Shown: piece after piece, positions 1-64,000 of the stretch
How the letters are laid out: every line of letters begins with the position of its first letter
Position numbering within the stretch: position 1 is the stretch's first letter
Source: Oscillospiraceae bacterium
Lineage (GTDB): Bacteria; Bacillota; Clostridia; Oscillospirales; Oscillospiraceae
Length of the DNA: 64,000 nucleotides
Assembly: GCA_017408525.1 (NCBI GenBank)
Contig: JAFQUN010000108.1
Location: 2,739-66,738, forward strand
Direction of reading: 5' to 3'
Notes under the pieces: model-generated
The model's input: only the letters and a program-made list of their open reading frames with translations
Told to the model about the DNA's origin: nothing
The model's database searches: none
Translations under genes and position numbers: made by a program

Positions 1-270
1 GAGGCTGTTTTTTCGCTGAAAGCGACGAAATGATTCTGTAAAGCATGGTGTGCAGACAAGTTGCCTTCCAACAAATCTTCCAACAAACGGCTTAAAACGT
101 CCTAATACAGGGAAAAACTCGATAACGTCAATTGAAAAAAGAAAATCCCGAACCCCTTGCAGAACAAGGGATTCGGGGATATTTCCTAACATGAATGGGT
201 ACGTCATAAAAAGCGAGAGGGCTTTTTGGTAAGGATGAGGTCGGCAGTTCGAATCTGCCCAGCAGCTCCA
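1..270 (+). ncRNA. ssrA: 3' portion of a tmRNA-like RNA, truncated by the window edge, ending in a tRNA-like T-arm, acceptor strand and CCA
   Basis: Positions 243-270 read GGCAG-TTCGAAT-CTGCC followed by CAGCAGC-T-CCA (T-arm, 3' acceptor strand, CCA). No matching 5' acceptor strand or anticodon arm lies within 100 nt upstream, so it is not an ordinary tRNA. A long hairpin at about 146-181 and a strong terminator directly after the CCA fit a tmRNA 3' domain. No convincing tag ORF was recognised. Confidence 0.4.
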
Positions 271-271
271 G

Positions 272-312
272 AAAACACCTGAAATCTTCGGATTTCGGGT
301 GTTTTATTTTGC
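272..312 (+). terminator. Rho-independent terminator after the tRNA-like 3' end
   Basis: ACACCTGAAATC-TTCG-GATTTCGGGTGT stem-loop with one G-U pair, followed by TTTTATTTT. Confidence 0.75.
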
Positions 313-430
313 TCTTGGCAACTTTTTGGTGTGATGCGATTTTTCGCATTTCCGCTGACCACATAGAATACCACAGACAGAACGAAGTGGTGTTCCCGAT
401 GCCATGTCGGGAACACCGCTTTATCGGTGG

Positions 431-790
431 TTATGATTCATTCGCGTTTGTTTTTCTGAGCTGCTCTTTCAAAGACCGCATCGTTCCTGTGATGATCCGA
501 AGCTCGCGGTGCGTGCAGTCGGACAAAAGCCCGGCGGCTTCCCTTTCAAACGCCGCTCTGGAAGTCTCAAGGCTGTCGCACAGAAGATCGTCCACTGTCA
601 CGCCGAGGGCGTTGGCGACCTTGACGATCGTTGGAAGGCTCAGCTTCGTTGCGCCGCGCTCAATGTGTGAGATGTTGGACGGCTCTTGCTCGGAAAGCTC
701 CGCCAGCGTCTGCTGGGTCAGCCCCTGCTCTTTTCTGAAACGGCGAATGCGGACGCCGATCGCGTGATAGTCAAGCTCCATCTCGGTCAC
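431..790 (-). CDS. XRE-family helix-turn-helix transcriptional regulator
   Basis: 119 aa. The N-terminus IGVRIRRFRKEQGLTQQTLAELSEQEPSNISHIERGATKLSLPTIVKVANALGVTVDDLL is a typical HTH_3 pattern. It is divergent from the 888 gene. Confidence 0.85.
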   Translation of the reverse strand: MTEMELDYHAIGVRIRRFRKEQGLTQQTLAELSEQEPSNISHIERGATKLSLPTIVKVANALGVTVDDLLCDSLETSRAAFEREAAGLLSDCTHRELRIITGTMRSLKEQLRKTNANES

Positions 791-822
791 CTCTTTTTTT
801 GATAAAGTTATTGTATGTCCGA

Positions 823-855
823 TTCGGATATGTTAAAATAGACTGCATATCCGAA
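823..855. promoter_or_regulatory. Inverted repeat (candidate operator) in the divergent XRE/M23 promoter region
   Basis: TTCGGATATG (823-832) and CATATCCGAA (846-855) are exact reverse complements. They flank a TAAAAT -10-like hexamer. Confidence 0.3.
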
Positions 856-887
856 AAGGATATATAATAACTTTTTGGGAGGTAAAA

Positions 888-3239
888 ATGAGAGTAAGAA
901 AGCATTTGACAGCTATCGTATTGGTTCTGACCATGGCGATAACGATGGTATCAACAGTCCACGCTGAAGATTTAAAGGCCAATTGTTTTCCGCTGCCGGT
1001 GAAGTCATCTCCATACCTTGTATCTGTTTTATCCTCATACACATGGGGACCTCATTCCAGCTATATCTATACGTGGGGACCTTTAAAAAACCAAAGTGAG
1101 GATGGAAACATCCTTATGGATATAGTGGCACCTGCAAATACCCCGATATACGCGGTAGGGGATGGAAAAGTAATAACGAATACGTTTGGAAGCGAAGGCG
1201 GGAACTATCTCGTTATAGCGCATACGGATGGAACATACTCTTATTATGGGCATATGACCAATCTTTCGCCTTTTTCTGTGGGCACACAGGTCAAAGCGGG
1301 GGATACGGTTGGCTATGTTGGCAAGACGGGAACAGCAACAGGCTATCATTTGCATTTTGAGTGGTCGGGACATGATCCTTATTGCGAATTTGCTGCGCAG
1401 GGATATGTAGCAATTTCCCCAAATTCCGGAGCGAGCAAATATCCACATTCGCACGAGGTCAGCGCCCCTGCAACACCTGCAACCTCTGTTACAGCCACCA
1501 CTATGGGTGCCGATCCTATTATGCAGACGAGTGCAGTCCTTCACGGACGGGTCACATCCTCCGGTATCGGTCTTATCGAGTGCGGTATGCACTTGGGTGA
1601 GTCTCCTAACAATATGACCTTATTTGCCTATGAATTCATCAATGCGGATAGTGCGTCGTGTGATTATGATACCGAAAAATGCGGTCGCCCTCTTGCGCCC
1701 GGAACAACATATTACTATCAAGTTTATGCCAAGGCAAGCGACTATACAATCACATGGGGAGAAATTAGGAGCTTTACGACAGCCTCTTCCGTCACTGCCG
1801 CCACGTTGTCCGCCGATCCTATTACGCAGACGAGTGCGGTCCTTCACGGACAGGTCACATCCTCCGGTATCGGTCTTATCGAGTGCGGTATGCATTTAGG
1901 CGAAGCTCCCGACAGTATGACGCTGTTTGCATACGAATTCATCAATGCAAACAGTGCAGACTGCCGATACGACACTGAAGATTGTGGAAAGATGCTTACG
2001 CCCGGAACAACGTATTATTATCAAGTCTACGCCAAGGCAAGCGACTATACAATCACATGGGGAGAGATCAAGAGCTTTACAACGCTTGCAAGCATCCTTC
2101 CTGACCCACCGACGATCGTTCCGCTGCCCGCGTATCAAATCTCGCTTGACCGAAGCGCGCTTTCACTGAAAGTCGGCGAGGGCGCCGCAATCAGCGCGAC
2201 TGCATCTCCGAGCAGCGCAGCGGTAGAATGGAGCAGCAACGACGCTGTTGTGATAGTAGTAAATGGCAGAGTGGACGCAGTTGGAGTGGGTCACGCGACG
2301 ATCACGGCGACCGTGGGAGATAAAACAGCAAGCTGCACTGTGACGGTGACAACGGCGCAGACTATGCCGACCATCACGACGCAGACGATTCCCAGCGGCA
2401 AAGTCGGCGAGAGTTATCAGGTGATTTTGTCCGCAGGTGGCTCGGCACCGATCAAATGGAGTGTAAGCGCAGGTCTTTTGCCGGAAGGGCTTACCTTGTA
2501 CGAAGCTACCGGCACGATCAGCGGTGTGCCGCAGGGATCTGGTTCTTTCAACTTTGTGATCGCGGCGGAAAACGAGGCGGGAGAGGCAAAAAAAGAGTTC
2601 TCTCTGACGATCAAAGACGAGAAGAAGACACTGGCTGGAAGAGATGTTCATTTTGAGCACATCACCGTCTATTTCCAGGATCAGTTCAGCGATGTTCCCG
2701 CGAACCAGTGGTACACGGAAAATGTCGAGGATGCCTTTGAATTCGGCTTGATGAAGGGTGACAGCGCGACAACATTCAACCCCTACGGTTATGTGACGAT
2801 CGCCGAGGCGGTAACGATGGCATCGCGCATCCACAGCATCTACACGACTGGAACGGAAAACTTCATACAAAGTAGCGGCAAGTGGTATCAGGTGTATTTG
2901 GACTATGCCCGTGCGAATGGGATCATCGGCAAGGACTACTACAACTGTGATGCCACACAGAAGGCAACACGGGCGCAGTTTGCAGAAATTTTTGCGAACA
3001 GCCTACCGGATGAGGCGCTTTCACAGATCAACACCGTTGCGGACAATGCAATTCCCGATGTGAAAATGTCGGCGAGTTATGCCGAGTTCGTGTACGAGCT
3101 TTATCGTGCGGGTATTTTGACCGGCAGTGATGCCAACGGCACGTTTAGTCCACAAACCTATATCACCCGTGCAGAGACGGCGGCGATCGTCTCCCGCATG
3201 GCTGAGTCGAACAACCGCGTGGTGTTTTCGATGATGTGA
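888..3239 (+). CDS. Secreted multidomain cell-wall protein: M23 (LytM) peptidase, two 101-aa repeat domains, Big_2-like Ig domain, putative Ig domain and C-terminal SLH repeats
   Basis: 783 aa with an N-terminal signal-like TM segment. Contains the M23 metal motif region GKTGTATGYHLHFEW. Two near-identical 101-aa modules end in GTTYYYQVYAKASDYTITWGEI(R/K)SFTT. A Big_2-like segment (LSLKVGEGAAISATASP...TITATVGDKTASCTVTV) is present. SLH-like repeats (FSDVPANQWYTENVEDAFEFGLMKG...) lie at the C-terminus. GGGAGG RBS upstream. Confidence 0.85.
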   Translation: MRVRKHLTAIVLVLTMAITMVSTVHAEDLKANCFPLPVKSSPYLVSVLSSYTWGPHSSYIYTWGPLKNQSEDGNILMDIVAPANTPIYAVGDGKVITNTFGSEGGNYLVIAHTDGTYSYYGHMTNLSPFSVGTQVKAGDTVGYVGKTGTATGYHLHFEWSGHDPYCEFAAQGYVAISPNSGASKYPHSHEVSAPATPATSVTATTMGADPIMQTSAVLHGRVTSSGIGLIECGMHLGESPNNMTLFAYEFINADSASCDYDTEKCGRPLAPGTTYYYQVYAKASDYTITWGEIRSFTTASSVTAATLSADPITQTSAVLHGQVTSSGIGLIECGMHLGEAPDSMTLFAYEFINANSADCRYDTEDCGKMLTPGTTYYYQVYAKASDYTITWGEIKSFTTLASILPDPPTIVPLPAYQISLDRSALSLKVGEGAAISATASPSSAAVEWSSNDAVVIVVNGRVDAVGVGHATITATVGDKTASCTVTVTTAQTMPTITTQTIPSGKVGESYQVILSAGGSAPIKWSVSAGLLPEGLTLYEATGTISGVPQGSGSFNFVIAAENEAGEAKKEFSLTIKDEKKTLAGRDVHFEHITVYFQDQFSDVPANQWYTENVEDAFEFGLMKGDSATTFNPYGYVTIAEAVTMASRIHSIYTTGTENFIQSSGKWYQVYLDYARANGIIGKDYYNCDATQKATRAQFAEIFANSLPDEALSQINTVADNAIPDVKMSASYAEFVYELYRAGILTGSDANGTFSPQTYITRAETAAIVSRMAESNNRVVFSMM
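1488..2093 (+). repeat. Tandem in-frame duplication (2 x 303 nt) inside the M23/SLH gene
   Basis: 1488-1790 and 1791-2093 align codon for codon with long identical nucleotide runs, e.g. CCTCCGGTATCGGTCTTATCGAGTGCGGTATGCA. Confidence 0.9.
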
Positions 3240-3298
3240 GCGGATACGCTTACGCGAAGTTCATTGAGCTTCGGTGAGAAGCTCTGCGAGACTTTTTA
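3240..3298 (-). repeat. Partial, looser copy of the dispersed intergenic repeat family (see 33011-33120 and 37225-37324)
   Basis: The reverse complement reads AAAAGTCTCGCAGAGCTT...CTTCGCGTAAGCG. This matches AAAAGCCTCGCAGAGTTTCGCGTGCAAGCG at 37243-37270 and CGTAAGCG at 33058-33065. Confidence 0.4.
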
Positions 3299-3300
3299 AC

Positions 3301-3337
3301 AAAAGGACAGGATGGCACTGCCGTCCTGTCCTTTTGT
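3301..3337 (+). terminator. Rho-independent terminator of the M23/SLH gene
   Basis: AAAAGGACAGGATGG-CACT-GCCGTCCTGTCCTTTTGT hairpin with a T-run. Confidence 0.7.
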
Positions 3338-3416
3338 CATTCCTTTCGCTTGTCAAAATACACTGATGTGCGGTAAAATAGCGTGAGGGCGTATTAAAAG
3401 CGGAGGGGGTGCGCGG

Positions 3417-5159
3417 ATGAAAAATGCTTTCAAAAATATGGTCTTTTGGAAAAAGCTGGTGCTGGTCAGTGTGACGCCGCTTTTGATCATCAGCATCATG
3501 ATCGGCTATCTTTCCTATGATCGGGCGAATACGGTCGTTCGAGAATCAACAAAAAAGAGCCTTGCCGATGCGCTCAACCGCATTGATATCAGCCTGAGCG
3601 TGCGTGTGCGCCAGCTTGAAAAGACGACGCAGGTCCTCGCCTCCGGCATTTCGGGCGCGCTGGAGACTGTGCAGGTCGGAGCAGAGGAGGAGCGGCTCGT
3701 CGCGCTTTGCCGTGGGCTTGTTGAGCCTTTTGGAGAGGTGAGCGCGGCGGCGATCGTTCTTGGAGAGGGGAGGGTCTATGCAAGCGAGGAAAAGCTTACC
3801 ACAGACCCGACGATGCTCCCGGCCCTCTGCGCGGCGGCGGCAATGCAGCCTGAGAAAACGCAGTGGTCCGGTCAGACGCGGAGCATTTTCCTTGAGCGGC
3901 AAAAAGGTGCGCTCCCCATGCAGGTGTTTCGTGCCATCTGCGGCGCGGATGGCGAGATACTCGGCACGCTCATTTTGGAGGTCGACAGAAGGCAGGTCGC
4001 AAATGCCGTCTTGATGGATCAGGAGGTCATCCCACGCCAGCGGAGCTTTCTTGTCGGGCGTGACAGAAAGATCATTTACAGCGACGGCATGGTGACAGGC
4101 GAGCTGGCGAAAACCGCAATGGAGCAGTATCAAAGCGGGCGGCGGCGCTTCAACGCTTCGGCGGATGGAAAGGACTATTTTTGCTGCGCGCAGTATAACG
4201 CGATGACGGGCTGGGTCTCCTTTTCGGCGGTCGAGGAGGAGATGCTCTTTTCCGAGAGCGGCTCGCTGCGGCGGTACGTCGGCATTCTGGTGCTGTGCTG
4301 CGCTGCGGTCGCTGTGCTTTTGCAGATGGCGCTCTCGCGTATGATCACGCTCCCGCTGCTGCGGCTCAAAGAGGGGATGCACCAGGTGCAGGAGAGCAAC
4401 TTTGAGGTGCAGCTTGAAAACGATCGGCGTGATGAGATCGGGGAGCTGACGGACAGCTTTAACTATATGGTCGATCAGATCCGCACACTCATCAACCGCG
4501 TATACCGCGAGCAGCTTGCGCAAAAGAACGCCGAGATCGAGTCGCTGCAGGCGCAGATCAATCCGCATTTTTTGTATAACGCGCTCGACTCGGTCAACTG
4601 GATGCTCATTGAGCGGGGGCAGACAGACATCAGCAGTATCGTTGTGGCAATGGCAAAGCTCATGCAGTACAGTATGAACACCGGTGCTTCGATGGTGACG
4701 CTGCATGAGGAGTACGACAACGCGCGGAACTATCTGATGGTGCAGAAAAACAGGCTGGAAGATCAGCTCGAGTATGAGCTGGAGCTGGATGCGGCGTATG
4801 AAAATTTCCATGTGCCGAAGCTTATTTTGCAGCCGCTTGTTGAAAACTCCATCAAGCATGGCGTGGTGGGCTCGCCGCATCCCTGTACGGTGCGGGTCAA
4901 GACCGTTTGCAGCGACGAATATATCTGCATCACCGTCAGCGACAACGGCGTGGGCATGGATGGGGAGAAGCTTGCAAGATACCGCAGGCTCCTCGCCGGT
5001 ACGGAGGAGGAGCGGCGCGGCATCGGCATCCGCAATGTCGCGCGGCGGCTGCAGCTCCATTTTGACGGTGCGTGTGAATTTTCGGTGGAGAGCAGCCCTG
5101 ACACGGGAACGGCGCTTTGTCTGCGCATCCCGGTCACGACGAGGGAGATGAGAGAATGA
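3417..5159 (+). CDS. Sensor histidine kinase, YesM/LytS-type (two TM segments, HAMP, His_kinase, HATPase_c)
   Basis: 580 aa. HAMP-like LPLLRLKEGMHQV...DEIGELTDSFNYMV. The QINPHFLYNALDSVNWM box is typical of this kinase family. The C-terminal ATPase carries DNGVGM and GIGIRNV motifs. Confidence 0.85.
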   Translation: MKNAFKNMVFWKKLVLVSVTPLLIISIMIGYLSYDRANTVVRESTKKSLADALNRIDISLSVRVRQLEKTTQVLASGISGALETVQVGAEEERLVALCRGLVEPFGEVSAAAIVLGEGRVYASEEKLTTDPTMLPALCAAAAMQPEKTQWSGQTRSIFLERQKGALPMQVFRAICGADGEILGTLILEVDRRQVANAVLMDQEVIPRQRSFLVGRDRKIIYSDGMVTGELAKTAMEQYQSGRRRFNASADGKDYFCCAQYNAMTGWVSFSAVEEEMLFSESGSLRRYVGILVLCCAAVAVLLQMALSRMITLPLLRLKEGMHQVQESNFEVQLENDRRDEIGELTDSFNYMVDQIRTLINRVYREQLAQKNAEIESLQAQINPHFLYNALDSVNWMLIERGQTDISSIVVAMAKLMQYSMNTGASMVTLHEEYDNARNYLMVQKNRLEDQLEYELELDAAYENFHVPKLILQPLVENSIKHGVVGSPHPCTVRVKTVCSDEYICITVSDNGVGMDGEKLARYRRLLAGTEEERRGIGIRNVARRLQLHFDGACEFSVESSPDTGTALCLRIPVTTREMRE

Positions 5160-5890
5160 AGATCGTAATTATTGACGATGAGCCGAAGATCCGAAAGGGG
5201 CTTTCAAAGGTCGTTGAGATGCATCCTGCGTGGGAGGTTGCCGGCATGTTTGCCGAGGCGGAAAGTGCGATGGACTTTTTGCGCGAAAACACGGTGGATG
5301 TCATCATTACCGATATCCATATGCCGGGGGTGACGGGACTTGACATGATCGAGCAGATGCGCGAGGTCTGCAAGGGCGTGTCGTTCATCATTCTCAGTGG
5401 GTTTGGCACGTTTGAGTATGCGCAGCGGGCGATCGACCTCGGCGTGAAGAAGTTTTTGACAAAGCCCACCTCGCCCGAAGAGGTCACAAAAACGCTTGCG
5501 CAGATCGAAGAAGAGCGGATCGGAAACGTGCCGTCGACCGTTTCGCAAAAGCCGACAAACAACCTTTTGATCCTGCGCGCAAAGGAGTATATCGACCTGA
5601 ACTATCGTGGGAAGCTGACGCTCAAGGATGTTGCGGCGGCACTCTACATTTCGCCGAATTATCTTTCCGAGCTTTTCAAGAAGAATACGGGGCTGAAGTT
5701 TTCCGACTATCTGATGGAGGTGCGGCTTGAAAAGTCACGCCAGTATCTGACAGATATCCGCTACAAGGTCGGCGACGTTGCCGAGCTTGTGGGCTTTTCC
5801 GATGCGCGTTATTTTTCAAGCGCCTTTCGCAAAAAGTTCGGCGTGACGCCGCTGGAGTTCCGGCGAAACTACGCCGCCGGCGGCGAATAA
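5156..5890 (+). CDS. Response regulator with AraC-type HTH output (YesN-like)
   Basis: The ATG at 5156 overlaps the kinase stop (ATGA). Receiver domain MKIVIIDDEP...DVIITDIHMPGVTGLD. The C-terminus is AraC-like: LTLKDVAAALYISPNYLSELFKK...FSDARYFSSAFRKKFGVTPLEFR. Confidence 0.9.
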   Translation: MKIVIIDDEPKIRKGLSKVVEMHPAWEVAGMFAEAESAMDFLRENTVDVIITDIHMPGVTGLDMIEQMREVCKGVSFIILSGFGTFEYAQRAIDLGVKKFLTKPTSPEEVTKTLAQIEEERIGNVPSTVSQKPTNNLLILRAKEYIDLNYRGKLTLKDVAAALYISPNYLSELFKKNTGLKFSDYLMEVRLEKSRQYLTDIRYKVGDVAELVGFSDARYFSSAFRKKFGVTPLEFRRNYAAGGE

Positions 5891-6085
5891 ACGGGGACAA
5901 AAACGGGAAGAGGCGGAAAGGACTCGGCAAAAGGCATAGTTTGTCAAAGCGTGTTGAACGATTTGTGTGGTATTTTCGACAAAACCGTAGCTTTCTCGCG
6001 TTGACGGAGGCGGGGGGGAATTGATACAATTCTGTTGCGGTCACCGAAAAGGTGAAAAGTATCATACGAAAATGGAGGAAACGTT

Positions 6086-7129
6086 ATGAAAAAGTTTTTG
6101 TCTCTCATTTTGACCCTTGCTATGACGCTCGCGCTTCTGACCGCCTGCGGCGGCGGTGGCGATGCAGGTACCACGACTCCCGATGCCGGCGGCGATGCTG
6201 CTACCGGTGAAAAGACCGCTGCGGATGTCAAGATCGTTCTCCTTCTCCCCGGCGAGATCAACGACCAGGGCTGGAACGCTTCCAACTATGCCGGCGTTGT
6301 CGCCTGCAACGAGAAGCTCGGCACCAGCATGGAGTACGTTGAAGCAGTTCAGGAAGCTGACTTCGAGTCCACCTTCCGTGAGTACGCAGAGCGCGGCTAT
6401 GATATCATCATGGCAGCCGGCTCCCAGTTTGACGAGGCTGCTTCCAGCGTTGCTGCGAGCTATCCCAACACCCTCTTCATGGTCGTCAACGGCTCCAAGG
6501 CCGATGCTGCCAACCTCTGCCCCCTGTTCCCGAAGGAATATGAGGCTTCCTACCTCGCAGCCGTTATCGCCGGTTACCTCACCGAAAGCGGCAAGTTTGG
6601 TCTGATCGGCGGCGACCCCAACCAGGCGATGAAGGACCTCATGGCTGTTTACGGCAAGACTGCTGTTAAGATCGCGCAGGAGCGCGGCATTGCGGATGCT
6701 TCCTATGACCTCGCCTATGCCAACAGCTGGAGCGATATCGCTCTTGGCAAGCAGATGTCCGAAAACATGATCGATGCCGGTGCTGACGTGATGTTCGTCT
6801 ACGCCAACGAGCTCGGTCTCGGCGTTATCGACGGCGCTGTTGAAAAGGGTGCCAAGGTCGTCGGCTATTCCTCCGACCAGACCACCATCGATCCCGCAAC
6901 GGTCGTCGCTTCCATCGACTTTGACTATGCTACCATGTACGTTTGGGCGATCAACGAGTGGCTCGGCGGCAACCTCAAGGGCAACCAGATGGTCGAAGTC
7001 GGCGTTCCCGAAGGCATCTACTTCCCCGTTTACACCGAAAACTGCCCCGCAGAGGCAAAGGCTGCCTGCGATGAGGCTGTGAAGGCTCTCCAGGACGGCT
7101 CCGTTGACCTCAAGGCTCTGTTTGACTAA
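6086..7129 (+). CDS. BMP-family (Med/PnrA-like) ABC substrate-binding lipoprotein
   Basis: 347 aa. Lipobox LLTAC|GGGG. Matches the BMP family pattern (KIVLLLPGEINDQGWNASNYAGV). It precedes an ATPase and two permeases of the nucleoside/simple-sugar type. Confidence 0.8.
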   Translation: MKKFLSLILTLAMTLALLTACGGGGDAGTTTPDAGGDAATGEKTAADVKIVLLLPGEINDQGWNASNYAGVVACNEKLGTSMEYVEAVQEADFESTFREYAERGYDIIMAAGSQFDEAASSVAASYPNTLFMVVNGSKADAANLCPLFPKEYEASYLAAVIAGYLTESGKFGLIGGDPNQAMKDLMAVYGKTAVKIAQERGIADASYDLAYANSWSDIALGKQMSENMIDAGADVMFVYANELGLGVIDGAVEKGAKVVGYSSDQTTIDPATVVASIDFDYATMYVWAINEWLGGNLKGNQMVEVGVPEGIYFPVYTENCPAEAKAACDEAVKALQDGSVDLKALFD

Positions 7130-7160
7130 TTCTCTTTTTCTTCTTTTTCTTCTTCCCGAT

Positions 7161-7231
7161 TTGCCTGCGGCGCTGATGCGCCGCAGGCAAAAAACAAAAA
7201 CATCTGCGCCCTCCCCCTTACGGGAGGGCGC
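7161..7231 (+). other. Two GC-rich intercistronic hairpins between the binding-protein gene and the ATPase gene
   Basis: TTGCCTGCGGCGC-TGAT-GCGCCGCAGGCAA (7161-7190) and GCGCCCTCCC-CCTTAC-GGGAGGGCGC (7206-7231). Neither has a clean downstream U-tract on the + strand. Confidence 0.6.
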
Positions 7232-7261
7232 GGTTTATCCAAACGGTTTGGAGGGTGCATT

Positions 7262-8785
7262 ATGGCAGTTCCTGCAGTAGAATTACAAAACGTGACCAAA
7301 TGCTTCGCCAAGGTCGTGGCAAATGCGAACGTTTCGCTGACAGTGGGTGAGGGTGAAGTCGTCGCACTGCTCGGCGAAAACGGTGCCGGCAAGAGCACCA
7401 TTATGAAGATCCTCTACGGTCTGTACGGTCTGGACGAGGGCAAGATCTTCGTTCGCGGCGAGCAGGTCAACATCAAAACGCCCGCAGATGCGATGGCACG
7501 CGGCATCGCGATGATCCAGCAGCATTTTTCCCTTGTCCCCACGCACACGGCGACCGAGAACATTATCCTCGGCAATGTACACGGGCTTCTTTCCATCAAG
7601 GAGCATGAAGAAAAGCTCCGCAAGATCGCGCAGGATTACGGCTTCGAAGTGCCGGTCGACAAGCCCGTTGGGCAGCTTGCCGTCGGTCAGCAGCAAAAGA
7701 TCGAGATCCTCAAGGCGCTTTACATCAACACGAACATTCTCATCATGGACGAGCCTACGGCTGTTTTGACGCCGCAGGAATCGGACAATCTGATGCAATT
7801 TATCAAGAGCTTTACCGCCAAAGGCAACAGTGTCGTCTTCATCACCCACAAGATGAAAGAAGTCATGGAGGTCGCAGACCGCATCGTTGTCATGCGCAAC
7901 GGCGTCGTGGTCGACACGGTCCGCCGTGAGGATACGAACGAAACGGAGCTTGCCCGTCTTATGATCGGACAGGAGATCGTTCCGCCCGTGCGCAAGGAGG
8001 AAGACACCACGCAAAGCCCCACCGTCCTCGAGTTTCGCGGTGTATCGCTGCAGGAGAAGGGCGGCAGCAGACTGCTTGATGATATCACCTTCTCCGTCCA
8101 CGAAGGCGAGGTTTTCGGCATCGCAGGTGTCAGCGGAAACGGTCAGGACGACATCTGTGAAGTCCTCATGGGTCAGAAAGACCCGAACGAGGGCAGCGTT
8201 TACCTTGCGGGTGAGGACATCACCCATGCGAGCATCCGCCACCGCAGCGAGGCGGGCATCGGCTACGTTCCCGTTGACCGCTACCGCGACGGCATGGTGA
8301 TGGACATGACGCTTTCGGAAAATGTCTTTTTGAAGTGGTGCTACGATAAGGAGTGGCTCAACCGCGGATTTATCCGCCAGAAGAAGCTCAACGCCTACAC
8401 CGATGCGCTGATCGAAAAGCACCGCGTCAAGGCGACCGGCTGGGGCGATATCGCGGGCGGGCTTTCCGGCGGCAACCAGCAAAAGGTCGTGCTGGGGCGT
8501 GAGGTCGACGTTGGCAGCAAGCTTCTCGTTTTCAACCAGCCCACGCGCGGACTGGATATGGGCGCGGTCGACCGCATCCATCACGTTATTATGGGCGAGA
8601 AGGAGAAGGGCAAGGGCGTTCTTCTCATCTCGACCGAGCTTTCCGAGATTTTTGAGATGTGTGACCGCATCGCAGTCATGCACAACGGAAGATTTATGGG
8701 AATTTACAAAAATGGTGAGCTTACCACAGAGCGCATCGGTCTTTTGATGGCAGGTGTGAGGGAGGAAGGCGGTGCGGCACAATGA
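7262..8785 (+). CDS. ABC transporter ATP-binding protein with duplicated ATPase domains (RbsA/NupA-like)
   Basis: 507 aa. Walker A GENGAGKST, signature-like LAVGQQQKIEILKAL and LSGGNQQKVVLGRE, Walker B ILIMDEPT and LVFNQPTRGLD. Confidence 0.9.
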   Translation: MAVPAVELQNVTKCFAKVVANANVSLTVGEGEVVALLGENGAGKSTIMKILYGLYGLDEGKIFVRGEQVNIKTPADAMARGIAMIQQHFSLVPTHTATENIILGNVHGLLSIKEHEEKLRKIAQDYGFEVPVDKPVGQLAVGQQQKIEILKALYINTNILIMDEPTAVLTPQESDNLMQFIKSFTAKGNSVVFITHKMKEVMEVADRIVVMRNGVVVDTVRREDTNETELARLMIGQEIVPPVRKEEDTTQSPTVLEFRGVSLQEKGGSRLLDDITFSVHEGEVFGIAGVSGNGQDDICEVLMGQKDPNEGSVYLAGEDITHASIRHRSEAGIGYVPVDRYRDGMVMDMTLSENVFLKWCYDKEWLNRGFIRQKKLNAYTDALIEKHRVKATGWGDIAGGLSGGNQQKVVLGREVDVGSKLLVFNQPTRGLDMGAVDRIHHVIMGEKEKGKGVLLISTELSEIFEMCDRIAVMHNGRFMGIYKNGELTTERIGLLMAGVREEGGAAQ

Positions 8786-9843
8786 AGAGATTCAACACTG
8801 TTTTTTATAATGTTGCCGCCGTCATCGTCGGTCTTGTCATCAGCGCGTGCCTCCTTTTGTTCATGGATGTCAACCCCATCGAGGTGTGCGGAAAGACGCT
8901 CGGCAAGATCCTCACTGACCGCTACAACCTCGGCGAGATCTTCGTCAAGGCGACACCGCTCATCTTTACATCCCTCGCGTTTGCGTTTACTTACAAGGCG
9001 AACCTTTTCAACATCGGTGCGCAGGGTCAGTTCACGATGGGCGCCGTCGCGGCGGTATCCATCTCCCTTGCCTTGCAGGACATCGTCCCGACGCCGATTT
9101 TGCTTATCCTCGCGCTGCTCGGTTCGTTTATCGCCGGCGCTGTGATCGGCGCGCTGATCGGTCTTGCGAAGGCGAAGTTCCAGGCGAACGAATTTCTTGT
9201 CAGTATGATGTCTACCTACGTTATCAGTGCGTTTGTCGACTATCTTCTTCGCACGTCGCTGCAGGAGACGAAGGCAGAGTATTTGCAGACGGATGCGATC
9301 GCAAAGTCTGCGTATCTGCCGAACATCATTTCCGGCACGCGCGTACATCTCGGCTTGATTTTGGCGATTTTGGTCGCGGTCGGCGTTTCCGTTCTTCTGA
9401 ACAAAACGTCGCTGGGCTTCCGCATCCGCGCTGTCGGCAAAAACCGCTTTGCAGCGGAGCTTGCGGGCATCCCGTCAAGCCGCATCTATGTTATAAGCTT
9501 CCTCATCGCGGGCGGTCTTGCAGGTCTTGCCGGCTTTACGGAGATCAACGGCGTGCAGCATATGCTGCTGCGTGAGTTCAACAGCTCCATCGGCTCGTTC
9601 GGTATCGGTATTGCGATCCTTGCAAACGGCAACCCCATCGGCTGCATCTTCGCATCCATCCTCTTCGGATTTTTGAACGTCATGGGTACGACAATGGGTC
9701 GTCTTCCGGGACTGAGCATCCCGGCGAGCATCATCGAGCTGATCGAGGGTATCGTTATGACGTGCGTTATCGCCTCGTATGCCGTTCGCATTTATGTTGA
9801 CAACAAGCGCGAAAAGCAGCGCATCAGAAAGGCGGGTGTTTGA
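8782..9843 (+). CDS. ABC transporter permease (BPD_transp_2 type)
   Basis: 353 aa and polytopic. The start overlaps the ATPase stop. Typical for BMP-type importers. Confidence 0.85.
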   Translation: MKRFNTVFYNVAAVIVGLVISACLLLFMDVNPIEVCGKTLGKILTDRYNLGEIFVKATPLIFTSLAFAFTYKANLFNIGAQGQFTMGAVAAVSISLALQDIVPTPILLILALLGSFIAGAVIGALIGLAKAKFQANEFLVSMMSTYVISAFVDYLLRTSLQETKAEYLQTDAIAKSAYLPNIISGTRVHLGLILAILVAVGVSVLLNKTSLGFRIRAVGKNRFAAELAGIPSSRIYVISFLIAGGLAGLAGFTEINGVQHMLLREFNSSIGSFGIGIAILANGNPIGCIFASILFGFLNVMGTTMGRLPGLSIPASIIELIEGIVMTCVIASYAVRIYVDNKREKQRIRKAGV

Positions 9844-10757
9844 GTATGATCGTCAATCTGTTATCCCGCACGATCATGATGAGTACGCCGCTTCTGCTCG
9901 GCTCACTCGCAGAGGTTTACGCCGAGCGCACCGGCATGATGATCTGCGCCATCGAGGGTATCTTCCTCATCGGCGCATGGGGCGGCTTTGTCGGGGCATA
10001 TATCTCCGGAAGCCTTGTTATCGGGCTTTTGACGGCGGTGATCCTCGGTATGCTGATGGCGCTTTTGTACGCGTTTGTGACCGTTACGCTCCGCCAGCAG
10101 CAGGTCGTCACCGGTACGGCGCTGAATATTCTCGCTGTCGGTGTGTGCGCATTCTTCCAGCGCGTGCTTTTCGGCGTTCCCACAACGCCGCTGCAGATCG
10201 ACGCGCTGCCGAAAATTGCCATCCCTCTTTTGAGCAAGATCCCCGTGATCGGCGAGATCTTCTTCCACCAGAACATCCTCACCTATCTTGCGTATGTGCT
10301 GATCCCCATTTCGATGTTCGTGCTTTTCAAGACCTCCCTTGGTCTTACCATCCGCTCCACCGGTGAAAACCCCGTGGCAGTCGATGTCGCGGGCATCAAC
10401 GTCAACCGAGTCCGCTTTTTGACGGTCCTCGTCGCGGGCGGTATCGGCGGACTTGCGGGCGCATTCTACACGGTGGGCTACCTGGGAATGTTTACCACGA
10501 GCATCATCGGCGGCCGCGGCTGGATCGCTTTTGCGATCTGCTTTTTGGGCAACTGGACACCCAAGGGCGCTGTGCTTGGCACACTGGCGTTCGGTCTTGC
10601 CGACGCGATCTCCATCTACTTCCGCACGGGCAGCTCTGTTGTGCCGACGGAGCTTATCATCGCGCTGCCGTATATCCTGACGATCGTTTTGACGATCTTC
10701 CGCAGCAATTTCAACGTGCCGGCAAAGCTCGGCATCCCGTACAGCAAGGAAAACTGA
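9840..10757 (+). CDS. ABC transporter permease (second subunit)
   Basis: 305 aa and polytopic. The TTG at 9840 or the ATG at 9846 is coupled to the upstream stop. Confidence 0.85.
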   Translation: MSMIVNLLSRTIMMSTPLLLGSLAEVYAERTGMMICAIEGIFLIGAWGGFVGAYISGSLVIGLLTAVILGMLMALLYAFVTVTLRQQQVVTGTALNILAVGVCAFFQRVLFGVPTTPLQIDALPKIAIPLLSKIPVIGEIFFHQNILTYLAYVLIPISMFVLFKTSLGLTIRSTGENPVAVDVAGINVNRVRFLTVLVAGGIGGLAGAFYTVGYLGMFTTSIIGGRGWIAFAICFLGNWTPKGAVLGTLAFGLADAISIYFRTGSSVVPTELIIALPYILTIVLTIFRSNFNVPAKLGIPYSKEN

Positions 10758-10784
10758 AGATGCCGCGCATTGCGCACACGGCGA

Positions 10785-10830
10785 GAAGACCGCAGGGAGA
10801 ACCATCCCCCCTGCGGTCTTCTGCATTTGG
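10785..10830 (+). terminator. Terminator of the BMP ABC operon
   Basis: AGAAGACCGCAGGG...CCCTGCGGTCTTCT hairpin followed by GCATTT. Confidence 0.65.
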
Positions 10831-10908
10831 CGGCACTATCTCTCTTGCGGAGGTTTTGCGCAATATGCCTGTATGTATTTTCCGTTCTTTAAAAAACGTC
10901 AAAAAAGG

Positions 10909-10937
10909 TTGTATTTTTGCATTTAATGTGCTATCAT
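10909..10937 (+). promoter_or_regulatory. Sigma-A-like promoter heading the glycan island
   Basis: TTGTAT (10909-10914), a 17-nt spacer, then an extended -10 TGcTATCAT (10929-10937). About 460 nt of non-coding leader follow before the first island gene. Confidence 0.45.
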
Positions 10938-11393
10938 GCGTAGATGGACAGTGCAGACTTTGCTGCGCCCGAGGGGCAGCGGAGTGGAGGGAAAAAGCTT
11001 ATATTTGGAGGATATTCTCGTGGATAAAGAGGTGTCGAGGCATCTGCGGCGAGTGGCTGAGCGATATCTGTGTTAGGATGTGTGAAATTCAATTTCTGTA
11101 TTTGAGTCGCAAATGGATAAACATGGGGGATCGCTATACCAAATGAGAGTGGTCTTCCCGTTTGTTGACGAGGTGTTGTATGGAGCGATTTTCGCACTGC
11201 AACATATGTGACATGGAGAGAGCGAGAACTAAAACCCCTTCCGTTCTGCTGCGTGGTGGAGGGAGTTGAAGCGTGCAGGCATTTTGCAAATTATTATTTC
11301 AAAATGATTTTTATACAACAGCGTATCCCTCTGAGACATGAGGGAACAGCCGCTAACGAGGAATAACAACATCAAAGTTTTTGAAAGGATATC

Positions 11394-12137
11394 GTGATTA
11401 TGAAAGTTGTGGGGATTATTCCGGCTCGTTATAAATCCAGTCGTTTTCCTGGAAAACCTCTTGCTGAGATCTGTGGAAAGCCCATGATTTGGTGGGTGTA
11501 TCAGCAATGCATGAAGGTGCCGGAACTTGACTATGTGGTAGTAGCTACGGAAGATGAAAGAATCGAAACGGAATGCAAAAAGTTGGGTGTCAATGTGATT
11601 ATGACATCGGATGAGCATCCTACAGGGACTGATCGCATTGGAGAAGTTGCCAGAAAGATCCCAGCGGATTTATATGTGAACATTCAAGGTGATGAACCTA
11701 TGATCGAACCTGAAACGATCTCAAAAGCAATTCAACCGTTCTTTTCCAATCCTGACCTTCAAGTATCTAATCTTATGACGGCCATCCAAAATCCTGTTGA
11801 TGTGGTAAACTTTACCGTCCCTAAAGTTATAACCAACCAAGAAGGAATCGGAGTTTATCTGACTCGTAGTACTGCGCCATATCCCAAGGGCAGTATTCAG
11901 TATCAGTACTACAAGCAGGTTTGCGTCTATGGCTTCAAACCTGAGGCGTTACAATTCTATTGTACAACCCCGCGCGGTAAGATCGAAAAGATTGAAGATA
12001 TCGAAATTCTGCGTTTTATTGAAAATGGATATAGGGTTCAATTTGTGGAAGTGGATTCAGAGACGACTGCGGTGGATACGCAAAATGATCTAGAGAAAGT
12101 CCGGTGTCTCATGGCAGAGAAGATCGACAGGGAGTAA
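11394..12137 (+). CDS. kdsB: KdsB-like 3-deoxy-manno-octulosonate (CMP-ulosonate) cytidylyltransferase
   Basis: MKVVGIIPARYKSSRFPGKPL...GKPMIWWV...TGTDRIGEVA...VNIQGDEPMIEP...AVDTQNDLEKV is colinear with the E. coli KdsB motifs (IIPARYASTRLPGKPL, SGTERLAEV, VNVQGDEP, GVDTPEDL). The start is GTG 11394 or ATG 11400. Confidence 0.85.
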   Translation: MIMKVVGIIPARYKSSRFPGKPLAEICGKPMIWWVYQQCMKVPELDYVVVATEDERIETECKKLGVNVIMTSDEHPTGTDRIGEVARKIPADLYVNIQGDEPMIEPETISKAIQPFFSNPDLQVSNLMTAIQNPVDVVNFTVPKVITNQEGIGVYLTRSTAPYPKGSIQYQYYKQVCVYGFKPEALQFYCTTPRGKIEKIEDIEILRFIENGYRVQFVEVDSETTAVDTQNDLEKVRCLMAEKIDRE

Positions 12138-12140
12138 CAG

Positions 12141-13730
12141 ATGAGCAAGATAAGACTATTGGACTGTACTTTGCGTGATGGAGGATATATCAACAACTGG
12201 CTTTTTGGAAGCAATAACATTAAAGAAATCTTATCAAGACTTGTTGATGCCAATATTGATGTTATTGAATGTGGATATCTATCGCAAGCGTGGAAAGAAG
12301 ACAAAAACTCAAGCCGCATGGCGAGCATCGAAATAGCTAACGAGGTAATTCCAAAATATGGAAGTTCCGATTTTGTTGCGATGATAAATTTCGGCGATTA
12401 TGCCATGGAAGATATTCCTGCCTGCACAGGCGTCGGACTAACCGGCTTACGAATTGCGTTTCACAAAAAAGACATGGAAAAGGCACTTGTCTACTGTGCA
12501 GCCATAAAAGAAAAGGGATATAAGCTCTATATACAGCCTATGGTTTCCCTAAATTATAGTGACGAAGAATTTCTGAACTTGATAGGGAAAGCGAATGAAA
12601 TTGATCCTTACGCATTTTATATGGTTGACTCTTTCGGTGCAATGAGAAAGGAAGACCTGTATCGTTTGATGTATCTGCTTGACAATAATTTGTCCGAGAA
12701 CATCAGAATAGGGTTTCATTCTCACAACAATCTCCAATTGTCTTATTCTCATGCACAGACAGTGTGCCAACATGGTCTCAGCAGGGAGGTTATTATTGAT
12801 GCATCCGTGCTCGGAATGGGGCGCGGCGCGGGGAACCTGAACACGGAATTGTTTGCGGAGTATTTGAATCGAGACCATGATGCAAATTATAACATTGTTC
12901 CGCTTCTTAAGATCGTTGACCGTGTAATCGCACCGATTTATCAAACGAAATATTGGGGCTACTCGCTCCCTTATTATCTGTCTGCATCCTATAACTGTCA
13001 CCCAAGCTATGCAGGATATCTGGATGAAAAAAAGACGCTTGCCGTTGAAAACATGGATGAAATATTTTCCATGATCGATGGAGAGCAGCGAAGCGTTTTC
13101 AACAAGGCGTATATTCGGGATCTATATGAAACCTATCAAGGAAAGAAGAGAATATTCAAAGGCAGTGATTGCCTGAGAAAGGCTTTTAGCGGGAAAGAAA
13201 TCCTGATTTTGGCACCAGGGAAGAGCGTGTTTTTAGAGCAGGAAAAGGTGTCCGCTGCGATTGCCAAAGGGATGCCTGTCGTTTCGGTCAATTTTAAGCC
13301 AAAGAATGTCAAAACAGACTATATTTTTGTCAGCAATCTTAGGCGATGGGAAACCCTTCCAAAAGAAGACGATGCGAAGATCATTGTTACATCCAATATT
13401 CAGAAGAACACGGACGGCGTGTTGGTTGTAGATTATATAGAGCTGTTGAATACAGAGGAGTATGTTAACGACAATGCGGGGCTCATGTTAATCGCTTTTT
13501 TGATAAAGCAGGGTGCTCGAAAAATACACATAGCAGGAATGGACGGATACTCTCCTCTTGCGGAGGATAACTATTTAGATGAGGGGCTGGTCATTCCGAA
13601 GCGAAGAGATGTTATTCTGAGGCAGAATGCAGGAATGGAAAGCGTGCTGGAACGGTATTCCAAGCAAATTCCTATAGAGTTTGTCACAACTCCGAGATTT
13701 GTGAGACCGGTTTTGCGTGAAAAAATCTGA
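12141..13730 (+). CDS. Fusion protein: N-terminal HMGL-like/DRE-TIM aldolase domain plus C-terminal DUF115/Maf- or sialyltransferase-like domain
   Basis: 529 aa. The N-terminus carries LLDCTLRDGGY and GFHSHNNLQL (DRE-TIM metallolyase Asp and His-x-His signatures). The C-terminal ~190 aa carry ILILAPGKSV, DYIFVSN and ARKIHIAGMDGY. These resemble the GxGPS, D..F..N and G.D motifs of CstII/Maf(DUF115)-type enzymes. That resemblance is from memory and is not verified. Confidence 0.65.
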   Translation: MSKIRLLDCTLRDGGYINNWLFGSNNIKEILSRLVDANIDVIECGYLSQAWKEDKNSSRMASIEIANEVIPKYGSSDFVAMINFGDYAMEDIPACTGVGLTGLRIAFHKKDMEKALVYCAAIKEKGYKLYIQPMVSLNYSDEEFLNLIGKANEIDPYAFYMVDSFGAMRKEDLYRLMYLLDNNLSENIRIGFHSHNNLQLSYSHAQTVCQHGLSREVIIDASVLGMGRGAGNLNTELFAEYLNRDHDANYNIVPLLKIVDRVIAPIYQTKYWGYSLPYYLSASYNCHPSYAGYLDEKKTLAVENMDEIFSMIDGEQRSVFNKAYIRDLYETYQGKKRIFKGSDCLRKAFSGKEILILAPGKSVFLEQEKVSAAIAKGMPVVSVNFKPKNVKTDYIFVSNLRRWETLPKEDDAKIIVTSNIQKNTDGVLVVDYIELLNTEEYVNDNAGLMLIAFLIKQGARKIHIAGMDGYSPLAEDNYLDEGLVIPKRRDVILRQNAGMESVLERYSKQIPIEFVTTPRFVRPVLREKI

Positions 13731-13745
13731 ACCAAGGGGGAAATC

Positions 13746-14768
13746 ATGAAAACTGTTTCGTTTGGAGAAATCATGCTCAGACTAAAGGCTCCTGGACATG
13801 AGCGATTATTTCAGGGAAACCGTTTGGAAACCTCGTTTTGTGGCGCAGAGGCGAATGTAGCGGTGAGTTTAGCCAACTATGGAGCAGACTCCCACTATGT
13901 AAGTATTCTACCCGACAATGCAATCGGAGATGCATGTATCAGAGAACTTCGCAGTTGGAATGTAAAGACGGAAGCGATTGCTAAGGTGCCGGGGCGGATG
14001 GGCATTCTCTTTCTGGAGGCGGGAGCAAACCAGCGTCCAAGTCAAGTTATGTATGATCGCTGTTTTTCTGCACTTGCCCAAGCAGCGAGTGACAGTATTG
14101 ACTGGGAGGAAGTGCTGATCAATGCAGATTGGTTTCACATATCCGGGATTACACCGGCACTTTCACCGCAGGCGGCAGAGATAGCGTTTTCTGCTGTGAA
14201 AACAGCAAAAAGGAACGGTGTGACCGTATCTTGTGACTTGAATTACCGAAAGAATCTGTGGAATTACGGGAAAACGGCTACGGAAGTCATGCCTTCATTT
14301 GTGGAACTGACAGATGTACTGATCGCCAATGAAGAAGACATTCAAAATGCATTGGGAATTACAACCGGATTTGAGGTTGACAGCGTTTTAGATAGCGAAA
14401 AGTACGAAGAATTAGCTCAAAAAGTTTTTGCGGTCTACGGGAACCTCCAAAAAATTGCGATTACGCTGCGAGAAAGCCACAGCGCCGACTGGAACGACTG
14501 GTCTGCGTGTCTATTTGAGAAAAACGCCTGCTTTATCAGCAAAAAATATAGCATTCGAAATATTGTGGATCGGGTTGGCGGCGGAGATTCCTTTGCAGCC
14601 GGATTGATCTATGGTCTGAATCACTATGCGGAAAAACAGTCTGCAATTGAATTTGCAGTAGCGGCAAGTTGTCTGAAACACAGCATTTTGGGCGATTTTG
14701 CTAGAATCAGCGCGAAAGAGGTTGAAACACTCATGAACTCTGAGGGAACGGGTCGAATCGTTCGCTGA
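13746..14768 (+). CDS. PfkB-family sugar kinase, 2-dehydro-3-deoxygluconokinase (KdgK)-like
   Basis: 340 aa. FGEIMLRL...GAEANVAVSLANYG and a C-terminal DRVGGGDSFAAGLIYG ATP-binding motif. The overall pattern is typical of KdgK. Confidence 0.75.
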   Translation: MKTVSFGEIMLRLKAPGHERLFQGNRLETSFCGAEANVAVSLANYGADSHYVSILPDNAIGDACIRELRSWNVKTEAIAKVPGRMGILFLEAGANQRPSQVMYDRCFSALAQAASDSIDWEEVLINADWFHISGITPALSPQAAEIAFSAVKTAKRNGVTVSCDLNYRKNLWNYGKTATEVMPSFVELTDVLIANEEDIQNALGITTGFEVDSVLDSEKYEELAQKVFAVYGNLQKIAITLRESHSADWNDWSACLFEKNACFISKKYSIRNIVDRVGGGDSFAAGLIYGLNHYAEKQSAIEFAVAASCLKHSILGDFARISAKEVETLMNSEGTGRIVR

Positions 14769-14802
14769 TTGACGATTGCAAGAGGAGGAGTCGGGAGCCT
14801 AT

Positions 14803-16218
14803 ATGTTAAGTCGATTTAAAAATTGGTTGAAACGGTGGCTGCCGCCAACGTCTAAGTCGTTTTATCAGGCAATGAACCGTTTGCAAAGAGAATATGAGCG
14901 GCATTTAAGCCATATTGACCATCAGTTGAATGCTCTGACAAGCCATATTGATCATCAGTTGAATACTCTGAATCAGCAACTTGCCAGTGTTCAGAAATGC
15001 GAAGAGATGCTTATTGAGGTTAATCGGGAAATAACAACACAACTGGAAACGCTGAGCGAACAGCTTATGAAGATGTGTGAGCAGGAGACGGCTGTTGCGC
15101 AGGAGCAGAACGCTCTCTTTGGCGATCTGCGGCTACAGAGCGATTTGGGAATGAAAGTGTCTGAAGATATCAAGGAGCGTTTGGAGGAAATTGTGCAGAC
15201 CCAGGCACAGAATGAGGCTGCTATACAAAAACAACAGGCAAGCCTTCTTTCTGAAGTGCGCGTTTGCCGGCGTAACTCCACTGCTCGGTATATCTACACC
15301 AACCTAACAGAAAGAGAAGCATTGGCAGAATCTTTCGCTGAAATCATGCAGGACAGCCCTGCCTTTGAAAGAAAATTCCAAAAGCTGATACGAGGATTGG
15401 ATACACAGAGTAGGCAAAATGTCATTCGCATTCTTAGCAGGATGCATAAGATTCTTGACCGAAACACCAAAGGCATTGATTTGTTCACCGAGCAAGAGCA
15501 AGAAGAATTGCGCAAAATGAAGGATGACTTTTCTGCGCAAATTCTGCAGGTGTCAGATCAAATGTACTGTTACAACGGATACTTATTACCGGTTAATCAG
15601 TTTGATGCCAGCGTATTTTACAGTCGGTACGGGTTGGAATTGGTTGAAGGTCTCGAGAGAATTAGGCAGGGAGACATTATCGATGCTGGAGGATACGTGG
15701 GAGATACCGCGTTGCTTTTCTCGTCTTTGACATCAAAAAATGTTTATGTGTTTGAGGCAGCGCCTGACAACTACGATCTGGTGCAAAAGACGGTTGCCTT
15801 AAACGGTCTAACCAATGTAGTTGCTGAAAATTTGGCGTTGGGCGCGGAGCGCTGCACCATGACTTTCAGTCTCGGAGAGAGAAATTCCTGCAATACCTTG
15901 ATAGAGCGACCGGGGTATGTTTATCCTGAACACATTGATGTTCAAGTTGTTTCTCTGGACGAATATGTCCGCGAACACAATCTGAAGGTGGGTTTGATTA
16001 AGGTGGATGTCGAAGGCGGCGAGCAGTTGGTCCTAAAAGGTGCTTTGGAAACAATTCGCCGCTTCAAACCGGTACTTTTATTCAGCATTTACCACAGTGC
16101 CAGCGATTTTTTTGACATTAAGCCGATGATTGAAGAGCTGGGCTTGGGGTATAAGTTCAAAGTGTTTAAGCCTATCAATAATGCTATTGCAATAGAAACT
16201 GTATTGATTGCAGAATAA
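14803..16218 (+). CDS. Coiled-coil protein with a C-terminal FkbM-family methyltransferase domain
   Basis: The ATG at 14803 lies behind a GAGGAGGAG RBS. The N-terminal ~230 aa are Q/E/L-rich and heptad-like, including a tandem 11-aa repeat SHIDHQLNALT/SHIDHQLNTLN. The C-terminus has DAGGYVGDTAL...VSLDEYV...IKVDVEGGEQLVLKGA, which is FkbM-like. Confidence 0.75.
   Translation: MLSRFKNWLKRWLPPTSKSFYQAMNRLQREYERHLSHIDHQLNALTSHIDHQLNTLNQQLASVQKCEEMLIEVNREITTQLETLSEQLMKMCEQETAVAQEQNALFGDLRLQSDLGMKVSEDIKERLEEIVQTQAQNEAAIQKQQASLLSEVRVCRRNSTARYIYTNLTEREALAESFAEIMQDSPAFERKFQKLIRGLDTQSRQNVIRILSRMHKILDRNTKGIDLFTEQEQEELRKMKDDFSAQILQVSDQMYCYNGYLLPVNQFDASVFYSRYGLELVEGLERIRQGDIIDAGGYVGDTALLFSSLTSKNVYVFEAAPDNYDLVQKTVALNGLTNVVAENLALGAERCTMTFSLGERNSCNTLIERPGYVYPEHIDVQVVSLDEYVREHNLKVGLIKVDVEGGEQLVLKGALETIRRFKPVLLFSIYHSASDFFDIKPMIEELGLGYKFKVFKPINNAIAIETVLIAE
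14908..14973 (+). repeat. Tandem 33-nt (11-codon) repeat within the coiled-coil region
   Basis: AGCCATATTGACCATCAGTTGAATGCTCTGACA followed by AGCCATATTGATCATCAGTTGAATACTCTGAAT. Confidence 0.9.
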
Positions 16219-16239
16219 ATGAAAAGTTGGTGAAGGTAA

Positions 16240-18096
16240 ATGGGTGAGAGAATAGCTGTTTTTGTATCACACAGAATTGATTTGCCTTGCGAAACGCCGC
16301 AAAGCTCACTATATCATCCGATGCGTTGCGGCGCCGTTTACGACACCGGAAACGCAACAATTCCGGGAGACCATACAGGAGAGCACATATCCGAACGGCG
16401 TAACTCGATGTGCGAACTTACAGTTCAGTATTGGGCATGGAAAAATTATGATGCTGATTATTATGGTCTGTGCCATTATCGAAGATACTTTTCTTTTTCG
16501 GATCAGCTGTATGGGATGCAGCGTTTTAACGTTGTGGATTCTGATACAATTTCTGCTGCCGCAAAAAAGTATTGTTTAACAGACGAGCAAAAAATGTCCA
16601 GAATAATTACATCACACGATGCAATTATCCCTACTGCCATCGATATTCGTACTGTTCTAACAGGTGTTCCTGGAGGAGAGCGCTTTTATCCCCATAGCAT
16701 TCTTGAGTTTTGGAACGCCAAAGTTGACCAAGTTGATCCCAGGTGTGTTGACGCGTTAATAAGAGTTGTCCAAGAACATCAGCCTGAATATTATCCTGCA
16801 TTAATGGAGTATTTGCACGGCACCACATTTTATGGTGGCTGTTGCTATATCATGCGCAAGGAGTTGTTCAATCAGCTTTGCGAATTCCAGTTTTCGGTCC
16901 TTGCAGAACTTGAAAAGCAATTTGATATGTCTTCCTATACGGGGGAGCATACGCGTCAACCTGCGTTTATGGGTGAAATTCTCTATGCTACGTTTTTGAT
17001 CTATCTAAGGAAGAAGGAATATAAAGTCAGAGAACATCAAGTTGTGCTGTTCAAGAGGTATCAAGTTGCGGCGGTGCCTACAAAAGCGCCGGCGGCGCCT
17101 ACAAAAGCACCGCAGGTAAATATGTCGAAAAAACCAAGCATTAGGGAAATGATTAGAAAAATGCTGCGTCGAATTTTTCCGGCGTATCGTGTAGCTTTGC
17201 GTATCGAGGAGTTTTTGCATGAGAATGCCTATGGCATGCTGCCAGGCACTGTGTCACCAAAAGATGCAGGGAAATCCGGAAAGTCCGGAAAACCGATCGC
17301 AGGTGTTTTAGCAAAGACACCGTGGCAAAAGCAGACCCTTACCTCAGATGTTGGGCTGGATGTTGCCTGCTTAGCGCTTGAAATTCGTGATACGCACAAG
17401 GCGAGCTTCTCCGAATTTAGGAATTGCCACACCGGAAAGAATGTGGTTATTGTTGCAACAGGACCTTCTATGCGGCACTATACGCAGATGGATGGAATGG
17501 CACATATTGGCATGAACTCTGCGTATAAGAATGACAAGATCAAGCTGGATTACTATTTTATCACGGATTTTGAAAACCGCGTGGAGATGTTTCAGGATCT
17601 GAAGGAATATGATTTTGTTAAGTTCTTTGGGCAATATTCGGCAGGCATCTACCGCGACCGCTTCCAGGCATCTGAGCAGATGATCTTTGAAAACAAGGGG
17701 CGCCGCTTCTTCCAAGGTGCACCGAGCATGGATATCCATGTGAACATTGAATATTACCCATTGATGGCGTTCTATTCCGTTGCATTCCAAGCAATTCATT
17801 TTGCGCTATATACAAATGCAAAGCGAATATTCCTTGTGGGCTGCGATTGCTCTTCCGATGGTTATTTTGACGGCTCCCAACAGATAGGAAGCAACCCACC
17901 GAAGTGGGTTCTCGGCTATCAAAAATTAAAGACCTTTGTTGAACACTTCTATCCCGAGACAGAAATCATCTCTGTGAATCCTGTTGGTCTGAAAGGATTG
18001 TTCCACGATGTCTATACAGAGAGCTACCTAGATCAGCATCCTGAAATCGACCGTACGCAGTGTGAGATTCTCAAGCCTGAACTTTATGAGGAATAA
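16240..18096 (+). CDS. Bifunctional putative glycosyltransferase: N-terminal DUF4422 domain, low-complexity linker, C-terminal DUF115/sialyltransferase-like domain
   Basis: 618 aa. The N-terminus is a paralog of the 22235 gene (ISERRNSMCELTVQYWAWKNYDADYYGLCHYRRYFSF). The linker has AAVPTKAPAAPTKAP and GKSGKSGKP repeats. The C-terminus has NVVIVATGPSM, DYYFITDF and AKRIFLVGCDCS motifs. Confidence 0.65.
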   Translation: MGERIAVFVSHRIDLPCETPQSSLYHPMRCGAVYDTGNATIPGDHTGEHISERRNSMCELTVQYWAWKNYDADYYGLCHYRRYFSFSDQLYGMQRFNVVDSDTISAAAKKYCLTDEQKMSRIITSHDAIIPTAIDIRTVLTGVPGGERFYPHSILEFWNAKVDQVDPRCVDALIRVVQEHQPEYYPALMEYLHGTTFYGGCCYIMRKELFNQLCEFQFSVLAELEKQFDMSSYTGEHTRQPAFMGEILYATFLIYLRKKEYKVREHQVVLFKRYQVAAVPTKAPAAPTKAPQVNMSKKPSIREMIRKMLRRIFPAYRVALRIEEFLHENAYGMLPGTVSPKDAGKSGKSGKPIAGVLAKTPWQKQTLTSDVGLDVACLALEIRDTHKASFSEFRNCHTGKNVVIVATGPSMRHYTQMDGMAHIGMNSAYKNDKIKLDYYFITDFENRVEMFQDLKEYDFVKFFGQYSAGIYRDRFQASEQMIFENKGRRFFQGAPSMDIHVNIEYYPLMAFYSVAFQAIHFALYTNAKRIFLVGCDCSSDGYFDGSQQIGSNPPKWVLGYQKLKTFVEHFYPETEIISVNPVGLKGLFHDVYTESYLDQHPEIDRTQCEILKPELYEE

Positions 18097-18101
18097 AAGT
18101 C

Positions 18102-18884
18102 ATGAAAGTTGTACTTTTAGCTGGTGGCTTCGGCACCCGAATTTCCGAAGAAAGTCAATTCAAGCCCAAGCCCATGGTGGATCTGGGCGGAATGCCTATT
18201 TTGCTGCATATTATGAAGCTGTACTCTGCGCATGGGTTCAATGAATTCATTATCTGCGCGGGGTATAAGCAGCATGTCATCAAGGAGTATTTTGCAGATT
18301 ATTTTCTGCATACTTCCGACATTACCTATGACTTTACCAGCGGCAAGAACGAAATGACTGTGCATCGCAATCATTCCGAGCCGTGGAAGGTCACTGTGGT
18401 CGACACCGGTCTGAATACGATGACCGGTGGGCGCGTCAAGCGAGTAAAGGACTACATTGGGGACGAGCCGTTCATGCTGACGTATGGTGACGGTGTGTCT
18501 GATATCAACATTACGGAGCTTGTGAAATTCCATCAGTCTCATGGAAAGCTGGTGACCATGTCAGCGTACAACGCGGGACAGCGCTTTGGCGTGCTGGATA
18601 TTGACGAGAATGGCTGCATCAATGAATTCCGCGAAAAGACGCAGGGCGACGGGAACATGATCAACATCGGCTTCATGGTTTGCCAGCCGGAGTTTGTCAA
18701 TTACATCGATGGCGATAGCACGGTTCTGGAGAAGAAGCCGATGGAGACGGTCGCAAAGATCGGTCAGCTGATGGCGTACAAGCACGAAGGCTTCTGGCAG
18801 TGCATGGATACTGTGCGCGAAAAAGAGACACTGGAAAAGATGTGGGTCAAGGGCGAGGCTCCTTGGAAAGTGTGGGCTGATTGA
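18102..18884 (+). CDS. rfbF: Glucose-1-phosphate cytidylyltransferase
   Basis: MKVVLLAGGFGTRISEESQFKPKPMVDLGGMPILLHIMKLYSAHGFNEFIICAGYKQHVIKEYF is the canonical RfbF N-terminus. 260 aa. Confidence 0.9.
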   Translation: MKVVLLAGGFGTRISEESQFKPKPMVDLGGMPILLHIMKLYSAHGFNEFIICAGYKQHVIKEYFADYFLHTSDITYDFTSGKNEMTVHRNHSEPWKVTVVDTGLNTMTGGRVKRVKDYIGDEPFMLTYGDGVSDINITELVKFHQSHGKLVTMSAYNAGQRFGVLDIDENGCINEFREKTQGDGNMINIGFMVCQPEFVNYIDGDSTVLEKKPMETVAKIGQLMAYKHEGFWQCMDTVREKETLEKMWVKGEAPWKVWAD

Positions 18885-19948
18885 TGCGGTATATTGATTT
18901 TGGGTTCTATAAAGGAAAGCGAGTCTTTGTAACAGGTCATACAGGGTTTAAGGGCAGCTGGCTCTGCCGAATTTTGGTTAATGCCGGCGCGGAGGTAACG
19001 GGTTACTCTTTGCCCGCGCCCACCGACCCCAATTTGTTCGAGCTGGCGGGGCTGGAAGGCAAGATGAAGAGCGTCATAGGTGATGTCCGCGATTTGGCTG
19101 CAATGAAGCGTGCATTTGACGAAGCACAGCCGGAGATCGTGCTGCACCTTGCCGCGCAGCCCATCGTTCGCGACAGCTATAAAGATCCCGCCTATACTTA
19201 CGAAACCAATGTTATGGGGACAGTCAACATTCTCGAATGTGTGCGGCAGTCGAGTTGTGTCCGCAGCTTCTTGAATGTGACTACAGATAAGGTGTATCAG
19301 AACAACGAGTGGGCGTGGGGCTATCGTGAAAATGAGCCGTTGGACGGATTTGATCCCTATTCAAATTCGAAGTCCTGCTCTGAATTGGTCACACATAGTT
19401 ATCTCAACAGCTTTTTCGCGGATGGAGCGCTTGCTGTTTCCACCGCTCGCGCAGGAAATGTGATCGGTGGCGGTGATTTTGCAAACGATCGTATCGTTCC
19501 GGACTGTATTCGTGCTATGCAAGCGGGGAAAGATATCATTGTTCGCAATCCGCACTCCACTCGTCCGTATCAGCACGTTTTGGAGCCGTTGTTTGCCTAC
19601 CTGATGATTGCGCAGAGACAGTATGAGGACAGAAAATTTGCCGGTTGGTATAATGTTGGCCCTGATGAGTGCGACTGTGTGACAACGGGCGATTTGGTGG
19701 ATTTGTTTTGCAAGACGTGGGGTGATGGCGCCAAGTGGATCAATCAGGCGGAAGCCAACGCGCCCCATGAGGCAAACTTCCTTAAGCTGGACTGCTCCAA
19801 ATTGAAATCCGTCTTTGATTGGCAGCCTCGTTGGCACATTGATGAGGCAATCGGAAAAACCGTCGAGTGGACCAAGATTTGGTTGGAAGAAGGAGATGTG
19901 CCTGCCGAGATGGATCGGCAGATTGCAGATTACATGGGAGATATATGA
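18881..19948 (+). CDS. rfbG: CDP-glucose 4,6-dehydratase
   Basis: 355 aa. VFVTGHTGFKGSWL, DPYSNSKSCSELV (YxxxK) and the length are typical of RfbG/DdhB. The start overlaps the rfbF stop. Confidence 0.88.
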   Translation: MMRYIDFGFYKGKRVFVTGHTGFKGSWLCRILVNAGAEVTGYSLPAPTDPNLFELAGLEGKMKSVIGDVRDLAAMKRAFDEAQPEIVLHLAAQPIVRDSYKDPAYTYETNVMGTVNILECVRQSSCVRSFLNVTTDKVYQNNEWAWGYRENEPLDGFDPYSNSKSCSELVTHSYLNSFFADGALAVSTARAGNVIGGGDFANDRIVPDCIRAMQAGKDIIVRNPHSTRPYQHVLEPLFAYLMIAQRQYEDRKFAGWYNVGPDECDCVTTGDLVDLFCKTWGDGAKWINQAEANAPHEANFLKLDCSKLKSVFDWQPRWHIDEAIGKTVEWTKIWLEEGDVPAEMDRQIADYMGDI

Positions 19949-20880
19949 GAGCGGTTGTGATTACAGGAGCAGATGGTTTCATAGGAAGCCACCTTGTCCA
20001 ACATCTTGCAAAGCAAGGGATTCTGGTGTATGCCATCGTTTTAAATGAAAGTAAGACACGTTTCCGAGTGGAAGGGTTGCAGAATGTGAATGTGGTTGCA
20101 GCTGCGCCAGAAGATTATATGAGTCTGTGTTCTATACTGCCCATGGAACCGGATGCCTTTATTCACTTGGCATGGGACGGAGTTGCTCCAGAAAAGCGCA
20201 ATTCTACAGAAAAACAGTCGAAGAATATTTCCTGTGCTTTCAGTGCTGTTAGATTGGCAGCTACGATTCGTGCTGGACGTTTTATCCTTCCGGGCTCCAC
20301 CGCGGAGTATATGAACAGCGGAACCGTCATTAACGAAAAGACGCTGCCATCACCCCAGAACGCCTACGGTTCAGCAAAAATAGCCGTGCGTTACCTTTGC
20401 CGAAGCTTGTGTGATGAACTGGGGATTCCGTTTGTTTATGCTGTTATAACAGGTATTTATGCGTCAGACAGAACCGACAACAATGTTATATATTACGCTA
20501 TTTCAAACCTTTTGGCAGGGAAAAAACCTTCATTCACAAAACTGGAACAACTGTGGGACTATGTACACATTGACGATGTCGTACGTGCATTTGCTTGTAT
20601 TGCGGAAAAAGGGAAAGATGGAGCGTTTTATGCAATTGGACATGGCGATAACTGGCCCTTACGCAATTATATCTACCAGATCAGAGATATCATCAATCCC
20701 TCGCTTCCTCTTGGAATTGGGGAGATCCCGTACACGGGGGGAAGCCTCCCCATTTCGTGCGTTGACTTAACCGCGTTGCGTAGAGATACCGGATTTGAAC
20801 CGGTGGTCTCATTCGAAGCTGGAATTCGGGATGTGATTGCAAAGGTTGCAGAGCAGATGAACAACAAAGAGAATCTCTAG
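19945..20880 (+). CDS. NAD(P)-dependent extended-SDR epimerase/reductase (probable CDP-4-keto-6-deoxyhexose reductase/epimerase)
   Basis: The ATG at 19945 overlaps the rfbG stop (ATGA). VVITGADGFIGSHL Rossmann motif and a YGSAKIA catalytic YxxxK. Substrate specificity cannot be read from the sequence. Confidence 0.7.
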   Translation: MRAVVITGADGFIGSHLVQHLAKQGILVYAIVLNESKTRFRVEGLQNVNVVAAAPEDYMSLCSILPMEPDAFIHLAWDGVAPEKRNSTEKQSKNISCAFSAVRLAATIRAGRFILPGSTAEYMNSGTVINEKTLPSPQNAYGSAKIAVRYLCRSLCDELGIPFVYAVITGIYASDRTDNNVIYYAISNLLAGKKPSFTKLEQLWDYVHIDDVVRAFACIAEKGKDGAFYAIGHGDNWPLRNYIYQIRDIINPSLPLGIGEIPYTGGSLPISCVDLTALRRDTGFEPVVSFEAGIRDVIAKVAEQMNNKENL

Positions 20881-20891
20881 GAGGGGCAATT

Positions 20892-22031
20892 ATGGATTGT
20901 CTGGTTATAGGTTGCGGTCTATCGGGCGCAGTAATCGCTCGCCACCTGGCGGAACAGGGAAAGCTTGTGACGATTTGGGAACGGCGTGACCACATAGGCG
21001 GAAATATGTACGACTATGTGGATGAGCACGGGTTTTTGGTGCAAAAGTATGGACCGCATACGTTTCATACAAAAAACGAAGCGCTATATAACTACATGTG
21101 CCGGTTTGAACAGTGGAACGAATATAAGCTGACTTGTGGTGCTGTATGGAGTGGAAAATACACGCCAACGCCCTTTAACTTTACGACGATCGACACCTTT
21201 TATCCGCCGGAAAAAGCGATACAGCTAAAAGAAAAATTGACTCGTGCATTTGAAGGCAGACAGACAGCCACGGTTGTGGAAGTTTTGGAGCATCCTGATC
21301 CTGACATTCGGGGGTATGCCGAATTTTTGTTTAAAAATGATTATGCGCCGTATACCGCAAAACAGTGGGGGGTCTCCCCAGAAGAAATCGATCCGAGTGT
21401 ACTAAAGCGTGTGCCGCTTCGGTTTTCTTATCAGGAAGGGTATTTTGACGATCCCTATCAGGTCATGCCTGCCCATTCGTTTACCGCTTTCTTTGAAAAG
21501 CTGCTTGATCATCCCAACATTCATGTCAAACTTGGGATGGAAGCGCTCGACCATCTTTGCGCAAAAGATGGTGCGCTGTATTTGGATGGTGGGAAACTGG
21601 ATATTCCTGTCATCTATACAGGAGCATTGGATGAACTGTTTGGATGTGTCTACGGAAGACTGCCCTACCGCTCTTTGCGCTTTGAGTGGAAGTATTCTGA
21701 GGATGACAGTATTCAGGAAGCTCCTGTTGTGGCGTATCCGCAGGAGAATGGCTATACCCGTATTACGGAGTATAAAAAATTGCCAATACAAGATGGGCTG
21801 GGAACCAGCTATGCGGTGGAGTATCCCCTGCCCTATAAGGGGGATGAGAAGACGGAGCCCTATTACCCTGTACTGACGGAGAAAAGCCAGGAGCAGTATC
21901 GGCGGTATAAAGAACTTGCGGACAGAATTCCCAATCTAATTTGCTGCGGGCGTTTGGCAGATTTCAAGTATTATAACATGGATCAGGCGTTGGCACGAGT
22001 CTTAGATGTTTGTGCAGAATGTTTTGGATGA
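20892..22031 (+). CDS. glf: UDP-galactopyranose mutase
   Basis: 379 aa. DCLVIGCGLSGAVIARHLAEQGKLVTIWERRDHIGGNMYD, GPHTFHT and the ADFKYYNMDQA C-terminus are typical of Glf. Confidence 0.9.
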   Translation: MDCLVIGCGLSGAVIARHLAEQGKLVTIWERRDHIGGNMYDYVDEHGFLVQKYGPHTFHTKNEALYNYMCRFEQWNEYKLTCGAVWSGKYTPTPFNFTTIDTFYPPEKAIQLKEKLTRAFEGRQTATVVEVLEHPDPDIRGYAEFLFKNDYAPYTAKQWGVSPEEIDPSVLKRVPLRFSYQEGYFDDPYQVMPAHSFTAFFEKLLDHPNIHVKLGMEALDHLCAKDGALYLDGGKLDIPVIYTGALDELFGCVYGRLPYRSLRFEWKYSEDDSIQEAPVVAYPQENGYTRITEYKKLPIQDGLGTSYAVEYPLPYKGDEKTEPYYPVLTEKSQEQYRRYKELADRIPNLICCGRLADFKYYNMDQALARVLDVCAECFG

Positions 22032-22234
22032 GTGCAGGTAAGAGATATCAATTCTGCCGGCATTCATGTTCTGTTGCCAAATAAACCTTGTAGCGCCACT
22101 GTATACAAGACCGCTCCGGGTGCCGGAATTGCTTGCGCAGCTGGAGGGCGGTAGTCCTGCGCTGAGGGGTTGCGATTGAAGTGTAAATCTACGGACAATA
22201 AAGCCGTGGCAATAAAGAGGTAGGAGGGGCAACG

Positions 22235-23236
22235 GTGCCAGACATAAAGATATTTGTTTCTCGCCGCATTGATATCGATAGTGAAATGGTTGACAATCCG
22301 CTATATGTGCCGGTGCGCTGCGGCGCGGTGTTTGACGAGGAAAACCTGACGAATATCGCAGGGGATGACACAGGAGATAACATCTCAGAGCGCCGTATGA
22401 ACTTTTGTGAGTTTACTGTGCAGTATTGGGCGTGGAAAAACGAGTCAGCAGACTATTACGGGTTGTGCCATTATCGACGGTATCTCTCCTTCGACGAAAA
22501 GCACCACCGAACAAATGGGCATGGTCTTGTCATGGCAGCAAGTCTATCCCGCTTTGCAATGAAGCGGTACGGGCTGTTGGATAAAGCTGCAATGGTCGAG
22601 AAAATTGTACAGTACGATTTAGTGATGCCTGAGCCGGCGCCGGTTGCGCGGATGCCTCTGCCGCAAGGAAAAGTAAAAACAGTCCGACAACTGTGGGAAT
22701 CCCATGACGGTATTTTCTTTGAGAAAAAGGTTATTGATCGAATGTTTGAGTTGATCGATGATCTGTCTCCGGAATATAGTGCCTCAGCGAGGGAGTATTT
22801 TGCTGGTGATCACCATATGGGTTATAACTGCTATATTATGTGTAAACCGCTATTTGAGCGGTTGTGCTGTTTTCAGTTTCCCATTATGGAGGCGATCGAA
22901 GAGGAGTTAGATACTACCGGCTATACCGCTGAAATGCTTCGAACACCGGGTTATGTGGGAGAAATGCTGTTTGGCATATTCTTGTATCATGTGACACGTC
23001 ACGAGAAGTGGAGGGTAAGCCAACGACAGCTCGTTCTGTTTGTTGAAACGCGTGCATTGAGTTGGGCGGAGCATGCCCGAAGACGTTTTGCGTTTTGGAT
23101 GGGGCAAGTGCTTCGGATCATTATTGCCCCATTTTTTCCGTTGGGCACAAAACGGCGGAAGGTTCTCAGAGATATTTTTTATGCGGTCGTTTCCGCAAAA
23201 GAGAGAAGTGCTGCAGCGTCGTCTCAAACGAAATAA
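22235..23236 (+). CDS. DUF4422-domain protein (putative glycosyltransferase, possibly Galf-related)
   Basis: 333 aa. GTG start behind a GGTAGGAGGGG RBS. Paralogous to the N-terminal domain of the 16240 gene (ISERRMNFCEFTVQYWAWKNESADYYGLCHYRRYLSF). Confidence 0.7.
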   Translation: MPDIKIFVSRRIDIDSEMVDNPLYVPVRCGAVFDEENLTNIAGDDTGDNISERRMNFCEFTVQYWAWKNESADYYGLCHYRRYLSFDEKHHRTNGHGLVMAASLSRFAMKRYGLLDKAAMVEKIVQYDLVMPEPAPVARMPLPQGKVKTVRQLWESHDGIFFEKKVIDRMFELIDDLSPEYSASAREYFAGDHHMGYNCYIMCKPLFERLCCFQFPIMEAIEEELDTTGYTAEMLRTPGYVGEMLFGIFLYHVTRHEKWRVSQRQLVLFVETRALSWAEHARRRFAFWMGQVLRIIIAPFFPLGTKRRKVLRDIFYAVVSAKERSAAASSQTK

Positions 23237-23814
23237 GTGGCGTGCAGAAACTTTTTGGAAACAGGGGTAAGAGCAACGCGATGTTTCTTGTCTTCGGTGT
23301 GCTTTCTGACGAAGTAGGCTGCAGAGGACATCCCGATTCTTGAAATGGCCAGTATAGGCGGATCGAGCGCAAGGAAACGGTCGTTGATTTGCTGCGCAGC
23401 GCCCTCCACACTTTGCAGCTGGCTGTAGATGCCGATGATGATTTCCGTTTCCTGAAGCAGATGGTCGCTGGTTGAACCGACCGTGTTTCTGGTCAGAGTC
23501 TTGAATTCTACGAAATCCACAATAGAGAATCTCTCCCCCGAGATAGACGTTGCAATGGTTCGCGGGACATGGAATTCATGTTGGAGATTTTCTTTGGAGA
23601 AGTATAATGGGAAAGGATATACAGCGCTGTTGCCGAGAATCTTCCATTGAAAATCCCTCGCAGTCATTCTAGAATGACCACGAAGGTGGATAGCGTCAAG
23701 AGTTGTGCGTAAATTAGTTCGCAGCTTCTGGTCAAATGGAGTCAGTCGACAATAGAGGTATCCTCGAAAGCTGCCTCTAAATGCTTCATGTTCATGAGCT
23801 TCTTGCTGCCCCAC
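23224..23814 (-). pseudogene. Unassigned ORF or gene remnant adjacent to the transposase relic
   Basis: 196-aa ORF with no family I recognise. It overlaps the 3' end of the DUF4422 gene and the C-terminus of the IS relic, and has no clear RBS. It may be a fragment of cargo or of a disrupted gene. Confidence 0.2.
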
Positions 23815-24422
23815 TGTGTGCCGGAAATATGCGTAGCTGTGCGCAGACCAACATCAGCGCAGAGGTGCCGCAGGGAAAAGTCTCCACTATCCTCGTTAAG
23901 TGGCGGAGCTCGCGGTTTTGAACTATTCAATGGCATTGTTGGTCTGGATCCGAGTCCAGTGTTCGAACAGAAAACCGTAGTAGGTCCAATGCTGTTCGGA
24001 CAAAAGCGCAAACTGTTCGGTTTGCGAAAATTGAGAAATCCCTGCCCGTTTTTGAGATGGGCGGGGATTTCTTCGCCGTTACATTTTTGATCAGCGCTCG
24101 CACAGTTCTGCAAAAAATCCACCACATAAAAAGCCAGCGTATTCTTGATACGCCTAATTGTCTCTGCTGGAAAAAAGCTGCCTCCATTGAGATGCGGCAT
24201 GTGGATCGTGATACCTTCGGAAGTGGTGGTAAGATTTCGATAATAGTGGTCGCTGCGGCAGCCCTGGCGAGCCTCGCTGCGCTCGTAGCGTACCGCCTGA
24301 GTCAGCTTTTCTGCCTCGGCTTCCAGCAGTTTGTTGAGCGTTTCCTCCACGCTGCCGCGCACCAATTCCTTGATCTGACCCTTGATAATTTCTTCGTTCA
24401 GCTGTACAATCTTCTCGGACAT
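23742..24422 (-). mobile_element. Degenerate IS256-family (mutator-type) transposase gene: frameshifted and internally deleted
   Basis: The N-terminus LNKLLEAEAEKLTQAVRYERSEARQGCRSDHYYRNLTTTSEGITIHMPHL matches the IS256 transposase N-terminal pattern. EHWTRIQTNNAIE, ALMLVCA and HISGTQWGSKKLMNMKHLE blocks appear in three different frames. The total span of about 0.7 kb compares with about 1.2 kb for an intact gene. Confidence 0.75.
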
Positions 24423-24561
24423 GGCTTGTTGTCTCCTTTCGAATGTTTGCGTCGTGGCTTCATTCTACCAGAGATCTGCAAACCATGTCTCCCTTTTTAC
24501 CCTTTTTTCAATTTGCGCAATTTATTGTACATTATCTCGAGCATTTATGCATTATTACAGC

Positions 24562-24601
24562 AAGAGACCGCTGATTCATTTCATTGAATCAGCGGTCTCT
24601 T
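24562..24601. terminator. Bidirectional hairpin terminator between the IS relic and tagH
   Basis: AAGAGACCGCTGATTCA-TTTCA-TTGAATCAGCGGTCTCTT. Confidence 0.7.
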
Positions 24602-24606
24602 CTATA

Positions 24607-25371
24607 TCACAGTTTCAGCTTTCCGTCCAAAAAGTCCTGATAGCGGTCACAGATCGCCTGCACATCGTCGCCAAATTCGATTTGGCGACCTTTGTGCAGC
24701 CACAATATTTTATTGCACATTTCGCGCACTTGTGCGATCGAGTGTGAGACCAGGATCGTTGTTGCACCGCTGCCGATGATCTCGCGCATTTTCTGTTCGC
24801 TCTTTTTTCTGAACGCACCATCGCCGACGGAAAGGACCTCGTCCAAAATCAAGATATCGGGATGCACCAGCGACGCGATCGAAAAAGCCAGACGCGACTT
24901 CATGCCGGAGGAGAGCTGCTTAAACGGTCTATCCTCAAATTCGCGCAGTTCGGCAAAGTCGATGATCCGGTCGTACGTTTCATCCATAAATTTGCGCGTA
25001 TAACCCAGCATGGCGCCGCGCAGATATGTGTTCTCCCGCACGGTGAGCTCGCCGTCAAAGCCGCTTCCAAGCTCCAAAAGCGCCGCAATGCTACCCTCTC
25101 TTCGTACATAACCGCAGGTTGGTCGCATGATCCCGGAGACGACCTTGAGCAGTGTGGACTTGCCGGCACCGTTAGTGCCGATAATACCAAGCATATCCCC
25201 CTTTTCAATAGAGAATGTGATGTCCTTATCTGCCCAAAACTCCACGACATTATAATTCTTCTTGATTTTGCGAAGAACGTATTCTTTCAAACCGATGTCC
25301 TTAAAGTCGCCCGTCATGTAGCGAATGGACACGTTGTTTACTTCCAAAATGCTCATGGCATCCTCCGTCAA
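24607..25371 (-). CDS. tagH: Polysaccharide/teichoic-acid export ABC transporter ATP-binding protein (TagH/Wzt-like, short form without a C-terminal extension)
   Basis: 254 aa. Walker A GTNGAGKST, signature LSSGMKSRLAF, Walker B ILILDEVLSVGD. Confidence 0.85.
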   Translation of the reverse strand: MTEDAMSILEVNNVSIRYMTGDFKDIGLKEYVLRKIKKNYNVVEFWADKDITFSIEKGDMLGIIGTNGAGKSTLLKVVSGIMRPTCGYVRREGSIAALLELGSGFDGELTVRENTYLRGAMLGYTRKFMDETYDRIIDFAELREFEDRPFKQLSSGMKSRLAFSIASLVHPDILILDEVLSVGDGAFRKKSEQKMREIIGSGATTILVSHSIAQVREMCNKILWLHKGRQIEFGDDVQAICDRYQDFLDGKLKL

Positions 25372-26135
25372 ACGTAGTACAGGAACCGGGTATTATACTT
25401 CTTGTACATCCAACAGCCGACACCCAGCGCAATGAGCACATCTGCCATCATCAGGAGATGGAACCAGACGCTGGGTATGGTGGCTTCGATGACGATCTTG
25501 CGGAAGTAGCGGATAAAAAGATATACGGGGTTGAGGAAAAACGCGTATTGCACGGGGACGCTGTAGCGGTCGATCGTGTAAAAAATGGCGGACACATACA
25601 TGAGAAGCTGCGTGAAAACACCCCATAGGTATTGAATGTCACGAAAAAAGACAAAGAGGGCGGACAGGATCAACCCTAAGCCAATGTTGAAGAGGACCAG
25701 GCAGCCTATGGGGTAGAGAAGGAGGATAAATTTCCAGGTGAACGTGATATTGTCAAAAAGACAGAAAATGAAAAAGATAACGAGCGTGAGGGCGAAGTTG
25801 ATGAGCGTCTGCACGTTTTTGGAGAACAGAAACAGATACTTCGGGACATTGACCTTGGAGAAGATCGCCGAATTTCCAATTAGGGAGTGCATCCCCTGCG
25901 AGGTGGATTCATTGAAATAGGCGAAGATCAGGTTGCCGCAGAAAAGGTAGGTGGTATAATGTTCCATGTTGCGCCCGAAAAACTGCGTAAAGACGAGCTT
26001 CATGATAAACAGCGTCAAAAGCGGAGAGAGAAGGCTCCACGCCATGCCGAGCACTGTGCGTTTGTATTTTGTTTTGAAGTCTCGCTTGACCAGCTCTTCA
26101 AAGAGGAAGCGATGCTGTTTTAGCTTTTGAAACAT
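25368..26135 (-). CDS. tagG: ABC-2 type polysaccharide/teichoic-acid export permease (TagG/Wzm-like)
   Basis: 255 aa. The N-terminus LVKRDFKTKYKRTVLGMAWSLLSPLL is typical of ABC-2 exporters. Six TM segments. Overlaps the tagH start. Confidence 0.85.
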   Translation of the reverse strand: MFQKLKQHRFLFEELVKRDFKTKYKRTVLGMAWSLLSPLLTLFIMKLVFTQFFGRNMEHYTTYLFCGNLIFAYFNESTSQGMHSLIGNSAIFSKVNVPKYLFLFSKNVQTLINFALTLVIFFIFCLFDNITFTWKFILLLYPIGCLVLFNIGLGLILSALFVFFRDIQYLWGVFTQLLMYVSAIFYTIDRYSVPVQYAFFLNPVYLFIRYFRKIVIEATIPSVWFHLLMMADVLIALGVGCWMYKKYNTRFLYYV

Positions 26136-26399
26136 AATGTTGCTCCTTAGAGGGGGAGATTCACGAAAGAGTTTAATTAACCGAGAAAGACAACCTTTAC
26201 GAAACCTTATCTTTTTTACACGCTTTGCAGCATAAGACTATTCAAAGCGTTCTTGTTGTGTTCAAATCATATCGTTTCTGCAGGTCGAACTATACTTGCA
26301 AGAAAAGGCACTCAACTATAATAACATGAAGTGGGTGAAAATTCAAATGAACTTAAATAGTACAGTGTTCAAAAGTCTCTTCGCATGGTTTTGCGGCGC

Positions 26400-27119
26400 C
26401 TATTCGCCGACGGTACACGCGCGGATCTTCCGGGCGATGCGCTCCTGCGTGAGAGCGGCGAGCTGCTTTGCATTCATCCCTTCATATTCTTCGGGGGGGA
26501 TGGGCGGAAGGTAGTGCATTTGCATCGTGACGGGAGATGTACCCTTTTGATCGAGAACTTTATAGCTGTCAACAAAGGCGATGGGGACGACGGGACATTT
26601 TGCCTTCACGGCGCAGCGGAAGCTTCCACCGTGGAAAGGAAGCATTTCGTTGCCGCGCTTGCTGCGCGTGCCCTCGGGAAAAATCACGCAGCGGCGTCCA
26701 GCAAGGAGCGCGTCCGTGACATCGTGGATGACCTGCATCGATTGACGCACATCCTCCCGGTCCATGGAAAAGGACTTTGTCGAAAGGACGATCTCGCGCA
26801 GAAGCGGATAGGAATTGAGCTCTTTTTTGAAAACAACGGAAAGCGGCAACGGACAGGAGATGACGATGGCAAAGACGTCAAAAAGCCCCTGGTGGTTGCC
26901 GCACATGAGGAAGCTGCCCTCCTGCGGGAGGTTTTCCGTGCCGTAGACTTCCACGTTGACGTTGCCTGCCTCCACGGCGCAGCGGAGCATATAACGGATA
27001 TGCTCCCAGCGCTCCTCATCTGGGAAGCGATCGGGATCTTTCGCGTGGCGGCGCAGCTTCATATATGCTGAGGGAACTTTCGCGATATTGCGAAGCACCA
27101 TCATGGCAAGACGGTTCAT
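26400..27119 (-). CDS. plsC: 1-acyl-sn-glycerol-3-phosphate acyltransferase
   Basis: The start at 27119 (MNRLAMM) lies behind a GGAGG RBS. NHQGLFD (HX4D) and FPEGTRS motifs are present. Confidence 0.85.
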   Translation of the reverse strand: MNRLAMMVLRNIAKVPSAYMKLRRHAKDPDRFPDEERWEHIRYMLRCAVEAGNVNVEVYGTENLPQEGSFLMCGNHQGLFDVFAIVISCPLPLSVVFKKELNSYPLLREIVLSTKSFSMDREDVRQSMQVIHDVTDALLAGRRCVIFPEGTRSKRGNEMLPFHGGSFRCAVKAKCPVVPIAFVDSYKVLDQKGTSPVTMQMHYLPPIPPEEYEGMNAKQLAALTQERIARKIRACTVGE

Positions 27120-27136
27120 AAAACGACCTCCGAAAA

Positions 27137-27973
27137 TCAGGCTTGGACGATCTGGATAGCAACGCACTCGGGTCCGCCCTGCGTGATGAAGGCGGGACTG
27201 AGCGGAAGAAGCTCAAAATGCGCGGCAGGGAAAGCGGCGCAAAGCAGCTCGTGCGCCTCGCCTGCAAGATGCGGCGCGGAACCGTGCGTGACATAGATCC
27301 GCCAGCCTTCGCCCGTGCCGATCGGTTCAAGCTGCTTTGCGACAAATCGCACCGCGTGGCGGAAGCTGCGGCGGACACCGGCGATGGTCAAGTGCTCACC
27401 GTTTTCCGTCTGCGTCAGGATAGGCGCCATTTTTGTGAGCTGCCCGACATAGGAAACGAGCGGCGAGAGCCGTCCGCCGCGGCGAAGATACGCAAAATCC
27501 GCAGGGATGAGATAGCTTTTCGCGCTGTCCATCAGCTCATGCACGCGGCGGACGATCGCATCTTTTTCTGTGCCGCCGTTTGCAAGGTGCAGCGCCGTTT
27601 CCACAATATAACGGTGCGGACCGCAGAGTGTGCGGCTGTTGATGACGGTGATGCGACCGCTGTTTTCACAAAGGTCCGCGGCAGCGGCGGCGCTTGCATA
27701 GGTGCCGGAAAGACCGGCTGCCATCGAGATATTCAAAATGTCGTCGCACGGAAACTTCTCATAAAGCGAAAGGACCTCACCGATCGCAGGCTGGCTGCTC
27801 GTTGGCATATTACCCTCACGGATGATGGAGACGAACTGTTCGGCGCCGATCTCGTCAAATTCGCGGTACGATCTACCGGCGATGGTGACGGAAAGCGGTG
27901 CGACGGAAAAGCCCGCTTCATGCGCCTGCCGCGAAGAATATAGCGTGGATGTGTCGGAAATGATGCGAACCAT
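27137..27973 (-). CDS. DegV-family fatty-acid-binding protein
   Basis: 278 aa from MVRIISDTSTLYS. The family pattern SQPAIGE...GLSGTY...ADFAYLRRGGR is present. The longer ORF in the track, extending to 28606, is an upstream read-through artefact. Confidence 0.85.
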   Translation of the reverse strand: MVRIISDTSTLYSSRQAHEAGFSVAPLSVTIAGRSYREFDEIGAEQFVSIIREGNMPTSSQPAIGEVLSLYEKFPCDDILNISMAAGLSGTYASAAAAADLCENSGRITVINSRTLCGPHRYIVETALHLANGGTEKDAIVRRVHELMDSAKSYLIPADFAYLRRGGRLSPLVSYVGQLTKMAPILTQTENGEHLTIAGVRRSFRHAVRFVAKQLEPIGTGEGWRIYVTHGSAPHLAGEAHELLCAAFPAAHFELLPLSPAFITQGGPECVAIQIVQA

Positions 27974-28119
27974 AAATTGAGGGTCCTTTCTGCGAAAATG
28001 GGTGGGGTTCGATGCGCTTTTAAAACACGCACCAATCATACATGGAAAGAGGTCATAAAGCAAGTGTTTTATCGTGTTCGTTCGGCAAAGAATTATGCGT
28101 GCGGCTCGTATTTTTCTCA

Positions 28120-28320
28120 TCTTGCGAAGACTCGTGCGGCGTGGTATGATGACGGTGCTGCGGAAAAAGGAAACAGGTGTGAAACCTGTGCGAGCCCGTC
28201 GCCGTGAGGTGCAAAGAAGCTGCGCTGCTCCTACCCGAAGACCGCACTTCGGGGACAAGCCATTGGCATGAGCCGAGAAGGCGGAGCGGCTGCGCACCAA
28301 GCCGGAAGACTTCCCGCGCA
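28120..28320 (+). promoter_or_regulatory. Probable cobalamin riboswitch
   Basis: GGTGCTGCGGAAAAAGGAAACAGGTGTGAAACCTGTGCGAGCCCGTCGCCGTGAGG resembles the conserved AGGGAA..GGTG..AA.CC....C.G.CCCGC.ACTG core. It is located upstream of the DUF4430/ECF-S genes. Boundaries are approximate. Confidence 0.5.
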
Positions 28321-28381
28321 AATGCTCCATATTCGACCGCGAGCGCCGGTTTTGGAGTGAGAAACGAAAAGGAGAAAAGCG

Positions 28382-28831
28382 ATGAAAATGACACGGTACA
28401 AAAAACCGTGCCGGCTCATCCTTTGCATGATGCTGCTTGCGGTGGCAGCTTTCGTTGCGGTTGGATGCGGCGGCACAAAGATGGAAAACCCCGCGGCTTC
28501 GATGCAGGTCGAACCGGCGGAGGTTGAAGCGGTCGGTACGGGGGAGACGACGTTTTCCCTTGAGGTGGTACACGCGGATGGCGCAAGCCGCCATTTCCTT
28601 GTGCACACAGACGAGGAGACCGTCGGCGCGGCACTTGCCTCGCTGGGATTAGTCGAGGGTGAGGAAGGTCCTTACGGACTTTTTATCAATGCGGTGTGCG
28701 GCGAGACGGTCGATTTTGAAGAGGATGGAAAATACTGGGCGTTTTATGAGGACGGGGCATATGCCGGTGCCGGCGTTGATGTGACGGCGGTGCGGGATGG
28801 TGCGTCCTACGCGCTGCGGGTGGAGAAGTGA
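28382..28831 (+). CDS. DUF4430-domain lipoprotein (transcobalamin-like small binding protein)
   Basis: 149 aa. Lipobox VAVGC|GG. The C-terminus YWAFYEDGAYAGAGVDVTAVRDGASYALRVE is a DUF4430-like pattern. Confidence 0.65.
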   Translation: MKMTRYKKPCRLILCMMLLAVAAFVAVGCGGTKMENPAASMQVEPAEVEAVGTGETTFSLEVVHADGASRHFLVHTDEETVGAALASLGLVEGEEGPYGLFINAVCGETVDFEEDGKYWAFYEDGAYAGAGVDVTAVRDGASYALRVEK

Positions 28832-29337
28832 TGCGCTGCTCGACACGCGAGATGGCGGTTTTTGCGCTGCTCGGCGCGCTGATGTATGCGTCGAAAATGT
28901 TGATGGAGGCGCTGCCGAATATTCACCTGCTTGCCGCGTTTACGACGGCATTGACAATTGTGTATCGAAAAAGGGCGCTCTATCCAATTTATATTTTTGT
29001 GTTTATCACGGGTCTTTTTGGCGGCTTCGCGCTTTGGTGGATCCCGTACTTGTACGTTTGGACGGTGCTGTGGGCAGCGGTGATGCTGCTGCCGCGAAGG
29101 ATGCCGAAAAAGCTCGCGCCGCTTGTATATATGCTCATCTGCGCGCTGCACGGGCTTTTCTACGGCGTTTTGTACGCGCCGTCGCAGGCGCTGCTGTTTG
29201 GGCTTGACTTCCATGGGATGCTTGCATGGATCGCGGCGGGGATGCCGTTTGACATCGTACACGCGGTGAGCAATTTTTTCTGCGGCGCGCTTGTGCTGCC
29301 GCTCGTGCGCGTGATGCGGCTATGTGAGAAGATGTAG
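28828..29337 (+). CDS. ECF-transporter S-component-like membrane protein
   Basis: 169 aa with about 5-6 TM helices. Translationally coupled to the DUF4430 gene. The substrate (cobalamin or a precursor) is inferred only from the riboswitch. Confidence 0.55.
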   Translation: MMRCSTREMAVFALLGALMYASKMLMEALPNIHLLAAFTTALTIVYRKRALYPIYIFVFITGLFGGFALWWIPYLYVWTVLWAAVMLLPRRMPKKLAPLVYMLICALHGLFYGVLYAPSQALLFGLDFHGMLAWIAAGMPFDIVHAVSNFFCGALVLPLVRVMRLCEKM

Positions 29338-29349
29338 GAGAGTGACGAT

Positions 29350-29979
29350 ATGAAGCTTGTCGAAATGCAAATTGAAGAGTATTTGGCGCGCCTTGCCTCT
29401 GATGCGCCGACGCCGGGCGGCGGTGCGGCAAGCGCGCTTGCCGGCGCGCAGGGCATCGCGCTCGTTGCGATGGTCGCAAACCTCACCGTCGGCAGAGAGA
29501 AGTATGCCGCGCATGAAGTGCTTTGCAAGGATATCGGCGCGCGCGCGGAGGTGCTTTTGCAAAAGCTCGCCGCGCAGGTCGACGCCGACGCCGCGGCGTA
29601 TGGCGGCTTTGCCGCGGCGCTGCGCCTTCCGAAAGAGACGGAGGAGGAGAAAGCGGTGCGGCGCGGAGCGATCTCGGCTGCGGCGCTGTATGCCGCCGAA
29701 GTGCCGCTTGAGACGATGCGCCTTGGCACAGAGGGGCTTTTGTGCGCGAAGGATATCCTTGCAGGGTACAATCCAAGCTGTGCGACGGACATCGCCTGCG
29801 GCGCACAGGAGCTGCTCGGCTGCGTGAAAAGCGCGTGGCTGAATGTTGCCATCAACCTTGGAAGCATCGCCGATGCGGCGCGCGCGGAGGCGCTTCGCGG
29901 TGAGGGCATGCGCCTTTTGACACAGGCTGAGGAGATCGGCGCGTTTGTGTACGGTGAAATTGAAAGACTGTATCGATAA
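29350..29979 (+). CDS. Cyclodeaminase/cyclohydrolase family protein (FTCD C-terminal domain, FchA-like)
   Basis: 209 aa. YLARLASDAPTPGGGAASALAGAQGIALVAMVANLTVG is the hallmark FTCD_C N-terminus. Confidence 0.8.
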   Translation: MKLVEMQIEEYLARLASDAPTPGGGAASALAGAQGIALVAMVANLTVGREKYAAHEVLCKDIGARAEVLLQKLAAQVDADAAAYGGFAAALRLPKETEEEKAVRRGAISAAALYAAEVPLETMRLGTEGLLCAKDILAGYNPSCATDIACGAQELLGCVKSAWLNVAINLGSIADAARAEALRGEGMRLLTQAEEIGAFVYGEIERLYR

Positions 29980-30083
29980 GATCGCTGTGTCTATCGCGTT
30001 TTCCGATTTTCTTTGCCGCACGGCACGGGAGCTGTTATAATAGCATAATAAGCATTGAAAACGATGGGCGAGGTGAATTTGCC

Positions 30084-31220
30084 ATGATCTATCTCGACAA
30101 CGCCGCGACGACGCTGCGAAAGCCGGACTGTGTCGCGCAGGCGGTGTGTGCGGCGCTGGGGAGCTTTGGAAACGACGGACGCGGCGTTCATGCAGGTGCG
30201 CTAAGTGCGTCGCGCATCATCTACGAAACGCGTGAGCGGCTTGCGTCGCTTTTGGGATGCGCACGCGCCGACCATGTTGTTTTTACGGCGAACTCGACCG
30301 AAGCGCTCAACATTGCGATAAACGGTGCGCTCGGTGCGGGTGACCACGTTTTGTCAACGGATCTTGAGCATAATTCCGTGCTGCGCCCGCTCTACCGCTT
30401 GCAGCAGGAGCGCGGCGCCGCGGTCGATTTTCTGCACGCGGACACGGTGGGGCGCATCGACTATGATGATTTTGAAAGGCTGCTAAAGCCCAATACGCGC
30501 GCGGTCGTGTGTACGCACGCGTCGAATCTTGTGGGGAATATGCTCGATATCGCGCGCATCGGAAAATTTGCGAAGGAGCATGGGCTTCTTTTCATCGTCG
30601 ACGCGTCGCAGACGGCGGGGGCATATCCTGTCGACATGGAGCGCATGGGGATCGACGTTTTGTGCTTTACGGGGCATAAGAGTCTGATGGGACCACAGGG
30701 CACGGGAGGACTTTGCATCCGCGAGGGTGTGGAATTGCGGCGCTGGAAAGTCGGCGGAAGCGGCGTGAAGACATTTTTGACCGAGCATCCCGGTGAGCTT
30801 CCCACGCGTCTGGAAGCCGGTACGCTCAACGGACACGGTATTGCGGGACTGCACGCCGCGCTGGGATTTATCGAAAGCGTCGGTGTGGAGGCGATCCACG
30901 CACACGAGATCGCGCTCATGCGGCGCTTTTACGGCGCGGTGCGCGGCATTGAGGGCGTGACGGTGTACGGTGATTTTGAAACTGACGCGCGCGCGCCGAT
31001 CGTCGCGCTCAATGTGCGCAGCTACGCCTCCGACGAGGTCGCTGACGAGCTTTCGGAGGTGTACGGCATCGCAACACGCGCCGGTGCGCACTGTGCGCCG
31101 CGGCTGCACTGTGCGCTCGGAACGCGGGAGCAGGGCGCGGTTCGATTCAGCTTCGGCTATTTCAACACCGAAGACGAGGTGGATGCCGCTGCCGAGGCGG
31201 TGCGGAGGATCGCGCAATGA
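30084..31220 (+). CDS. Class-V aminotransferase-fold cysteine desulfurase/selenocysteine lyase family protein
   Basis: 378 aa. IYLDNAATT, TEALN, HNSV, the PLP lysine region FTGHKSLMGPQGTG and a late catalytic RAGAHCAP. Confidence 0.8.
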   Translation: MIYLDNAATTLRKPDCVAQAVCAALGSFGNDGRGVHAGALSASRIIYETRERLASLLGCARADHVVFTANSTEALNIAINGALGAGDHVLSTDLEHNSVLRPLYRLQQERGAAVDFLHADTVGRIDYDDFERLLKPNTRAVVCTHASNLVGNMLDIARIGKFAKEHGLLFIVDASQTAGAYPVDMERMGIDVLCFTGHKSLMGPQGTGGLCIREGVELRRWKVGGSGVKTFLTEHPGELPTRLEAGTLNGHGIAGLHAALGFIESVGVEAIHAHEIALMRRFYGAVRGIEGVTVYGDFETDARAPIVALNVRSYASDEVADELSEVYGIATRAGAHCAPRLHCALGTREQGAVRFSFGYFNTEDEVDAAAEAVRRIAQ

Positions 31221-31453
31221 GAGAGAAAACGATGAAGCTCGTCGTCACATTCCATACGACGGCGGGCGCGATGGCGATGGAAAAGCTCTGCCGCAAGGAG
31301 GGCATCGAAGGGCGCATCATCCCCGTTCCGCGCTGCATCACCTCCGACTGCGGCATGGCGTGGTGCGCGCCGCTCGAGGCGCGCGGCGACATCGAGCGCG
31401 CGGTCGAAGGACGCGACATCGACCTTGCGGGCTACCACGAGGTGATGGTCTGA
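31217..31453 (+). CDS. DUF3343-family small protein (putative S/Se carrier)
   Basis: 78 aa (73 aa if it starts at 31232). VVTFHTTAGAMAMEKLCRKEGIEGRIIPVPRCITSDCGMAW matches the DUF3343 pattern. ATGA overlap with the desulfurase stop. Confidence 0.7.
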   Translation: MREKTMKLVVTFHTTAGAMAMEKLCRKEGIEGRIIPVPRCITSDCGMAWCAPLEARGDIERAVEGRDIDLAGYHEVMV

Positions 31454-32136
31454 TGGGCGGGCGGATGCAGCTTGCGCCGATGCTGAAGATCGGGCGCGGT
31501 GTGACATGTATCATCGGCGGCGGCGGTAAAACGACGCTGATGGAGACGCTTGCGCGGGAGCTTTCCGCGCGCGGCGGTGTGATCGTTACGACGACGACGC
31601 ATATCCTCCCGCCGGAGGATATGACCGTTTTGCTCGACCCTGATGAGGCGGCGGTTGCAAGGGTGCTTGCAAAGAAGCACTTGGTGTGTGTCGGGTCGCC
31701 GACGGCGGAGGGAAAGCTCAAAGAGAGCGGACTTTCCGCCGAAGTGCTTGCGCGTCTTGCCGACTTCGTGCTTATTGAGGCGGACGGCAGCCGCCATCTG
31801 CCGCTCAAGGCGCACCGACCGGACGAGCCGTGCATCCCCGCGTGTGCGCAGCGCGTGGTGCTGGTGGTCGGCGCGGACGGCTTTGGGCAGCCGATCGGCG
31901 AGGTGTGTCACAGAAGTGAGCTGTACGCGAGTCTCGCCGGAGCAAAAGAAAGCGACACTGTTACGCCGCAGACCGCCGCGCGCGTCATTCGTGCGGAGGG
32001 GTACGGCGACCGGATATTTATAAACAAAACAGAAACGCCGGAGCGGTATGCGTTTGCGCAGCAGCTTGCGGCGGAGCTTGACTGCCCCGTTGTGGCGGGG
32101 AGTCTTCGTGAGGGGATATTTGTATGCTTACATTGA
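31453..32136 (+). CDS. yqeC: YqeC-family selenium-dependent hydroxylase accessory protein
   Basis: 227 aa. The ATG overlaps the upstream TGA. P-loop-like CIIGGGGKTTLMETLA. The long upstream extension in the ORF track (from 30970) is an artefact. Confidence 0.7.
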   Translation: MGGRMQLAPMLKIGRGVTCIIGGGGKTTLMETLARELSARGGVIVTTTTHILPPEDMTVLLDPDEAAVARVLAKKHLVCVGSPTAEGKLKESGLSAEVLARLADFVLIEADGSRHLPLKAHRPDEPCIPACAQRVVLVVGADGFGQPIGEVCHRSELYASLAGAKESDTVTPQTAARVIRAEGYGDRIFINKTETPERYAFAQQLAAELDCPVVAGSLREGIFVCLH

Positions 32137-32921
32137 TTCGCGGGGCAGGTGACCTCGCAACAGGTATCGCGCTGCGCCTTTATCGGGCGGGGATCGAGGT
32201 CGTGATGACCGATGTTGCAAAACCGACAGCCATTCGCCGCACGGTCGCATTCTGCGAGGCGATACGGTTAGGTGAGATGAGAGTGGAGGACATTTATGCG
32301 CGGCGCGCAGAGAGTGTGGAAGATGCGTGCGCGCTTTTGAAGGAGGGCATCGTGCCGGTTCTGGTCGATGAGGATGGGACGAGCATTGAGAAGCTGCGCC
32401 CACAGGCGGTAGTCGATGCGATCCTTGCAAAGCGCAATCTTGGCACGCGCATCGATATGGCACCGTGCGTTATCGGCGTCGGTCCCGGATTTACAGCAGG
32501 CGTCGACTGCCACGCGGTCGTGGAGACGATGCGCGGGCATACACTCGGGCGCGTCATCCATGAAGGCTCGGCGCTTCCGAACACGGGCGTTCCCGGGATG
32601 ATAGGAGGCTACGCTGCCGAGCGCGTACTGCACGCGCCGTGTGACGGGATCTTGCAGCGCGGGCTTCCCATCGGGATGCAGGTGTGCGCCGGAGATACGA
32701 TCGCCGTCATTGACGGCATGGAGATGAAAACGACGATCGACGGTGTGCTGCGCGGGATCCTTCCCGATGGTACGCGCGTTTTTGAGGGCATGAAAAGCGC
32801 AGATGTTGACCCGCGCGGCGTCGCCGAGCATTGTCTGAGTGCGTCGGACAAGGCGTTTTCTGTCGGCGGCGGTGTTTTGGAGGCGATCCTTGGGATCACA
32901 GGGGCACTGAAACAGAAATAA
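32124..32921 (+). CDS. yqeB: YqeB/EF2563-family selenium-dependent molybdenum hydroxylase system protein
   Basis: 265 aa. MLTLIRGAGDLATGIALRLYRAGIEVVMTDVAKPTAIRRTVAFCEAI matches the family N-terminus as I recall it. Confidence 0.7.
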   Translation: MLTLIRGAGDLATGIALRLYRAGIEVVMTDVAKPTAIRRTVAFCEAIRLGEMRVEDIYARRAESVEDACALLKEGIVPVLVDEDGTSIEKLRPQAVVDAILAKRNLGTRIDMAPCVIGVGPGFTAGVDCHAVVETMRGHTLGRVIHEGSALPNTGVPGMIGGYAAERVLHAPCDGILQRGLPIGMQVCAGDTIAVIDGMEMKTTIDGVLRGILPDGTRVFEGMKSADVDPRGVAEHCLSASDKAFSVGGGVLEAILGITGALKQK

Positions 32922-32953
32922 TAAAGGGTATCGGGAAAACCGATACCCTTTAT
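32920..32953 (+). repeat. Terminator hairpin, copy 1 of an exact 34-nt direct repeat
   Basis: AATAAAGGGTATCGGGAAAACCGATACCCTTTAT. Identical to 33128-33161. It begins within the yqeB stop codon. Confidence 0.9.
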
Positions 32954-33010
32954 CCGATTTTTCAAAAAGGTCTCACCGAGTTCACGGCGGAACGACGCGA
33001 AGAAATTTAA

Positions 33011-33120
33011 GGCATTGTCTCCGGCGGCGTGTACGTCGGAGGCAATACTTCTCGCGGCGTAAGCGGGTGACGCGGCGCCGCGCAAAAGACTCAAGAAAGA
33101 TGCCATGCATCTTTCTTGAA
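33011..33120 (+). repeat. Dispersed intergenic repeat, copy A (two hairpins)
   Basis: Hairpin TCTCCGGCG...CGTCGGAG (33018-33042), then AAGCGGGTGACGCGGCGCCGCGCAAAAGAC, then hairpin TCAAGAAAGATGC-CAT-GCATCTTTCTTGA. Positions 33061-33120 match 37265-37324 at 54 of 60 positions by my count. Confidence 0.8.
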
Positions 33121-33127
33121 GGTCTTA

Positions 33128-33161
33128 AATAAAGGGTATCGGGAAAACCGATACCCTTTAT
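33128..33161 (+). repeat. Terminator hairpin, copy 2 of the 34-nt direct repeat
   Basis: Identical to 32920-32953. The two copies bracket a 174-nt insert. Confidence 0.9.
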
Positions 33162-33182
33162 TTATTCATCAAGACATCGTAT

Positions 33183-33210
33183 TTGCCTTTTGCGGCACAA
33201 AGACTATAAT
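33183..33210 (+). promoter_or_regulatory. Candidate promoter of yedE-yedF
   Basis: TTGCCT (33183-33188), a 16-nt spacer, then TATAAT (33205-33210). Confidence 0.4.
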
Positions 33211-33271
33211 AAAACTTGCCGCTGCGGACTGTGCTGCGGCAAAAAGCGTACATAGTAAAGGAGAAAATAGA

Positions 33272-34366
33272 ATGTCGAAAAAAATCAACCTGCTTGTCGT
33301 GATCTCCGGCGTTGCGGTCGGTATTGCGGCACTCGTACTCACGGCGCTGGGAAACCCTGCGAACATGGGCTTTTGCATCGCGTGCTTTTTGCGTGATATC
33401 GCGGGTGCAACGAAGATGCACTCCGCCGCGGTCGTCCAGTACGTCCGTCCCGAGATCATCGGTCTTGTTCTCGGCTCTTTCATCATGTCTGTTGCGACGC
33501 GTGAATTTAGGGCGAAAGCCGGCTCCTCGCCCGCGACCCGCTTTGTCATTGCGATGTTTGTGATGATCGGCGCGCTCGTTTTCCTCGGCTGCCCGCTCCG
33601 TATGGTCATCCGCATGGGCGGCGGCGACCTCAATGCCTTCGTCGGGCTTGCCGGTTTTGCCATCGGTATCATCATCGGTATCTTCTTCCTCAAAAAGGGC
33701 TTCAGCCTCAAGCGCAGCTATGAGGTCACGAAGACCGAGGGCGGCATCCTCCCCGGCGTGATGGTCGTTCTTTTCGGTCTGTTCCTCGCTGTTCCCACCA
33801 TCTTCGCATTCTCCGAAACGGGTCCCGGCTCCAAGCGCGCTCCCGTTTTCGTCGCACTCATCATCGCGCTCGTCATCGGTGCGCTTGCTCAGAAGTCCCG
33901 CCTTTGCATGGTCGGCGGTATGCGTGATGCGATCATGTTCCGCGACTTCAACCTGCTCTCCGGCTTCGCTGCCATCTTTGTGACGATCCTCATCGGCAAC
34001 GTCATTCTCGGCAAGTTTACCGGCTTTTCTACATATCTCCAGCCCATCGCCCACGCAAGCCAGCTTTGGAACCTGCTCGGCATGACGCTTGTTGGCTGGG
34101 GCAGCGTGTTGCTCGGTGGCTGCCCGCTTCGCCAGCTCATCCTCGCCGGTGAGGGCAATGGTGACTCCGCTGTGAGTGTTTTCGGCATGATCGTCGGCGC
34201 TGCCATCGCGCATAACTTCAAGCTCGCCGGCGCGGCTGCCTCCCTCTCCGAGGACGGTGTGTACTCCGTCGGCGGTATCGGCACTGCCGGTAAGGTTGCT
34301 GTGGTCATCGGCTTTGTGGTGTTTGCGATCATCTCCTTCATGAATATCGCAAAGGAGGAAAAGTAA
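33272..34366 (+). CDS. yedE: YedE-family putative selenium/sulfur-compound transport protein
   Basis: The start at 33272 (MSKKINLL) lies behind an AAAGGAG RBS. It is polytopic, with paired CxxC-like motifs (GFCIACFLRD, GCPLRMV, GCPLRQL) typical of YedE/FdhT-type proteins. Confidence 0.75.
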   Translation: MSKKINLLVVISGVAVGIAALVLTALGNPANMGFCIACFLRDIAGATKMHSAAVVQYVRPEIIGLVLGSFIMSVATREFRAKAGSSPATRFVIAMFVMIGALVFLGCPLRMVIRMGGGDLNAFVGLAGFAIGIIIGIFFLKKGFSLKRSYEVTKTEGGILPGVMVVLFGLFLAVPTIFAFSETGPGSKRAPVFVALIIALVIGALAQKSRLCMVGGMRDAIMFRDFNLLSGFAAIFVTILIGNVILGKFTGFSTYLQPIAHASQLWNLLGMTLVGWGSVLLGGCPLRQLILAGEGNGDSAVSVFGMIVGAAIAHNFKLAGAAASLSEDGVYSVGGIGTAGKVAVVIGFVVFAIISFMNIAKEEK

Positions 34367-34367
34367 C

Positions 34368-34568
34368 ATGGTGGATGCACGCGGTTATTCCTGCCCCATG
34401 CCTGTTGTGATGGTGCAGAAGGAAGTCAAGAAGAACCCCGATTCTCTCGAAGTGCTCGTTGACAACCGCACAGCGGTCGAAAACGTGTCGCGCTTTGCAA
34501 GAAACAGCGGCTATGAGGTGAGCGTTGCCGAAGAAGGCGGCGATTTCAAGCTGACGCTGAAAAAATAA
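34368..34568 (+). CDS. yedF: TusA/SirA-like sulfurtransferase (YedF-type)
   Basis: 66 aa. DARGYSCPMPVVM contains the conserved CPxP motif. Confidence 0.8.
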   Translation: MVDARGYSCPMPVVMVQKEVKKNPDSLEVLVDNRTAVENVSRFARNSGYEVSVAEEGGDFKLTLKK

Positions 34569-34574
34569 GAGAAT

Positions 34575-34613
34575 AAAAAAGCTGTCCGCTCCAGTGGGGC
34601 GGACAGCTTTTTT
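34575..34613. terminator. Bidirectional terminator between yedF and copA
   Basis: AAAAAAGCTGTCCGC-loop-GCGGACAGCTTTTTT. Confidence 0.8.
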
Positions 34614-37104
34614 ACTTGATATCAACGACCGTATAGCCTGCGTCGGTGACAGTCTTTTTCAAAAGCGCCTCGTCAAGCACGTTTTCCGAGCGGACGGTAG
34701 CTGTTTTTGCTTCGAGGTCCACTGTTGCCCTGACGCCGTCAAGCGCATTCAAAACGCTTTCAACACGACCGGAGCAGTGCGTACACATCATGCCTTCAAT
34801 GGTGAGGATCTTTTCATTCATCGCTGTTTCTTCCTTTCTTTCTTCTTTGTTTTTCGTTTGCGGGATATTGCACAGATCGCGCGCCGTTCCGCGCCAGCGC
34901 TGCAGACGCAGCGCATTGAAAACAACACATACCGATGAAAGGCTCATTGCCGCCGCGCCGAGCATCGGGCTGAGCTTGAAGGCAAAGGCGGGGTAGAAAA
35001 CGCCTGCGGCAATGGGGATACTGACGGAATTGTAGAAAAACGCCCAGAAAAGGTTCTGGCGGATGTTGCGCATGGTCGCACGCGAGACATCGACGGCATC
35101 CACGGCATCGAGAAGGTCGCTTTTCATCAGCACCACATCCGCCGATTCAATGGCGACATCTGTTCCCGTGCCAATGGCAAGCCCCACATCGGCGCGTGCA
35201 AGAGCAGGAGCGTCATTGATGCCGTCACCGATCATGGCAACGGTGCGCCCTTCGGCGCGAAGCTGCGCGACGCATTGCTCCTTGTCCTGCGGCAGCACCT
35301 CCGCGATGACGCGGTCGATGCCGACACTGCGGGCGATCGCATCCGCAGTTTGGTGGTTGTCGCCTGTGAGAAGCACGACCTCCATCCCTCTTGCCCGAAA
35401 AGCGGTGACCGCAGCCGCGCTTGTCGGCTTTACACGGTCGGCGAGGGCAATGATACCAAGAAGCGCACCGTCGGCAGCAAAGTAGAGCGGTGTTGCGCCG
35501 AGCGGGGCAAGCTTTGCCGCCTCCTCCGCGAGTGCCGAGCAGTCCACGCCGTGCGCCGCCATCAGCCTTTCATTTCCGCCAAGGACGCGGACCCCGCCAA
35601 GGATCGCGGCAACGCCGCCGCCCGGCATTGCCGTAAAACCGGTCGGTGTTTGTGAAAGGGGCAGCCCCTGTGCGCGCGCGTGGTCAACGATCGCGCGCGC
35701 GAGCGGATGCTCAGAGGACGATTCGAGCATCCCTGCAAGCGAGAGAAGGTGTGTCTCGTCGATACCGCGCGTGCAGATGATGTGCGTGACGGCAGGAGTT
35801 CCTTCGGTAACGGTACCTGTTTTATCGAGCACAACAGTGTCGACCTTGTGTAAAAGCTCAAGACTTTCGGCGGACTTTATCAATATGCCACGTTCTGCCG
35901 CACGCCCTGTTCCGACGGTGATCGCGACGGGCGTTGCAAGACCGAGCGCGCACGGACAGGAGATGACGAGCACTGCGATGGCGATGGAAAGCGCAAATGC
36001 CGTGTCTGCACCCGCAAAATGCCAGATAAGCGCGGAAACAAGAGCGATGGCGATAACGACGGGGACAAAAACGCCGGAGACCTGATCGGCAAGGCGCGCG
36101 ATGGGAGCTTTCGATGCTGCCGCATCCTCCATCAATCGCACGATCTGGGCAAGCGTCGTGTCGCTGCCGATGCGCGACGCCTGCACGCGCAGATAGCCGC
36201 TTTTGCAGATCGTCGCGGCGGTGACGGCATCCCCGACCTCTTTTTCAACGGGGAGGCTTTCGCCTGTGATGGCAGACTCGTCCACTGTGCCGCTGCCGAA
36301 AACGACCGTGCCGTCGACACCGATGCGCGCGCCCTGGCGCACGATGAGGATATCCCCGACAGAGACTTCCGATGCGCTGACGGTGACCTCCTCGCCATCG
36401 CGAAGGAGAACAACTGTGTCGGGTGCGAGCGCCATGAGCGCCGAAACAGCGCTCGTAGTGCGCCCGCGCGAGCGCTGTTCCATGTATTTGCCGATCGTTA
36501 CAAGCGAAACGATCATGCCTGCCGATTCAAAATACAGCTCCGGCATTGCGGCGCCATCGTGCGGGAGGAACATTTCGATCAGTGAGTACACCACACCTGC
36601 TGCTGCACCGAGCGCAACGAGCGAGTCCATATTCGGTGCAAGTGTAAAAAGACGGCGAAAGCCGTTTATGAAATACGAACGGTTTACATAAAGTATCGGC
36701 AGAAGGAGGACAAGCTGCAAAACGGCATGGCGCAAATGCGTTGCGGTGATGATGGCGGGGAGGGGGAGTCCCATCATGTGTCCCATCGAAAGATAAAAAA
36801 GCGGGAGAAGGAAAGCGAACGACACAGCAAGGCGCTGCCGCATCGCATGAAGCGTGCGCTCTGTTTCTGCATCCATGCGCGCGCGGGCGGCATCCTCCCA
36901 CACGGAGGCACCGTAGCCGGCGCGCACGACGGCATCAATGACGCTTTGCGCGGTGAGAGAGGGATCTTTCGCGTCTACGCGCATACGACCGCTCATCAAA
37001 TTGACCGAGACGGTATCGACGCCCGAAAGGGCGGATACGGCACGCTCCACATGTGCCGAGCAGGCGGCGCACGTCATGCCGGTGACAAGAAATGTGAGCG
37101 TCAC
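34612..37104 (-). CDS. copA: Copper-translocating P1B-type ATPase with an N-terminal HMA domain and an additional C-terminal HMA domain
   Basis: 830 aa. N-terminal GMTCAACSAHVE, TM6 CPC (SCPCALG), DKTGT, GDGINDAP. The C-terminal ~70 aa (MNEKILTIEGMMCTHCSGRVE...) form a CopZ-like module joined by a K/E-rich linker. Confidence 0.9.
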   Translation of the reverse strand: MTLTFLVTGMTCAACSAHVERAVSALSGVDTVSVNLMSGRMRVDAKDPSLTAQSVIDAVVRAGYGASVWEDAARARMDAETERTLHAMRQRLAVSFAFLLPLFYLSMGHMMGLPLPAIITATHLRHAVLQLVLLLPILYVNRSYFINGFRRLFTLAPNMDSLVALGAAAGVVYSLIEMFLPHDGAAMPELYFESAGMIVSLVTIGKYMEQRSRGRTTSAVSALMALAPDTVVLLRDGEEVTVSASEVSVGDILIVRQGARIGVDGTVVFGSGTVDESAITGESLPVEKEVGDAVTAATICKSGYLRVQASRIGSDTTLAQIVRLMEDAAASKAPIARLADQVSGVFVPVVIAIALVSALIWHFAGADTAFALSIAIAVLVISCPCALGLATPVAITVGTGRAAERGILIKSAESLELLHKVDTVVLDKTGTVTEGTPAVTHIICTRGIDETHLLSLAGMLESSSEHPLARAIVDHARAQGLPLSQTPTGFTAMPGGGVAAILGGVRVLGGNERLMAAHGVDCSALAEEAAKLAPLGATPLYFAADGALLGIIALADRVKPTSAAAVTAFRARGMEVVLLTGDNHQTADAIARSVGIDRVIAEVLPQDKEQCVAQLRAEGRTVAMIGDGINDAPALARADVGLAIGTGTDVAIESADVVLMKSDLLDAVDAVDVSRATMRNIRQNLFWAFFYNSVSIPIAAGVFYPAFAFKLSPMLGAAAMSLSSVCVVFNALRLQRWRGTARDLCNIPQTKNKEERKEETAMNEKILTIEGMMCTHCSGRVESVLNALDGVRATVDLEAKTATVRSENVLDEALLKKTVTDAGYTVVDIK

Positions 37105-37224
37105 GAAAAGTCCCTCCTATCTGCTGCACAGGGAAAAGCGCCCGTGCAATACTCTATGACCATAGAATATTATAGCACGGACGCGGGGGAAAAGTCCAAT
37201 CGAAAAAGGCGCTGTACCCATTTT

Positions 37225-37324
37225 TCGAAACAGCTTTTGAAAAGCCTCGCAGAGTTTCGCGTGCAAGCGGGTGACGCGCCGCCGCGCAAAAGACTCAAAA
37301 AAGATGCGGAGCATCTTTTTTGAA
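37225..37324 (+). repeat. Dispersed intergenic repeat, copy B
   Basis: AAAAGCCTCGCAGAGTTTCGCGTGC, then AAGCGGGTGACGCGCCGCCGCGCAAAAGAC, then hairpin TCAAAAAAGATGC-GGA-GCATCTTTTTTGA. The hairpin also serves as the terminator of spoVAE on the minus strand. Confidence 0.8.
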
Positions 37325-37329
37325 AGCAG

Positions 37330-37686
37330 TCAGCGTTTGTCGCCGGGGCGGAAGATGAGCGCCATCAAAACACCGAAAACGACGGCTGCTGTGATGCCGC
37401 CCGCTGTCGCGGTCAGACCTCCGGTGAGAACGCCGAGCCATCCGCTCTCGTCCACTGCTCGCTCCACGCCCTTTGCAAGCGCGTAGCCAAAGCCGGTCAG
37501 CGGAACGGTCGCGCCTGCGCCGCCCCAGTTTACGAGCGGCTCATATACGCCGACCGCCGTGAGGAGAACGCCCGTGACGACATAACCTGTGAGGATGCGG
37601 GCGGGGGTGAGTTTTGTGCGGTCAATGAGGATCTGTCCGATGGCACAGAGGATGCCGCCGCAGAGGAAAGCGTTGAGATATTCCAT
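37330..37686 (-). CDS. spoVAE: Stage V sporulation protein AE (SpoVAEB-type)
   Basis: 118 aa. MEYLNAFLCGGILCAIGQILIDRTKLTPARIL...VPLTGFGYALAKGV is the canonical SpoVAE pattern. Confidence 0.88.
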   Translation of the reverse strand: MEYLNAFLCGGILCAIGQILIDRTKLTPARILTGYVVTGVLLTAVGVYEPLVNWGGAGATVPLTGFGYALAKGVERAVDESGWLGVLTGGLTATAGGITAAVVFGVLMALIFRPGDKR

Positions 37687-37687
37687 G

Positions 37688-38722
37688 CTACATACCTCCT
37701 TTTTCCGTACTGATGCACACGGCGTGGCACACGGACGGGATCGATTCGCCCTGCATGCTTGATGTCGGCGAGAGCAGTGCGCCCGTCGGCGCGAGGACGA
37801 TGCGCTTCCATTTTCCCGCGCGCATCCCGCGAAGAAGGTAGCCGTTCAAAACGGCTGCCGCGCAGCCGCAGCCGGAGCCGCCCGCGTGCATATCCTGCTT
37901 TTCCCGGTCGTAGAGCAAAAGCCCGCAGTCGCCGCCGTTTTGACGAAGGTCGATGCCGTCTCGGAGGAGCTGTTCGACAAGGATCTGGTGACCGAGATAG
38001 CCGAGGTCACCCGTGAGAACGAGGTCGTAGTCGGAAGGTGCTGTTTTTGTGTCCTCAAAAAAAGCACGCAGCGTGTCGTATGCGGCAGGTGCCATGGCAG
38101 CGCCCATGTTGTTTGCGTCGGTGATGCCCTTGTCGATGACCTTGCCGCAGGTAACGTGTGTGACATACGGACCGTCACCGTCCTGTGAGAGGATGCAGCA
38201 GCCGGCGGCGGTCGCCGTCCATTGCGCGGTAGGTGTGCGCTGGTTTCCGTACGGGACAGGCATACGGTACTGGCGTTCTGCGGTGCAAAAGTGCGAGGAG
38301 GTCATCGCCGCTGCCGTGCGGGCAAAGCCGCCGTCAATGAGCATAGCGGCAAGAGACAGGCTCTCTCCCATCGTCGAGCACGCGCCGTAGAGTCCATAGA
38401 AGGGAACGGCGAAGTCGCGTACGCAGAACGACGTGCCGATACACTGGTTCAAAAGGTCGCCCGCAAGAAGATAGTCGAGTGATTCGGGGCGCATCCCTGC
38501 CTTTGAAAGCGCACATTCGAAGGCGCGGCGCTGCATCACGGATTCGGCTTTTTCCCATGTTTTTTCACCGAAGAAAGAATCGGTCGAAAGCTCATCAAAT
38601 TCATCTTTGAGAGGGCCTTCGCTCTCCAATTTTCCACCGATGCAGGCAAATCCCGCAACGCTTGGCGGCTTGGAAAGCGCCACGGTCTGTGCGCCGCAGC
38701 GTTTGGTGTTCATTTGCATCAC
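37688..38722 (-). CDS. spoVAD: Stage V sporulation protein AD
   Basis: 344 aa. Thiolase-like fold pattern (GDLLNQC...YGACST...GGSGCGC), immediately upstream of spoVAE. Confidence 0.88.
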   Translation of the reverse strand: MMQMNTKRCGAQTVALSKPPSVAGFACIGGKLESEGPLKDEFDELSTDSFFGEKTWEKAESVMQRRAFECALSKAGMRPESLDYLLAGDLLNQCIGTSFCVRDFAVPFYGLYGACSTMGESLSLAAMLIDGGFARTAAAMTSSHFCTAERQYRMPVPYGNQRTPTAQWTATAAGCCILSQDGDGPYVTHVTCGKVIDKGITDANNMGAAMAPAAYDTLRAFFEDTKTAPSDYDLVLTGDLGYLGHQILVEQLLRDGIDLRQNGGDCGLLLYDREKQDMHAGGSGCGCAAAVLNGYLLRGMRAGKWKRIVLAPTGALLSPTSSMQGESIPSVCHAVCISTEKGGM

Positions 38723-38910
38723 TCCCGGTGTTTATTTCCCATAGTGTGACCGAAATGACAAAAAATATTGCACGGCGCTATAAATGCCGCGTTTGATTTT
38801 TAAGAACGATCGCTTTATATGGAAAAACCGAAAAAAGTATGGTATACTCAGAACAGTATTTGCGCCGTATTCACGGATTTCCGGCGCGGCATTTCCGGAG
38901 GTTGGGATTT

Positions 38911-39828
38911 ATGGCTTATGTCACCGTCATCGGCGCTGCGAACATCGACATTGGCGGCGCGCCGAAAAAAGAACTTATTTCGCATGACTCCAATCCGGGA
39001 ACGGTCACGATGTCGCTCGGCGGTGTTGCGCATAACATTGCGGCGAACCTCTGCCTTTTGGGGTGTGAGACGAAGTTTATCTCCCTTTTTGGCGAAGACG
39101 ACTTTGCCGATATGCTTCGCGCCGATGCATCGCGCATCGGGCTTGACCTTTCGCAGTGCGAGGCAGTTCCCGGCGCGCGGACGTCCACATACCTTTTTGT
39201 AAACGACGCGCAGGGCGATATGCACATTGCTGTGAGCGATATGTCGATCTATGAGCATATGACACCCGATTTTCTGCGCGCGCGGATGGACGTGGTGAAC
39301 GGTTCCGCGCTCGTTGTTGCAGATACGAACATTCCACAGGAGAGCTTGCAATACCTTTGCGAAAATTGTACCGCGCCCATCCTCGTCGACCCCGTTTCGA
39401 CGGTGAAGGCGAAAAAACTCCTGCCGGTTTTGGGGAAGCTGTACGCCATCAAGCCCAACCGTATTGAGGCGCAGACGCTTGCAGGGATCGACTGCTCCGA
39501 CGAGGACGGTGTGCGCCGCGCGGCAGAGCGGCTTTTGGAGCTTGGTGTGCAGAATGTCTTTATTTCGCTCAGTGTTGACGGTGTGTTTGCGTGCAGTGCT
39601 GCGGGGGAGCGCGCGCGTGTGCGTCCGCCGAGGTTTGATGCCGTTTCGACAACGGGCGGCGGCGATGCGCTGGCGGCAGGACTTGCGATGTGCATGATGC
39701 GAGGGGATGACCTTGCATTGAGCGCGCGCTGTGCGCTCGCGGCAGGCACGGTCGCCTGTGAATCGGCGCAGACGATCAATCCCGATATGAGTTTTGAGGC
39801 AGTCATGAAACGGGCGGGGGAGATGTGA
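38911..39828 (+). CDS. psuK: Pseudouridine kinase (PfkB family, YeiC-like)
   Basis: VTVIGAANIDIGG...DSNPG...SLGGVAHNIAANL...VDPVS..K...KPNRIEAQTLAG...TTGGGDALAAGL is colinear with E. coli YeiC. Confidence 0.85.
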   Translation: MAYVTVIGAANIDIGGAPKKELISHDSNPGTVTMSLGGVAHNIAANLCLLGCETKFISLFGEDDFADMLRADASRIGLDLSQCEAVPGARTSTYLFVNDAQGDMHIAVSDMSIYEHMTPDFLRARMDVVNGSALVVADTNIPQESLQYLCENCTAPILVDPVSTVKAKKLLPVLGKLYAIKPNRIEAQTLAGIDCSDEDGVRRAAERLLELGVQNVFISLSVDGVFACSAAGERARVRPPRFDAVSTTGGGDALAAGLAMCMMRGDDLALSARCALAAGTVACESAQTINPDMSFEAVMKRAGEM

Positions 39829-39887
39829 GACCCTTTTCTTCCCCTTTAAAACGAATCCCAAAAACCATCACGAACGGAGGAAACGAT

Positions 39888-40820
39888 ATGAACAAGTACC
39901 TTGACATCAGCGAGCAGGTGCGTGAGGCGCTTGCAGCGGGCAAGCCCGTCGTCGCGCTGGAATCGACCATCATTTCCCACGGTATGCCGTATCCGCAGAA
40001 TGTGGAAACGGCGCTGAACGTTGAAAAGATCATCCGTGAGCTTGGCGCTGTCCCCGCGACGATCGCCATTATCGGCGGACGGCTGAAAGCAGGGCTTTCG
40101 CCGGAGGAGATCGACTATCTCGGACGGTCCGGCAGCGCTGTTGCCAAGGCGAGCCGCCGCGACCTCCCTGTACTCGTTGCACGCGGTGCAGACGGTGCGA
40201 CGACCGTTACGACGACCATGATGATCGCGGCGATGGCGGGCATCCGCGTTTTTGCGACCGGCGGTATCGGCGGCGTGCATCGCGGCGCGGAAACGACAAT
40301 GGATATTTCCGCTGACCTTGAAGAACTTGCGCAAACGCCTGTTGTGGTCGTGTGCGCCGGTGCGAAGGCGATCCTTGATCTTGGGCTTACGCTGGAGTAT
40401 CTCGAAACGAAAGGCGTCACTGTTGTCGGCTACGGCACGGAGGAGTTGCCTGCGTTCTATTCCCGAAAGAGCGGCTTTGGTGTTGATTACCGCATGGATA
40501 CGCCCGAGGAGATCGCAAAGGCGTTCCACGTCAAGCAGGAGCTGGGTCTTTGCGGCGGTATGCTCGTCACAAACCCCATTCCCGAGGAATATTCGATGCC
40601 GGAGGATGTTATCAACTCCGTCATTGATACGGCGGTCGCGGAGTGTGCCGCACAGGGCATTCACGGCAAGGAAACGACGCCGTTCCTTTTGAAGCGTGTC
40701 AAGGAGCTCACCGGCGGCGAGAGCCTTGAGAGCAATATCCAGCTTGTGTATAACAATGCGCGCCTTGCCGCGAAGACGGCTGCCGCGCTTGCGGCACTGG
40801 AGGAGAACGATCGTGGATGA
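39888..40820 (+). CDS. psuG: Pseudouridine-5'-phosphate glycosidase
   Basis: VALESTIISHGMPYPQN...ATGGIGGVHRG...DISADLEEL is the typical PsuG/YeiN (IndA family) pattern. ACGGAGG RBS upstream. Confidence 0.9.
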   Translation: MNKYLDISEQVREALAAGKPVVALESTIISHGMPYPQNVETALNVEKIIRELGAVPATIAIIGGRLKAGLSPEEIDYLGRSGSAVAKASRRDLPVLVARGADGATTVTTTMMIAAMAGIRVFATGGIGGVHRGAETTMDISADLEELAQTPVVVVCAGAKAILDLGLTLEYLETKGVTVVGYGTEELPAFYSRKSGFGVDYRMDTPEEIAKAFHVKQELGLCGGMLVTNPIPEEYSMPEDVINSVIDTAVAECAAQGIHGKETTPFLLKRVKELTGGESLESNIQLVYNNARLAAKTAAALAALEENDRG

Positions 40821-41103
40821 GCTGATCCTCTCGCCCGGGGGCATCCTTTTTTGCTACCTTCTTTTGATAAATGCCGCAACGTTTCTTGTTTACGGCTTTG
40901 ACAAGTGGCGTGCCCGCCGCGACGGTTGGCGCGTGCGTGAGCGCACGCTTTTTGTGCTGCCGCTGCTCGGCGGTACGGTTGGTGCTTTTTTGGGGATGCG
41001 CGTTTTCCGGCATAAGACGCGGCACTGGTATTTTGTCTTCGGCATTCCGGCGATTTTTGTACTGCAGGCTGCGCTCGTTATTTTTATACAGCTTCGCGCG
41101 TAA
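40813..41103 (+). CDS. DUF1294-domain membrane protein
   Basis: NAATFLVYGFDKWRARRDGWRVRERTLFVLPLLGGTVGAFLGMRVFRHKTRH is the DUF1294 signature. The start is uncertain: a GTG at 40813 overlaps the psuG end. Confidence 0.7.
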   Translation: MDELILSPGGILFCYLLLINAATFLVYGFDKWRARRDGWRVRERTLFVLPLLGGTVGAFLGMRVFRHKTRHWYFVFGIPAIFVLQAALVIFIQLRA

Positions 41104-41160
41104 CGCGATAGGTCATCGGCGCGGCGGAAAAGCTCCGCGCCGGTGACCTGTAAAAAACTG

Positions 41161-41189
41161 TTGACATAGCGGCGGATATATGATATGCT
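41161..41189 (+). promoter_or_regulatory. Sigma-A-like promoter of the tRNA pair
   Basis: TTGACA (41161-41166), a 17-nt spacer, then TATGCT. Confidence 0.55.
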
Positions 41190-41206
41190 ACTTGTTGCCG
41201 ATATCC

Positions 41207-41293
41207 GCCGGTGTGGTGGAATAGGTAGACACAGGGGACTTAAAATCCCCCGGTAGCGATACTGTACCGGTTCGAGTCCGGTCACCGGCACCA
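41207..41293 (+). tRNA. tRNA-Leu (anticodon TAA), class II with a long variable arm, CCA encoded
   Basis: Acceptor GCCGGTG/CACCGGC, anticodon loop CT-TAA-AA, variable arm CGGTAGCGATACTGTACCG, T-arm GGTTCGAGTCC. Confidence 0.9.
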
Positions 41294-41338
41294 ATCGCAT
41301 ATTTGCGGCGTAGTCGGGATATACTATATCATCTATAT

Positions 41339-41414
41339 CGCGGAGTGGAGCAGTTGGCAGCTCGTCGGGCTCATAACCCGGAGGCCGCAGGTTCAAGTCC
41401 TGCCTCCGCAACCA
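41339..41414 (+). tRNA. Initiator tRNA-Met (anticodon CAT), CCA encoded
   Basis: C1 x A72 mismatch at the end of the acceptor stem. Three G-C pairs (GGG/CCC) close the anticodon stem: TCGGGCTCATAACCCGG. T-arm GGTTCAAGTCC. Confidence 0.9.
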
Positions 41415-41415
41415 C

Positions 41416-41457
41416 AAGAAGTCCTGAAATCGCAAGATTTCGGGACTTCTCTTTTTA
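41416..41457 (+). terminator. Rho-independent terminator after the tRNA pair
   Basis: GAAGTCCTGAAATC-GCAA-GATTTCGGGACTTC followed by TCTTTTT. Confidence 0.8.
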
Positions 41458-41459
41458 TA

Positions 41460-41983
41460 AGCACCGCAAAGAGATCGCTTGCAAGGAGCAGTATTGGAAG
41501 GCTGTCGCACCCATTTTCGATATGCTGGAGCGGGAGAAGGAGAGGGGAACGAGGTGGTCCGAGCTGCGGGATAAGGCGGGCGAGGTCTACCTTCCCCTGC
41601 TACAGGCATTTTTGGATGAGGTGGAAAGAGTCTATAAGCGGGACCGTGGTGTGGCGGTTCGAATGTTTACATATTTGGTCGGTACCAGGGACTATTATAA
41701 GATCATCGGTCGTGACAAGAAAAGAAGGACGGAGGTATATGCCTTCAATCTCCGTGAAACATTGAACGGGGAAAAGGTGGATACGCCAACGAAGATCCTT
41801 GACATGGGAGTTAAGAAGAAAAGCAAAACAACTGCGGAGATATACATGGATAACGGCTGGGCGTTCAGCTTCAGGCTGCACAGTGCAGACGGCAGGATCA
41901 AGCCGAGCTTAAAATTCGACGTGCGTTTTATCTCAAAGCCAGACTCGGTCCTAAGTATTCAACGCAAATGGGAAAAGGGATGA
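41460..41983 (+). pseudogene. N-terminally truncated gene remnant, possibly the C-terminal half of a HaeIII-family type II restriction endonuclease
   Basis: The reading frame runs straight out of the tRNA/terminator with no credible start; the first ATG is at 41522. The YWKAVAPIFDMLEREKERGTRWSEL...VYLPLLQAFLDEVERVY...DYYKII...NGWAFSFRLHSADGRIKPSLKFDVRF pattern reminds me of RE_HaeIII proteins. This is unverified recollection. Confidence 0.3.
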
Positions 41984-42011
41984 AGGCGCCCGCGATAAGG
42001 GGAGGATGAAT

Positions 42012-42677
42012 ATGAAAAATTTCACAAGATGGATCGCCTGCTTTGCCGCAAGCATGGTCCTCTGCGGCGCATCAGTGCTTGCGGTGGAGGAAATGCCGGA
42101 GCAGGAAACGCAGGAGGTACCGGCAAGCAGCTATGCCGATATTTCCGAGACGGACAGCTTTTATGATGCCGTGCAGTATGTGAGTGAAAACGGTCTTATG
42201 AGCGGTGTTGGCGGGGGACGCTTTGCGCCGGATGCACACACTGACCGCGCGACGCTCGCCGTCGTTTTGTGGAGGCTTGCGGGCGAACCGGTGGTGAACT
42301 ATGCCATGCGTTTTTCCGACGTTGCGGAGGATATGTGGTACACCGAGGCTGTCCGCTGGGCAGCGTCGTGCGGCATCGTGACGGGATACGACGATGTGAC
42401 CTTTGCCCCGCGCGATGTGCTCACGCGCGAACAGCTCTGCACGATGATCTACCGCTATGAGCAGTACATGGGCGGCGGATTTTCCGGCGCGTGGATGTTT
42501 TTGCTCGCCTACCCCGATGCGGCGGAGATCTCCGAATGGGCGTACGAGGCGGTGTGCTGGCTGAGTATGCATCAGGTGACCGCACCTACCGATGCGCCGC
42601 TCCTTCCGAAAGGCGGCGTTCCGCGCGGCGAGCTTGCGCAGATGCTTGCGCTTTACGCGCAGATCGCGAGCAGGTGA
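42012..42677 (+). CDS. Secreted SLH-domain protein
   Basis: Signal peptide followed by three SLH-like repeats (YADISETDSFYDAVQYVSENGLMSG..., FSDVAEDMWYTEAVRWAASCGIVTGY..., YPDAAEISEWAYEAVCWL...). An alternative ATG lies at 42006. Confidence 0.8.
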   Translation: MKNFTRWIACFAASMVLCGASVLAVEEMPEQETQEVPASSYADISETDSFYDAVQYVSENGLMSGVGGGRFAPDAHTDRATLAVVLWRLAGEPVVNYAMRFSDVAEDMWYTEAVRWAASCGIVTGYDDVTFAPRDVLTREQLCTMIYRYEQYMGGGFSGAWMFLLAYPDAAEISEWAYEAVCWLSMHQVTAPTDAPLLPKGGVPRGELAQMLALYAQIASR

Positions 42678-42682
42678 GCGTT

Positions 42683-43861
42683 ATGCAGTACAGGTCGGAT
42701 AAATACGGAAACCACCTCTCCGCGCTCGGCTTTGGCTGTATGCGTTTTCCGATGAAGCTGGGGCATATCGACATCGAAGAGACGGAGCGGGAGATCATGG
42801 CTGCCATAGAAGGCGGCGTGAACTACTTTGACACGGCGTATATTTATGGCGGAAGCGAGGCGGCGCTCGGCGAGATATTGGAGCGCAATGGCGCTCGTGA
42901 CAGGGTATATATCGCAACGAAGCTGCCGCACTATCTTATCAAGAGCCGCGAGGGATTGGAAAAGCTCTTTTCGGAGGAGCTTCGCCGTCTGCGCACAGAT
43001 CATGTCGACTACTATCTCATGCATATGCTGACCGATACCGACACATGGGCGCGGCTTTGCGCGCTCGGCATTGAGGAGTGGCTCGCGGAAAAGCAGTCGA
43101 GCGGCGCGATCAGACAGGTCGGGTTCTCCTATCACGGAAATTCCGATATGTTTTGCAGGCTGCTCGATGCGTACGACTGGGATTTTTGTCAGATCCAGTA
43201 CAATTACATGGATGAGCACTCGCAGGCGGGACGGCGTGGTTTGCACTATGCTGCCGAAAAGGGAATCCCCGTTGTCATCATGGAGCCGCTTCGCGGCGGC
43301 AAGCTTGTAAAGCGTCTGCCGGAGGAGGCGCGGCGTATCTTTGCGGAATATAAGACGCAATATACGCCCGCACAGTGGGCGTTCCGCTGGCTTTGGAACC
43401 AACCGGAAGTCACAGTGGTACTCTCGGGCATGAATTCGATGGAAATGGTGCGTGAGAATATGGCGACCGCCTGCGATGCGCAGGTGGGTGCGCTCGGCGC
43501 GGAGGAGGAAGAGATGCTCCGGCGTGTGGTGCGCGCGATCAACGCACGGATGAAGGTCGGCTGCACGGGCTGCGGGTACTGTATGCCATGCCCGAAAAAC
43601 GTCGACATCCCGGGGACATTTGCCGCCTACAACCGCCGCTATCAGGAGGGGAAGTTCTGGGGGCTTGTTGACTATGCGATGTGTACGATGCTGCGGAAAA
43701 ATTCGACCGCCGCATCGAACTGCGTGGGGTGCGGCAAGTGCGAACAGCACTGTCCGCAAGGCATCCCCATCCGCGAAAAGCTGCGCGAGGCGCAAGGTGA
43801 ACTGGAAGGTCCTGTTTACAAGACGGCGCGTAAAATTGCCGGCAAGATCGTAAAATTCTGA
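42683..43861 (+). CDS. Aldo/keto reductase with a C-terminal 4Fe-4S cluster-binding domain
   Basis: 392 aa. AKR motifs GFGCMRF, NYFDTAYIYGGSE and YYLMH. The C-terminus has CTGCGYCMPCP and CVGCGKCEQHCP ferredoxin motifs. Confidence 0.85.
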   Translation: MQYRSDKYGNHLSALGFGCMRFPMKLGHIDIEETEREIMAAIEGGVNYFDTAYIYGGSEAALGEILERNGARDRVYIATKLPHYLIKSREGLEKLFSEELRRLRTDHVDYYLMHMLTDTDTWARLCALGIEEWLAEKQSSGAIRQVGFSYHGNSDMFCRLLDAYDWDFCQIQYNYMDEHSQAGRRGLHYAAEKGIPVVIMEPLRGGKLVKRLPEEARRIFAEYKTQYTPAQWAFRWLWNQPEVTVVLSGMNSMEMVRENMATACDAQVGALGAEEEEMLRRVVRAINARMKVGCTGCGYCMPCPKNVDIPGTFAAYNRRYQEGKFWGLVDYAMCTMLRKNSTAASNCVGCGKCEQHCPQGIPIREKLREAQGELEGPVYKTARKIAGKIVKF

Positions 43862-43899
43862 AAAATCCGCCGCAAGCTTTGGCTTGCGGCGGATTTTTG
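43861..43899. terminator. Bidirectional terminator between the AKR gene and apgM
   Basis: AAAAATCCGCCGCAAGC-TTTG-GCTTGCGGCGGATTTTT. Confidence 0.85.
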
Positions 43900-43900
43900 G

Positions 43901-45145
43901 TCACTGCCCGAGTGCGGATTTTTCAAAGAGAATGTCGAGAAGGCGCGCGCCGTTTACGGTGTGGGGCGATGCATCACCGTGCGCCTCATCATACGCTGCG
44001 CCGCATTTTGTGTCGATGCGGCTGTCGTAAATGAGGAACGGTACCGTGCCGCCGGCGTGTCCGCGCGTTGCGGTGAGCGTTTTGTGGTCGCTGAGGATCA
44101 GCACGCGGTAGTCCTCGCCCTTTTCGTCAAGGCGGGAGAGAAGCGGCGCAACAAGGCGGCTGTCAAGCCACTCGATCGCCTGCAATTTCCCCGGAAGGTC
44201 GCCGTTGTGCGTGCATTCGTCGGGCGCTTCAAGGTGCAAACACAAAAAATCGTGCTTTTGCAGAACGTCCCACGACGCTTCAAGTTTGCCCTCAAAATTG
44301 GTGTCGATTTCACCGGTCGCGCCTTCAACTTCGATCATTTCAAGTCCGCGCAGAACGCCGATACCCTGACAGATGGGAACTGCCGCAACAACAGCGCCGG
44401 TGCAGTGATAGTCGTCCACAAACGAGGGGAGCAGCATGGCGCTGCCTGCCGCCCAGAACCAAACGCCGTTTGCGCCCATTTTACCTGCCGCGCGGCGCGC
44501 CTTTGTAACGGGATGGTTTTCAAGCGCGGCATGGGCAAGACGCTGGAGATTTACAAAAACCTCCGCCTGCGCGTCATCACTCGGGAGCAGTCCACCGCAC
44601 TTTTCGCCCAGATGGTCGTGCGGCGGGATGAATTTCACGCCGCATTTTCCCACACCGTGCTGCACCACAAGCGGGCGGAACGTCGGCGAGGGGAAAAGCT
44701 CCATATTTGCCTCACGCAATGCGGCGGAGAAGGCAGGGTCGGATTTAAGCGCGCTGCAAACTGCGAGTGCATCCTCGCCTGCGATCGAGCCTGCCGAGTG
44801 GGAGAGGATGCGCTTTTCCTCATAGGGCATATCGCCCTCATCCATTGCGATAAGGTTGCAGCGGTAGCAAACATCACCCTCGCGCAGCGCAACGCCAAGT
44901 GCGGCAGCCTCCATCGGGGAGCGTCCCGTAAAATAGCGCAGCGGGTCGCAGCCGAAGATGGAGAGGATCGCCGTTTCGCTTCCGGCAGGCAGCGGCGGCG
45001 GGCAGTTGACCGCCGCGCCGATGATGCCCTGTGCAGCAAGGCGGTCGATCGTCGGCTTTTTTGCTGTTTGCAGCGGTGTTTTGCCGCCAAGTGAGGCGAC
45101 CGGCTCATCCGCCATGCCGTCACCGATGATAAGAAGATATTTCAT
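43901..45145 (-). CDS. apgM: Cofactor-independent phosphoglycerate mutase, ApgM type (alkaline-phosphatase superfamily)
   Basis: 414 aa. MKYLLIIGDGMADEPVASLGGKTPLQTAKKPTIDRLA is the canonical family N-terminus. Metal ligands ...HLEAPDECTHNGD...SDH. Confidence 0.8.
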   Translation of the reverse strand: MKYLLIIGDGMADEPVASLGGKTPLQTAKKPTIDRLAAQGIIGAAVNCPPPLPAGSETAILSIFGCDPLRYFTGRSPMEAAALGVALREGDVCYRCNLIAMDEGDMPYEEKRILSHSAGSIAGEDALAVCSALKSDPAFSAALREANMELFPSPTFRPLVVQHGVGKCGVKFIPPHDHLGEKCGGLLPSDDAQAEVFVNLQRLAHAALENHPVTKARRAAGKMGANGVWFWAAGSAMLLPSFVDDYHCTGAVVAAVPICQGIGVLRGLEMIEVEGATGEIDTNFEGKLEASWDVLQKHDFLCLHLEAPDECTHNGDLPGKLQAIEWLDSRLVAPLLSRLDEKGEDYRVLILSDHKTLTATRGHAGGTVPFLIYDSRIDTKCGAAYDEAHGDASPHTVNGARLLDILFEKSALGQ

Positions 45146-45165
45146 AGTGTTTTCCTCCGGTGCTG

Positions 45166-47214
45166 TCAGTTCAGCGCACCCTGCTGCGCGGCGAAAAGCT
45201 CCGCAATGCGTGTGCGCAGTGTGTCATATTTTGAAAGCGCCGCATCGCGCGCAAGGATGTCCTCGGCGGCGCGGGTCGCCTCTGTCAAAAGCTGCATGTC
45301 ACAGGAAAGGTCGGCGACTTTGAGCGCGGGAAGCCCGTGCTGGCGCGCGCCGAAAAAATCGCCCGGTCCCCGAAGACGAAGGTCCTCCTCGGCGAGCTTG
45401 AAGCCGTCGCGTGTTTTGCACATTGCCTCAAGCCGCGCACGGCATTCGGGTGAATCGTTGTCGGAAACAAGGATGCAGTGCGAGCTGTGCTGCCCGCGCC
45501 CGACGCGTCCGCGCAGCTGATGAAGCTGCGAAAGACCGAAGCGTTCGGCGTTTTCGATGAGGATGACCGTCGCGTTCGGAACGTCCACGCCGACCTCGAC
45601 CACGGTGGTGGAGACGAGGATATCGATCTCGCCGCCCGCAAAGGCGCGCATGATGCGCTCTTTTTCCGCACTTTTCATCCGCCCGTGCAGCGCGGCGACG
45701 TGAAGATCGGGGAATACCTCGCCGGAGAGCTGCTCGGCATAGGCGGTGACGGCTTTGCGCTCGTCAGGAAGCTCGTCATTCTCCTCGACCATCGGGCAGA
45801 TGATGTAGCCCTGTCTGCCGTCTTTGATCTGTTTTTTCAAAAACGCGTAGATGCGCGGACGGTACGAAGTCGGTACGGCGTAGGTCGAAATACTTTGCCG
45901 CCCGGGAGGCAGCTCGTCGAGGACGGAAACGTCGAGATCACCGTAGATGATGAGCGCAAGCGTGCGCGGGATGGGCGTTGCGCTCATAACAAGAATGTGT
46001 GGATGCGCACCCTTTTGCCAAAGCGCTGCGCGCTGCTGTACACCGAAGCGGTGCTGCTCGTCGGTGACAACGAGCCCAAGTGCGCGGTAGGAGACCTGCT
46101 CGGAGATGAGTGCGTGCGTGCCGATGAGAACATCGATCTCACCTGCGGCAAGGTCGGCAAGAAGCTTGCGCTTTTGCGGTGCGCGCATACTGCCTGTTAA
46201 AAGTGCGCAGCGGATGCCGAGCGTATCAAAAAGCGGCGCAAGGGAGGTATGGTGCTGCGCGGCAAGGATCTCCGTCGGTGCCATGAGCGCCGCCTGATGC
46301 CCGTTCCGGACGGCGAAATAAATCGCCGCCGCCGCGACCATCGTCTTGCCGGAGCCGACATCGCCCTGACAAAGGCGGTTCATCGGACGCGCGGCGCACA
46401 TATCGCGCAAAATCTCCTCCACGCAGCGCGACTGCGCGCCGGTGAGCGAGAAAGGGAGTGCGGCGTAAAACGGCGACATATCGACCGCGCCGCACCTTGG
46501 CGGTGTAACTTCGGCGCGGTGCGCGCGCACAAGACGCAGCGCGAGCGAGAGGATGAAAAGCTCCTCAAACACAAATCGACGCCGCGCGATGGAAAGCGAT
46601 TCGAAAGAATCGGGGAAATGGATATTTTCGTAGGCAAAGCCGATGTGACAGAGGTTGTGCGCCTGCCGCAGCTCATCGGGGAGGGGATCGGTCAGCGCGC
46701 CCATGCAATCGTCAAGACCCTGGCGCACCGTGCGGAGGAGAAAGCTTTGCCCAAGTCCCGCTGTGAGCGGGTAGATCGGGACAATGCGCCCTGTTACCTG
46801 CGCGGCGTCCTCGCGCTCGAAGACGGGGTTTGCCATTTGGCGCTGTGTGCCGTTTATTTCGGCTTTTCCGTAAAAAGTATATGTCTCGCCGTGGTGCAGT
46901 GCATCGCGGATATAAGCTTGGTTGAAAAACGTAAGATAGAGCGAACCGGTCGCGTCCACAACGCGCACTTTCACAAGCTCCAGACCCCGCCGCACACGGT
47001 GAAGTGTCGGCGGCTGGGCGACCATCGCGCGCACGCAGGCAGTTTCGCCCGCTTCAAGGGAGGCGATGGTGCGCATAGCTGTGCGGTCGTCGTAGGCGCG
47101 CGGAAAGCAGGAGATGAGAGATTTGAGGTCGGTGATGCCGAGCTTTGCAAGCGCGCGGGCGCGCTGCTCCCCAACGCCGCGAAGATAGCGTACATCAGCG
47201 TCAAGCTCGCGCAT
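45166..47214 (-). CDS. recG: ATP-dependent DNA helicase RecG
   Basis: 682 aa. Wedge domain plus helicase motifs GDVGSGKT, TDEQHRFGV, MSATPIPRT and QLHQLRGRVGRG. Confidence 0.92.
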   Translation of the reverse strand: MRELDADVRYLRGVGEQRARALAKLGITDLKSLISCFPRAYDDRTAMRTIASLEAGETACVRAMVAQPPTLHRVRRGLELVKVRVVDATGSLYLTFFNQAYIRDALHHGETYTFYGKAEINGTQRQMANPVFEREDAAQVTGRIVPIYPLTAGLGQSFLLRTVRQGLDDCMGALTDPLPDELRQAHNLCHIGFAYENIHFPDSFESLSIARRRFVFEELFILSLALRLVRAHRAEVTPPRCGAVDMSPFYAALPFSLTGAQSRCVEEILRDMCAARPMNRLCQGDVGSGKTMVAAAAIYFAVRNGHQAALMAPTEILAAQHHTSLAPLFDTLGIRCALLTGSMRAPQKRKLLADLAAGEIDVLIGTHALISEQVSYRALGLVVTDEQHRFGVQQRAALWQKGAHPHILVMSATPIPRTLALIIYGDLDVSVLDELPPGRQSISTYAVPTSYRPRIYAFLKKQIKDGRQGYIICPMVEENDELPDERKAVTAYAEQLSGEVFPDLHVAALHGRMKSAEKERIMRAFAGGEIDILVSTTVVEVGVDVPNATVILIENAERFGLSQLHQLRGRVGRGQHSSHCILVSDNDSPECRARLEAMCKTRDGFKLAEEDLRLRGPGDFFGARQHGLPALKVADLSCDMQLLTEATRAAEDILARDAALSKYDTLRTRIAELFAAQQGALN

Positions 47215-47240
47215 ACCGCGTACCTCCCCTCAAACCGGTG

Positions 47241-47723
47241 TTACTTCCCCTCTGCACGGATGTAGTCAACAAATTGATAGCGGACACCGTCCTCGCACAA
47301 AACCTCGCCCGACTGCTCGATGCGCCATGCGTCATCGGCGTCAAGATTCGGGAAAAAACGGTCACTTTTGATCGGTGCAAAGATCTTCGTCACGCGCACG
47401 CGCGTGCAGTACGGTAAAAGCGCGCGGTAAACGCTTGCCCCGCCGATGACAAAGGCATCGTCACCTGCAAGCGCGGCGGCTTCCTCGGCGCTGTGGGCAA
47501 CGAGGGCGCCGTCGATGGGGGCACTGCGATGGGTGAGGACAATGTTGCGGCGGTTTTTAAGCGGTTTGCCGTTTGGGAGATCGGCAAGCGTCTTGCGCCC
47601 GACGATGACCGTGCCGCCGCCGGTCAGCGTCTTGAACCGCGCGCGGTCGGCAGCGACGACGAGCGGCTGCGTGCCCTCCGCGCCGATGCCCCAATCTTCA
47701 AATACGGCGACGATCGCCTCCAT
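47241..47723 (-). CDS. folA: Dihydrofolate reductase
   Basis: 160 aa from MEAIVAVF behind an AAGGAGG RBS. The pattern ...TVIVGRKT...PLKNRRNIVLT...FVIGGASVY is present. Confidence 0.88.
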   Translation of the reverse strand: MEAIVAVFEDWGIGAEGTQPLVVAADRARFKTLTGGGTVIVGRKTLADLPNGKPLKNRRNIVLTHRSAPIDGALVAHSAEEAAALAGDDAFVIGGASVYRALLPYCTRVRVTKIFAPIKSDRFFPNLDADDAWRIEQSGEVLCEDGVRYQFVDYIRAEGK

Positions 47724-47756
47724 GGAAAATGCGCCTCCTTGTAAAATCAAGCCGTA

Positions 47757-48587
47757 TCAGACGGCGACAGGGATCTTGTACTCAAATGGATGATGCTGAT
47801 AGTTCTCTACACTGAAACTGTCAACGGTGAAATCGTAGAAGTTATGTATGGACTTATCGATATGCAGCGTGGGCGCTTCGAGCGGCTCGCGCTCGATGAT
47901 CTCGCGCACGATAGGGATATGGCGGTCGTAGATATGCGCGTTTGCGATCACGTGGACAAGCTCGCCCGGCTCGAAGCCGTAGGCGGAGGCGAGCGCGTAG
48001 ACAAGCAGACTGTACTGCACGACGTTCCAGTTCGACGCGGTGAGCATATCCTGCGAGCGCTGGTTCAAAACGGCATTGAGCCGGTTTCCGGAGATGTTGA
48101 AGGTCATCGAATACGCGCACGGGTAGAGCGCCATCTCGCTCAAATCATGGGCGTTATACATATTGGTCATGATGCGGCGGGAGGCAGGGTCGTTTTGAAG
48201 CTGCCAGATCACGCGGTCAACCTGGTCCATGTCACCTTCGGGATAGTGGTGCTTGACACCCATCTGGTAGCCGTACGCCTTGCCGATGCTGCCGCTTTCG
48301 TCCGCCCACGCGTCCCAGATGCGCGTTTTGAGGTCGTGGACATTGTTGCTCTTTTTCTGCCATATCCACAAAAGCTCCTCCCACGCCGAGCGCCAGTAGG
48401 TGCGCCGCAGCGTGAGGATGGGAAATTCCTGCGAGAGGTCATAGCGGTTGACAACACCGAACTTTGCGATGGTGTGCGCGCTCGCGCCGTCGTCCCACTT
48501 CGGACGGACATTCTGCCCCTCGTCGGAGATGCCGTTTTCAAGGATGTCACGGATGTTTGCAATGAACACTTTATCGGCGTAGCTCAT
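47757..48587 (-). CDS. thyA: Thymidylate synthase (ThyA)
   Basis: 276 aa. ...ELLWIWQ...IWDAWA...GKAYGYQ...CAYSMTFN...LNQRSQDM... are typical ThyA blocks. Confidence 0.9.
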   Translation of the reverse strand: MSYADKVFIANIRDILENGISDEGQNVRPKWDDGASAHTIAKFGVVNRYDLSQEFPILTLRRTYWRSAWEELLWIWQKKSNNVHDLKTRIWDAWADESGSIGKAYGYQMGVKHHYPEGDMDQVDRVIWQLQNDPASRRIMTNMYNAHDLSEMALYPCAYSMTFNISGNRLNAVLNQRSQDMLTASNWNVVQYSLLVYALASAYGFEPGELVHVIANAHIYDRHIPIVREIIEREPLEAPTLHIDKSIHNFYDFTVDSFSVENYQHHPFEYKIPVAV

Positions 48588-48748
48588 GGTGGTAGCCTCC
48601 CTTGTACTGCGTGCTGCTTGCTAAACATTATAGCACCGCGGAGGCGGCAAAGAAAGAGGGTCGGCGAAAAAAATGCGCGCGCCATATCTTGTCAAAACTG
48701 CACAAGTGACGTATGATAGAGGGCGAAACCGACGCAAAAGGAGGGTGC

Positions 48749-50113
48749 ATGGTGCATCACGAAATTTCAAAAACGACCGATTTTTCGGACCGCGAGCTTG
48801 TTGCCCTCATCCTCCCGCTCCTTTTGGAACAGCTCCTTGCCATCACCGTCGGTCTTGCCGATACGATGATGGTCGCAACGGCGGGCGAGGCGGCAGTTTC
48901 GGCTGTTTCGCTCATCGATGCGATCGGAAATCTGATGATCTATGTTTTCTCCGCGCTTGCAACGGGCGGCGCGGTCATCGCAGGACAGTATATCGGACGG
49001 CGTGAGAGTGAGCGCGCATGCGAGTCCGGCGTACAGCTGATGGTCCTGCTTGCAGTCAGCTCTGCGGTGCTCGCGGCGCTCATGTATATTTTCCAAGATG
49101 CCATTTTGACGGTGCTTTTCGGCAAGGTCGAGCCGGCTGTCATGGAAAACTGCGTCACCTACTACTCCATCGTGACCGCGTCCATTCCCGTTATTGCGCT
49201 CTATAACGGCGCGGCGGCGCTTTTTCGCACGATGGGGAGATCGGACATATCGCTGTGGGTCTCGCTTTTGATGAACGTTTTGAACGTTGCGGGGAACGCC
49301 ATTTTGATCTTTGGCTTTGACATGGGCGTTGCAGGTGTTGCGATCCCCACACTTGTCTCGCGCGCCGTCGCGGCGGGGGTGATCCTTTTTCTGCTTTGCA
49401 GCGACGAATACCCCATCAACCTTCGCGCGCTTCGTCACTATCGGTATGATGGCGGGCATATCCACAGCATTTTGTGCATCGCCGTGCCGAGCGGCATCGA
49501 AAACGGGATGTTCCACTTCGGGCGGCTCATTCTCGTCGGACTTGTCGCGACGTTTGGAACGGCGTCCATCACGGCAAATGCCATCGGAAACACGGTCGCC
49601 ACTTTCCACTGTTTTGTCGGACAGGCGATCGGACTGGGACTTTCAACGGTCGTAAGCCGCTGCGTGGGCGCACTTGATTACGAAAAAGCCCGCTACTACA
49701 CGCGCCGCCTTGTAAAGGCGTGTTATGTGCTGATGCTTGGCGTGAACATCGTGCTTTTGCTCCTGATCCCGCTGACGCTGCGCCTTTACAATGTTTCCGA
49801 TGAGAGCGCGCGTCTTGCAGCCATAGTGATGGCACTGCACGGAACGGCGTCGATCGTGCTGTGGACACCGGCGTTTGTCATCTGCAACACGCTGCGTGCG
49901 GCGGGCGATGCGCGCTTTACGATGCTTGTGAGCACGCTTACGATGTGGATCTTGCGTGTTGCGGGCGGGTATTTCATCAGTGTGCATCTGGGCTGGGGCA
50001 TCGTCGGCGTATGGTTTGCGCACTCCGTTCTCGATTGGACGGTACGCACGGCATTTTTCCTCGCGCGATACCGCAGCGACAGGTGGGAGCAGATCGATGT
50101 TTTGAAAGAATAA
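48749..50113 (+). CDS. MATE-family efflux transporter
   Basis: About 454 aa with 12 TM segments. The N-terminus LILPLLLEQLLAITVGLADTMMV is typical of MATE/NorM. The start at 48749 is preferred over 48713. Confidence 0.85.
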   Translation: MVHHEISKTTDFSDRELVALILPLLLEQLLAITVGLADTMMVATAGEAAVSAVSLIDAIGNLMIYVFSALATGGAVIAGQYIGRRESERACESGVQLMVLLAVSSAVLAALMYIFQDAILTVLFGKVEPAVMENCVTYYSIVTASIPVIALYNGAAALFRTMGRSDISLWVSLLMNVLNVAGNAILIFGFDMGVAGVAIPTLVSRAVAAGVILFLLCSDEYPINLRALRHYRYDGGHIHSILCIAVPSGIENGMFHFGRLILVGLVATFGTASITANAIGNTVATFHCFVGQAIGLGLSTVVSRCVGALDYEKARYYTRRLVKACYVLMLGVNIVLLLLIPLTLRLYNVSDESARLAAIVMALHGTASIVLWTPAFVICNTLRAAGDARFTMLVSTLTMWILRVAGGYFISVHLGWGIVGVWFAHSVLDWTVRTAFFLARYRSDRWEQIDVLKE

Positions 50114-50114
50114 G

Positions 50115-50159
50115 GCATCGGGAAAGGGGCATGACCTCTTTCCCGATGCGTTTTATTTT
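50115..50159. terminator. Hairpin terminator shared by the MATE gene and the convergent XRE gene
   Basis: GCATCGGGAAAG-loop-CTTTCCCGATGC followed by GTTTTATTTT. Confidence 0.75.
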
Positions 50160-50169
50160 GCCTAAATGC

Positions 50170-50397
50170 TCACTTATCGGAAATCGAACGGCTTCTGCAC
50201 GGGAATTTCAAGGGCTTGCGCAATGGAAAAATAACATCCAGCGAAACGGCACAGTCGCTGTTTTCGATCCTGGACATATGCGTTCGGCTGATGTCGATGA
50301 TGTCTGCCAGCTGCATCTGTGAAAGCCCCTTTTCCTTGCGATAATAGGTGATGTTGAGACCGAGCTTTTTGTACTGCTCAAAATGCTTTCTTTCCAT
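50170..50397 (-). pseudogene. Small XRE-family HTH gene with a probable frameshift in its C-terminal helix
   Basis: MERKHFEQYKKLGLNITYYRKEKGLSQMQLADIIDISRTHMSRIENSD... is a normal HTH_3 domain. After DVIF the annotated frame gives PLRKPLKFPCRSRSISDK. The neighbouring frame reads IAQALEIPVQKPFDFR-stop, the expected family C-terminus. The switch point is next to an A5/T5 run at 50227-50231. Confidence 0.6.
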
Positions 50398-50541
50398 AAG
50401 CGCACCTCCGTACAGTTTATAGCTTATGTAGAAAGTTGGTGCAAAGCGACAACGCATAAAATAGAAACTGCATGTGATATAATTCGAAATCATCAAAAGA
50501 ACAGGACGGCGCAAGCCGTCCTGTTCTTTTGAACAAATATC

Positions 50542-51723
50542 TCAAAATTCGAGGTTCTTGCCACTTTCGCGGTCAAACACATGGGCAATGCTGCCGCTGA
50601 AAGTAAATGCGATCTCTTTGCCCATCGCAAAACCTGCTTTTTCCTCGTCGGAGAGGTTTGCCGTCTGGACGATGATGATGACATCGCTCCCGCCGACATT
50701 TGCGTGCAGGTGGATGGCGCTTCCCATCATCTCGGAGACATCGACCGTGCCGCGCACGGCGCCTGCCGCATTCCCTGCAAGGGAGATATGCTCGGGACGA
50801 ACGCCGAGGGTGATCTCCTGAGGTGCGACGTTTTTCGCCGCAAGGCGCTTTTGCTTATCTTCGGAAAGCTCCACATACAGCTCGCCGAGCTTGACGGCAT
50901 AGCGTCCGTTTTCAAGGACAAGCGAGGCATCAAACAGATTCATGCGCGGCATACCGATAAAGCCGGCGACAAAGAGGTTTGCCGGATGGTCGAAGACCTC
51001 CTGCGGGGTGCCGACCTGCTGGATGACGCCGTCTTTCATGATGACGATGCGGTCGCCAAGCGTCATCGCCTCCGTCTGGTCGTGGGTGACGTAGACAAAG
51101 GTGGTGTCAATGCGCTGGCGCAGCTTGATGATCTCGGCGCGCATCTGGTTGCGCAGCTTCGCGTCGAGGTTGGAAAGCGGCTCATCCATCAAAAAGACCT
51201 TGGGGTTGCGCACGATGGCTCTGCCGATGGCGACACGCTGGCGCTGACCACCGGACAGCGCCTTCGGGCGGCGGTCGAGATACTGCGTGATATCCAGGAT
51301 CTCAGCAGCCTCGCGAACCTTGCGGTCGATCTCCTGCGGGTCGATTTTTCTCAGCTTGAGGGAGAAAGCCATGTTCTCGTAAACCGTCATGTGCGGATAG
51401 AGCGCATAGCTCTGGAAGACCATTGCGATGTCACGATCCTTAGGGGCAATATCGTTGACGCGCTTGCCGTCGATCAGAAGATCGCCACCGCTGATCTCCT
51501 CGAGACCGGCGATCATGCGCAGCGTCGTCGACTTGCCGCAGCCGGAGGGTCCGACGAGGACGATGAACTCACGGTCGGCGATGGTGAGGTTGAAATCCTG
51601 CACGGCGAGAACGCCCTCGTCCGTGACCTTAAGGTTCGTCTTTTTCTCCTGCTCGCCGCGGCGGCGCTTTTTCTCCGAGTGGGGATAGACCTTCTTAATA
51701 TTTTTAAGGATCACTTCTGCCAT
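50542..51723 (-). CDS. msmX: Sugar ABC transporter ATP-binding protein (MsmX/MalK/UgpC type)
   Basis: 393 aa from [11 protein letters not shown] behind a GGAAGGAG RBS. Walker [35 protein letters not shown] and a C-terminal TOBE-like domain. A K/R/E-rich insertion of about 20 aa lies before the first beta-strand. Confidence 0.9.
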
Positions 51724-53222
51724 TTTTTGCTGCTCCTTCCGTAGATTCGGGCGCATTCTGCGATGCGCTCCGTCAGTGCGGCATCGATCTCGCCGCGGCG
51801 GATACGCCACTGCCAGTTGCCGCCTGCTTTGCCGGGAACATTCATGCGGGATTCCGCGCCAAGACCGAGATAGTCCTGCATCTGCGCGACAAAGAGCGCT
51901 GCAACGGAGGAAAGCCCGCCGCGCAAAACGCCCCAATGGAAACCCTCCGCCTCGTTCAGACCGAGGTACTGCTCTGCGAAGGCGATGTCCTCCTGCGCAG
52001 CTTCTTCGCGCCATGCCATGATGGGGGAGTTGTCGTGCGTACCGGCGTAGCACACGCAGTTCGGCGCGTAAGTGTGAGGGAGGTAATCGCTCGGCTCGCG
52101 CGAGTCAAAAGCGAATTCCAGCACTTTCATGCCGGGGAAGCCGGAATCGCGCAGAAGCTGCTGCACTTCCGGTGTGAGGAAGCCGAGATCCTCGGCGATA
52201 AACTGAATGTTCGGGAACCACGAGGTGAGGACGCTGATAAGATCCATTCCGGGACCTTTGATCCAGCGGCCGTTTTTCGCCGTCGTTTCACCGCTCGGCA
52301 CCGACCAGTAGCTCTCAAAGCCGCGGAAATGGTCGATACGGATGATGTCGTACAGCCGCGACGCGCCTTCGATGCGGCGGATCCACCAGCCGTAGCCGTC
52401 CGCTTTCATGGCATCCCAGTTGTAGAGGGGGTTGCCCCAAAGCTGGCCTTCTTCGCTGAAATAGTCGGGCGGAACGCCGGAAACATCGGTTGCAAAACCA
52501 TGCTCGTCAAGCTGAAAGCTCTTCGGGTCAGCCCAGACGTCGGCAGAGTCCATCGCAACGTAGATGGGGAGGTCACCGATGATGCCCACACCCTTTTCAC
52601 GTGCGTATTCGCGAAGGGAACGCCACTGCTTGTAAAAGAGGAACTGAATGTAGGTGAAAAGGCGAACATCGCCCGCAAGCTCGTGGCGTGCGGTCTCGAC
52701 TGCCGCCGCATCGTGCAGACGGAGCGCTTCATCTTCCCACGCAGTCCAGGCTTTCATGCCGAAATGGCGTTTGAGCGCCATAAAGAGTGCGTAGTCGCCG
52801 ATCCAGCTTTTGTTTTCCTCACAAAAAGCGTCGATCTCCGCTTTGTCGCGTGAGTAGCCGCGCGACGCCGCAAGTGCGAGCACAGCGAAGCGGTTTTCAT
52901 AGATCTTACCATAGTCAACGCGCGTGTCGTCTTCCCCCCAGTCGATGGAGGAGATCTCTTCGCGCTCGAGGAGACCGTCGATGCAAAGCATGTCAAGATC
53001 GATGAAATAGGGGTTTCCGGCGAAAGTCGAAAAACTTTGGTACGGGGAGTCGCCGTAACTTGTGGGGCCAAGCGGCAAAACCTGCCACCAGGACTGTCCC
53101 GCTGCGGCGAGAAAGTCGACAAACTCATACGCCGCCTTGCCGAGCGTCCCGATGCCGTGCGGCGAGGGGAGCGCGGAAACGGGCATGAGGATGCCGCAGC
53201 TTCTTTTTATCATGCGATGCAC
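51711..53222 (-). CDS. malQ: 4-alpha-glucanotransferase (amylomaltase, GH77)
   Basis: 503 aa. [19 protein letters not shown]...WQVLPLGPT...[16 protein letters not shown] and GDLP motifs. The start is GTG 53222 or ATG 53213. The 3' end overlaps the msmX start by 13 nt. Confidence 0.9.
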
Positions 53223-53223
53223 C

Positions 53224-54075
53224 TTATCCCTTCACGGCGCCTGCGAGAACGCCTTTGATGATATGCTTTTGACCGAGAATGTAAATAATGACGACAGGGA
53301 TGACCGTGAGCATGATCGACGCCATCATCGCGCCCATCTCCACCGTGCCGTAACTCCCGCGGAAGTACTGGATCAGCATGGGGATGGTGCGGTATTTCTT
53401 GATATCGAGCACAAGTGTGGGGAGCAGATAGTCGTTCCAAACCCACATCGTTTCAAGGATGCCGACAGAGATCATCGTCGGGCGAAGGATGGGGAAAACG
53501 ACGCGGAAATACGTTTGCAGCGGGCTGCATCCGTCGATCATCGCCGCTTCTTCGATCTCAATGGGAACGGAGCGCATGAAACCTGTGAACATGAACACGG
53601 CAAGTCCCGCGCCAAAGCCGAGGTAGATGAAGCAGATGGTGTAGGGATTATTGAAACGAATGAAGAAAAGACGGAAACGGTCCGCCGTCTGCGAGAGGGT
53701 GAACATGACCATCTGGAACGGAACGACCATCGAAAACGCGCACAGAAGATACATCATGCGCGAGAGAAGGTTATTGACACGGCTGATGTACCACGCGCAC
53801 ATCGAACAGCACAAAAGAATAAGTGCGACGGAGGAAATGGTGATAAAGAGACTGTAAAAAAGACTCTTTCCAAAGCCCTGCGAAGTGAGGGCGGAGACAT
53901 AGTTTTCAAGTCCTGCAAATGTCTCTGCCGTGGGCGCAGTGAACGCGCCTGCCGTCGTGATGGCGCTTTCTTTTTTGAGCGAATTCAAAAGCACCATGAT
54001 GATCGGATAGAGATAGAGTGCGGAAACGACACTCAAAATGATCGTCCAGATAAGACCGGATGCCTGCTTTTTCAT
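53224..54075 (-). CDS. Carbohydrate ABC transporter permease (MalG-like)
   Basis: 283 aa from MKKQASGLIW. EAA-loop-like EEAAMIDGCSPLQTYFRVVFP. TGATG overlap with the upstream permease. Confidence 0.88.
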   Translation of the reverse strand: MKKQASGLIWTIILSVVSALYLYPIIMVLLNSLKKESAITTAGAFTAPTAETFAGLENYVSALTSQGFGKSLFYSLFITISSVALILLCCSMCAWYISRVNNLLSRMMYLLCAFSMVVPFQMVMFTLSQTADRFRLFFIRFNNPYTICFIYLGFGAGLAVFMFTGFMRSVPIEIEEAAMIDGCSPLQTYFRVVFPILRPTMISVGILETMWVWNDYLLPTLVLDIKKYRTIPMLIQYFRGSYGTVEMGAMMASIMLTVIPVVIIYILGQKHIIKGVLAGAVKG

Positions 54076-54926
54076 CACTGCTGCACCTCCTTCGAACGCG
54101 TTGCGCGAAGCTGGAAGAGGGCGATGCCGACAACGAGGATGGAGAAGATGACAGCCTTCGCTTGTCCGATGCCCTTCCACTGCGGGCCGGAGCGGGCATA
54201 GAACGTATTATAGATATTGAGTGCCAGCATCTCCGTATCATGTCCCGGCGCGCCGCCGGTGAGCGAGAGGTTTTGGTCAAAGAGTTTGAAGCAGTTGGTG
54301 ATGGTAAGGAAGAGGCAAATGGTGATCGACGGCATGACCATCGGAAGCTTCACGCGCAGGAGCGTCTGCAAACGGTTTGCGCCGTCGATCTGCGACGCTT
54401 CCAAAAGCTCGGGCGGAACGTTTTGCAATCCCGCGATGTAAATGATCATCATATAGCCGATCTGCTGCCAGCAGAGCATTACAACAAGACCCCAGAAACC
54501 CGCCGTCGTGTTGAGCGCGATCAGCGGAAGGGCAAATTTCGACAAAAGTGCATTGATGAGGATGTTCCAAATGTAACCGAGGACGATGCCGCCGATGAGG
54601 TTCGGAAGGAAGAACACCGTGCGGAAAATATTCGTTCCGCGGATGCTGCGCGTGAGAACGAGCGCCAGCATGAACGCAATGCCGTTGATAAGAACCGTCG
54701 CAACGATAACAAAAGCAACGGTAAAGAGGAATGAATACGAGAAAGTATCGTCAGTGAGCGCTTTGATATAGTTTCCAAATCCCGCCCATGACGCGTTATC
54801 CACCGTTGTGAATTTACAAAATGAAAGGTAAAGCGCCTGCAAAAAAGGCCAGATAAAGCCAACAATAAACGCGGCAAGTGTCGGAAGCACAAAAACGGGG
54901 AACCATTTTCGGAGCGCTTTTTCCAT
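54075..54926 (-). CDS. Carbohydrate ABC transporter permease (MalF-like)
   Basis: 283 aa. EAA loop LEASQIDGANRLQTLLRVKLP. Confidence 0.88.
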   Translation of the reverse strand: MEKALRKWFPVFVLPTLAAFIVGFIWPFLQALYLSFCKFTTVDNASWAGFGNYIKALTDDTFSYSFLFTVAFVIVATVLINGIAFMLALVLTRSIRGTNIFRTVFFLPNLIGGIVLGYIWNILINALLSKFALPLIALNTTAGFWGLVVMLCWQQIGYMMIIYIAGLQNVPPELLEASQIDGANRLQTLLRVKLPMVMPSITICLFLTITNCFKLFDQNLSLTGGAPGHDTEMLALNIYNTFYARSGPQWKGIGQAKAVIFSILVVGIALFQLRATRSKEVQQ

Positions 54927-54980
54927 AGCGGTCAGCTCTCTTTCTAAAAAGGTCTCGGCATCTGCCGGAAAAAGGGAGGG

Positions 54981-55020
54981 TCTGAAAAATGGGGGAGCGA
55001 ATGCTCCCCCATTTTTCAGA
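54981..55020 (-). other. Perfect 18-bp intercistronic stem-loop between the binding-protein gene and the permease genes
   Basis: TCTGAAAAATGGGGGAGC-GAAT-GCTCCCCCATTTTTCAGA. Confidence 0.7.
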
Positions 55021-55033
55021 TAGAAGGGTAAAA

Positions 55034-56356
55034 TCAGCCGTTGAGAAGCGCGTACTCGGCAGCCCAGTTGTCAACGAAAGCCTTGACAACAGCGTCCCAG
55101 TTCGCGTCAGACTGATCGGCTGCATAAGCAGTCAGAGCAGTGCCGAGCATATTCTTCCACTCCTCGGAAGGCATGGTGGTGAAGTTCCACGAAACGGGAA
55201 CCTTGCCCTCGGCGGTCATAGCAGCATCCTGCTTGACAAAGAGGTTGGGAGATTCGGCAGCGCCCTTGAAGGGAATGACAAAGCCCATCTCGTTGGCGAG
55301 AGCAGCGGTGCCCTCGTCGCTCGTAACGCACCAGTACATGAAATCAAGCGTAGCCTTGATGTCAGCCTCGGAAGCGTTCTTGTTGACGCACCAGTAGTTC
55401 TCGGTGCCGGTGCAAAGACCCTGCTTCGCCTCGTCGCCTGCGCCCACATAGATGGGGATCATGGCGAGATCGTCGTCGGTGTAAGCACCCTCAGCGGTCA
55501 GAGCGCCATACTCCCAGGAACCGTTCTGGAAGAAGACAGCCTCGCCGGCGAGGAATTCGTTGCGGGAGTCATCAACGGTCTTGGCGGAAAGCTCAGCCGG
55601 AGCGCAGGTGGAATTGTTGATGTACAGGTCGAAGATCTGGCGATAGTTGTCGAGGAAGTCGCCCTTGATGGTCTCGGTGGAGTTGATGCCATCAGCCTGA
55701 TACTCGAAGTAGATGGGAAGGTTTGCAAGGTGGGTCTTGAAACGCCAGTCGGAGGAACTGTCCATACCGGTGGAGGAGAAGGCGGCGAAGCCCAGCTCGT
55801 CCTTGCGGGCGGTGATGTCCTCGGCGACCTTTTTGAGGTCAGCGAAAGAAGCGATGTCCTCAACAGCGTAGCCGGCCTGGGCAAGGAGAGTCTTGTTGGC
55901 GATGATGCCGTAGGACTCGATAACATAGCCGATGCCGCAAAGAGCGCCGTCAGCGCTCTTGAGCGCGAAAGAATCGCTCGTCAGCTCACCGGCGACGGGA
56001 GAACCGGAGAGGTCATAGCAGTAGTCGACCCAGTTTTTGAGGCCGTTCGGGCCGTTGACCTGGAAGAGCGTGGGGGGCTCATCCTTGGCGATCTCAGCGC
56101 CGAGGGTGGTCTCATAGGTGCCGGAGGCGGCGGTCACGACGGTGACGGGAACGCCGGTCTTTGCGGTGTAGTCGGCGGCGAGCTTCTGCCACGCGCCGTC
56201 CTGTTCGGGCTTGAAGTTCAGGTAGTACACGGAACCGGTGGCTTCCTCACCGGCGCTGTCGCCGGTGCCAGTGCCGGTGGTGCCAGTGCCGCCGCAGCCG
56301 ACGGCAAGGGAAAGGACCATGAGCATCGCAAGAGCAAGAGCAAATACTTTTTTCAT
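55034..56356 (-). CDS. Extracellular solute-binding lipoprotein (family 1, maltodextrin/oligosaccharide type)
   Basis: 440 aa. Lipobox LAVGC|GG followed by a T/G-rich linker. Confidence 0.85.
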   Translation of the reverse strand: MKKVFALALAMLMVLSLAVGCGGTGTTGTGTGDSAGEEATGSVYYLNFKPEQDGAWQKLAADYTAKTGVPVTVVTAASGTYETTLGAEIAKDEPPTLFQVNGPNGLKNWVDYCYDLSGSPVAGELTSDSFALKSADGALCGIGYVIESYGIIANKTLLAQAGYAVEDIASFADLKKVAEDITARKDELGFAAFSSTGMDSSSDWRFKTHLANLPIYFEYQADGINSTETIKGDFLDNYRQIFDLYINNSTCAPAELSAKTVDDSRNEFLAGEAVFFQNGSWEYGALTAEGAYTDDDLAMIPIYVGAGDEAKQGLCTGTENYWCVNKNASEADIKATLDFMYWCVTSDEGTAALANEMGFVIPFKGAAESPNLFVKQDAAMTAEGKVPVSWNFTTMPSEEWKNMLGTALTAYAADQSDANWDAVVKAFVDNWAAEYALLNG

Positions 56357-56411
56357 CCTAACAACTCCTTAATAAAATATATTATTATTTCCACGGCATA
56401 TGCCGTAAAAA

Positions 56412-57428
56412 TCAATCACAAATGCGGCAGACGCTGCCGCCGCGGCGCGGCTCCGTTTCCAAAACGACGTGCCTGTTCGCCGTGTGTCCTTCGATCATGT
56501 CCAGCAGAAGCCGCACGGACATCTCGCCCATCTCGTGCTTTGGCTGCGAGAGCGTCGTAAGCGTCGGGATGCTATACGCCGACATTTCGATGCCGTCAAT
56601 GGCGATCACGGAGCAATCCTTCGGCACGCTTCGACCCGCGTCGTGCAGTGCCTTCATCGCGGCGACCGCCATCGAGTCGGAGATGCAGAAAAGGGCGGAG
56701 AAGGAAAGTTCTTTTTTCAGCGCCTCGCAGACCGCATCGTATGCCGCGTCCATTCCGTATCCGCGCGTTTGCAAAACAAGCGCTTCGTCAAACGCGATAC
56801 CATTCTCCTCGAGCGCCTGACGGTAACCCATGTAGCGCAGCTCACTGATGGAGCGGTCATCCGTCGATTCAAGGAGTACGGCGATGCGGCGGTGTCCGTT
56901 TTTGACAAGATAGTGGACGGCGCGATGCGCCTCCGCGCGGTCATCGATCGTGACGGAGGAGTACGCCTTCTCGTCGAGATTACCGAAGCTGTTGGTGTAT
57001 GAGCAGCACACAAACGGTACATCCAAAAGGGCGACATCGTCGGCGTTGTAGTCAAAGCAGCCGCCGAGCAAAATCAGCCCACGCAGTTTTTTCGACCGCA
57101 CGAGCTGCGCGCCCGCGCGAAGCTCATCTTCACCGGGGTGGATATTCTGGACGAACATCGTATATCCCGCCTCGGCGATCGTGCTTTCAACAGCATGGAA
57201 GACATCGAGAAAAAACGGATTTCCAACGCCGCGCACAACAAGCCCGACGGCGTCCGAGGCGGCACACACAAGGTCGCGCGCGCTGCTGTTGGGAACATAA
57301 TGCAGTTCCTCCACAGCACGCATCACTTTGCTTCGCACCCTCTCGCTCACATCGGGGTGTTTGTTCAAAACGCGGGAAACGGTACTGACCGACACACCGC
57401 AGTGCTGGGCAACATCCTTGATCGTCAC
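56412..57428 (-). CDS. LacI-family transcriptional regulator
   Basis: 338 aa. GTG start behind GGGAGG. MTIKDVAQHCGVSVSTVSRVLN HTH plus a periplasmic-binding-like core. Confidence 0.9.
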   Translation of the reverse strand: MTIKDVAQHCGVSVSTVSRVLNKHPDVSERVRSKVMRAVEELHYVPNSSARDLVCAASDAVGLVVRGVGNPFFLDVFHAVESTIAEAGYTMFVQNIHPGEDELRAGAQLVRSKKLRGLILLGGCFDYNADDVALLDVPFVCCSYTNSFGNLDEKAYSSVTIDDRAEAHRAVHYLVKNGHRRIAVLLESTDDRSISELRYMGYRQALEENGIAFDEALVLQTRGYGMDAAYDAVCEALKKELSFSALFCISDSMAVAAMKALHDAGRSVPKDCSVIAIDGIEMSAYSIPTLTTLSQPKHEMGEMSVRLLLDMIEGHTANRHVVLETEPRRGGSVCRICD

Positions 57429-57462
57429 GGTGTGATCCTCCCGTAATGTGTTGAGAATGCCG

Positions 57463-57489
57463 CTGAAAACGTTACTGGAAACGTTCCCA
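57463..57489 (-). promoter_or_regulatory. Two overlapping LacI/CcpA-type operator (cre-like) palindromes in the lacI-operon leader
   Basis: TGGAAACGTTCCCA (57476-57489) fits TGNAANCGNTNNCA. CTGAAAACGTTACTG (57463-57477) is a weaker second site. Confidence 0.55.
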
Positions 57490-57502
57490 AACCTTTGTGT
57501 AT

Positions 57503-57531
57503 ATACTACATCTTGCGCAGTCCCTTGTCAA
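57503..57531 (-). promoter_or_regulatory. Sigma-A-like promoter of the lacI/maltodextrin operon
   Basis: Minus strand: TTGACA (57531-57526), a 17-nt spacer, then TAGTAT (57508-57503). Confidence 0.55.
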
Positions 57532-57754
57532 GTACGTTTTAGTATATTTGTTGAAAACATACAAGAACGTTCCAATACATAGGGCAACTCGCCGAGGAAA
57601 ATTTTGCTTCCCGTTTCATCTGTTTTTGCCCTTTTGCTGCGGCAGCTTTTGCAAGGGAAGGGTTCTGCGCCTCTGGGCGCGAGCTTCTTTTTGCGCTTTT
57701 CTCTGATCGGAATGCCTACGGAGGGGTGGTTCCGCGTTCCGACGCGGACATCCT

Positions 57755-57807
57755 TTATTGTATAGAGAAAACCACTCGCCGAGCGAGTGGTTTTCTCTAT
57801 ACAATAA
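57755..57807. repeat. Perfect 25-bp inverted repeat with a 3-nt loop
   Basis: TTATTGTATAGAGAAAACCACTCGC-CGA-GCGAGTGGTTTTCTCTATACAATAA. Confidence 0.9.
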
Positions 57808-57834
57808 AAAAAGAGGCGGGAGCCTCTTTTTTTG
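57808..57834 (-). terminator. Terminator of the mgtC pair
   Basis: AAAAAAGAGGC-GGGA-GCCTCTTTTTTT, symmetric and flanked by A/T runs. Confidence 0.75.
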
Positions 57835-57839
57835 AAATA

Positions 57840-58532
57840 TCAAATTTCCTCGGCAAGCGATACGCCTGCCATTTGCTGCAAATCGTTCAAAAGCGACTCC
57901 ACCTTCACCTTCTTGTGCAGGCGCAGCGCGAAGATCGCGCACGAGGTCATCTTCTCTCCGTCGGCGTTTCGCGTGACCTCCATATAGAGGAGCTTCACAC
58001 CAAGGCGGCGGAAAAACTGCAAAACTGCGTCAAGGCAGTTTTTGTCGCTGTATTCCATATAAAGGTTGATCTCCGGTGCGTTGGCAAGGAGACGATATTC
58101 CCACTTGACAAAAAGGACCTCTGCAAGGATGATGAGCACGGTCACGATGATCGCGCCTTCAAAAAAGCCGGCACCGACCGAAAGCCCGACGATCGCTGAT
58201 GTCCAGAGCCCTGCCGCCGTCGTCAGACCCTTGACGCGCTGGCGGCGCGTGACGATGATCGTGCCTGCGCCGATAAAGCCGACACCCGCCACGACCTGCG
58301 CCCCGAGGCGGGCGATGTCGGTATAGTAGCCGAGCGAGAGCGAAAGATACTGGCTTGTAAGCGTTGTCATTGCCGCGCCGAGGCAGATGAGGATGTGCGT
58401 GCGAAATCCGGCGGGGCGGCGGCGGAAGCCGCGCTCGATGCCGATGATGCCGCCGCAGAGGACGGCAAGGAGCATCCGCACAGAAACGGAAAGAAATGTA
58501 AGATCACGAAACGCGTCAAAAACCGACAGCAC
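57840..58532 (-). CDS. MgtC/SapB-family membrane protein (copy 2)
   Basis: 230 aa. GGIIGIERGFRRRPAGFRTHILICLGAA is the MgtC signature. C-terminal ACT-like soluble domain. Confidence 0.85.
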   Translation of the reverse strand: MLSVFDAFRDLTFLSVSVRMLLAVLCGGIIGIERGFRRRPAGFRTHILICLGAAMTTLTSQYLSLSLGYYTDIARLGAQVVAGVGFIGAGTIIVTRRQRVKGLTTAAGLWTSAIVGLSVGAGFFEGAIIVTVLIILAEVLFVKWEYRLLANAPEINLYMEYSDKNCLDAVLQFFRRLGVKLLYMEVTRNADGEKMTSCAIFALRLHKKVKVESLLNDLQQMAGVSLAEEI

Positions 58533-58545
58533 GGGACGTCACCCC

Positions 58546-59271
58546 CTATATTTCATCGATGATAAGGACCTGATCGAGTGCGAAGATCGCAGATAGAACA
58601 TCTTCGTGACTGCTGCGCCGGTTGAGGTGCAGCGAAAAGACGGCGCTCGGATTCCGGCTGCCCGTCTCCTGCGGACGTGAGATCTCCACGCTGTAGATCT
58701 GCGCATTCTGCTCTTTGATGCGCGTGATGATCGCACCCACATCGTCAAGCGAGACAAATTCAACGTACACATTGATGTCGCGTGCGCGCTCAACGATGAT
58801 CGCCTCCAGTGCGGGGAGCAGACGGATGCAGAGGAAAATGAGCAAAAACGCGAGCAGCACGCACTCATAAAAACCTGCGCCGATGGCAAGCCCCGTGCAG
58901 GCCGACGCCCAAAGCCCCGCCGCTGTTGTCAGCCCTTTGACCTGCTGGCGGCTCGTGACGATGATCGTACCCGCGCCGAGAAAGCCGATGCCGTTGATGA
59001 CCTGCGCGCCGATGCGTGCAGCATCGGTCTGCAGGCTCAGCCCCTGCGCCGAGGCGAGCCACCGCGTTTGAAGCATCAGCTGCGAATACTGCCCGATGAG
59101 GATGGTCAGTGCCGCACCCATGCACACGAACATATAGGTGCGAAAGCCGGCAGGGCGGCGCTTTTTGGCGCGCTCCAGTCCGATCGCACCGCCGAAAACC
59201 ATTGCAATGGAAAGACGCAGGAGGACAGAAAAAAAAGTAAACTCCCGCAAGGGATCAAATATCGAAAGCAT
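58546..59271 (-). CDS. MgtC/SapB-family membrane protein (copy 1)
   Basis: The start MLSIFD at 59271 lies 6-7 nt after GGAGGAGG. GGAIGLERAKKRRPAGFRTYMFVCMGAA. Paralog of the downstream gene. Confidence 0.85.
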   Translation of the reverse strand: MLSIFDPLREFTFFSVLLRLSIAMVFGGAIGLERAKKRRPAGFRTYMFVCMGAALTILIGQYSQLMLQTRWLASAQGLSLQTDAARIGAQVINGIGFLGAGTIIVTSRQQVKGLTTAAGLWASACTGLAIGAGFYECVLLAFLLIFLCIRLLPALEAIIVERARDINVYVEFVSLDDVGAIITRIKEQNAQIYSVEISRPQETGSRNPSAVFSLHLNRRSSHEDVLSAIFALDQVLIIDEI

Positions 59272-59299
59272 CGTCATCCTCCTCCCCATCTGCTTTCAA

Positions 59300-59393
59300 A
59301 CAAGGGGTTTCGCCTCTTGTTTGCGGTTTTGCGCTCCGCTTTGCGCACCCGTTCCGCGAGAAGAAGTTTCTCCGGCGTACACGCCGCCGGAGA
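59300..59393 (-). repeat. Dispersed intergenic repeat, looser copy C, inside the mgtC leader
   Basis: Minus strand: TCTCCGGCGGCGTGTACGCCGGAGA...CTTCTCGCGG.ACGGGTG.GCGCAAA...GCGCAAAACC...CAAACAAG..CTTGTTTGAA. It is colinear with 33018-33120. Confidence 0.5.
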
Positions 59394-59458
59394 AAATGAT
59401 CTGACTCTATTTCGCCGCTGTGCGGCGAAAATTTGTGGGTGCGTAAAGGAACAGGGAT

Positions 59459-59487
59459 ATTTTACAGTTTTTCGCCTTTTTTGTCAA
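59459..59487 (-). promoter_or_regulatory. Sigma-A-like promoter of the mgtC pair
   Basis: Minus strand: TTGACA (59487-59482), a 17-nt spacer, then TAAAAT (59464-59459). This gives a leader of about 180 nt. Confidence 0.6.
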
Positions 59488-59488
59488 A

Positions 59489-60286
59489 TCAGATATCGCG
59501 CATACGGCGCAGGATCTCGCCGATGCCGGAAAAGACTTCTGTCGGATGAATGTCAAAGCGCGCAATGTCCTCCGCAACACCCTCGCCGGAGAGAACAAAC
59601 GCCGTGTCGATGCCGGCATTTACGCCGCAGGCGATGTCGGTATAGATGCGGTCGCCGATCAAAACCGTCTCCTCTGCGCGGCAGGCGCATCGTTCCATTG
59701 CCAAAAGCGCCATCTCCGGTTCCGGTTTTCCGATAAATCTGGGCGTTCTCCCCGTCGCACGGTGCAGCATTTCACATACGCTCCCGCAGTCCGGCACAAA
59801 GCCGTAGGAGGTTGGACAGACCCAGTCGGGATTCGTTGCGAGAAAGTCTACCCCGCGTCCGAGCAGGATGCAGGCATCCTCAAGCTTTTGGAACGTCAGC
59901 TCCGTGTCAAAGCCGCACACAAGAAGCGAAACACCATCCTCCGGTCTGTCGGTCACGCGGAAGCCCGCATCGCAAAGCTGCGTGCGAAAAGAGCGGGTCC
60001 CAAAAGCATAGATCAGCGCATCATCGTACCGCCCGCGCATATCCCGGATGAGCGCATCCGTGGAGGTGAGAAAATCCTCCGCGTGCGCGCCGATCCCCAT
60101 GCGGCGGAGGCGGTCAACATAGGCGGTGACACTTCGCGAGGAATTGTTCGTCGTAAAAAGATAGCGTCCGCCCTTTGCACGGATCCCCGCAAGAAAATCG
60201 GGTGCTGCGTCAAAAAGTGTGTCACCGAGATAGATGGTGCCATCCATATCAAGCAAAAAGAGCTTCTTTTTGGAAAAATCGATCAT
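59489..60286 (-). CDS. HAD-superfamily subfamily IIA hydrolase (NagD-like sugar phosphatase)
   Basis: 265 aa from MIDFSKKK behind a GGAGG RBS. LLDMDGTIY, TNNSS and GDRIYTDI motifs. Confidence 0.85.
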   Translation of the reverse strand: MIDFSKKKLFLLDMDGTIYLGDTLFDAAPDFLAGIRAKGGRYLFTTNNSSRSVTAYVDRLRRMGIGAHAEDFLTSTDALIRDMRGRYDDALIYAFGTRSFRTQLCDAGFRVTDRPEDGVSLLVCGFDTELTFQKLEDACILLGRGVDFLATNPDWVCPTSYGFVPDCGSVCEMLHRATGRTPRFIGKPEPEMALLAMERCACRAEETVLIGDRIYTDIACGVNAGIDTAFVLSGEGVAEDIARFDIHPTEVFSGIGEILRRMRDI

Positions 60287-60472
60287 GTGTGTCCTCCTGC
60301 GGCATTTATGGGAAAAGTGTAGCTTTTTTTGCGGCACTTTGCAAGCGCCTTTGCTGCTGCAGGAAAACGAGCGGAAAAAACAAATTTGACAAAGACACAT
60401 TTATATATTATAAAAGTACATGATATTTTTTGCTGCGATGCGCTGCGTCGCACCTGAATGCAGGAGGGCATA

Positions 60473-61234
60473 ATGGAGCGTGAGATCATCACAAGCCGCA
60501 AAAATCCACTGATGACGCACCTTCGCAAGCTTGCGTCTTCGCGTGCGTATCGCGGGGAGCATGGCGAGTTCCTCTGCGATGGCGTGAAAATGCTTGATGA
60601 AGCTGTGCGCGCCGGTGCGCCGGTCGTGACGGTCGTGTGTACGGAACGCGCGGAGCTTCCGCTGCTTGACGCAAGCGTTCGTGTGGTGTGCGTTCCCGAC
60701 GATGTGATGCGCTCGGTAAGCCCGATGGAAGCGCCCCAGGGCGTGCTTTTTACCTGTCGGCTGCCGAACGTGCGCCTGCCTGAAACGCTCGGTGGACGGG
60801 GCTGTCTTGTGCTCGACGGTGTGCAGGATCCCGGGAATGTCGGGACGATCGTGCGCTCGGCGGACGCGTTTTCGTGCGGCGCGGTGATACTGCTCGAAGG
60901 CTGCGCAGACCCCTATTCGCACAAGGCTGCGCGCGCCACGATGGGAGCTGTCTTTCGCCGTGCTGTCTATTCCTGCACGACGCAGGAGCTTTTCGCACTT
61001 CTTACCCGCGACGGCGTGCCGCTCTACGGCGCGGCACTTCGCGATGATACGGTCGATGTGCGCGCGGTGTCGCTTCGCGGTGCGGCGGTGGCTGTGGGAA
61101 GTGAAGGGCGCGGGCTTCGCGGGGAAGTGCTCGCGCGGTGCGCCAAGACGGTGCGCATCCCGATGAGCGAGCAGTGTGAATCGCTCAACGCCGCGATGGC
61201 GGCAAACATCCTTTTGTGGGAAGCATTTAGATAA
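60473..61234 (+). CDS. TrmH/SpoU-family RNA 2'-O-methyltransferase
   Basis: 253 aa from MEREII behind an AGGAGGG RBS. SpoU motifs LDGVQDPGNVGTIVRSA, VGSEGRGL and LNAAMAANILLWE. Confidence 0.85.
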   Translation: MEREIITSRKNPLMTHLRKLASSRAYRGEHGEFLCDGVKMLDEAVRAGAPVVTVVCTERAELPLLDASVRVVCVPDDVMRSVSPMEAPQGVLFTCRLPNVRLPETLGGRGCLVLDGVQDPGNVGTIVRSADAFSCGAVILLEGCADPYSHKAARATMGAVFRRAVYSCTTQELFALLTRDGVPLYGAALRDDTVDVRAVSLRGAAVAVGSEGRGLRGEVLARCAKTVRIPMSEQCESLNAAMAANILLWEAFR

Positions 61235-61254
61235 GAGATGGGAGGTGCGCTGAA

Positions 61255-62475
61255 ATGGCAGGACTGAAATACTGGGTATGGCTCTCGAGCCTGCAGGGGA
61301 TCTCCGGCATTTCCAGGCACCTCCTTCTGGAGCATTTCGGCTCGCCGGAGAGCATCTACTATGCCGACGAGGAGGAGTACCGCCTTGTCGCGGAGCTTCC
61401 CCGTACACACGCCGCGCTGCTCAATGATAAGTCGACAGCGCGCGCAGACGAGATCCTTGGCGAGTGCGCGCGGCTCGGTATCCGCATCGTGACGATACAG
61501 GATGCGGACTACCCCGCGCGGCTGCACGATATCTACGACCCGCCGATCCTGTTTTACGTTCGCGGAACGCTGCCTGTGATCGACGAGGAGGTCGCCGTTG
61601 CGATGGTCGGTACACGCGACGCAACACCGTACGGCATCGCGTGCGCGGAAAAGCTTGCCTGCGCCATCACGCGTGAGGGCGGCTTGATCGTATCGGGCAT
61701 GGCGCAGGGTATCGATGCGGCAGCGCTTCGCGGTGCATTGCGCGGCGGCGGAACGCCTGTTTCCGTCATCGCAGGCGGACATGATATCATATATCCGAGG
61801 GAAAACGCATATCTATACGCCGATGTCGCAGCAAAGGGCGCGATCATTTCCGAATATCCGCCGGGCACGAAACCCATCGGCGCAAATTTTCCTGTGCGAA
61901 ACCGCATTATCAGCGGACTTTCGCTTGCCACGCTCGTCGTCGAGGCGGATGTGAAAAGCGGCGCGCTCATCACGGCGAACACCGCCCTTGAGCAAAGCCG
62001 CGACGTTTACGCGGTACCCGGTCCCATCGATGCGCCGCAAAGCCGCGGCTGCAACCGATTGATCGCCGAGGGCGCGGGACTTGTCGCCGAGAGCTGGGAC
62101 ATCCTTGGAAACTATCAGGCGCAGTATCCGCATAAGATCCGCGAGCGCGGTGCGCCGCCGATCCGAAACGTTGGATATGAGGCACGAAGCAGCGCCAAAA
62201 AGAAAGAGCCGGAGCGCACGGAGGAGAAGGAAGTCCCGCGCGCGGTGCTCGACCTGCGCGGCGGCGAGACGCAGGGTCTGACCGACGATCAGATCAATCT
62301 CCTTTGTGCGATGCCGGACGAGCCGATCCAGGTAGACGAGCTGATCGATGCGGCGCAGATCCCCGCACGCCGCGCACTCTCAGCGCTGACGATGCTTGAG
62401 CTTGAAGGGCATATTACGGCGCACAGTGGGAAATATTTTTCAAAAAACGTCACGCTTCTTTTGGACCGTGAATGA
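61255..62475 (+). CDS. dprA: DNA-processing protein DprA (Smf)
   Basis: 406 aa. Rossmann-like core VAMVGTRDATPYG...VSGMAQGIDAAALRGAL...VVEADVKSGALITA plus a C-terminal winged-helix extension. Confidence 0.9.
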   Translation: MAGLKYWVWLSSLQGISGISRHLLLEHFGSPESIYYADEEEYRLVAELPRTHAALLNDKSTARADEILGECARLGIRIVTIQDADYPARLHDIYDPPILFYVRGTLPVIDEEVAVAMVGTRDATPYGIACAEKLACAITREGGLIVSGMAQGIDAAALRGALRGGGTPVSVIAGGHDIIYPRENAYLYADVAAKGAIISEYPPGTKPIGANFPVRNRIISGLSLATLVVEADVKSGALITANTALEQSRDVYAVPGPIDAPQSRGCNRLIAEGAGLVAESWDILGNYQAQYPHKIRERGAPPIRNVGYEARSSAKKKEPERTEEKEVPRAVLDLRGGETQGLTDDQINLLCAMPDEPIQVDELIDAAQIPARRALSALTMLELEGHITAHSGKYFSKNVTLLLDRE

Positions 62476-62497
62476 TTGAACCGTAACGGAGGCAGCT

Positions 62498-64000
62498 ATG
62501 GCAAAAAAGAGTCTTGTGATCGTGGAGTCGCCTGCCAAGGCTAAAACCATTGGGAAATATCTTGGCAAGGACTATGAGGTAAAAGCGTGCATGGGGCATT
62601 TGCGCGACCTTCCCAAAAGCGTCATGGGCGTGGATATAGAAAACGATTTTGAACCGAATTATAAGCCCATCAAGGGCAAAGAGGATATCATAAAGGACCT
62701 TAAGGCATCGGCAAAGGCGAGCAGCGTCGTATACCTTGCAACCGACCCCGACCGCGAGGGCGAGGCGATCTCGTGGCATTTGAAGCACCTTTTGGAGCTT
62801 GACGACGCCTCGGCACGCCGCGTGACGTTCAATGAGATCACGCAGAAGGTTGTGCGCGAGAGCATCGAGCATCCGCGTGACATCGACGAAAATCTTGTAA
62901 ACGCCCAGCAGGCGCGCCGCATCCTTGACCGCATCGTCGGCTACCAGCTCTCGCCGCTTCTGTGGCGCAAGGTGCGCCGCGGTCTTTCGGCAGGGCGCGT
63001 GCAGTCGGTCGCCATGCGTATGGTCGCCGAGCGTGAGCGCGAGATCACGGCATTCGTGCCGGAGGAATACTGGACGCTTGACGCGACGCTTCGTGCCGAC
63101 GCGCGCGAAAAGCCGTTTACGGCGCGCTATTACGGAAAGAACGGAAAGAAATACGAGCCGACCTCCGCCGAGGAAACGGAGGCGATCGTTGCGGCGGTAC
63201 AGAATGCACCGTTCATGGTCAAAAGCGTCAAGCGCACCGATAAGCAGCGCTCTCCCTCGCCGCCGTTTACGACCTCTACCATGCAGCAGGAGGCAAGCCG
63301 CAAGCTCAACATGACGCCGCGCCGCACCATGGCGATCGCCCAGCAGCTCTACGAGGGCGTCGACATCACCGGCGAGGGCACGGTGGGCCTTATCACCTAT
63401 ATGCGTACCGACAGCCTGCGTATCTCCGAAGATGCGCTTGCCGAGGCGAAGTCGTTTATCCTCGGCCGCTACGGTGCGGACTACTACCCCGCCTCACCGC
63501 GCCGCTACAAGGCGAAAGCCGGCGCGCAGGACGCGCATGAGGCGATCCGCCCGTCAAACGTGCATCTGACACCCGAGCAGGTCAAAGGTGACCTTACAGG
63601 CGAGCAGTATCGGCTCTACCGCCTGATCTGGAGCCGTTTTATCGCCTCGCAGATGAAAAATGCCGTGTATGACAGCGTCGCTGTTGAGATCGAAGCGGAT
63701 ATCCACAGCTTCCACGCAAGCGCCAGCAGCTTGAAGTTTTCCGGCTACACTGCCGTTTATGAGGAATCGCGCGACGATGAAAAGGAGGAAAAGCTCTCCT
63801 TTTTGCCGAGCCTTACCGAGGGCGAAACGCTCAAGGCGGAGGATTTTGCGCGTGAGCAGCATTTCACCCAGCCGCCGAGCCGCTACTCCGACGCGACGCT
63901 CATCCGCGCGATGGAGGAAAACGGCATCGGTCGTCCGTCGACCTATGCGCCGACCGTTTCGACCATCCTCGACCGTGAGTACGTCGTAAAAGAGGGGAAG
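62498..64000 (+). CDS. topA: DNA topoisomerase I, 5'-partial (runs off the window)
   Basis: The ATG at 62498 lies behind an ACGGAGG RBS. MAKKSLVIVESPAKAKTIGKYLGKDYEVKACMGHLRDLPKS Toprim N-terminus. The frame is open to the window end. It is absent from the ORF track because it has no stop codon. Confidence 0.92.
   Translation, partial: MAKKSLVIVESPAKAKTIGKYLGKDYEVKACMGHLRDLPKSVMGVDIENDFEPNYKPIKGKEDIIKDLKASAKASSVVYLATDPDREGEAISWHLKHLLELDDASARRVTFNEITQKVVRESIEHPRDIDENLVNAQQARRILDRIVGYQLSPLLWRKVRRGLSAGRVQSVAMRMVAEREREITAFVPEEYWTLDATLRADAREKPFTARYYGKNGKKYEPTSAEETEAIVAAVQNAPFMVKSVKRTDKQRSPSPPFTTSTMQQEASRKLNMTPRRTMAIAQQLYEGVDITGEGTVGLITYMRTDSLRISEDALAEAKSFILGRYGADYYPASPRRYKAKAGAQDAHEAIRPSNVHLTPEQVKGDLTGEQYRLYRLIWSRFIASQMKNAVYDSVAVEIEADIHSFHASASSLKFSGYTAVYEESRDDEKEEKLSFLPSLTEGETLKAEDFAREQHFTQPPSRYSDATLIRAMEENGIGRPSTYAPTVSTILDREYVVKEGK

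Follow-up and report, generated by a model that had tools for sequence, protein, structure and literature searches.

In the CMP-Kdo pathway (KdsD-KdsA-KdsC-KdsB, with KpsF and KpsU in capsule loci) the carbon-carbon bond of the sugar acid is made by a PEP-dependent barrel of the DAHP-synthase type, and the order of steps is synthase, KdsC-type phosphatase and CMP-synthetase. The nonulosonic pathways (NeuB, PseI or LegI with NeuA, PseF or LegF) also rely on PEP, yielding a 2-keto-3-deoxy acid that is activated with CMP for transfer by enzymes resembling polysialyltransferases or Maf/PseD, whilst the animal route comprises a kinase, a 9-phosphate synthase, a phosphatase and a CMP synthetase. The locus described here resembles each of these in part, but its best explanation is a non-canonical route, built on a class II pyruvate aldolase whose product, a phosphorylated 2-keto-3-deoxy acid, is afterwards activated with CMP, within a horizontally acquired, ABC-transporter-dependent cell-surface glycan locus; the probability of this reading is put at about 0.6. 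Neither published work nor curated family libraries were found to describe such a module, in agreement with the first-pass annotation, which knew of no report of this gene combination as a pathway.

The window, by which is meant the whole 64-kb stretch of DNA that was analysed, belongs to a gut Oscillospiraceae MAG of 55-60% GC rather than to a classical Clostridium as first supposed, the products of ORF2 and ORF3 each being 100% identical to an Oscillospiraceae MAG protein. It contains a low-GC glycan island of ~12 kb with ten genes, all on the + strand, and this is opened by the three tightly packed genes ORF1, ORF2 and ORF3 that the first-pass annotation had placed there. ORF1 (11394..12137, +), whose start codon may be the ATG at 11400 instead of the GTG at 11394, encodes a KdsB/KpsU-like CMP-ulosonate synthetase of 247 aa with a PF02348 (CTP_transf_3) match at E 2e-49, and its closest solved structure is E. 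coli KpsU (1gq9, E 4e-54). The KdsB motif set that had been claimed for it is complete (IIPARYKSSRFPGKPL, GTDR, QGDEP and VDTQNDL) and profile searches keep it inside KdsB, with 299 bits against a cut-off of 255 for the NCBIfam subfamily NF009905 and 159.5 against 155.2 for TIGR00466 kdsB. All catalytic and CTP-binding residues of the family are retained, as are the two Asp equivalent to Mg-A ligands in true KdsB (PMC3149649) and the counterparts of Q98 and Y185, which in the E. coli enzyme bind Kdo O5 (PMC12199768). The sugar pocket, in contrast, carries Gln175 in place of a His and Ile205 in place of the Gln of LEQLR, both positions being invariant in the four true KdsBs compared, and the partner cytidylyltransferases of related loci also depart from these four at invariant pocket positions. 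Given such differences, the sequences suggest that the activated acid is unlikely to be Kdo, and the occurrence of the module in Gram-negatives equipped with a KdsA route of their own argues in the same direction.

The second gene encodes a 529-aa protein in two parts. Its N-terminal DRE-TIM (HMGL-like) domain (12141..13130, +) is that of a DmpG/BphI-like class II pyruvate aldolase: PF00682 covers residues 3-245 (E 8e-21), the top PDB match is the 'putative aldolase' 3dxi (5e-37), the next are the DmpG/BphI-type 4-hydroxy-2-oxovalerate aldolases 4lrs and 1nvm, and both of the metallolyase motifs noted earlier, DCTLRDG and HSH, are present. Among the structural relatives, the DmpG/BphI/HsaF aldolases have the best functional characterisation, and ORF2 shares with them the fold, the Asp/His/His metal site, the GxGAGN loop and a catalytic Arg; its metal ligands D13, H193 and H195 are kept, and so is R12. 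It differs in having a conserved Tyr16 at the position of the DmpG catalytic His (74/79 homologues), an extra Arg228 in its GMGRGAGN loop (75/79) and a fused second domain, in lying without an acylating aldehyde dehydrogenase partner in a glycan locus rather than an aromatic-degradation locus, and in scoring far under the NCBIfam cut-offs (100 versus 229). A further barrel residue, Arg104, is conserved in all 79 homologues and, together with Arg228, would point to a phosphorylated intermediate.

The remaining part of ORF2, which the aldolase always carries, was overlooked in the first reading. Residues ~335-529 (13143..13730, +) form a separate MptE/Maf-like Rossmann-type domain of ~200 residues in the PF01973 superfamily, modelled by AF2 with a pLDDT of 89.6, for which Foldseek returned the MptE HPPK 8sd5 (E 1e-6) and ST8SiaIII (E 7e-4) and hhalign gave 92% against stand-alone PseD-like proteins (E 7e-7). 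The fold and a GxS...GxD framework are common to the C-terminal domains of ORF2 and ORF5, the Maf/PseD/PseE flagellin glycosyltransferases and the archaeal MptE pyrophosphokinase, but the aldolase-fused domain has diverged too far for the Pfam model, with no Pfam match of its own, and occurs almost exclusively in fusion with the aldolase. Its conserved polar site consists of N384, N399, R402, T417-S418-N419, D444 and D468, each kept in 74 or more of the 79 homologues, and the domain is conserved also in loci that have no CMP-sugar synthetase. It is taken here as a putative nucleotide-binding domain, perhaps a kinase-type catalytic domain or an end-product sensor, and not as the glycosyltransferase.

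ORF3 (13746..14768, +) had been assigned to the PfkB kinases of 2-dehydro-3-deoxygluconokinase (KdgK) type, and this is borne out by matches of its 340-aa product to PfkB (E 3e-31), to the Thermotoga KDG kinase 2afb (E 2e-96) and, at 455 bits, to that half of the Eda-KdgK fusion model NF041633 which represents the kinase. Three contexts of its nearest relatives, at 61-65% identity, were examined; all look catabolic, and in two of them the gene lies directly after that for Eda (KDPG aldolase). In the Eda-KdgK pairs of semi-phosphorylative Entner-Doudoroff and uronate catabolism the kinase likewise comes right after a 4-hydroxy-2-oxo-acid aldolase, but the aldolase of the module is a class II DRE-TIM enzyme rather than the class I Eda, and the setting is biosynthetic. 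ORF3 is an ordinary KdgK, accessory to the module rather than part of its core.

Over 7,900 full-length homologues (517-561 aa) make up the aldolase-fusion family, which was traced to at least 593 species among GTDB genomes and spans at least nine bacterial groups, Gram-negatives among them. The Gram-positive setting emphasised by the first-pass annotation is therefore correct for the window but not exclusive, the module being present also in Bacteroidota, Campylobacterota, Alphaproteobacteria, spirochaetes and Fusobacteria. Nor does the trio behave as a unit in a neighbourhood co-occurrence check, in which genes were called with a greedy ORF picker: KdgK was present in only 8 of 82 related loci, plus the window (~10%). 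It overlaps the stop of the aldolase gene by 4 bp in four loci and that of the KdsB-like gene by 4 bp in another (L045). The conserved unit is instead the pair of cytidylyltransferase and aldolase fusion, adjacent or fused in 60 of the 78 loci sampled for it; a CTP_transf_3 enzyme, KdsB-like or PseF-like (the latter in ~40% of related loci), lies within 8 kb of the aldolase in 72-73 of 82. Campylobacterales have a single aldolase-MptE-KdsB protein of 768 aa (loci L072, L075 and L076), and a Leisingera plasmid has the gene order aldolase-KdsB-HAD. HAD-IA phosphatases occur in 29 loci, immediately downstream of the aldolase in 16, and in the sister clade of loci, as placed by an unbootstrapped NJ tree, a Gph-like HAD phosphatase stands where the window has its kinase, whereas the window clade has the kinase and no phosphatase. 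The sister-clade order of aldolase, HAD and KdsB-like enzyme parallels that of the CMP-Kdo pathway, with a HAD-IA (Gph-like) phosphatase in place of the KdsC type. In seven loci a YerE/ALS-like TPP enzyme replaces the CTP_transf_3 partner and in three a TagD-like enzyme is the only cytidylyltransferase less than 8 kb from the aldolase, so that CMP activation is not the fate of the aldolase product in every locus.

None of KdsA, KdsC, KdsD or NeuB was detected in six frames of the window by phmmer, run with the E. coli proteins as well as a NeuB-like sequence, and by a motif scan, so that the earlier statement that KdsA and NeuB are lacking there holds. Amongst 85 related loci there were no KdsA, no KdsD, one KdsC and three NeuB-like matches, the canonical synthases being missing from ~96%, and the NeuB-like enzymes probably serve a second sugar. 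None of the loci examined yielded an arabinose-5-P isomerase. The suggestion that a pyruvate aldolase replaces KdsA or NeuB in feeding the KdsB-like synthetase thus gains from the linkage of the pair, the triple fusion and the missing synthases, but not in its inclusion of the kinase.

In the proposed route the 529-aa protein would act as a metal-dependent, DmpG-like pyruvate aldolase that adds pyruvate, as a metal-bound enolate and not as PEP, to an anionic, most likely phosphorylated, aldehyde, taking over the job of KdsA or NeuB, and the neighbouring KdsB-like enzyme would join the resulting 2-keto-3-deoxy sugar acid to CMP. The most parsimonious candidate for the acid is the six-carbon KDPG/KDG: pyruvate and glyceraldehyde-3-phosphate would give KDPG, the KdgK of the island could supply the same intermediate from free KDG, and in the sister clade the Gph-like phosphatase would remove the phosphate before activation. 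This skeleton is favoured by the KdgK match of ORF3, its Eda-linked relatives, the 4-bp overlaps and the small difference between the aldolases of the KdgK and HAD clades, limited to five positions, all conservative; the HAD-IA phosphatases near the aldolase also suggest a phosphorylated intermediate, a feature reminiscent of the animal route. KdgK and the HAD phosphatase oppose each other on KDG/KDPG, so that in the window clade the donor would have to be phosphorylated or the phosphatase encoded at an unlinked site. Against KDPG/KDG are the presence of KdgK in so few loci and the KdsB-like pocket of the window clade, which is more hydrophobic, has no added basic residue and does not suit a 6-phosphate.

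The rest of the island is consistent with a glycan destination. After ORF3 comes a protein (14776..16218, +) in which domain and sequence analysis distinguished a helical N-terminal region of ~290 residues with many heptad repeats, predicted to be a coiled coil, and a C-terminal FkbM-family methyltransferase, possibly a glycan-modifying or chain-terminating enzyme. ORF5 (16240..18096, +) combines a DUF4422 glycosyltransferase-like domain, a PTKAPAA-type linker and a Maf/PseD-like (PF01973) domain with an Mpt6 HMM match (E 6e-15); it is the leading candidate for a transferase of the CMP-activated acid, which its Maf-like domain would pass to the glycan, and related loci are rich in CMP-sugar-using transferase families (PF07388 polysialyltransferase-like and PseD/Maf-like proteins). 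An RfbF-type glucose-1-phosphate cytidylyltransferase-like enzyme (18102..18884, +), an RfbG-type CDP-glucose 4,6-dehydratase-like SDR (18881..19948, +), an NAD-dependent epimerase/reductase of the SDR type (19867..20880, +, with its true start probably near 19945) and a UDP-galactopyranose-mutase-family (GLF) flavoenzyme (20892..22031, +) probably make up a CDP-6-deoxyhexose/furanose branch that serves the same glycan. A second DUF4422 glycosyltransferase-like protein (22235..23236, +) is the final island gene, a Mutator-family transposase remnant (23742..24422, -) marks the 3' edge of the low-GC island, and an ABC-2 type pair beyond it (24607..26135, -; ATPase 24607-25371, permease 25368-26135) is the probable exporter of the glycan.

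The alternative that survives best, though it is unlikely, is that the aldolase uses a longer aldehyde (erythrose-4-P, ribose-5-P, arabinose-5-P or a hexose or 6-deoxyhexose) to make a C7-C9 ulosonic acid that is DAH-, Kdo- or Kdn-like, with the kinase acting on a substrate other than KDG or serving as a side supply. It would explain why ORF1 is nearest to KpsU/KdsB, whose acid has eight carbons, and retains the Kdo O5 binders, and the hydrophobic pocket is what a terminal deoxy group would need; 6-deoxyhexose pathways are present in the window and several related loci, and a 3,9-dideoxy-nononic acid is listed among the polysaccharide sugars of gut Gram-positives (PMC12413058). However, it leaves a translationally coupled, canonical KdgK unexplained and the missing arabinose-5-P isomerase counts against it. 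Moreover, aldol addition of pyruvate to ring-forming aldoses is thermodynamically poor.

A scavenging scheme like that of NeuA with NanA/NanK is more doubtful still. Here the KdsB-like enzyme would activate free KDG from uronate catabolism directly, and KdgK with the DRE-TIM enzyme, as a class II KDPG aldolase standing in for Eda, would drain the excess to pyruvate and GAP, which suits the Eda-linked contexts of the kinase and the DRE-TIM gene's occupation of Eda's place in the window. The aldolase is nevertheless tied to the cytidylyltransferase and not to the kinase (7/78 loci), the triple fusion exists, the sister-clade phosphatase makes sense only in the synthetic direction, and none of the ten island genes encodes a sugar-acid transporter or uronate-catabolism enzyme. 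There is little likelihood that activation occurs through the phosphate, giving a CDP-6-KDG type donor (cf. CDP-glycerol and CDP-6-fructose) and a phosphodiester-linked, teichoic-acid-like polymer with no ketoside: the loci with TagD-like enzymes and the kinase without phosphatase in the window clade would fit, but no characterised CTP_transf_3 enzyme is known to use anything other than a 2-ulosonic acid's anomeric hydroxyl, ORF1 keeps both Mg-A-ligand Asp, and the transferases alongside resemble Maf or polysialyltransferases rather than TagF. Least probable of all is that ORF1 is an ordinary CMP-Kdo synthetase fed from elsewhere, with unrelated neighbours, since its KdsB-level profile scores are outweighed by adjacency or fusion with the aldolase kept across phyla, the altered pocket, the lack of KdsA in 85 loci, the monoderm nature of the Oscillospiraceae and an SLH-domain protein encoded by the host.

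If the aldolase route is correct, a keto-deoxy sugar acid for a cell-surface glycan would be supplied by a pyruvate aldolase and not by a PEP-dependent synthase.

The main support for a putative functional link between the DRE-TIM aldolase and the KdsB-like cytidylyltransferase comes from gene neighbourhoods and Rosetta-stone fusions. The aldolase gene (ORF2; 12141-13730, + strand) encodes a 529-aa fusion, which had gone unnoticed in the first-pass annotation, in which residues ~335-529 form a second domain. Proteins of this two-domain family (517-561 aa, E ≤ 1e-5) number more than 7,900, a lower bound, and the fusion was confirmed in at least 593 species at one genome per species; the best 80 of those matches are mostly from Clostridia and also include Bacteroidota, Campylobacterota, Melainabacteria, spirochaetes, Fusobacteria, Alphaproteobacteria, Bacillales and Acholeplasmataceae. 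Gene neighbours at 82 loci were taken from a greedy ORF picker and classified with HMMs built from the same loci, at thresholds set by eye. On this basis 72-73 of the 82 have a CTP_transf_3 cytidylyltransferase within 8 kb of the aldolase, of the KdsB-like type in about 41 loci and of the PseF-like type in about 33. At three loci from Campylobacterales MAGs (L072, 2352-4658; L075, 1674-3977; L076, 7989-10307) a single protein of 767-772 aa combines HMGL-like, MptE-like and KdsB-like CTP_transf_3 domains, with a HAD phosphatase gene downstream of it. Searches of plasmid and phage collections yielded no full-length homologue at ≥80% coverage but two informative distant loci, and on a distant Leisingera plasmid (27% identity) the aldolase, a 'KdsB' and a HAD hydrolase stand in a row. 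PF07388 polysialyltransferase-like and PseD/Maf-like proteins, families that use CMP-sugars, abound in the loci. The first-pass annotation had treated cytidylyltransferase, aldolase and kinase as one pathway; the pairing of the first two stood, the cytidylyltransferase adjoining or being fused to the aldolase in 60 of 78 loci, but the kinase did not share in it, since a KdgK follows the aldolase in just 8 of 82 loci, plus the window.

A further claim, that neither a KdsA nor a NeuB is encoded in the window, was borne out when E. coli MG1655 KdsA, KdsD and KdsC and a NeuB-like query were run with phmmer against every stop-free segment in the six frames of the window and of each locus. In the window there was no KdsA or NeuB hit at E ≤ 1e-3 and no signature motif, and its 64 kb likewise gave no KdsC or KdsD in six frames. 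The 85 related loci yielded no KdsA, no KdsD, one KdsC and three NeuB-like hits, and a motif scan agrees.

At seven of the related loci (L057, L063, L066, L073, L077, L082 and L039) a ~610-aa ALS/YerE-like TPP enzyme lies near the aldolase fusion, directly upstream of it in at least four, and no KdsB-like or PseF-like cytidylyltransferase is nearby. The CDP-hexose genes rfbF and rfbG accompany the TPP enzyme at L066, and at L086, on the Desulfobaculum plasmid NZ_CP090010.1, rfbH and a split transketolase precede the aldolase. At such loci the 2-keto acid may act as the donor of an acyl anion in the making of a branched-chain sugar.

The N-terminal part of ORF2 is an HMGL-like DRE-TIM domain, as had been proposed, and its nearest solved relatives are 3dxi and then the DmpG/BphI aldolases. 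Residues D13, H193, H195 and R12 align with D18, H200, H202 and R17 of DmpG, and these metal ligands and catalytic Arg are present in at least 77 of 79 homologues. The catalytic His (DmpG H21, BphI H20) is replaced by Tyr16 in 74 of the 79, and 3dxi also has Tyr; no DmpF-type dehydrogenase partner is encoded in the island, and the scores against two DmpG equivalog models are below cut-off (TIGR03217, 88.9 vs 286; NF006049, 100 vs 229). Because catalytic His, partner dehydrogenase and score all disagree, the aldolase is placed by its sequence outside the DmpG equivalog. Arg228 lies within the GMGRGAGN loop, at a site where DmpG has Ala, and together with the conserved barrel Arg104 it would suit an anionic aldehyde moiety. 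In the proposed reaction a metal-bound pyruvate enolate would add to glyceraldehyde-3-phosphate, or to another phospho-aldehyde, to give KDPG or a longer homologue. The two main branches of the aldolase tree, here the window clade and the HAD clade, differ at only five positions, all conservative, and their enzymes very probably catalyse the same reaction. A 772-aa homologue (P0300) has an HpcH/HpaI class II aldolase domain ahead of its HMGL-like and MptE-like domains, and thereby two pyruvate aldolases within one protein; at locus L009 an HpcH-like gene (11318-12079) is likewise found close to the aldolase.

ORF3 (13746-14768, + strand) had been read as a KDG-kinase-type PfkB protein, and this was upheld by a match to 2afb (E 2e-96) and by end-to-end alignment with the kinase half of the Eda-KdgK fusion model NF041633 (455 bits); it scores below the curated equivalog cut-offs of NF041332 (210.8 vs 440) and NF040938 (100.9 vs 400), both of them archaeal models. 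Three catabolic-looking contexts of its closest relatives (61-65% identity) were inspected, with a PF01081 Eda immediately upstream of the kinase in two and no called Eda in the third, and the contexts next to Eda indicate that ORF3 is a recruited, ordinary KDG kinase. At four related loci (L001, L006, L016 and L029) the KdgK gene begins within the stop region of the aldolase gene, with a 4-bp overlap. Proteocatella sphenisci DSM 23131 has the same trio as the window, and other cultured carriers are Eubacterium plexicaudatum ASF492, Flavonifractor sp. An82, Bacillus sp. EAC and Anaeromicropila herbilytica TB5. A Gph-like HAD-IA phosphatase is found in 29 loci, directly downstream of the aldolase in 16, and among the 82 loci it never occurs together with KdgK. 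In a neighbour-joining tree without support values the window clade comprises 24 leaves (23 related loci and the window's own protein), with KdgK in 7, stand-alone Maf-like genes in 13 and the HAD phosphatase in none, and the other large clade carries HAD and polysialyltransferase-like genes. On one reading the aldolase yields a phosphorylated 2-keto-3-deoxy acid of a kind that can also be formed by KdgK, and this points to KDPG; KdgK would top up the pool from free KDG, and one clade would dephosphorylate the product before activation. The rival that survives best has the same chemistry yield a longer ulosonate, as a longer phospho-aldehyde would; the KDG kinase speaks for the shorter chain, and the C6 identity of the acid is itself a tentative assignment that we regard as rather doubtful. 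Next comes a reading in which the acid is scavenged and then drained into catabolism, which would suit the catabolic-looking surroundings of the kinase's relatives and sits less easily with the small number of loci that have the kinase and the large number that have a cytidylyltransferase.

The HAD-clade module is flanked at eight loci (L033, L036, L038, L050, L047, L061, L065 and L078) by repeated two-protein pairs, each made up of a ~700-aa protein that is weakly HAD-like, with no other Pfam hit, and a ~520-aa polysialyltransferase-like protein. Such pairs may constitute a system that polymerises the acid.

ORF1 (11394-12137, + strand) is KdsB-like, in agreement with the motifs that had been recognised in it, with scores of 168.6 bits for PF02348, 299.4 against a cut-off of 255 for NF009905 and 159.5 against 155.2 for TIGR00466, and with E. 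coli KpsU (1gq9) matched at E 4e-54. The CTP/Mg-binding residues R10, S13, R15, K19, the Asp-Glu of QGDEP and the Asp of VDT (KpsU-based numbering, which may be shifted by a few positions) are all identical, and they are kept in at least 35 of 37 aldolase-linked homologues. Activation as a CDP-ester, the third rival, is made unlikely by the abundance around the aldolase of families that use CMP-sugars. Three Kdo-site residues that are invariant in four solved KdsBs, the His of HxGIY, the Gln of LEQLR and the Arg before the loop, are Gln, Ile and Lys in ORF1. The pocket signature is QHYQR in true KdsB, QQYIK in the window clade and mostly NHLEK or NFQEK in the HAD clade, and judged by these residues ORF1 fails the Kdo-pocket test for a true KdsB; the roles of residues other than Q98, Y185 and H181 are taken from conservation. 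In E. coli KdsB, Q98 and Y185 bind the Kdo O5 (PMC12199768). Both are kept in the window protein and absent in the HAD clade. Ordinary CMP-Kdo, the weakest rival, would explain the KdsB profile scores and is set aside on the altered pocket and on the want of any KdsA in the window or the related loci. In the window clade the KdsB-like pocket is more hydrophobic, and a search of it for added basic residues found none, which speaks, though not decisively, against a 6-phosphorylated donor such as CMP-(6-phospho)KDG in that clade.

The second domain of ORF2 has no Pfam match even at E 10 and none in a PDB profile search. Its predicted fold is confident (pLDDT 89.6) and of Rossmann type, and the best Foldseek match is the archaeal pterin pyrophosphokinase MptE (8sd5; E 1e-6, probability 1.0), at a TM of only about 0.5 (0.54); SteA and the sialyltransferase ST8SiaIII with CTP or CDP bound were also matched. 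A profile of the domain aligned by hhalign with stand-alone PF01973/PseD-like proteins of the related loci (92%, E 7e-7), pairing APGxS with GNGPS and AGxDG with LGxD, and the relationship was seen by fold comparison and hhalign only. The domain alone as query retrieved 365 cluster representatives at E ≤ 1e-10, and about half of the best 150 are fusions of ~520-540 aa with the domain at ~345-525. Stand-alone copies were considered and discarded, the one short match examined being an assembly fragment and the others being assumed likewise. A polar site formed by N384, N399, R402, T417-S418-N419, D444 and D468 is conserved, each position in at least 74 of 79 homologues, including those of the seven YerE/ALS-like TPP loci and of three loci with only a TagD-like enzyme. 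A role as CMP-ulosonate transferase was downgraded because the site is equally conserved with these other partners. The pattern would fit a part in the synthesis or control of the keto acid and suits a transferase with a variable acceptor less well. DRE-TIM synthases often carry nucleotide-sensing regulatory domains, and the fused domain could be of that kind or perform MptE-like kinase-type chemistry.

The module stands at the head of ten co-directional, closely packed ORFs (11394-23236, + strand), in a stretch of 43-50% GC (~11.4-24 kb) compared with 55-60% in the rest of the window. A Mutator-family transposase remnant (23742-24422, - strand) lies at its 3' end, and the GC contrast and the transposase fragment are consistent with horizontal acquisition; repeat and tRNA scans found no flanking direct repeats and no tRNA at the island edges. 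Promoter-like sites were at shuffle level (21 found, 20.7 expected), and terminator-like sites, at about twice expectation (24 vs 12.4), were scattered within genes and marked no operon boundary. Downstream of the kinase is a protein with a helical, repeat-rich N-terminal region and an FkbM methyltransferase domain (14776-16218). The helical region, of ~290 residues and a coiled coil to judge by its sequence, includes a tandem 33-nt repeat (14907-14971; SHIDHQLNxL), and the layout recalls what we take to be comparable coiled-coil chain-length regulators or terminators of ABC-dependent O-antigens, such as WbdD. ORF5 (16240-18096, + strand) joins a DUF4422 glycosyltransferase-like domain to a Maf/PseD-like domain, the latter matched by a locus-derived HMM at E 6e-15 and by Pfam PF01973 at 26.8-29.4 bits, under the cut-off of 34.6; a 21-nt tandem repeat (17069-17110) encodes the PTKAPAA-type linker between the two. 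RfbF-type and RfbG-type enzymes, an SDR and a GLF-family mutase (18102-22031) and a second DUF4422 protein (22235-23236) complete the set, and with ORF5 they suggest a CDP-6-deoxyhexose branch, possibly furanose. On the Leisingera and Desulfobaculum plasmids, too, DUF4422 and glf are found together with the aldolase. Beyond the 3' end of the island lies an ABC-2 exporter pair in divergent orientation, and by its gene content the island is a complete-looking, putatively ABC-transporter-dependent glycan locus. On its 5' side are an SLH-domain M23 peptidase, a two-component system and a Bmp-type ABC importer. The peptidase (888-3239; 783 aa) has an M23 domain, Ig-like domains and C-terminal SLH repeats, which indicate that the host tethers proteins to a secondary polymer of its cell wall; the island's glycan may be that polymer. 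Elsewhere, tRNA-Leu(TAA) and tRNA-Met (41207-41414, + strand) lie inside a 239-aa ORF (40890-41609, - strand), which is therefore probably no gene.

In the scheme that we favour the KdsB-like enzyme would convert the aldolase product into a CMP-activated donor, the Maf-like domain of ORF5 would transfer it, the DUF4422 proteins and the CDP-hexose branch would build the remaining glycan and the ABC-2 system would export it; read from sequence, this general scheme is given a probability of about 0.6. Like the Kdo and nonulosonate pathways, the module has a synthase, an optional phosphatase, a CMP synthetase and a sialyltransferase-like transferase, but its condensing enzyme is non-homologous to theirs and uses another donor. 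Among surface sugars, the CMP-activated ulosonic acids (Kdo, sialic, pseudaminic and legionaminic acids) are of key importance in immune recognition, as phage receptors and in vaccines. To our knowledge, every known route to them relies on a PEP-dependent KdsA or NeuB synthase.

The first-pass annotation had suggested that the combination was undescribed as a pathway, and no paper on the cytidylyltransferase-aldolase pair was found in the literature, most subscription journals lying outside the full-text search. No NCBIfam model (June 2026) is specific for the aldolase, and its C-terminal domain is not covered by any in Pfam. For the ORF2 and ORF3 products alike, a public protein with 100% identity comes from an Oscillospiraceae MAG; the one matching ORF2 is named only 'aldolase catalytic domain-containing protein'. 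The module is both widespread and uncharacterised. It is possible, if somewhat improbable, that hundreds of gut and environmental species use, as a nucleotide-activated building block of glycans, a C6 2-keto-3-deoxy acid (KDG or its 6-phosphate) that had so far not been recognised in this role. A new class II 'KDPG synthase' with a fused MptE-like domain would form the acid de novo out of pyruvate and glyceraldehyde-3-phosphate, and a KdsB-like enzyme would activate it. If true, this would give ulosonic-acid biosynthesis a third solution, independent of PEP, alongside KdsA and NeuB. A pyruvate-aldolase route would bring a new enzyme class into ulosonic-acid chemistry, would account for the 'KdsB' calls made by annotation pipelines in monoderm bacteria and would put a name to the more than 7,900 proteins of a family that at present goes by its catalytic domain alone. 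It would also imply an undescribed acidic surface sugar in many gut Clostridia and Bacteroidota.

Follow-up and report, generated by a model that had tools for sequence, protein, structure and literature searches.

The window analysed here, a stretch of 64,000 nucleotides from an Oscillospiraceae genome, contains a gene that appears to join an aldolase to a domain resembling sialyltransferases, raising the question of whether one polypeptide both makes an ulosonic acid and transfers it, or whether the second domain has another role. The boldest reading compatible with our analysis, offered tentatively, is that a wide range of bacteria, Bacteroidales and gut Clostridia among them, make a 3-deoxy-ulosonic acid and its CMP-activated form by a hitherto undescribed route that needs no PEP. 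A DRE-TIM pyruvate aldolase would carry in this route a repurposed sialyltransferase/MptE-like domain for sensing or processing the CMP-sugar. In that case, the gene and its neighboring cytidylyltransferase would point to thousands of capsule loci with an acidic sugar that has gone unrecognised. This sugar could be Kdo-like, or another one that bears phosphate where a KdgK-like kinase is present.

A two-domain protein and its family

The gene and its two parts lie as follows:
12141 to 13730, forward strand: fusion gene, one open reading frame of 529 aa with an aldolase domain and a C-terminal nucleotide-binding domain
12141 to 13160, forward strand: DRE-TIM (HMGL-like) metal-dependent domain of the pyruvate-aldolase type, aa 1 to about 340
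13173 to 13700, forward strand: C-terminal domain (C-domain), a probable divergent, minimal member of the MptE/DUF115/GT42 superfamily, aa ~345 to 520, about 185 aa

The original prediction described a single polypeptide, and the reading frame is exactly as it was given there: it starts with ATG, is continuous from 12141 to 13730 on the forward strand, and contains no internal stop codons. The protein is recorded at NCBI as MBQ2830437.1, an 'aldolase catalytic domain-containing protein' from an Oscillospiraceae MAG. The best 120 of 7918 database matches were all 520–561 aa long, with query coverage of 98–100%, and in a profile search of 1.84 billion proteins the best 150 of 1361 matches all belonged to the same family. 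The fusion architecture was found in at least 595 species-representative genomes, where candidate stretches were confirmed by tblastn, and among the 80 loci retained, nearly all had a tblastn alignment running from aa 1 to about 520.

A sequencing frameshift or a missed stop codon might have joined what are really two genes, and a few database entries (P0024, P0002) do look split. In these rare entries, however, the stand-alone C-domain frame overlaps the upstream aldolase frame by 43–61 nt, which implies that the split copies are themselves (assembly) frameshifts, and they were therefore rejected as stand-alone C-domains. Together with the unbroken frame in the window, the thousands of full-length homologs across many phyla, and the occurrence in so many species genomes, this overlap refutes the two-gene reading and reduces its probability to a negligible level. 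The only candidate for a natural aldolase-only member, PDB 3dxi, is a truncated construct of a two-domain protein, and no other was found. The fusion had been predicted to be unusual, and whether homologs in other genomes are split or fused had been named as a check. They are fused throughout: this is the standard build of a family that is very large and experimentally uncharacterised, and the window protein is an ordinary member of it.

The aldolase domain

The N-terminal part scored 75 bits over aa 3–245 on the Pfam family HMGL-like (PF00682), for which the cut-off is 29, and comparison with 3dxi and DmpG extended the aldolase-like region to approximately aa 286–340. It carries the signatures LRDGGY (aa 11–16) and GMGRGAGNL (aa 225–233), and R12, D13, E43, H193, and H195 were invariant among 41 homologs, corresponding to the Arg-Asp pair at the start of the barrel, the Glu, and the His-x-His metal site. 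These results agree with the complete DRE-TIM aldolase domain that had been predicted for residues 1 to about 340.

The first Foldseek match of this domain was 3dxi, the 'N-terminal domain of a putative aldolase' from BVU_2661 of Bacteroides (Phocaeicola) vulgatus, which belongs to the same family as the window protein (E 2e-37) and shares the motifs LDCTLRDGGY, GMGRGAGNL, and WG.LPY.LS; aligned by structure, the two are approximately 27% identical. The crystallised part of BVU_2661 is its N-terminal half alone. The native gene encodes about 510 aa and adjoins a cytidylyltransferase and a PfkB kinase; its C-domain is of the same kind but more divergent, and does not have several of the Asn and Tyr motif residues present in the window protein.

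The next Foldseek matches were pyruvate aldolases of the DmpG type. Like the window protein, DmpG, BphI, and HsaF (1nvm, 4lrs, 4jn6) combine a DRE-TIM barrel with a helical C-terminal subdomain and have identical metal ligands and Arg, such that R12, D13, H193, and H195 correspond to R17, D18, H200, and H202 of DmpG. The partner of these enzymes is nevertheless a separate Rossmann-fold acylating dehydrogenase (DmpF) rather than a fused GT42/MptE-like domain, and their context is aromatic catabolism rather than glycan synthesis. The window protein scored far under the cut-offs for this group (88.9 bits against an equivalog cut-off of 286 for 4-hydroxy-2-oxovalerate aldolase, TIGR03217, and 100 against 229 for NF006049), the position of the catalytic His21 of DmpG is occupied by an invariant Tyr16 in the fusion family, and the genes adjoining the fusion gene encode a cytidylyltransferase and a PfkB kinase, with no DmpF-type acylating aldehyde dehydrogenase beside it. 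Membership among the DmpG equivalogs was therefore rejected. Because of the substitution of His21, even the aldolase chemistry of the domain is treated here as putative. A phosphonate-related role like that of RhiG or FrbC was also rejected, with neither PEP mutase nor phosphonopyruvate decarboxylase among the annotated genes of the window.

Gene neighborhood and conserved cassette

Three other genes of the window bear on the function of the fusion protein:
11394 to 12137, forward strand: gene for a KdsB-type CMP-ulosonate (CMP-Kdo) synthetase, separated from the fusion gene downstream by 3 nt
13746 to 14768, forward strand: gene for a PfkB-family kinase similar to 2-keto-3-deoxygluconate kinase, with its start 15 nt downstream of the fusion gene
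16240 to 18096, forward strand: gene for a DUF4422 glycosyltransferase fused to a canonical GT42/DUF115-like domain (aa ~384–538; Pfam MptE-like, E 5e-6)

The cytidylyltransferase scored 299 bits on NF009905 (cut-off 255) and 159.5 on TIGR00466 kdsB (cut-off 155.2). The surrounding genes are concerned with glycan assembly and form a polysaccharide locus, in place of any pterin, methanopterin, or folate pathway context; flagellar genes were not noted among the annotated neighbors in the window, and no homolog of KdsA or NeuB was seen beside the module. Genes for forming or modifying NDP-sugars were observed near the fusion gene in the window and in about 15 loci.

This arrangement is widely conserved. 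Of 81 loci, 69 had a CTP_transf_3 cytidylyltransferase, directly adjacent on the same strand in 63 and fused in 6, and triple open reading frames of 767–787 aa, running aldolase, C-domain, cytidylyltransferase, occurred in five species of Campylobacterota and Verrucomicrobia. Accessory enzymes varied by sublineage, with a KdgK-like kinase in the window and an HAD phosphatase elsewhere: the gene directly downstream encoded a PfkB kinase in about 10 of 82 genome loci, as it did in the majority of Bacteroidales loci, and an HAD phosphatase of the generic PGP/PpaX-like type in about 26 of the 82. The order fusion gene, cytidylyltransferase, PfkB kinase, GT42-like or polyST-like gene was repeated in many Bacteroidales loci. 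Of 52 well-covered genome loci, 43 had separate GT42/DUF115-like or polyST/TagF-like genes at a distance of up to about 8 kb, as did 32 of 34 Bacteroidales-type loci (83–94%); the remaining 9 of the 52 had no other candidate transferase. The polyST/TagF-like set may include users of other donors. A literature search found no published characterisation of the family or of the cassette.

These linkages suggest, with good confidence, that the fusion protein and the adjoining cytidylyltransferase constitute a conserved module whose product would be a 3-deoxy-2-ulosonic (Kdo-like) acid, activated with CMP and destined for surface polysaccharide. In the first step of the proposed pathway, the DRE-TIM domain, with its fold and metal site in place, would hold pyruvate on a divalent metal and add it to a sugar aldehyde, giving a 4-hydroxy-2-oxo (3-deoxy-ulosonic) acid with no consumption of PEP. 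In the second, the gene linkage suggests that the adjacent KdsB-type enzyme would turn this presumed substrate into a CMP-sugar, aided by accessory enzymes for phosphorylated intermediates that would differ between sublineages. In the third, dedicated sialyltransferase-like enzymes encoded nearby would place the sugar into the glycan. The candidate for this last step in the window is the GT42-like C-terminus of the 16240–18096 product; it belongs to the set of canonical DUF115-like proteins (alignment A3) whose profile matched Cst-II (E 5e-7) and the Maf protein 5mu5 (E 2.6e-5) in the PDB, and is the likelier CMP-ulosonate transferase of the locus.

The module resembles the KdsD-KdsA-KdsC-KdsB, NeuC-NeuB-NeuA, and PseG-PseI-PseF pathways in its CTP_transf_3 end step, in feeding sialyltransferase-like enzymes, and in its frequent phosphatase or kinase accessories. 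The canonical pathways, however, condense by a PEP-dependent synthase of the KdsA/NeuB type, whereas the module would use a DRE-TIM aldolase of the pyruvate type.

Fold and motifs of the C-terminal domain

The C-domain is invisible to the usual family models: Pfam gave no match to aa 335–529 even at E ≤ 10, so the threshold of PF01973 was not reached, and NCBIfam found nothing in the domain alone. An AlphaFold2 model (pLDDT 91.4) was matched by Foldseek best to MptE (8sd5, HPPK/MptE of M. jannaschii; E 2e-5, probability 1.0, TM 0.5), followed by SteA and the GT29 sialyltransferase ST8SiaIII, and Cst-II was not among the 50 matches listed. MptE and SteA (9hmy, 9hmz) are thus the closest solved folds (probability 0.99–1.0, TM 0.44–0.53) and are similarly minimal in size, but their sequence similarity to the C-domain is not significant and the pterin or cell-division context is lacking.

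Sequence profiles connected the domain to the same superfamily by a longer path. HHalign matched the C-domain to stand-alone PF01973 proteins of related loci (the representative of their cluster reaches 53 bits on PF01973) at 93.8% (E 1.7e-7) and 94.8% (E 4.9e-8, 180 columns), and these canonical proteins in turn matched Cst-II at 96%. The direct comparison of the C-domain with Cst-II reached only 14% (E 0.0019), such that the link to Cst-II is transitive, through the DUF115 proteins. One stand-alone DUF115 neighbor used as query against solved structures gave no matches, whereas a profile built from these proteins reached Cst-II and Maf 5mu5. For the C-domain itself, phmmer and hmmsearch (alignment A1) against PDB sequences found nothing significant, and a broad C-domain profile (A4) retrieved only SteA, GT42, and MptE from the PDB, none significantly (GT42 enzyme, E 0.15). 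The sequence match to MptE itself (E 0.65) was confined to the glycine-rich loop, with 'VADGA' of MptE opposite 'VSVNF'. The predicted resemblance of this region to CstII-type, Maf (DUF115), and MptE proteins is thus borne out by both structure and profiles, and the C-domain is very probably a distant, divergent member of the MptE/DUF115/GT42 superfamily of phosphonucleotide-binding domains.

Three motifs had been singled out in the C-domain:
13200 to 13229, forward strand: ILILAPGKSV, aa 354–363, beta1 and the glycine-rich loop, equivalent to GxGPS of DUF115 and Cst-II, with G360 invariant
13317 to 13337, forward strand: DYIFVSN, aa 393–399
13521 to 13550, forward strand: KIHIAGMDGY, aa 461–470, with the invariant G466-x-D468-G469 corresponding to G152-I-D154 of Cst-II

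All three are present, and their position on the most conserved columns among 117 C-domain homologs indicates that they are not chance resemblances. G360, N419, G466, D468, and G469 were invariant in these homologs; universal residues were limited to G360, N419, the GxDG motif, T516, and N496, which, judging from the alignment, would form a core of the nucleotide-binding type. D444 and D468 were near-universal, with D444 lost in three triple fusions. The main subfamily keeps equivalents of the Cst-II donor site, namely N384 for N31, D468 for D154, Y470 for Y156, Y478 for Y162, and N399 for N51, although N399 aligned to Asn51 only in a low-confidence HHalign alignment and otherwise to the conserved Asp of canonical DUF115 proteins. 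Position 470 is Tyr in 77 and Phe in 40 of the 117 homologs, and the Tyr at position 478 is absent from the Bacteroidales branch. No conserved His corresponding to the catalytic base of Cst-II, His188, was found in the aligned region of the 117 members, where N496 alone is conserved. Like Cst-II and other GT42 enzymes and like Maf, the C-domain thus has a glycine-rich loop, Asn residues at strand ends, and a G-x-D-x-Y motif, and its gene adjoins a CMP-sugar synthetase gene, as theirs do. Unlike them, it has no Pfam match, lid, or acceptor domain and is always fused to an aldolase, and unlike Maf, in which PF01973 is central and flanked by flagellin-binding domains, it stands at the C-terminus of its protein without flanking domains.

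Role of the C-terminal domain

The original prediction took the C-domain for the likely transferase of the same ulosonic acid. As an active sialyltransferase-like glycosyltransferase, it would move the CMP-ulosonate made by the neighboring cytidylyltransferase to an acceptor, for instance a conserved primer or a second ulosonate, and the protein or triple fusion would become a machine for making, activating, and transferring the sugar, in which transfer pulls the reversible aldolase reaction forward. The remote homology to GT42 and DUF115 and the presence in the window protein of all five donor-site equivalents would be consistent with this role; the retained residues would fit an active transferase as well as a sensor. 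The adjacent or fused CMP-sugar synthetase, as beside Maf and Cst-II genes, the well-covered loci with no other candidate transferase, and a variability across subfamilies approximately that of real GT42-like transferases also agree with it. In addition, the PF01973 domains of Maf proteins transfer Kdo and Neu5Ac, in keeping with the transfer of Kdo and nonulosonic acids described for these enzymes (bioRxiv 10.1101/2020.06.03.131540).

Several observations nevertheless argue against transfer. Most loci, including the window, encode separate GT42-like or polyST-like proteins; the equivalent of His188 is missing, that of Tyr156 is Phe in a third of members, that of Tyr162 is lost from the Bacteroidales branch, and the Asp of canonical DUF115 proteins is replaced by Asn. 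D444 is dispensed with in the three triple fusions noted above, and the domain is minimal and MptE-sized, nearer in structure to MptE than to Cst-II. It is joined to the aldolase without exception, however unrelated the glycan contexts of the loci, and the aldolase and transfer steps are not consecutive; its occasional onward fusion to the cytidylyltransferase ties it to the synthesis of the CMP-sugar. The predicted transferase is therefore doubtful, neither shown nor refuted; we consider transfer a possible but rather unlikely function, and on balance the C-domain is probably not the main transferase of the locus.

The proximity of MptE raises the alternative of a small-molecule kinase or pyrophosphokinase, which would use ATP to phosphorylate an aldose or ulosonate and pass it to the fused aldolase, with an HAD phosphatase taking the phosphate off ahead of CMP activation, much as in the animal route through GNE kinase, NANS, NANP, and CMAS. 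One finding named earlier as counting against a transferase was an MptE fold of the pterin-kinase type in which the kinase residues are intact; of this, the analysis bears out the fold, MptE being the closest and of similar size. The kinase and aldolase steps would be consecutive, as suits a fusion, the near-universal D444 and D468 could bind Mg-nucleotide, and the HAD phosphatases directly downstream in some loci would fit. Many loci, however, have no phosphatase, and where it is present, its generic type means that it could be a pyrophosphatase. In other loci, among them the window and the majority from Bacteroidales, a PfkB kinase is already supplied. The sequence similarity to MptE falls short of significance, and Asn occurs, as in GT42, where MptE has VADGA. 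A kinase function is consequently improbable.

Even less probable is a glycosyltransferase-like hydrolase with water as acceptor (cf. PseG, NeuC, LegG), which would free an aldose from a nucleotide sugar and pass it to the fused aldolase. DmpG-type aldolases take or hand over aldehydes through a Rossmann-fold partner, and the consecutive steps, the GT-like fold without an acceptor lid, and the nearby NDP-sugar genes would accord with such an arrangement. The known members of the superfamily, however, bind CMP-ulosonates or ATP rather than NDP-aldoses, and the NDP-sugar genes are not consistently linked to the fusion gene.

We favor product sensing over transfer as the role of the C-domain. Under the product-sensing model, the domain would belong to the machinery of synthesis and would not be the glycan transferase of the locus, binding a cytidine nucleotide or the CMP-ulosonate end product and throttling the fused aldolase. 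The DRE-TIM synthases LeuA and CimA, of the same superfamily, have C-terminal regulatory domains, and CMP-sugars exert feedback in ulosonic acid pathways (CMP-Neu5Ac on GNE, CMP-Pse on PseB). LeuA, CimA, and the homocitrate synthases combine a TIM barrel, a helical subdomain, and a C-terminal ligand-binding domain, and may thus serve as a model for feedback, although the fold of the LeuA/CimA regulatory domain is unrelated to that of the C-domain. SteA, which shares the fold class of the C-domain, apparently binds phosphonucleotides without catalysing a reaction (PMC12977500). By these analogies, a sensor of the CMP-sugar product is conceivable and is proposed tentatively. The explanation as a whole, in which a CMP-ulosonic acid would be reached by way of a pyruvate aldolase and the C-domain would serve as an integral module for binding cytidine nucleotides or the CMP-sugar, is the best available and is likewise offered with caution.

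Implications for surface glycans and annotation

If this module indeed forms a CMP-ulosonic acid from pyruvate, it would introduce a new biosynthetic logic for a class of sugars (Kdo and sialic, pseudaminic, and legionaminic acids) so far derived from PEP-dependent synthases, would lead one to expect that Bacteroidales and Clostridia abundant in the gut have in their capsules and wall polymers an acidic sugar as yet unrecognised, and would assign a function to a domain that Pfam does not see and that was cut off in the only crystal structure, 3dxi. For annotation, the fusion should not be treated as rare, and the C-domain should not be named a sialyltransferase on its motifs alone. The cassette offers a practical genomic marker, with a core of the aldolase–C-domain gene and the cytidylyltransferase gene, often accompanied by a KdgK-like kinase or HAD phosphatase and usually with a GT42-like or polyST-like transferase nearby.

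A two-domain architecture is the norm in the aldolase family

The gene at 12141..13730 (forward strand) is an unbroken 529-codon frame with an ATG start, and its translation matches NCBI MBQ2830437.1 exactly (Oscillospiraceae MAG; annotated 'aldolase catalytic domain-containing protein'). The only Pfam match is HMGL-like (PF00682; residues 3–245, 75 bits, cut-off 29). The three motifs quoted in the original prediction, ILILAPGKSV (residues 354–363), DYIFVSN (393–399) and KIHIAGMDGY (461–470), are all present in this frame, confirming that the aldolase domain and the motif-bearing C-terminal domain (C-domain) form a single polypeptide.

This fusion had been called unusual, and an overlooked frameshift between two genes had been named as what would refute it; neither the rarity nor such a frameshift is borne out. 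Among 5.8 billion proteins searched, 7918 matched the fusion protein, the best 120 of them with 98–100% query coverage and lengths of 520–561 aa, and scanning a single genome for each GTDB species gave at least 595 matching stretches. Of the 80 loci retained from that scan, almost every one matched residues 1 to about 520; these loci derive from Clostridia, Bacilli, Bacteroidota, Campylobacterota, Spirochaetes, Synergistetes, Melainabacteria, Verrucomicrobia, Alphaproteobacteria and Acholeplasmataceae. Two homologues considered as stand-alone C-domains (P0024 and P0002) overlap an upstream aldolase ORF by 43–61 nt and are themselves frameshifted copies. The aldolase–C-domain fusion is therefore the family norm, neither a curiosity nor an artefact.

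No natural aldolase-only relative was found; the sole candidate seen was PDB 3dxi, a structural-genomics entry ('N-terminal domain of a putative aldolase (BVU_2661)') covering that domain alone of a Bacteroides vulgatus protein. Its native gene (L083:7001-8533, 100% identity) encodes 510 aa, the C-terminal part of which matches the C-domain HMM (E about 1e-9), and no structure of the family's C-domain has ever been solved. Rare architectures included HpcH_HpaI aldolase, HMGL and C-domain (P0217, 772 aa), HMGL and C-domain with an additional ~140-aa tail (P0277, 672 aa), and an Aminotran_5 fragment joined to the C-domain (P0299, 394 aa), possibly an assembly chimera.

The nearest sequences and folds to the N-terminal domain were, in order, 3dxi, 4-hydroxy-2-oxovalerate aldolases of the DmpG/BphI/HsaF type, and homocitrate and isopropylmalate synthases. 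Alignment with DmpG equates R12/D13 with R17/D18 and H193/H195 with H200/H202, comprising the metal site and the Arg, and these four residues are invariant in 41 homologues. The catalytic His21 of DmpG is replaced by an invariant Tyr16, and identity as a DmpG equivalog was rejected on scores far under the equivalog thresholds. The domain is thus a separate 'LRDGGY' branch of the DRE-TIM metallolyases, which, judging from its superfamily, would condense pyruvate with an aldehyde.

The C-domain has an MptE/DUF115/GT42-like fold

The C-domain matched no Pfam or NCBIfam model. An AlphaFold2 model built from 39 sequences was confident (pLDDT 91.4, pTM 0.89), and Foldseek against the PDB placed Methanocaldococcus jannaschii MptE/HPPK first (E 2e-5, probability 1.0, TM about 0.5), SteA second (0.99–1.0) and the human sialyltransferase ST8SiaIII third (0.94–0.98), followed by generic Rossmann folds; Cst-II and Maf were absent among the 50 matches listed. 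In profile–profile comparisons the C-domain matched stand-alone PF01973 proteins of related loci (93.8–94.8%, E down to 4.9e-8, 180 columns). These proteins in turn matched Cst-II (96.1%), and a profile built from them retrieved Cst-II (E 5e-7), Maf 5mu5 (2.6e-5) and a LOS sialyltransferase, with MptE as a marginal match. The direct comparison of C-domain and Cst-II was weak (14%). A profile of 82 C-domains against the whole PDB retrieved only SteA (0.046), a GT42 enzyme (0.15) and MptE (0.65), none significant alone and all of one fold class. From the predicted fold and these profile links, we conclude that the C-domain belongs to the MptE/DUF115/GT42 phosphonucleotide-binding superfamily as a divergent and minimal member. 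Pfam does not detect the protein as a DUF115 or GT42 member. The original proposal of a rare biosynthesis–transferase fusion is only partly right: the fusion itself and the sialyltransferase/DUF115-like fold stand, and the rarity does not.

Strongly conserved C-domain motifs comprise APGxS, VNF, FxSNxxR, TSN, DNaG, aGxDGY, NY, N and T. In alignments, G360/S362 correspond to GxGPS, N384 to Cst-II N31, N399 to Cst-II N51 and the conserved Asp of canonical DUF115 proteins, G466-x-D468-x-Y470 to G152-I-D154-F-Y156, and Y478 to Y162; Cst-II catalytic His188 has no equivalent. Among 117 family members, including the Bacteroidales branch and the triple fusions with a cytidylyltransferase, only G360, N419, G466, D468 and G469 are invariant. 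T516 (113/117), D444 (114/117; Thr or Lys in three triple fusions) and N496 (106/117) are conserved, position 470 holds Tyr in 77 members and Phe in the other 40, and position 478 is absent from the Bacteroidales branch. Mean pairwise identity is lower in the C-domain (0.30) than in the aldolase domain (0.41), indicating faster evolution. The residues shared by all members look more like a core for nucleotide binding than like a retained catalytic apparatus of the Cst-II type.

Linkage to cytidylyltransferases and separate transferases

A CTP_transf_3 cytidylyltransferase, of a KdsB-like or a divergent PseF-like type, was fused in 6 of 81 loci and directly adjoining on the same strand in 63. 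Triple fusions (aldolase, C-domain and KdsB-like cytidylyltransferase in single ORFs of 767–787 aa) occurred in five species:

L068:2947-5253
L076:2352-4658
L079:7983-10346
L081:1674-3977
L082:7989-10307

They belong to Arcobacteraceae, Campylobacterales, Campylobacteraceae and Sulfurovaceae (Campylobacterota) and a Verrucomicrobia MAG, and a HAD phosphatase gene directly follows four of the five. The gene immediately after the fusion encodes a HAD-IA phosphatase (PGP/PpaX-like) in about 26 loci and a PfkB kinase (KdgK-like) in about 10; the two never occurred together among the sampled loci (L003–L082). In L063 and L071 the gene directly before the fusion encodes a ThDP-dependent enzyme; in L048 such a gene lies one position farther upstream. 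Such patterns suggest that sublineages differ in substrate or phosphorylation state. Gene order is highly conserved in Bacteroidales metagenome loci: the aldolase–C-domain gene (about 510 aa) comes first, then the cytidylyltransferase and PfkB genes, and after them, in most cases, a GT42/DUF115-like or polysialyltransferase-like gene. In one Lachnospiraceae locus the gene directly downstream of the fusion (L006:9608-10576) encodes a protein of 322 aa that has two ferredoxin-like Cys clusters.

Other candidate CMP-sugar transferases, either GT42/DUF115-like proteins or GT-B proteins of the polyST/TagF-like kind, were sought iteratively. Among loci extending 6 kb or more to each side of the fusion gene, at least one candidate was present in 43 of the 52 from genomes and in 32 of the 34 of Bacteroidales type; the window carries one too (16240..18096). 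These dedicated genes, together with the missing His188, the variation at the tyrosine positions, the minimal domain size and the onward fusion to a cytidylyltransferase, speak for the C-domain as part of the CMP-sugar synthesis unit and against its being the glycan-specific transferase. The C-domain may still have transferase activity: no other candidate was seen in nine of the 52 genome loci, and PF01973 enzymes such as Maf transfer Kdo and nonulosonic acids through acidic residues instead of His (bioRxiv 10.1101/2020.06.03.131540).

A putative CMP-ulosonate module with a possible built-in sensor

The comparisons above establish homology, fold, architecture and gene linkage; we infer all of the module's chemistry. 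In the mechanism that seems likeliest, the N-terminal domain would convert pyruvate and an aldose or aldose phosphate to a 3-deoxy-2-ulosonic acid, which the neighbouring cytidylyltransferase would activate to a CMP-sugar. Lineage-specific kinases or phosphatases may deal with phosphorylated intermediates or decorations, dedicated sialyltransferase-like enzymes would place the sugar in a glycan, and the C-domain would bind a cytidine nucleotide or CMP-sugar. We tentatively favour a sensor or regulatory role for the C-domain, namely end-product feedback on the first committed enzyme, on three precedents. LeuA and CimA, of the same catalytic superfamily as the N-terminal domain, carry C-terminal regulatory domains, and CMP-Neu5Ac and CMP-Pse exert feedback on GNE and PseB. 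SteA, of the C-domain's fold class, is a probable non-catalytic binder (PMC12977500). A glycosyltransferase is nearly as probable as a sensor; a kinase seems improbable and a nucleotide-sugar hydrolase very improbable, with some other role accounting for the remainder.

Like known CMP-ulosonate pathways, the putative module ends with a KdsB/PseF-type enzyme and sialyltransferase-like transferases, but a DRE-TIM aldolase of the pyruvate type, carrying its own nucleotide-binding domain, would take the place of the PEP-dependent KdsA/NeuB synthase. Databases name the family 'aldolase catalytic domain-containing protein' or '4-hydroxy 2-oxovalerate aldolase', and no description of it or its cassette was found in the literature searched. 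The family is very large, is found at capsule loci in bacteria that dominate the gut, and yields predictions that can be tested directly.

The glycan locus of the window

In the window, a KdsB-type cytidylyltransferase gene (NF009905, 299 bits, cut-off 255; TIGR00466, 159.5, cut-off 155.2) lies 5' of the fusion gene with a 3-nt gap, and a KdgK-like PfkB kinase gene starts 15 nt 3' of it. Further downstream, with NDP-sugar genes, are:

14776..16218, forward strand, FkbM methyltransferase (FkbM domain at residues about 301–456)
16240..18096, forward strand, DUF4422 glycosyltransferase fused to a canonical GT42/DUF115-like domain (Pfam MptE-like, E 5e-6)
20892..22031, Glf
22235..23236, forward strand, second DUF4422 gene
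24607..26135, reverse strand (opposite to the fusion gene), ABC-2 exporter genes

Glf suggests a galactofuranose-containing polymer. Six other loci (L011, L032, L039, L045, L048 and L066) have relatives of the GT42-like domain of 16240..18096 close to their aldolase fusion. The N-terminal ~250 aa of the FkbM protein look like a long coiled coil, with weak matches to coiled-coil families. WbdD and WbbB are coiled-coil chain-terminating enzymes of ABC-transporter-dependent glycan pathways, and the FkbM protein, adjacent kinase and ABC-2 exporter recall this type of chain termination. GC content is 0.43–0.50 across about 11000..26000, against 0.54–0.62 in the flanks; this stretch coincides with the glycan locus, ends near the exporter genes and may have been acquired horizontally. 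Beyond it, 27137..28606 (reverse strand) encodes a 489-aa protein with a DegV domain limited to residues 213–487 and an N-terminal ~210 aa lacking a Pfam match.
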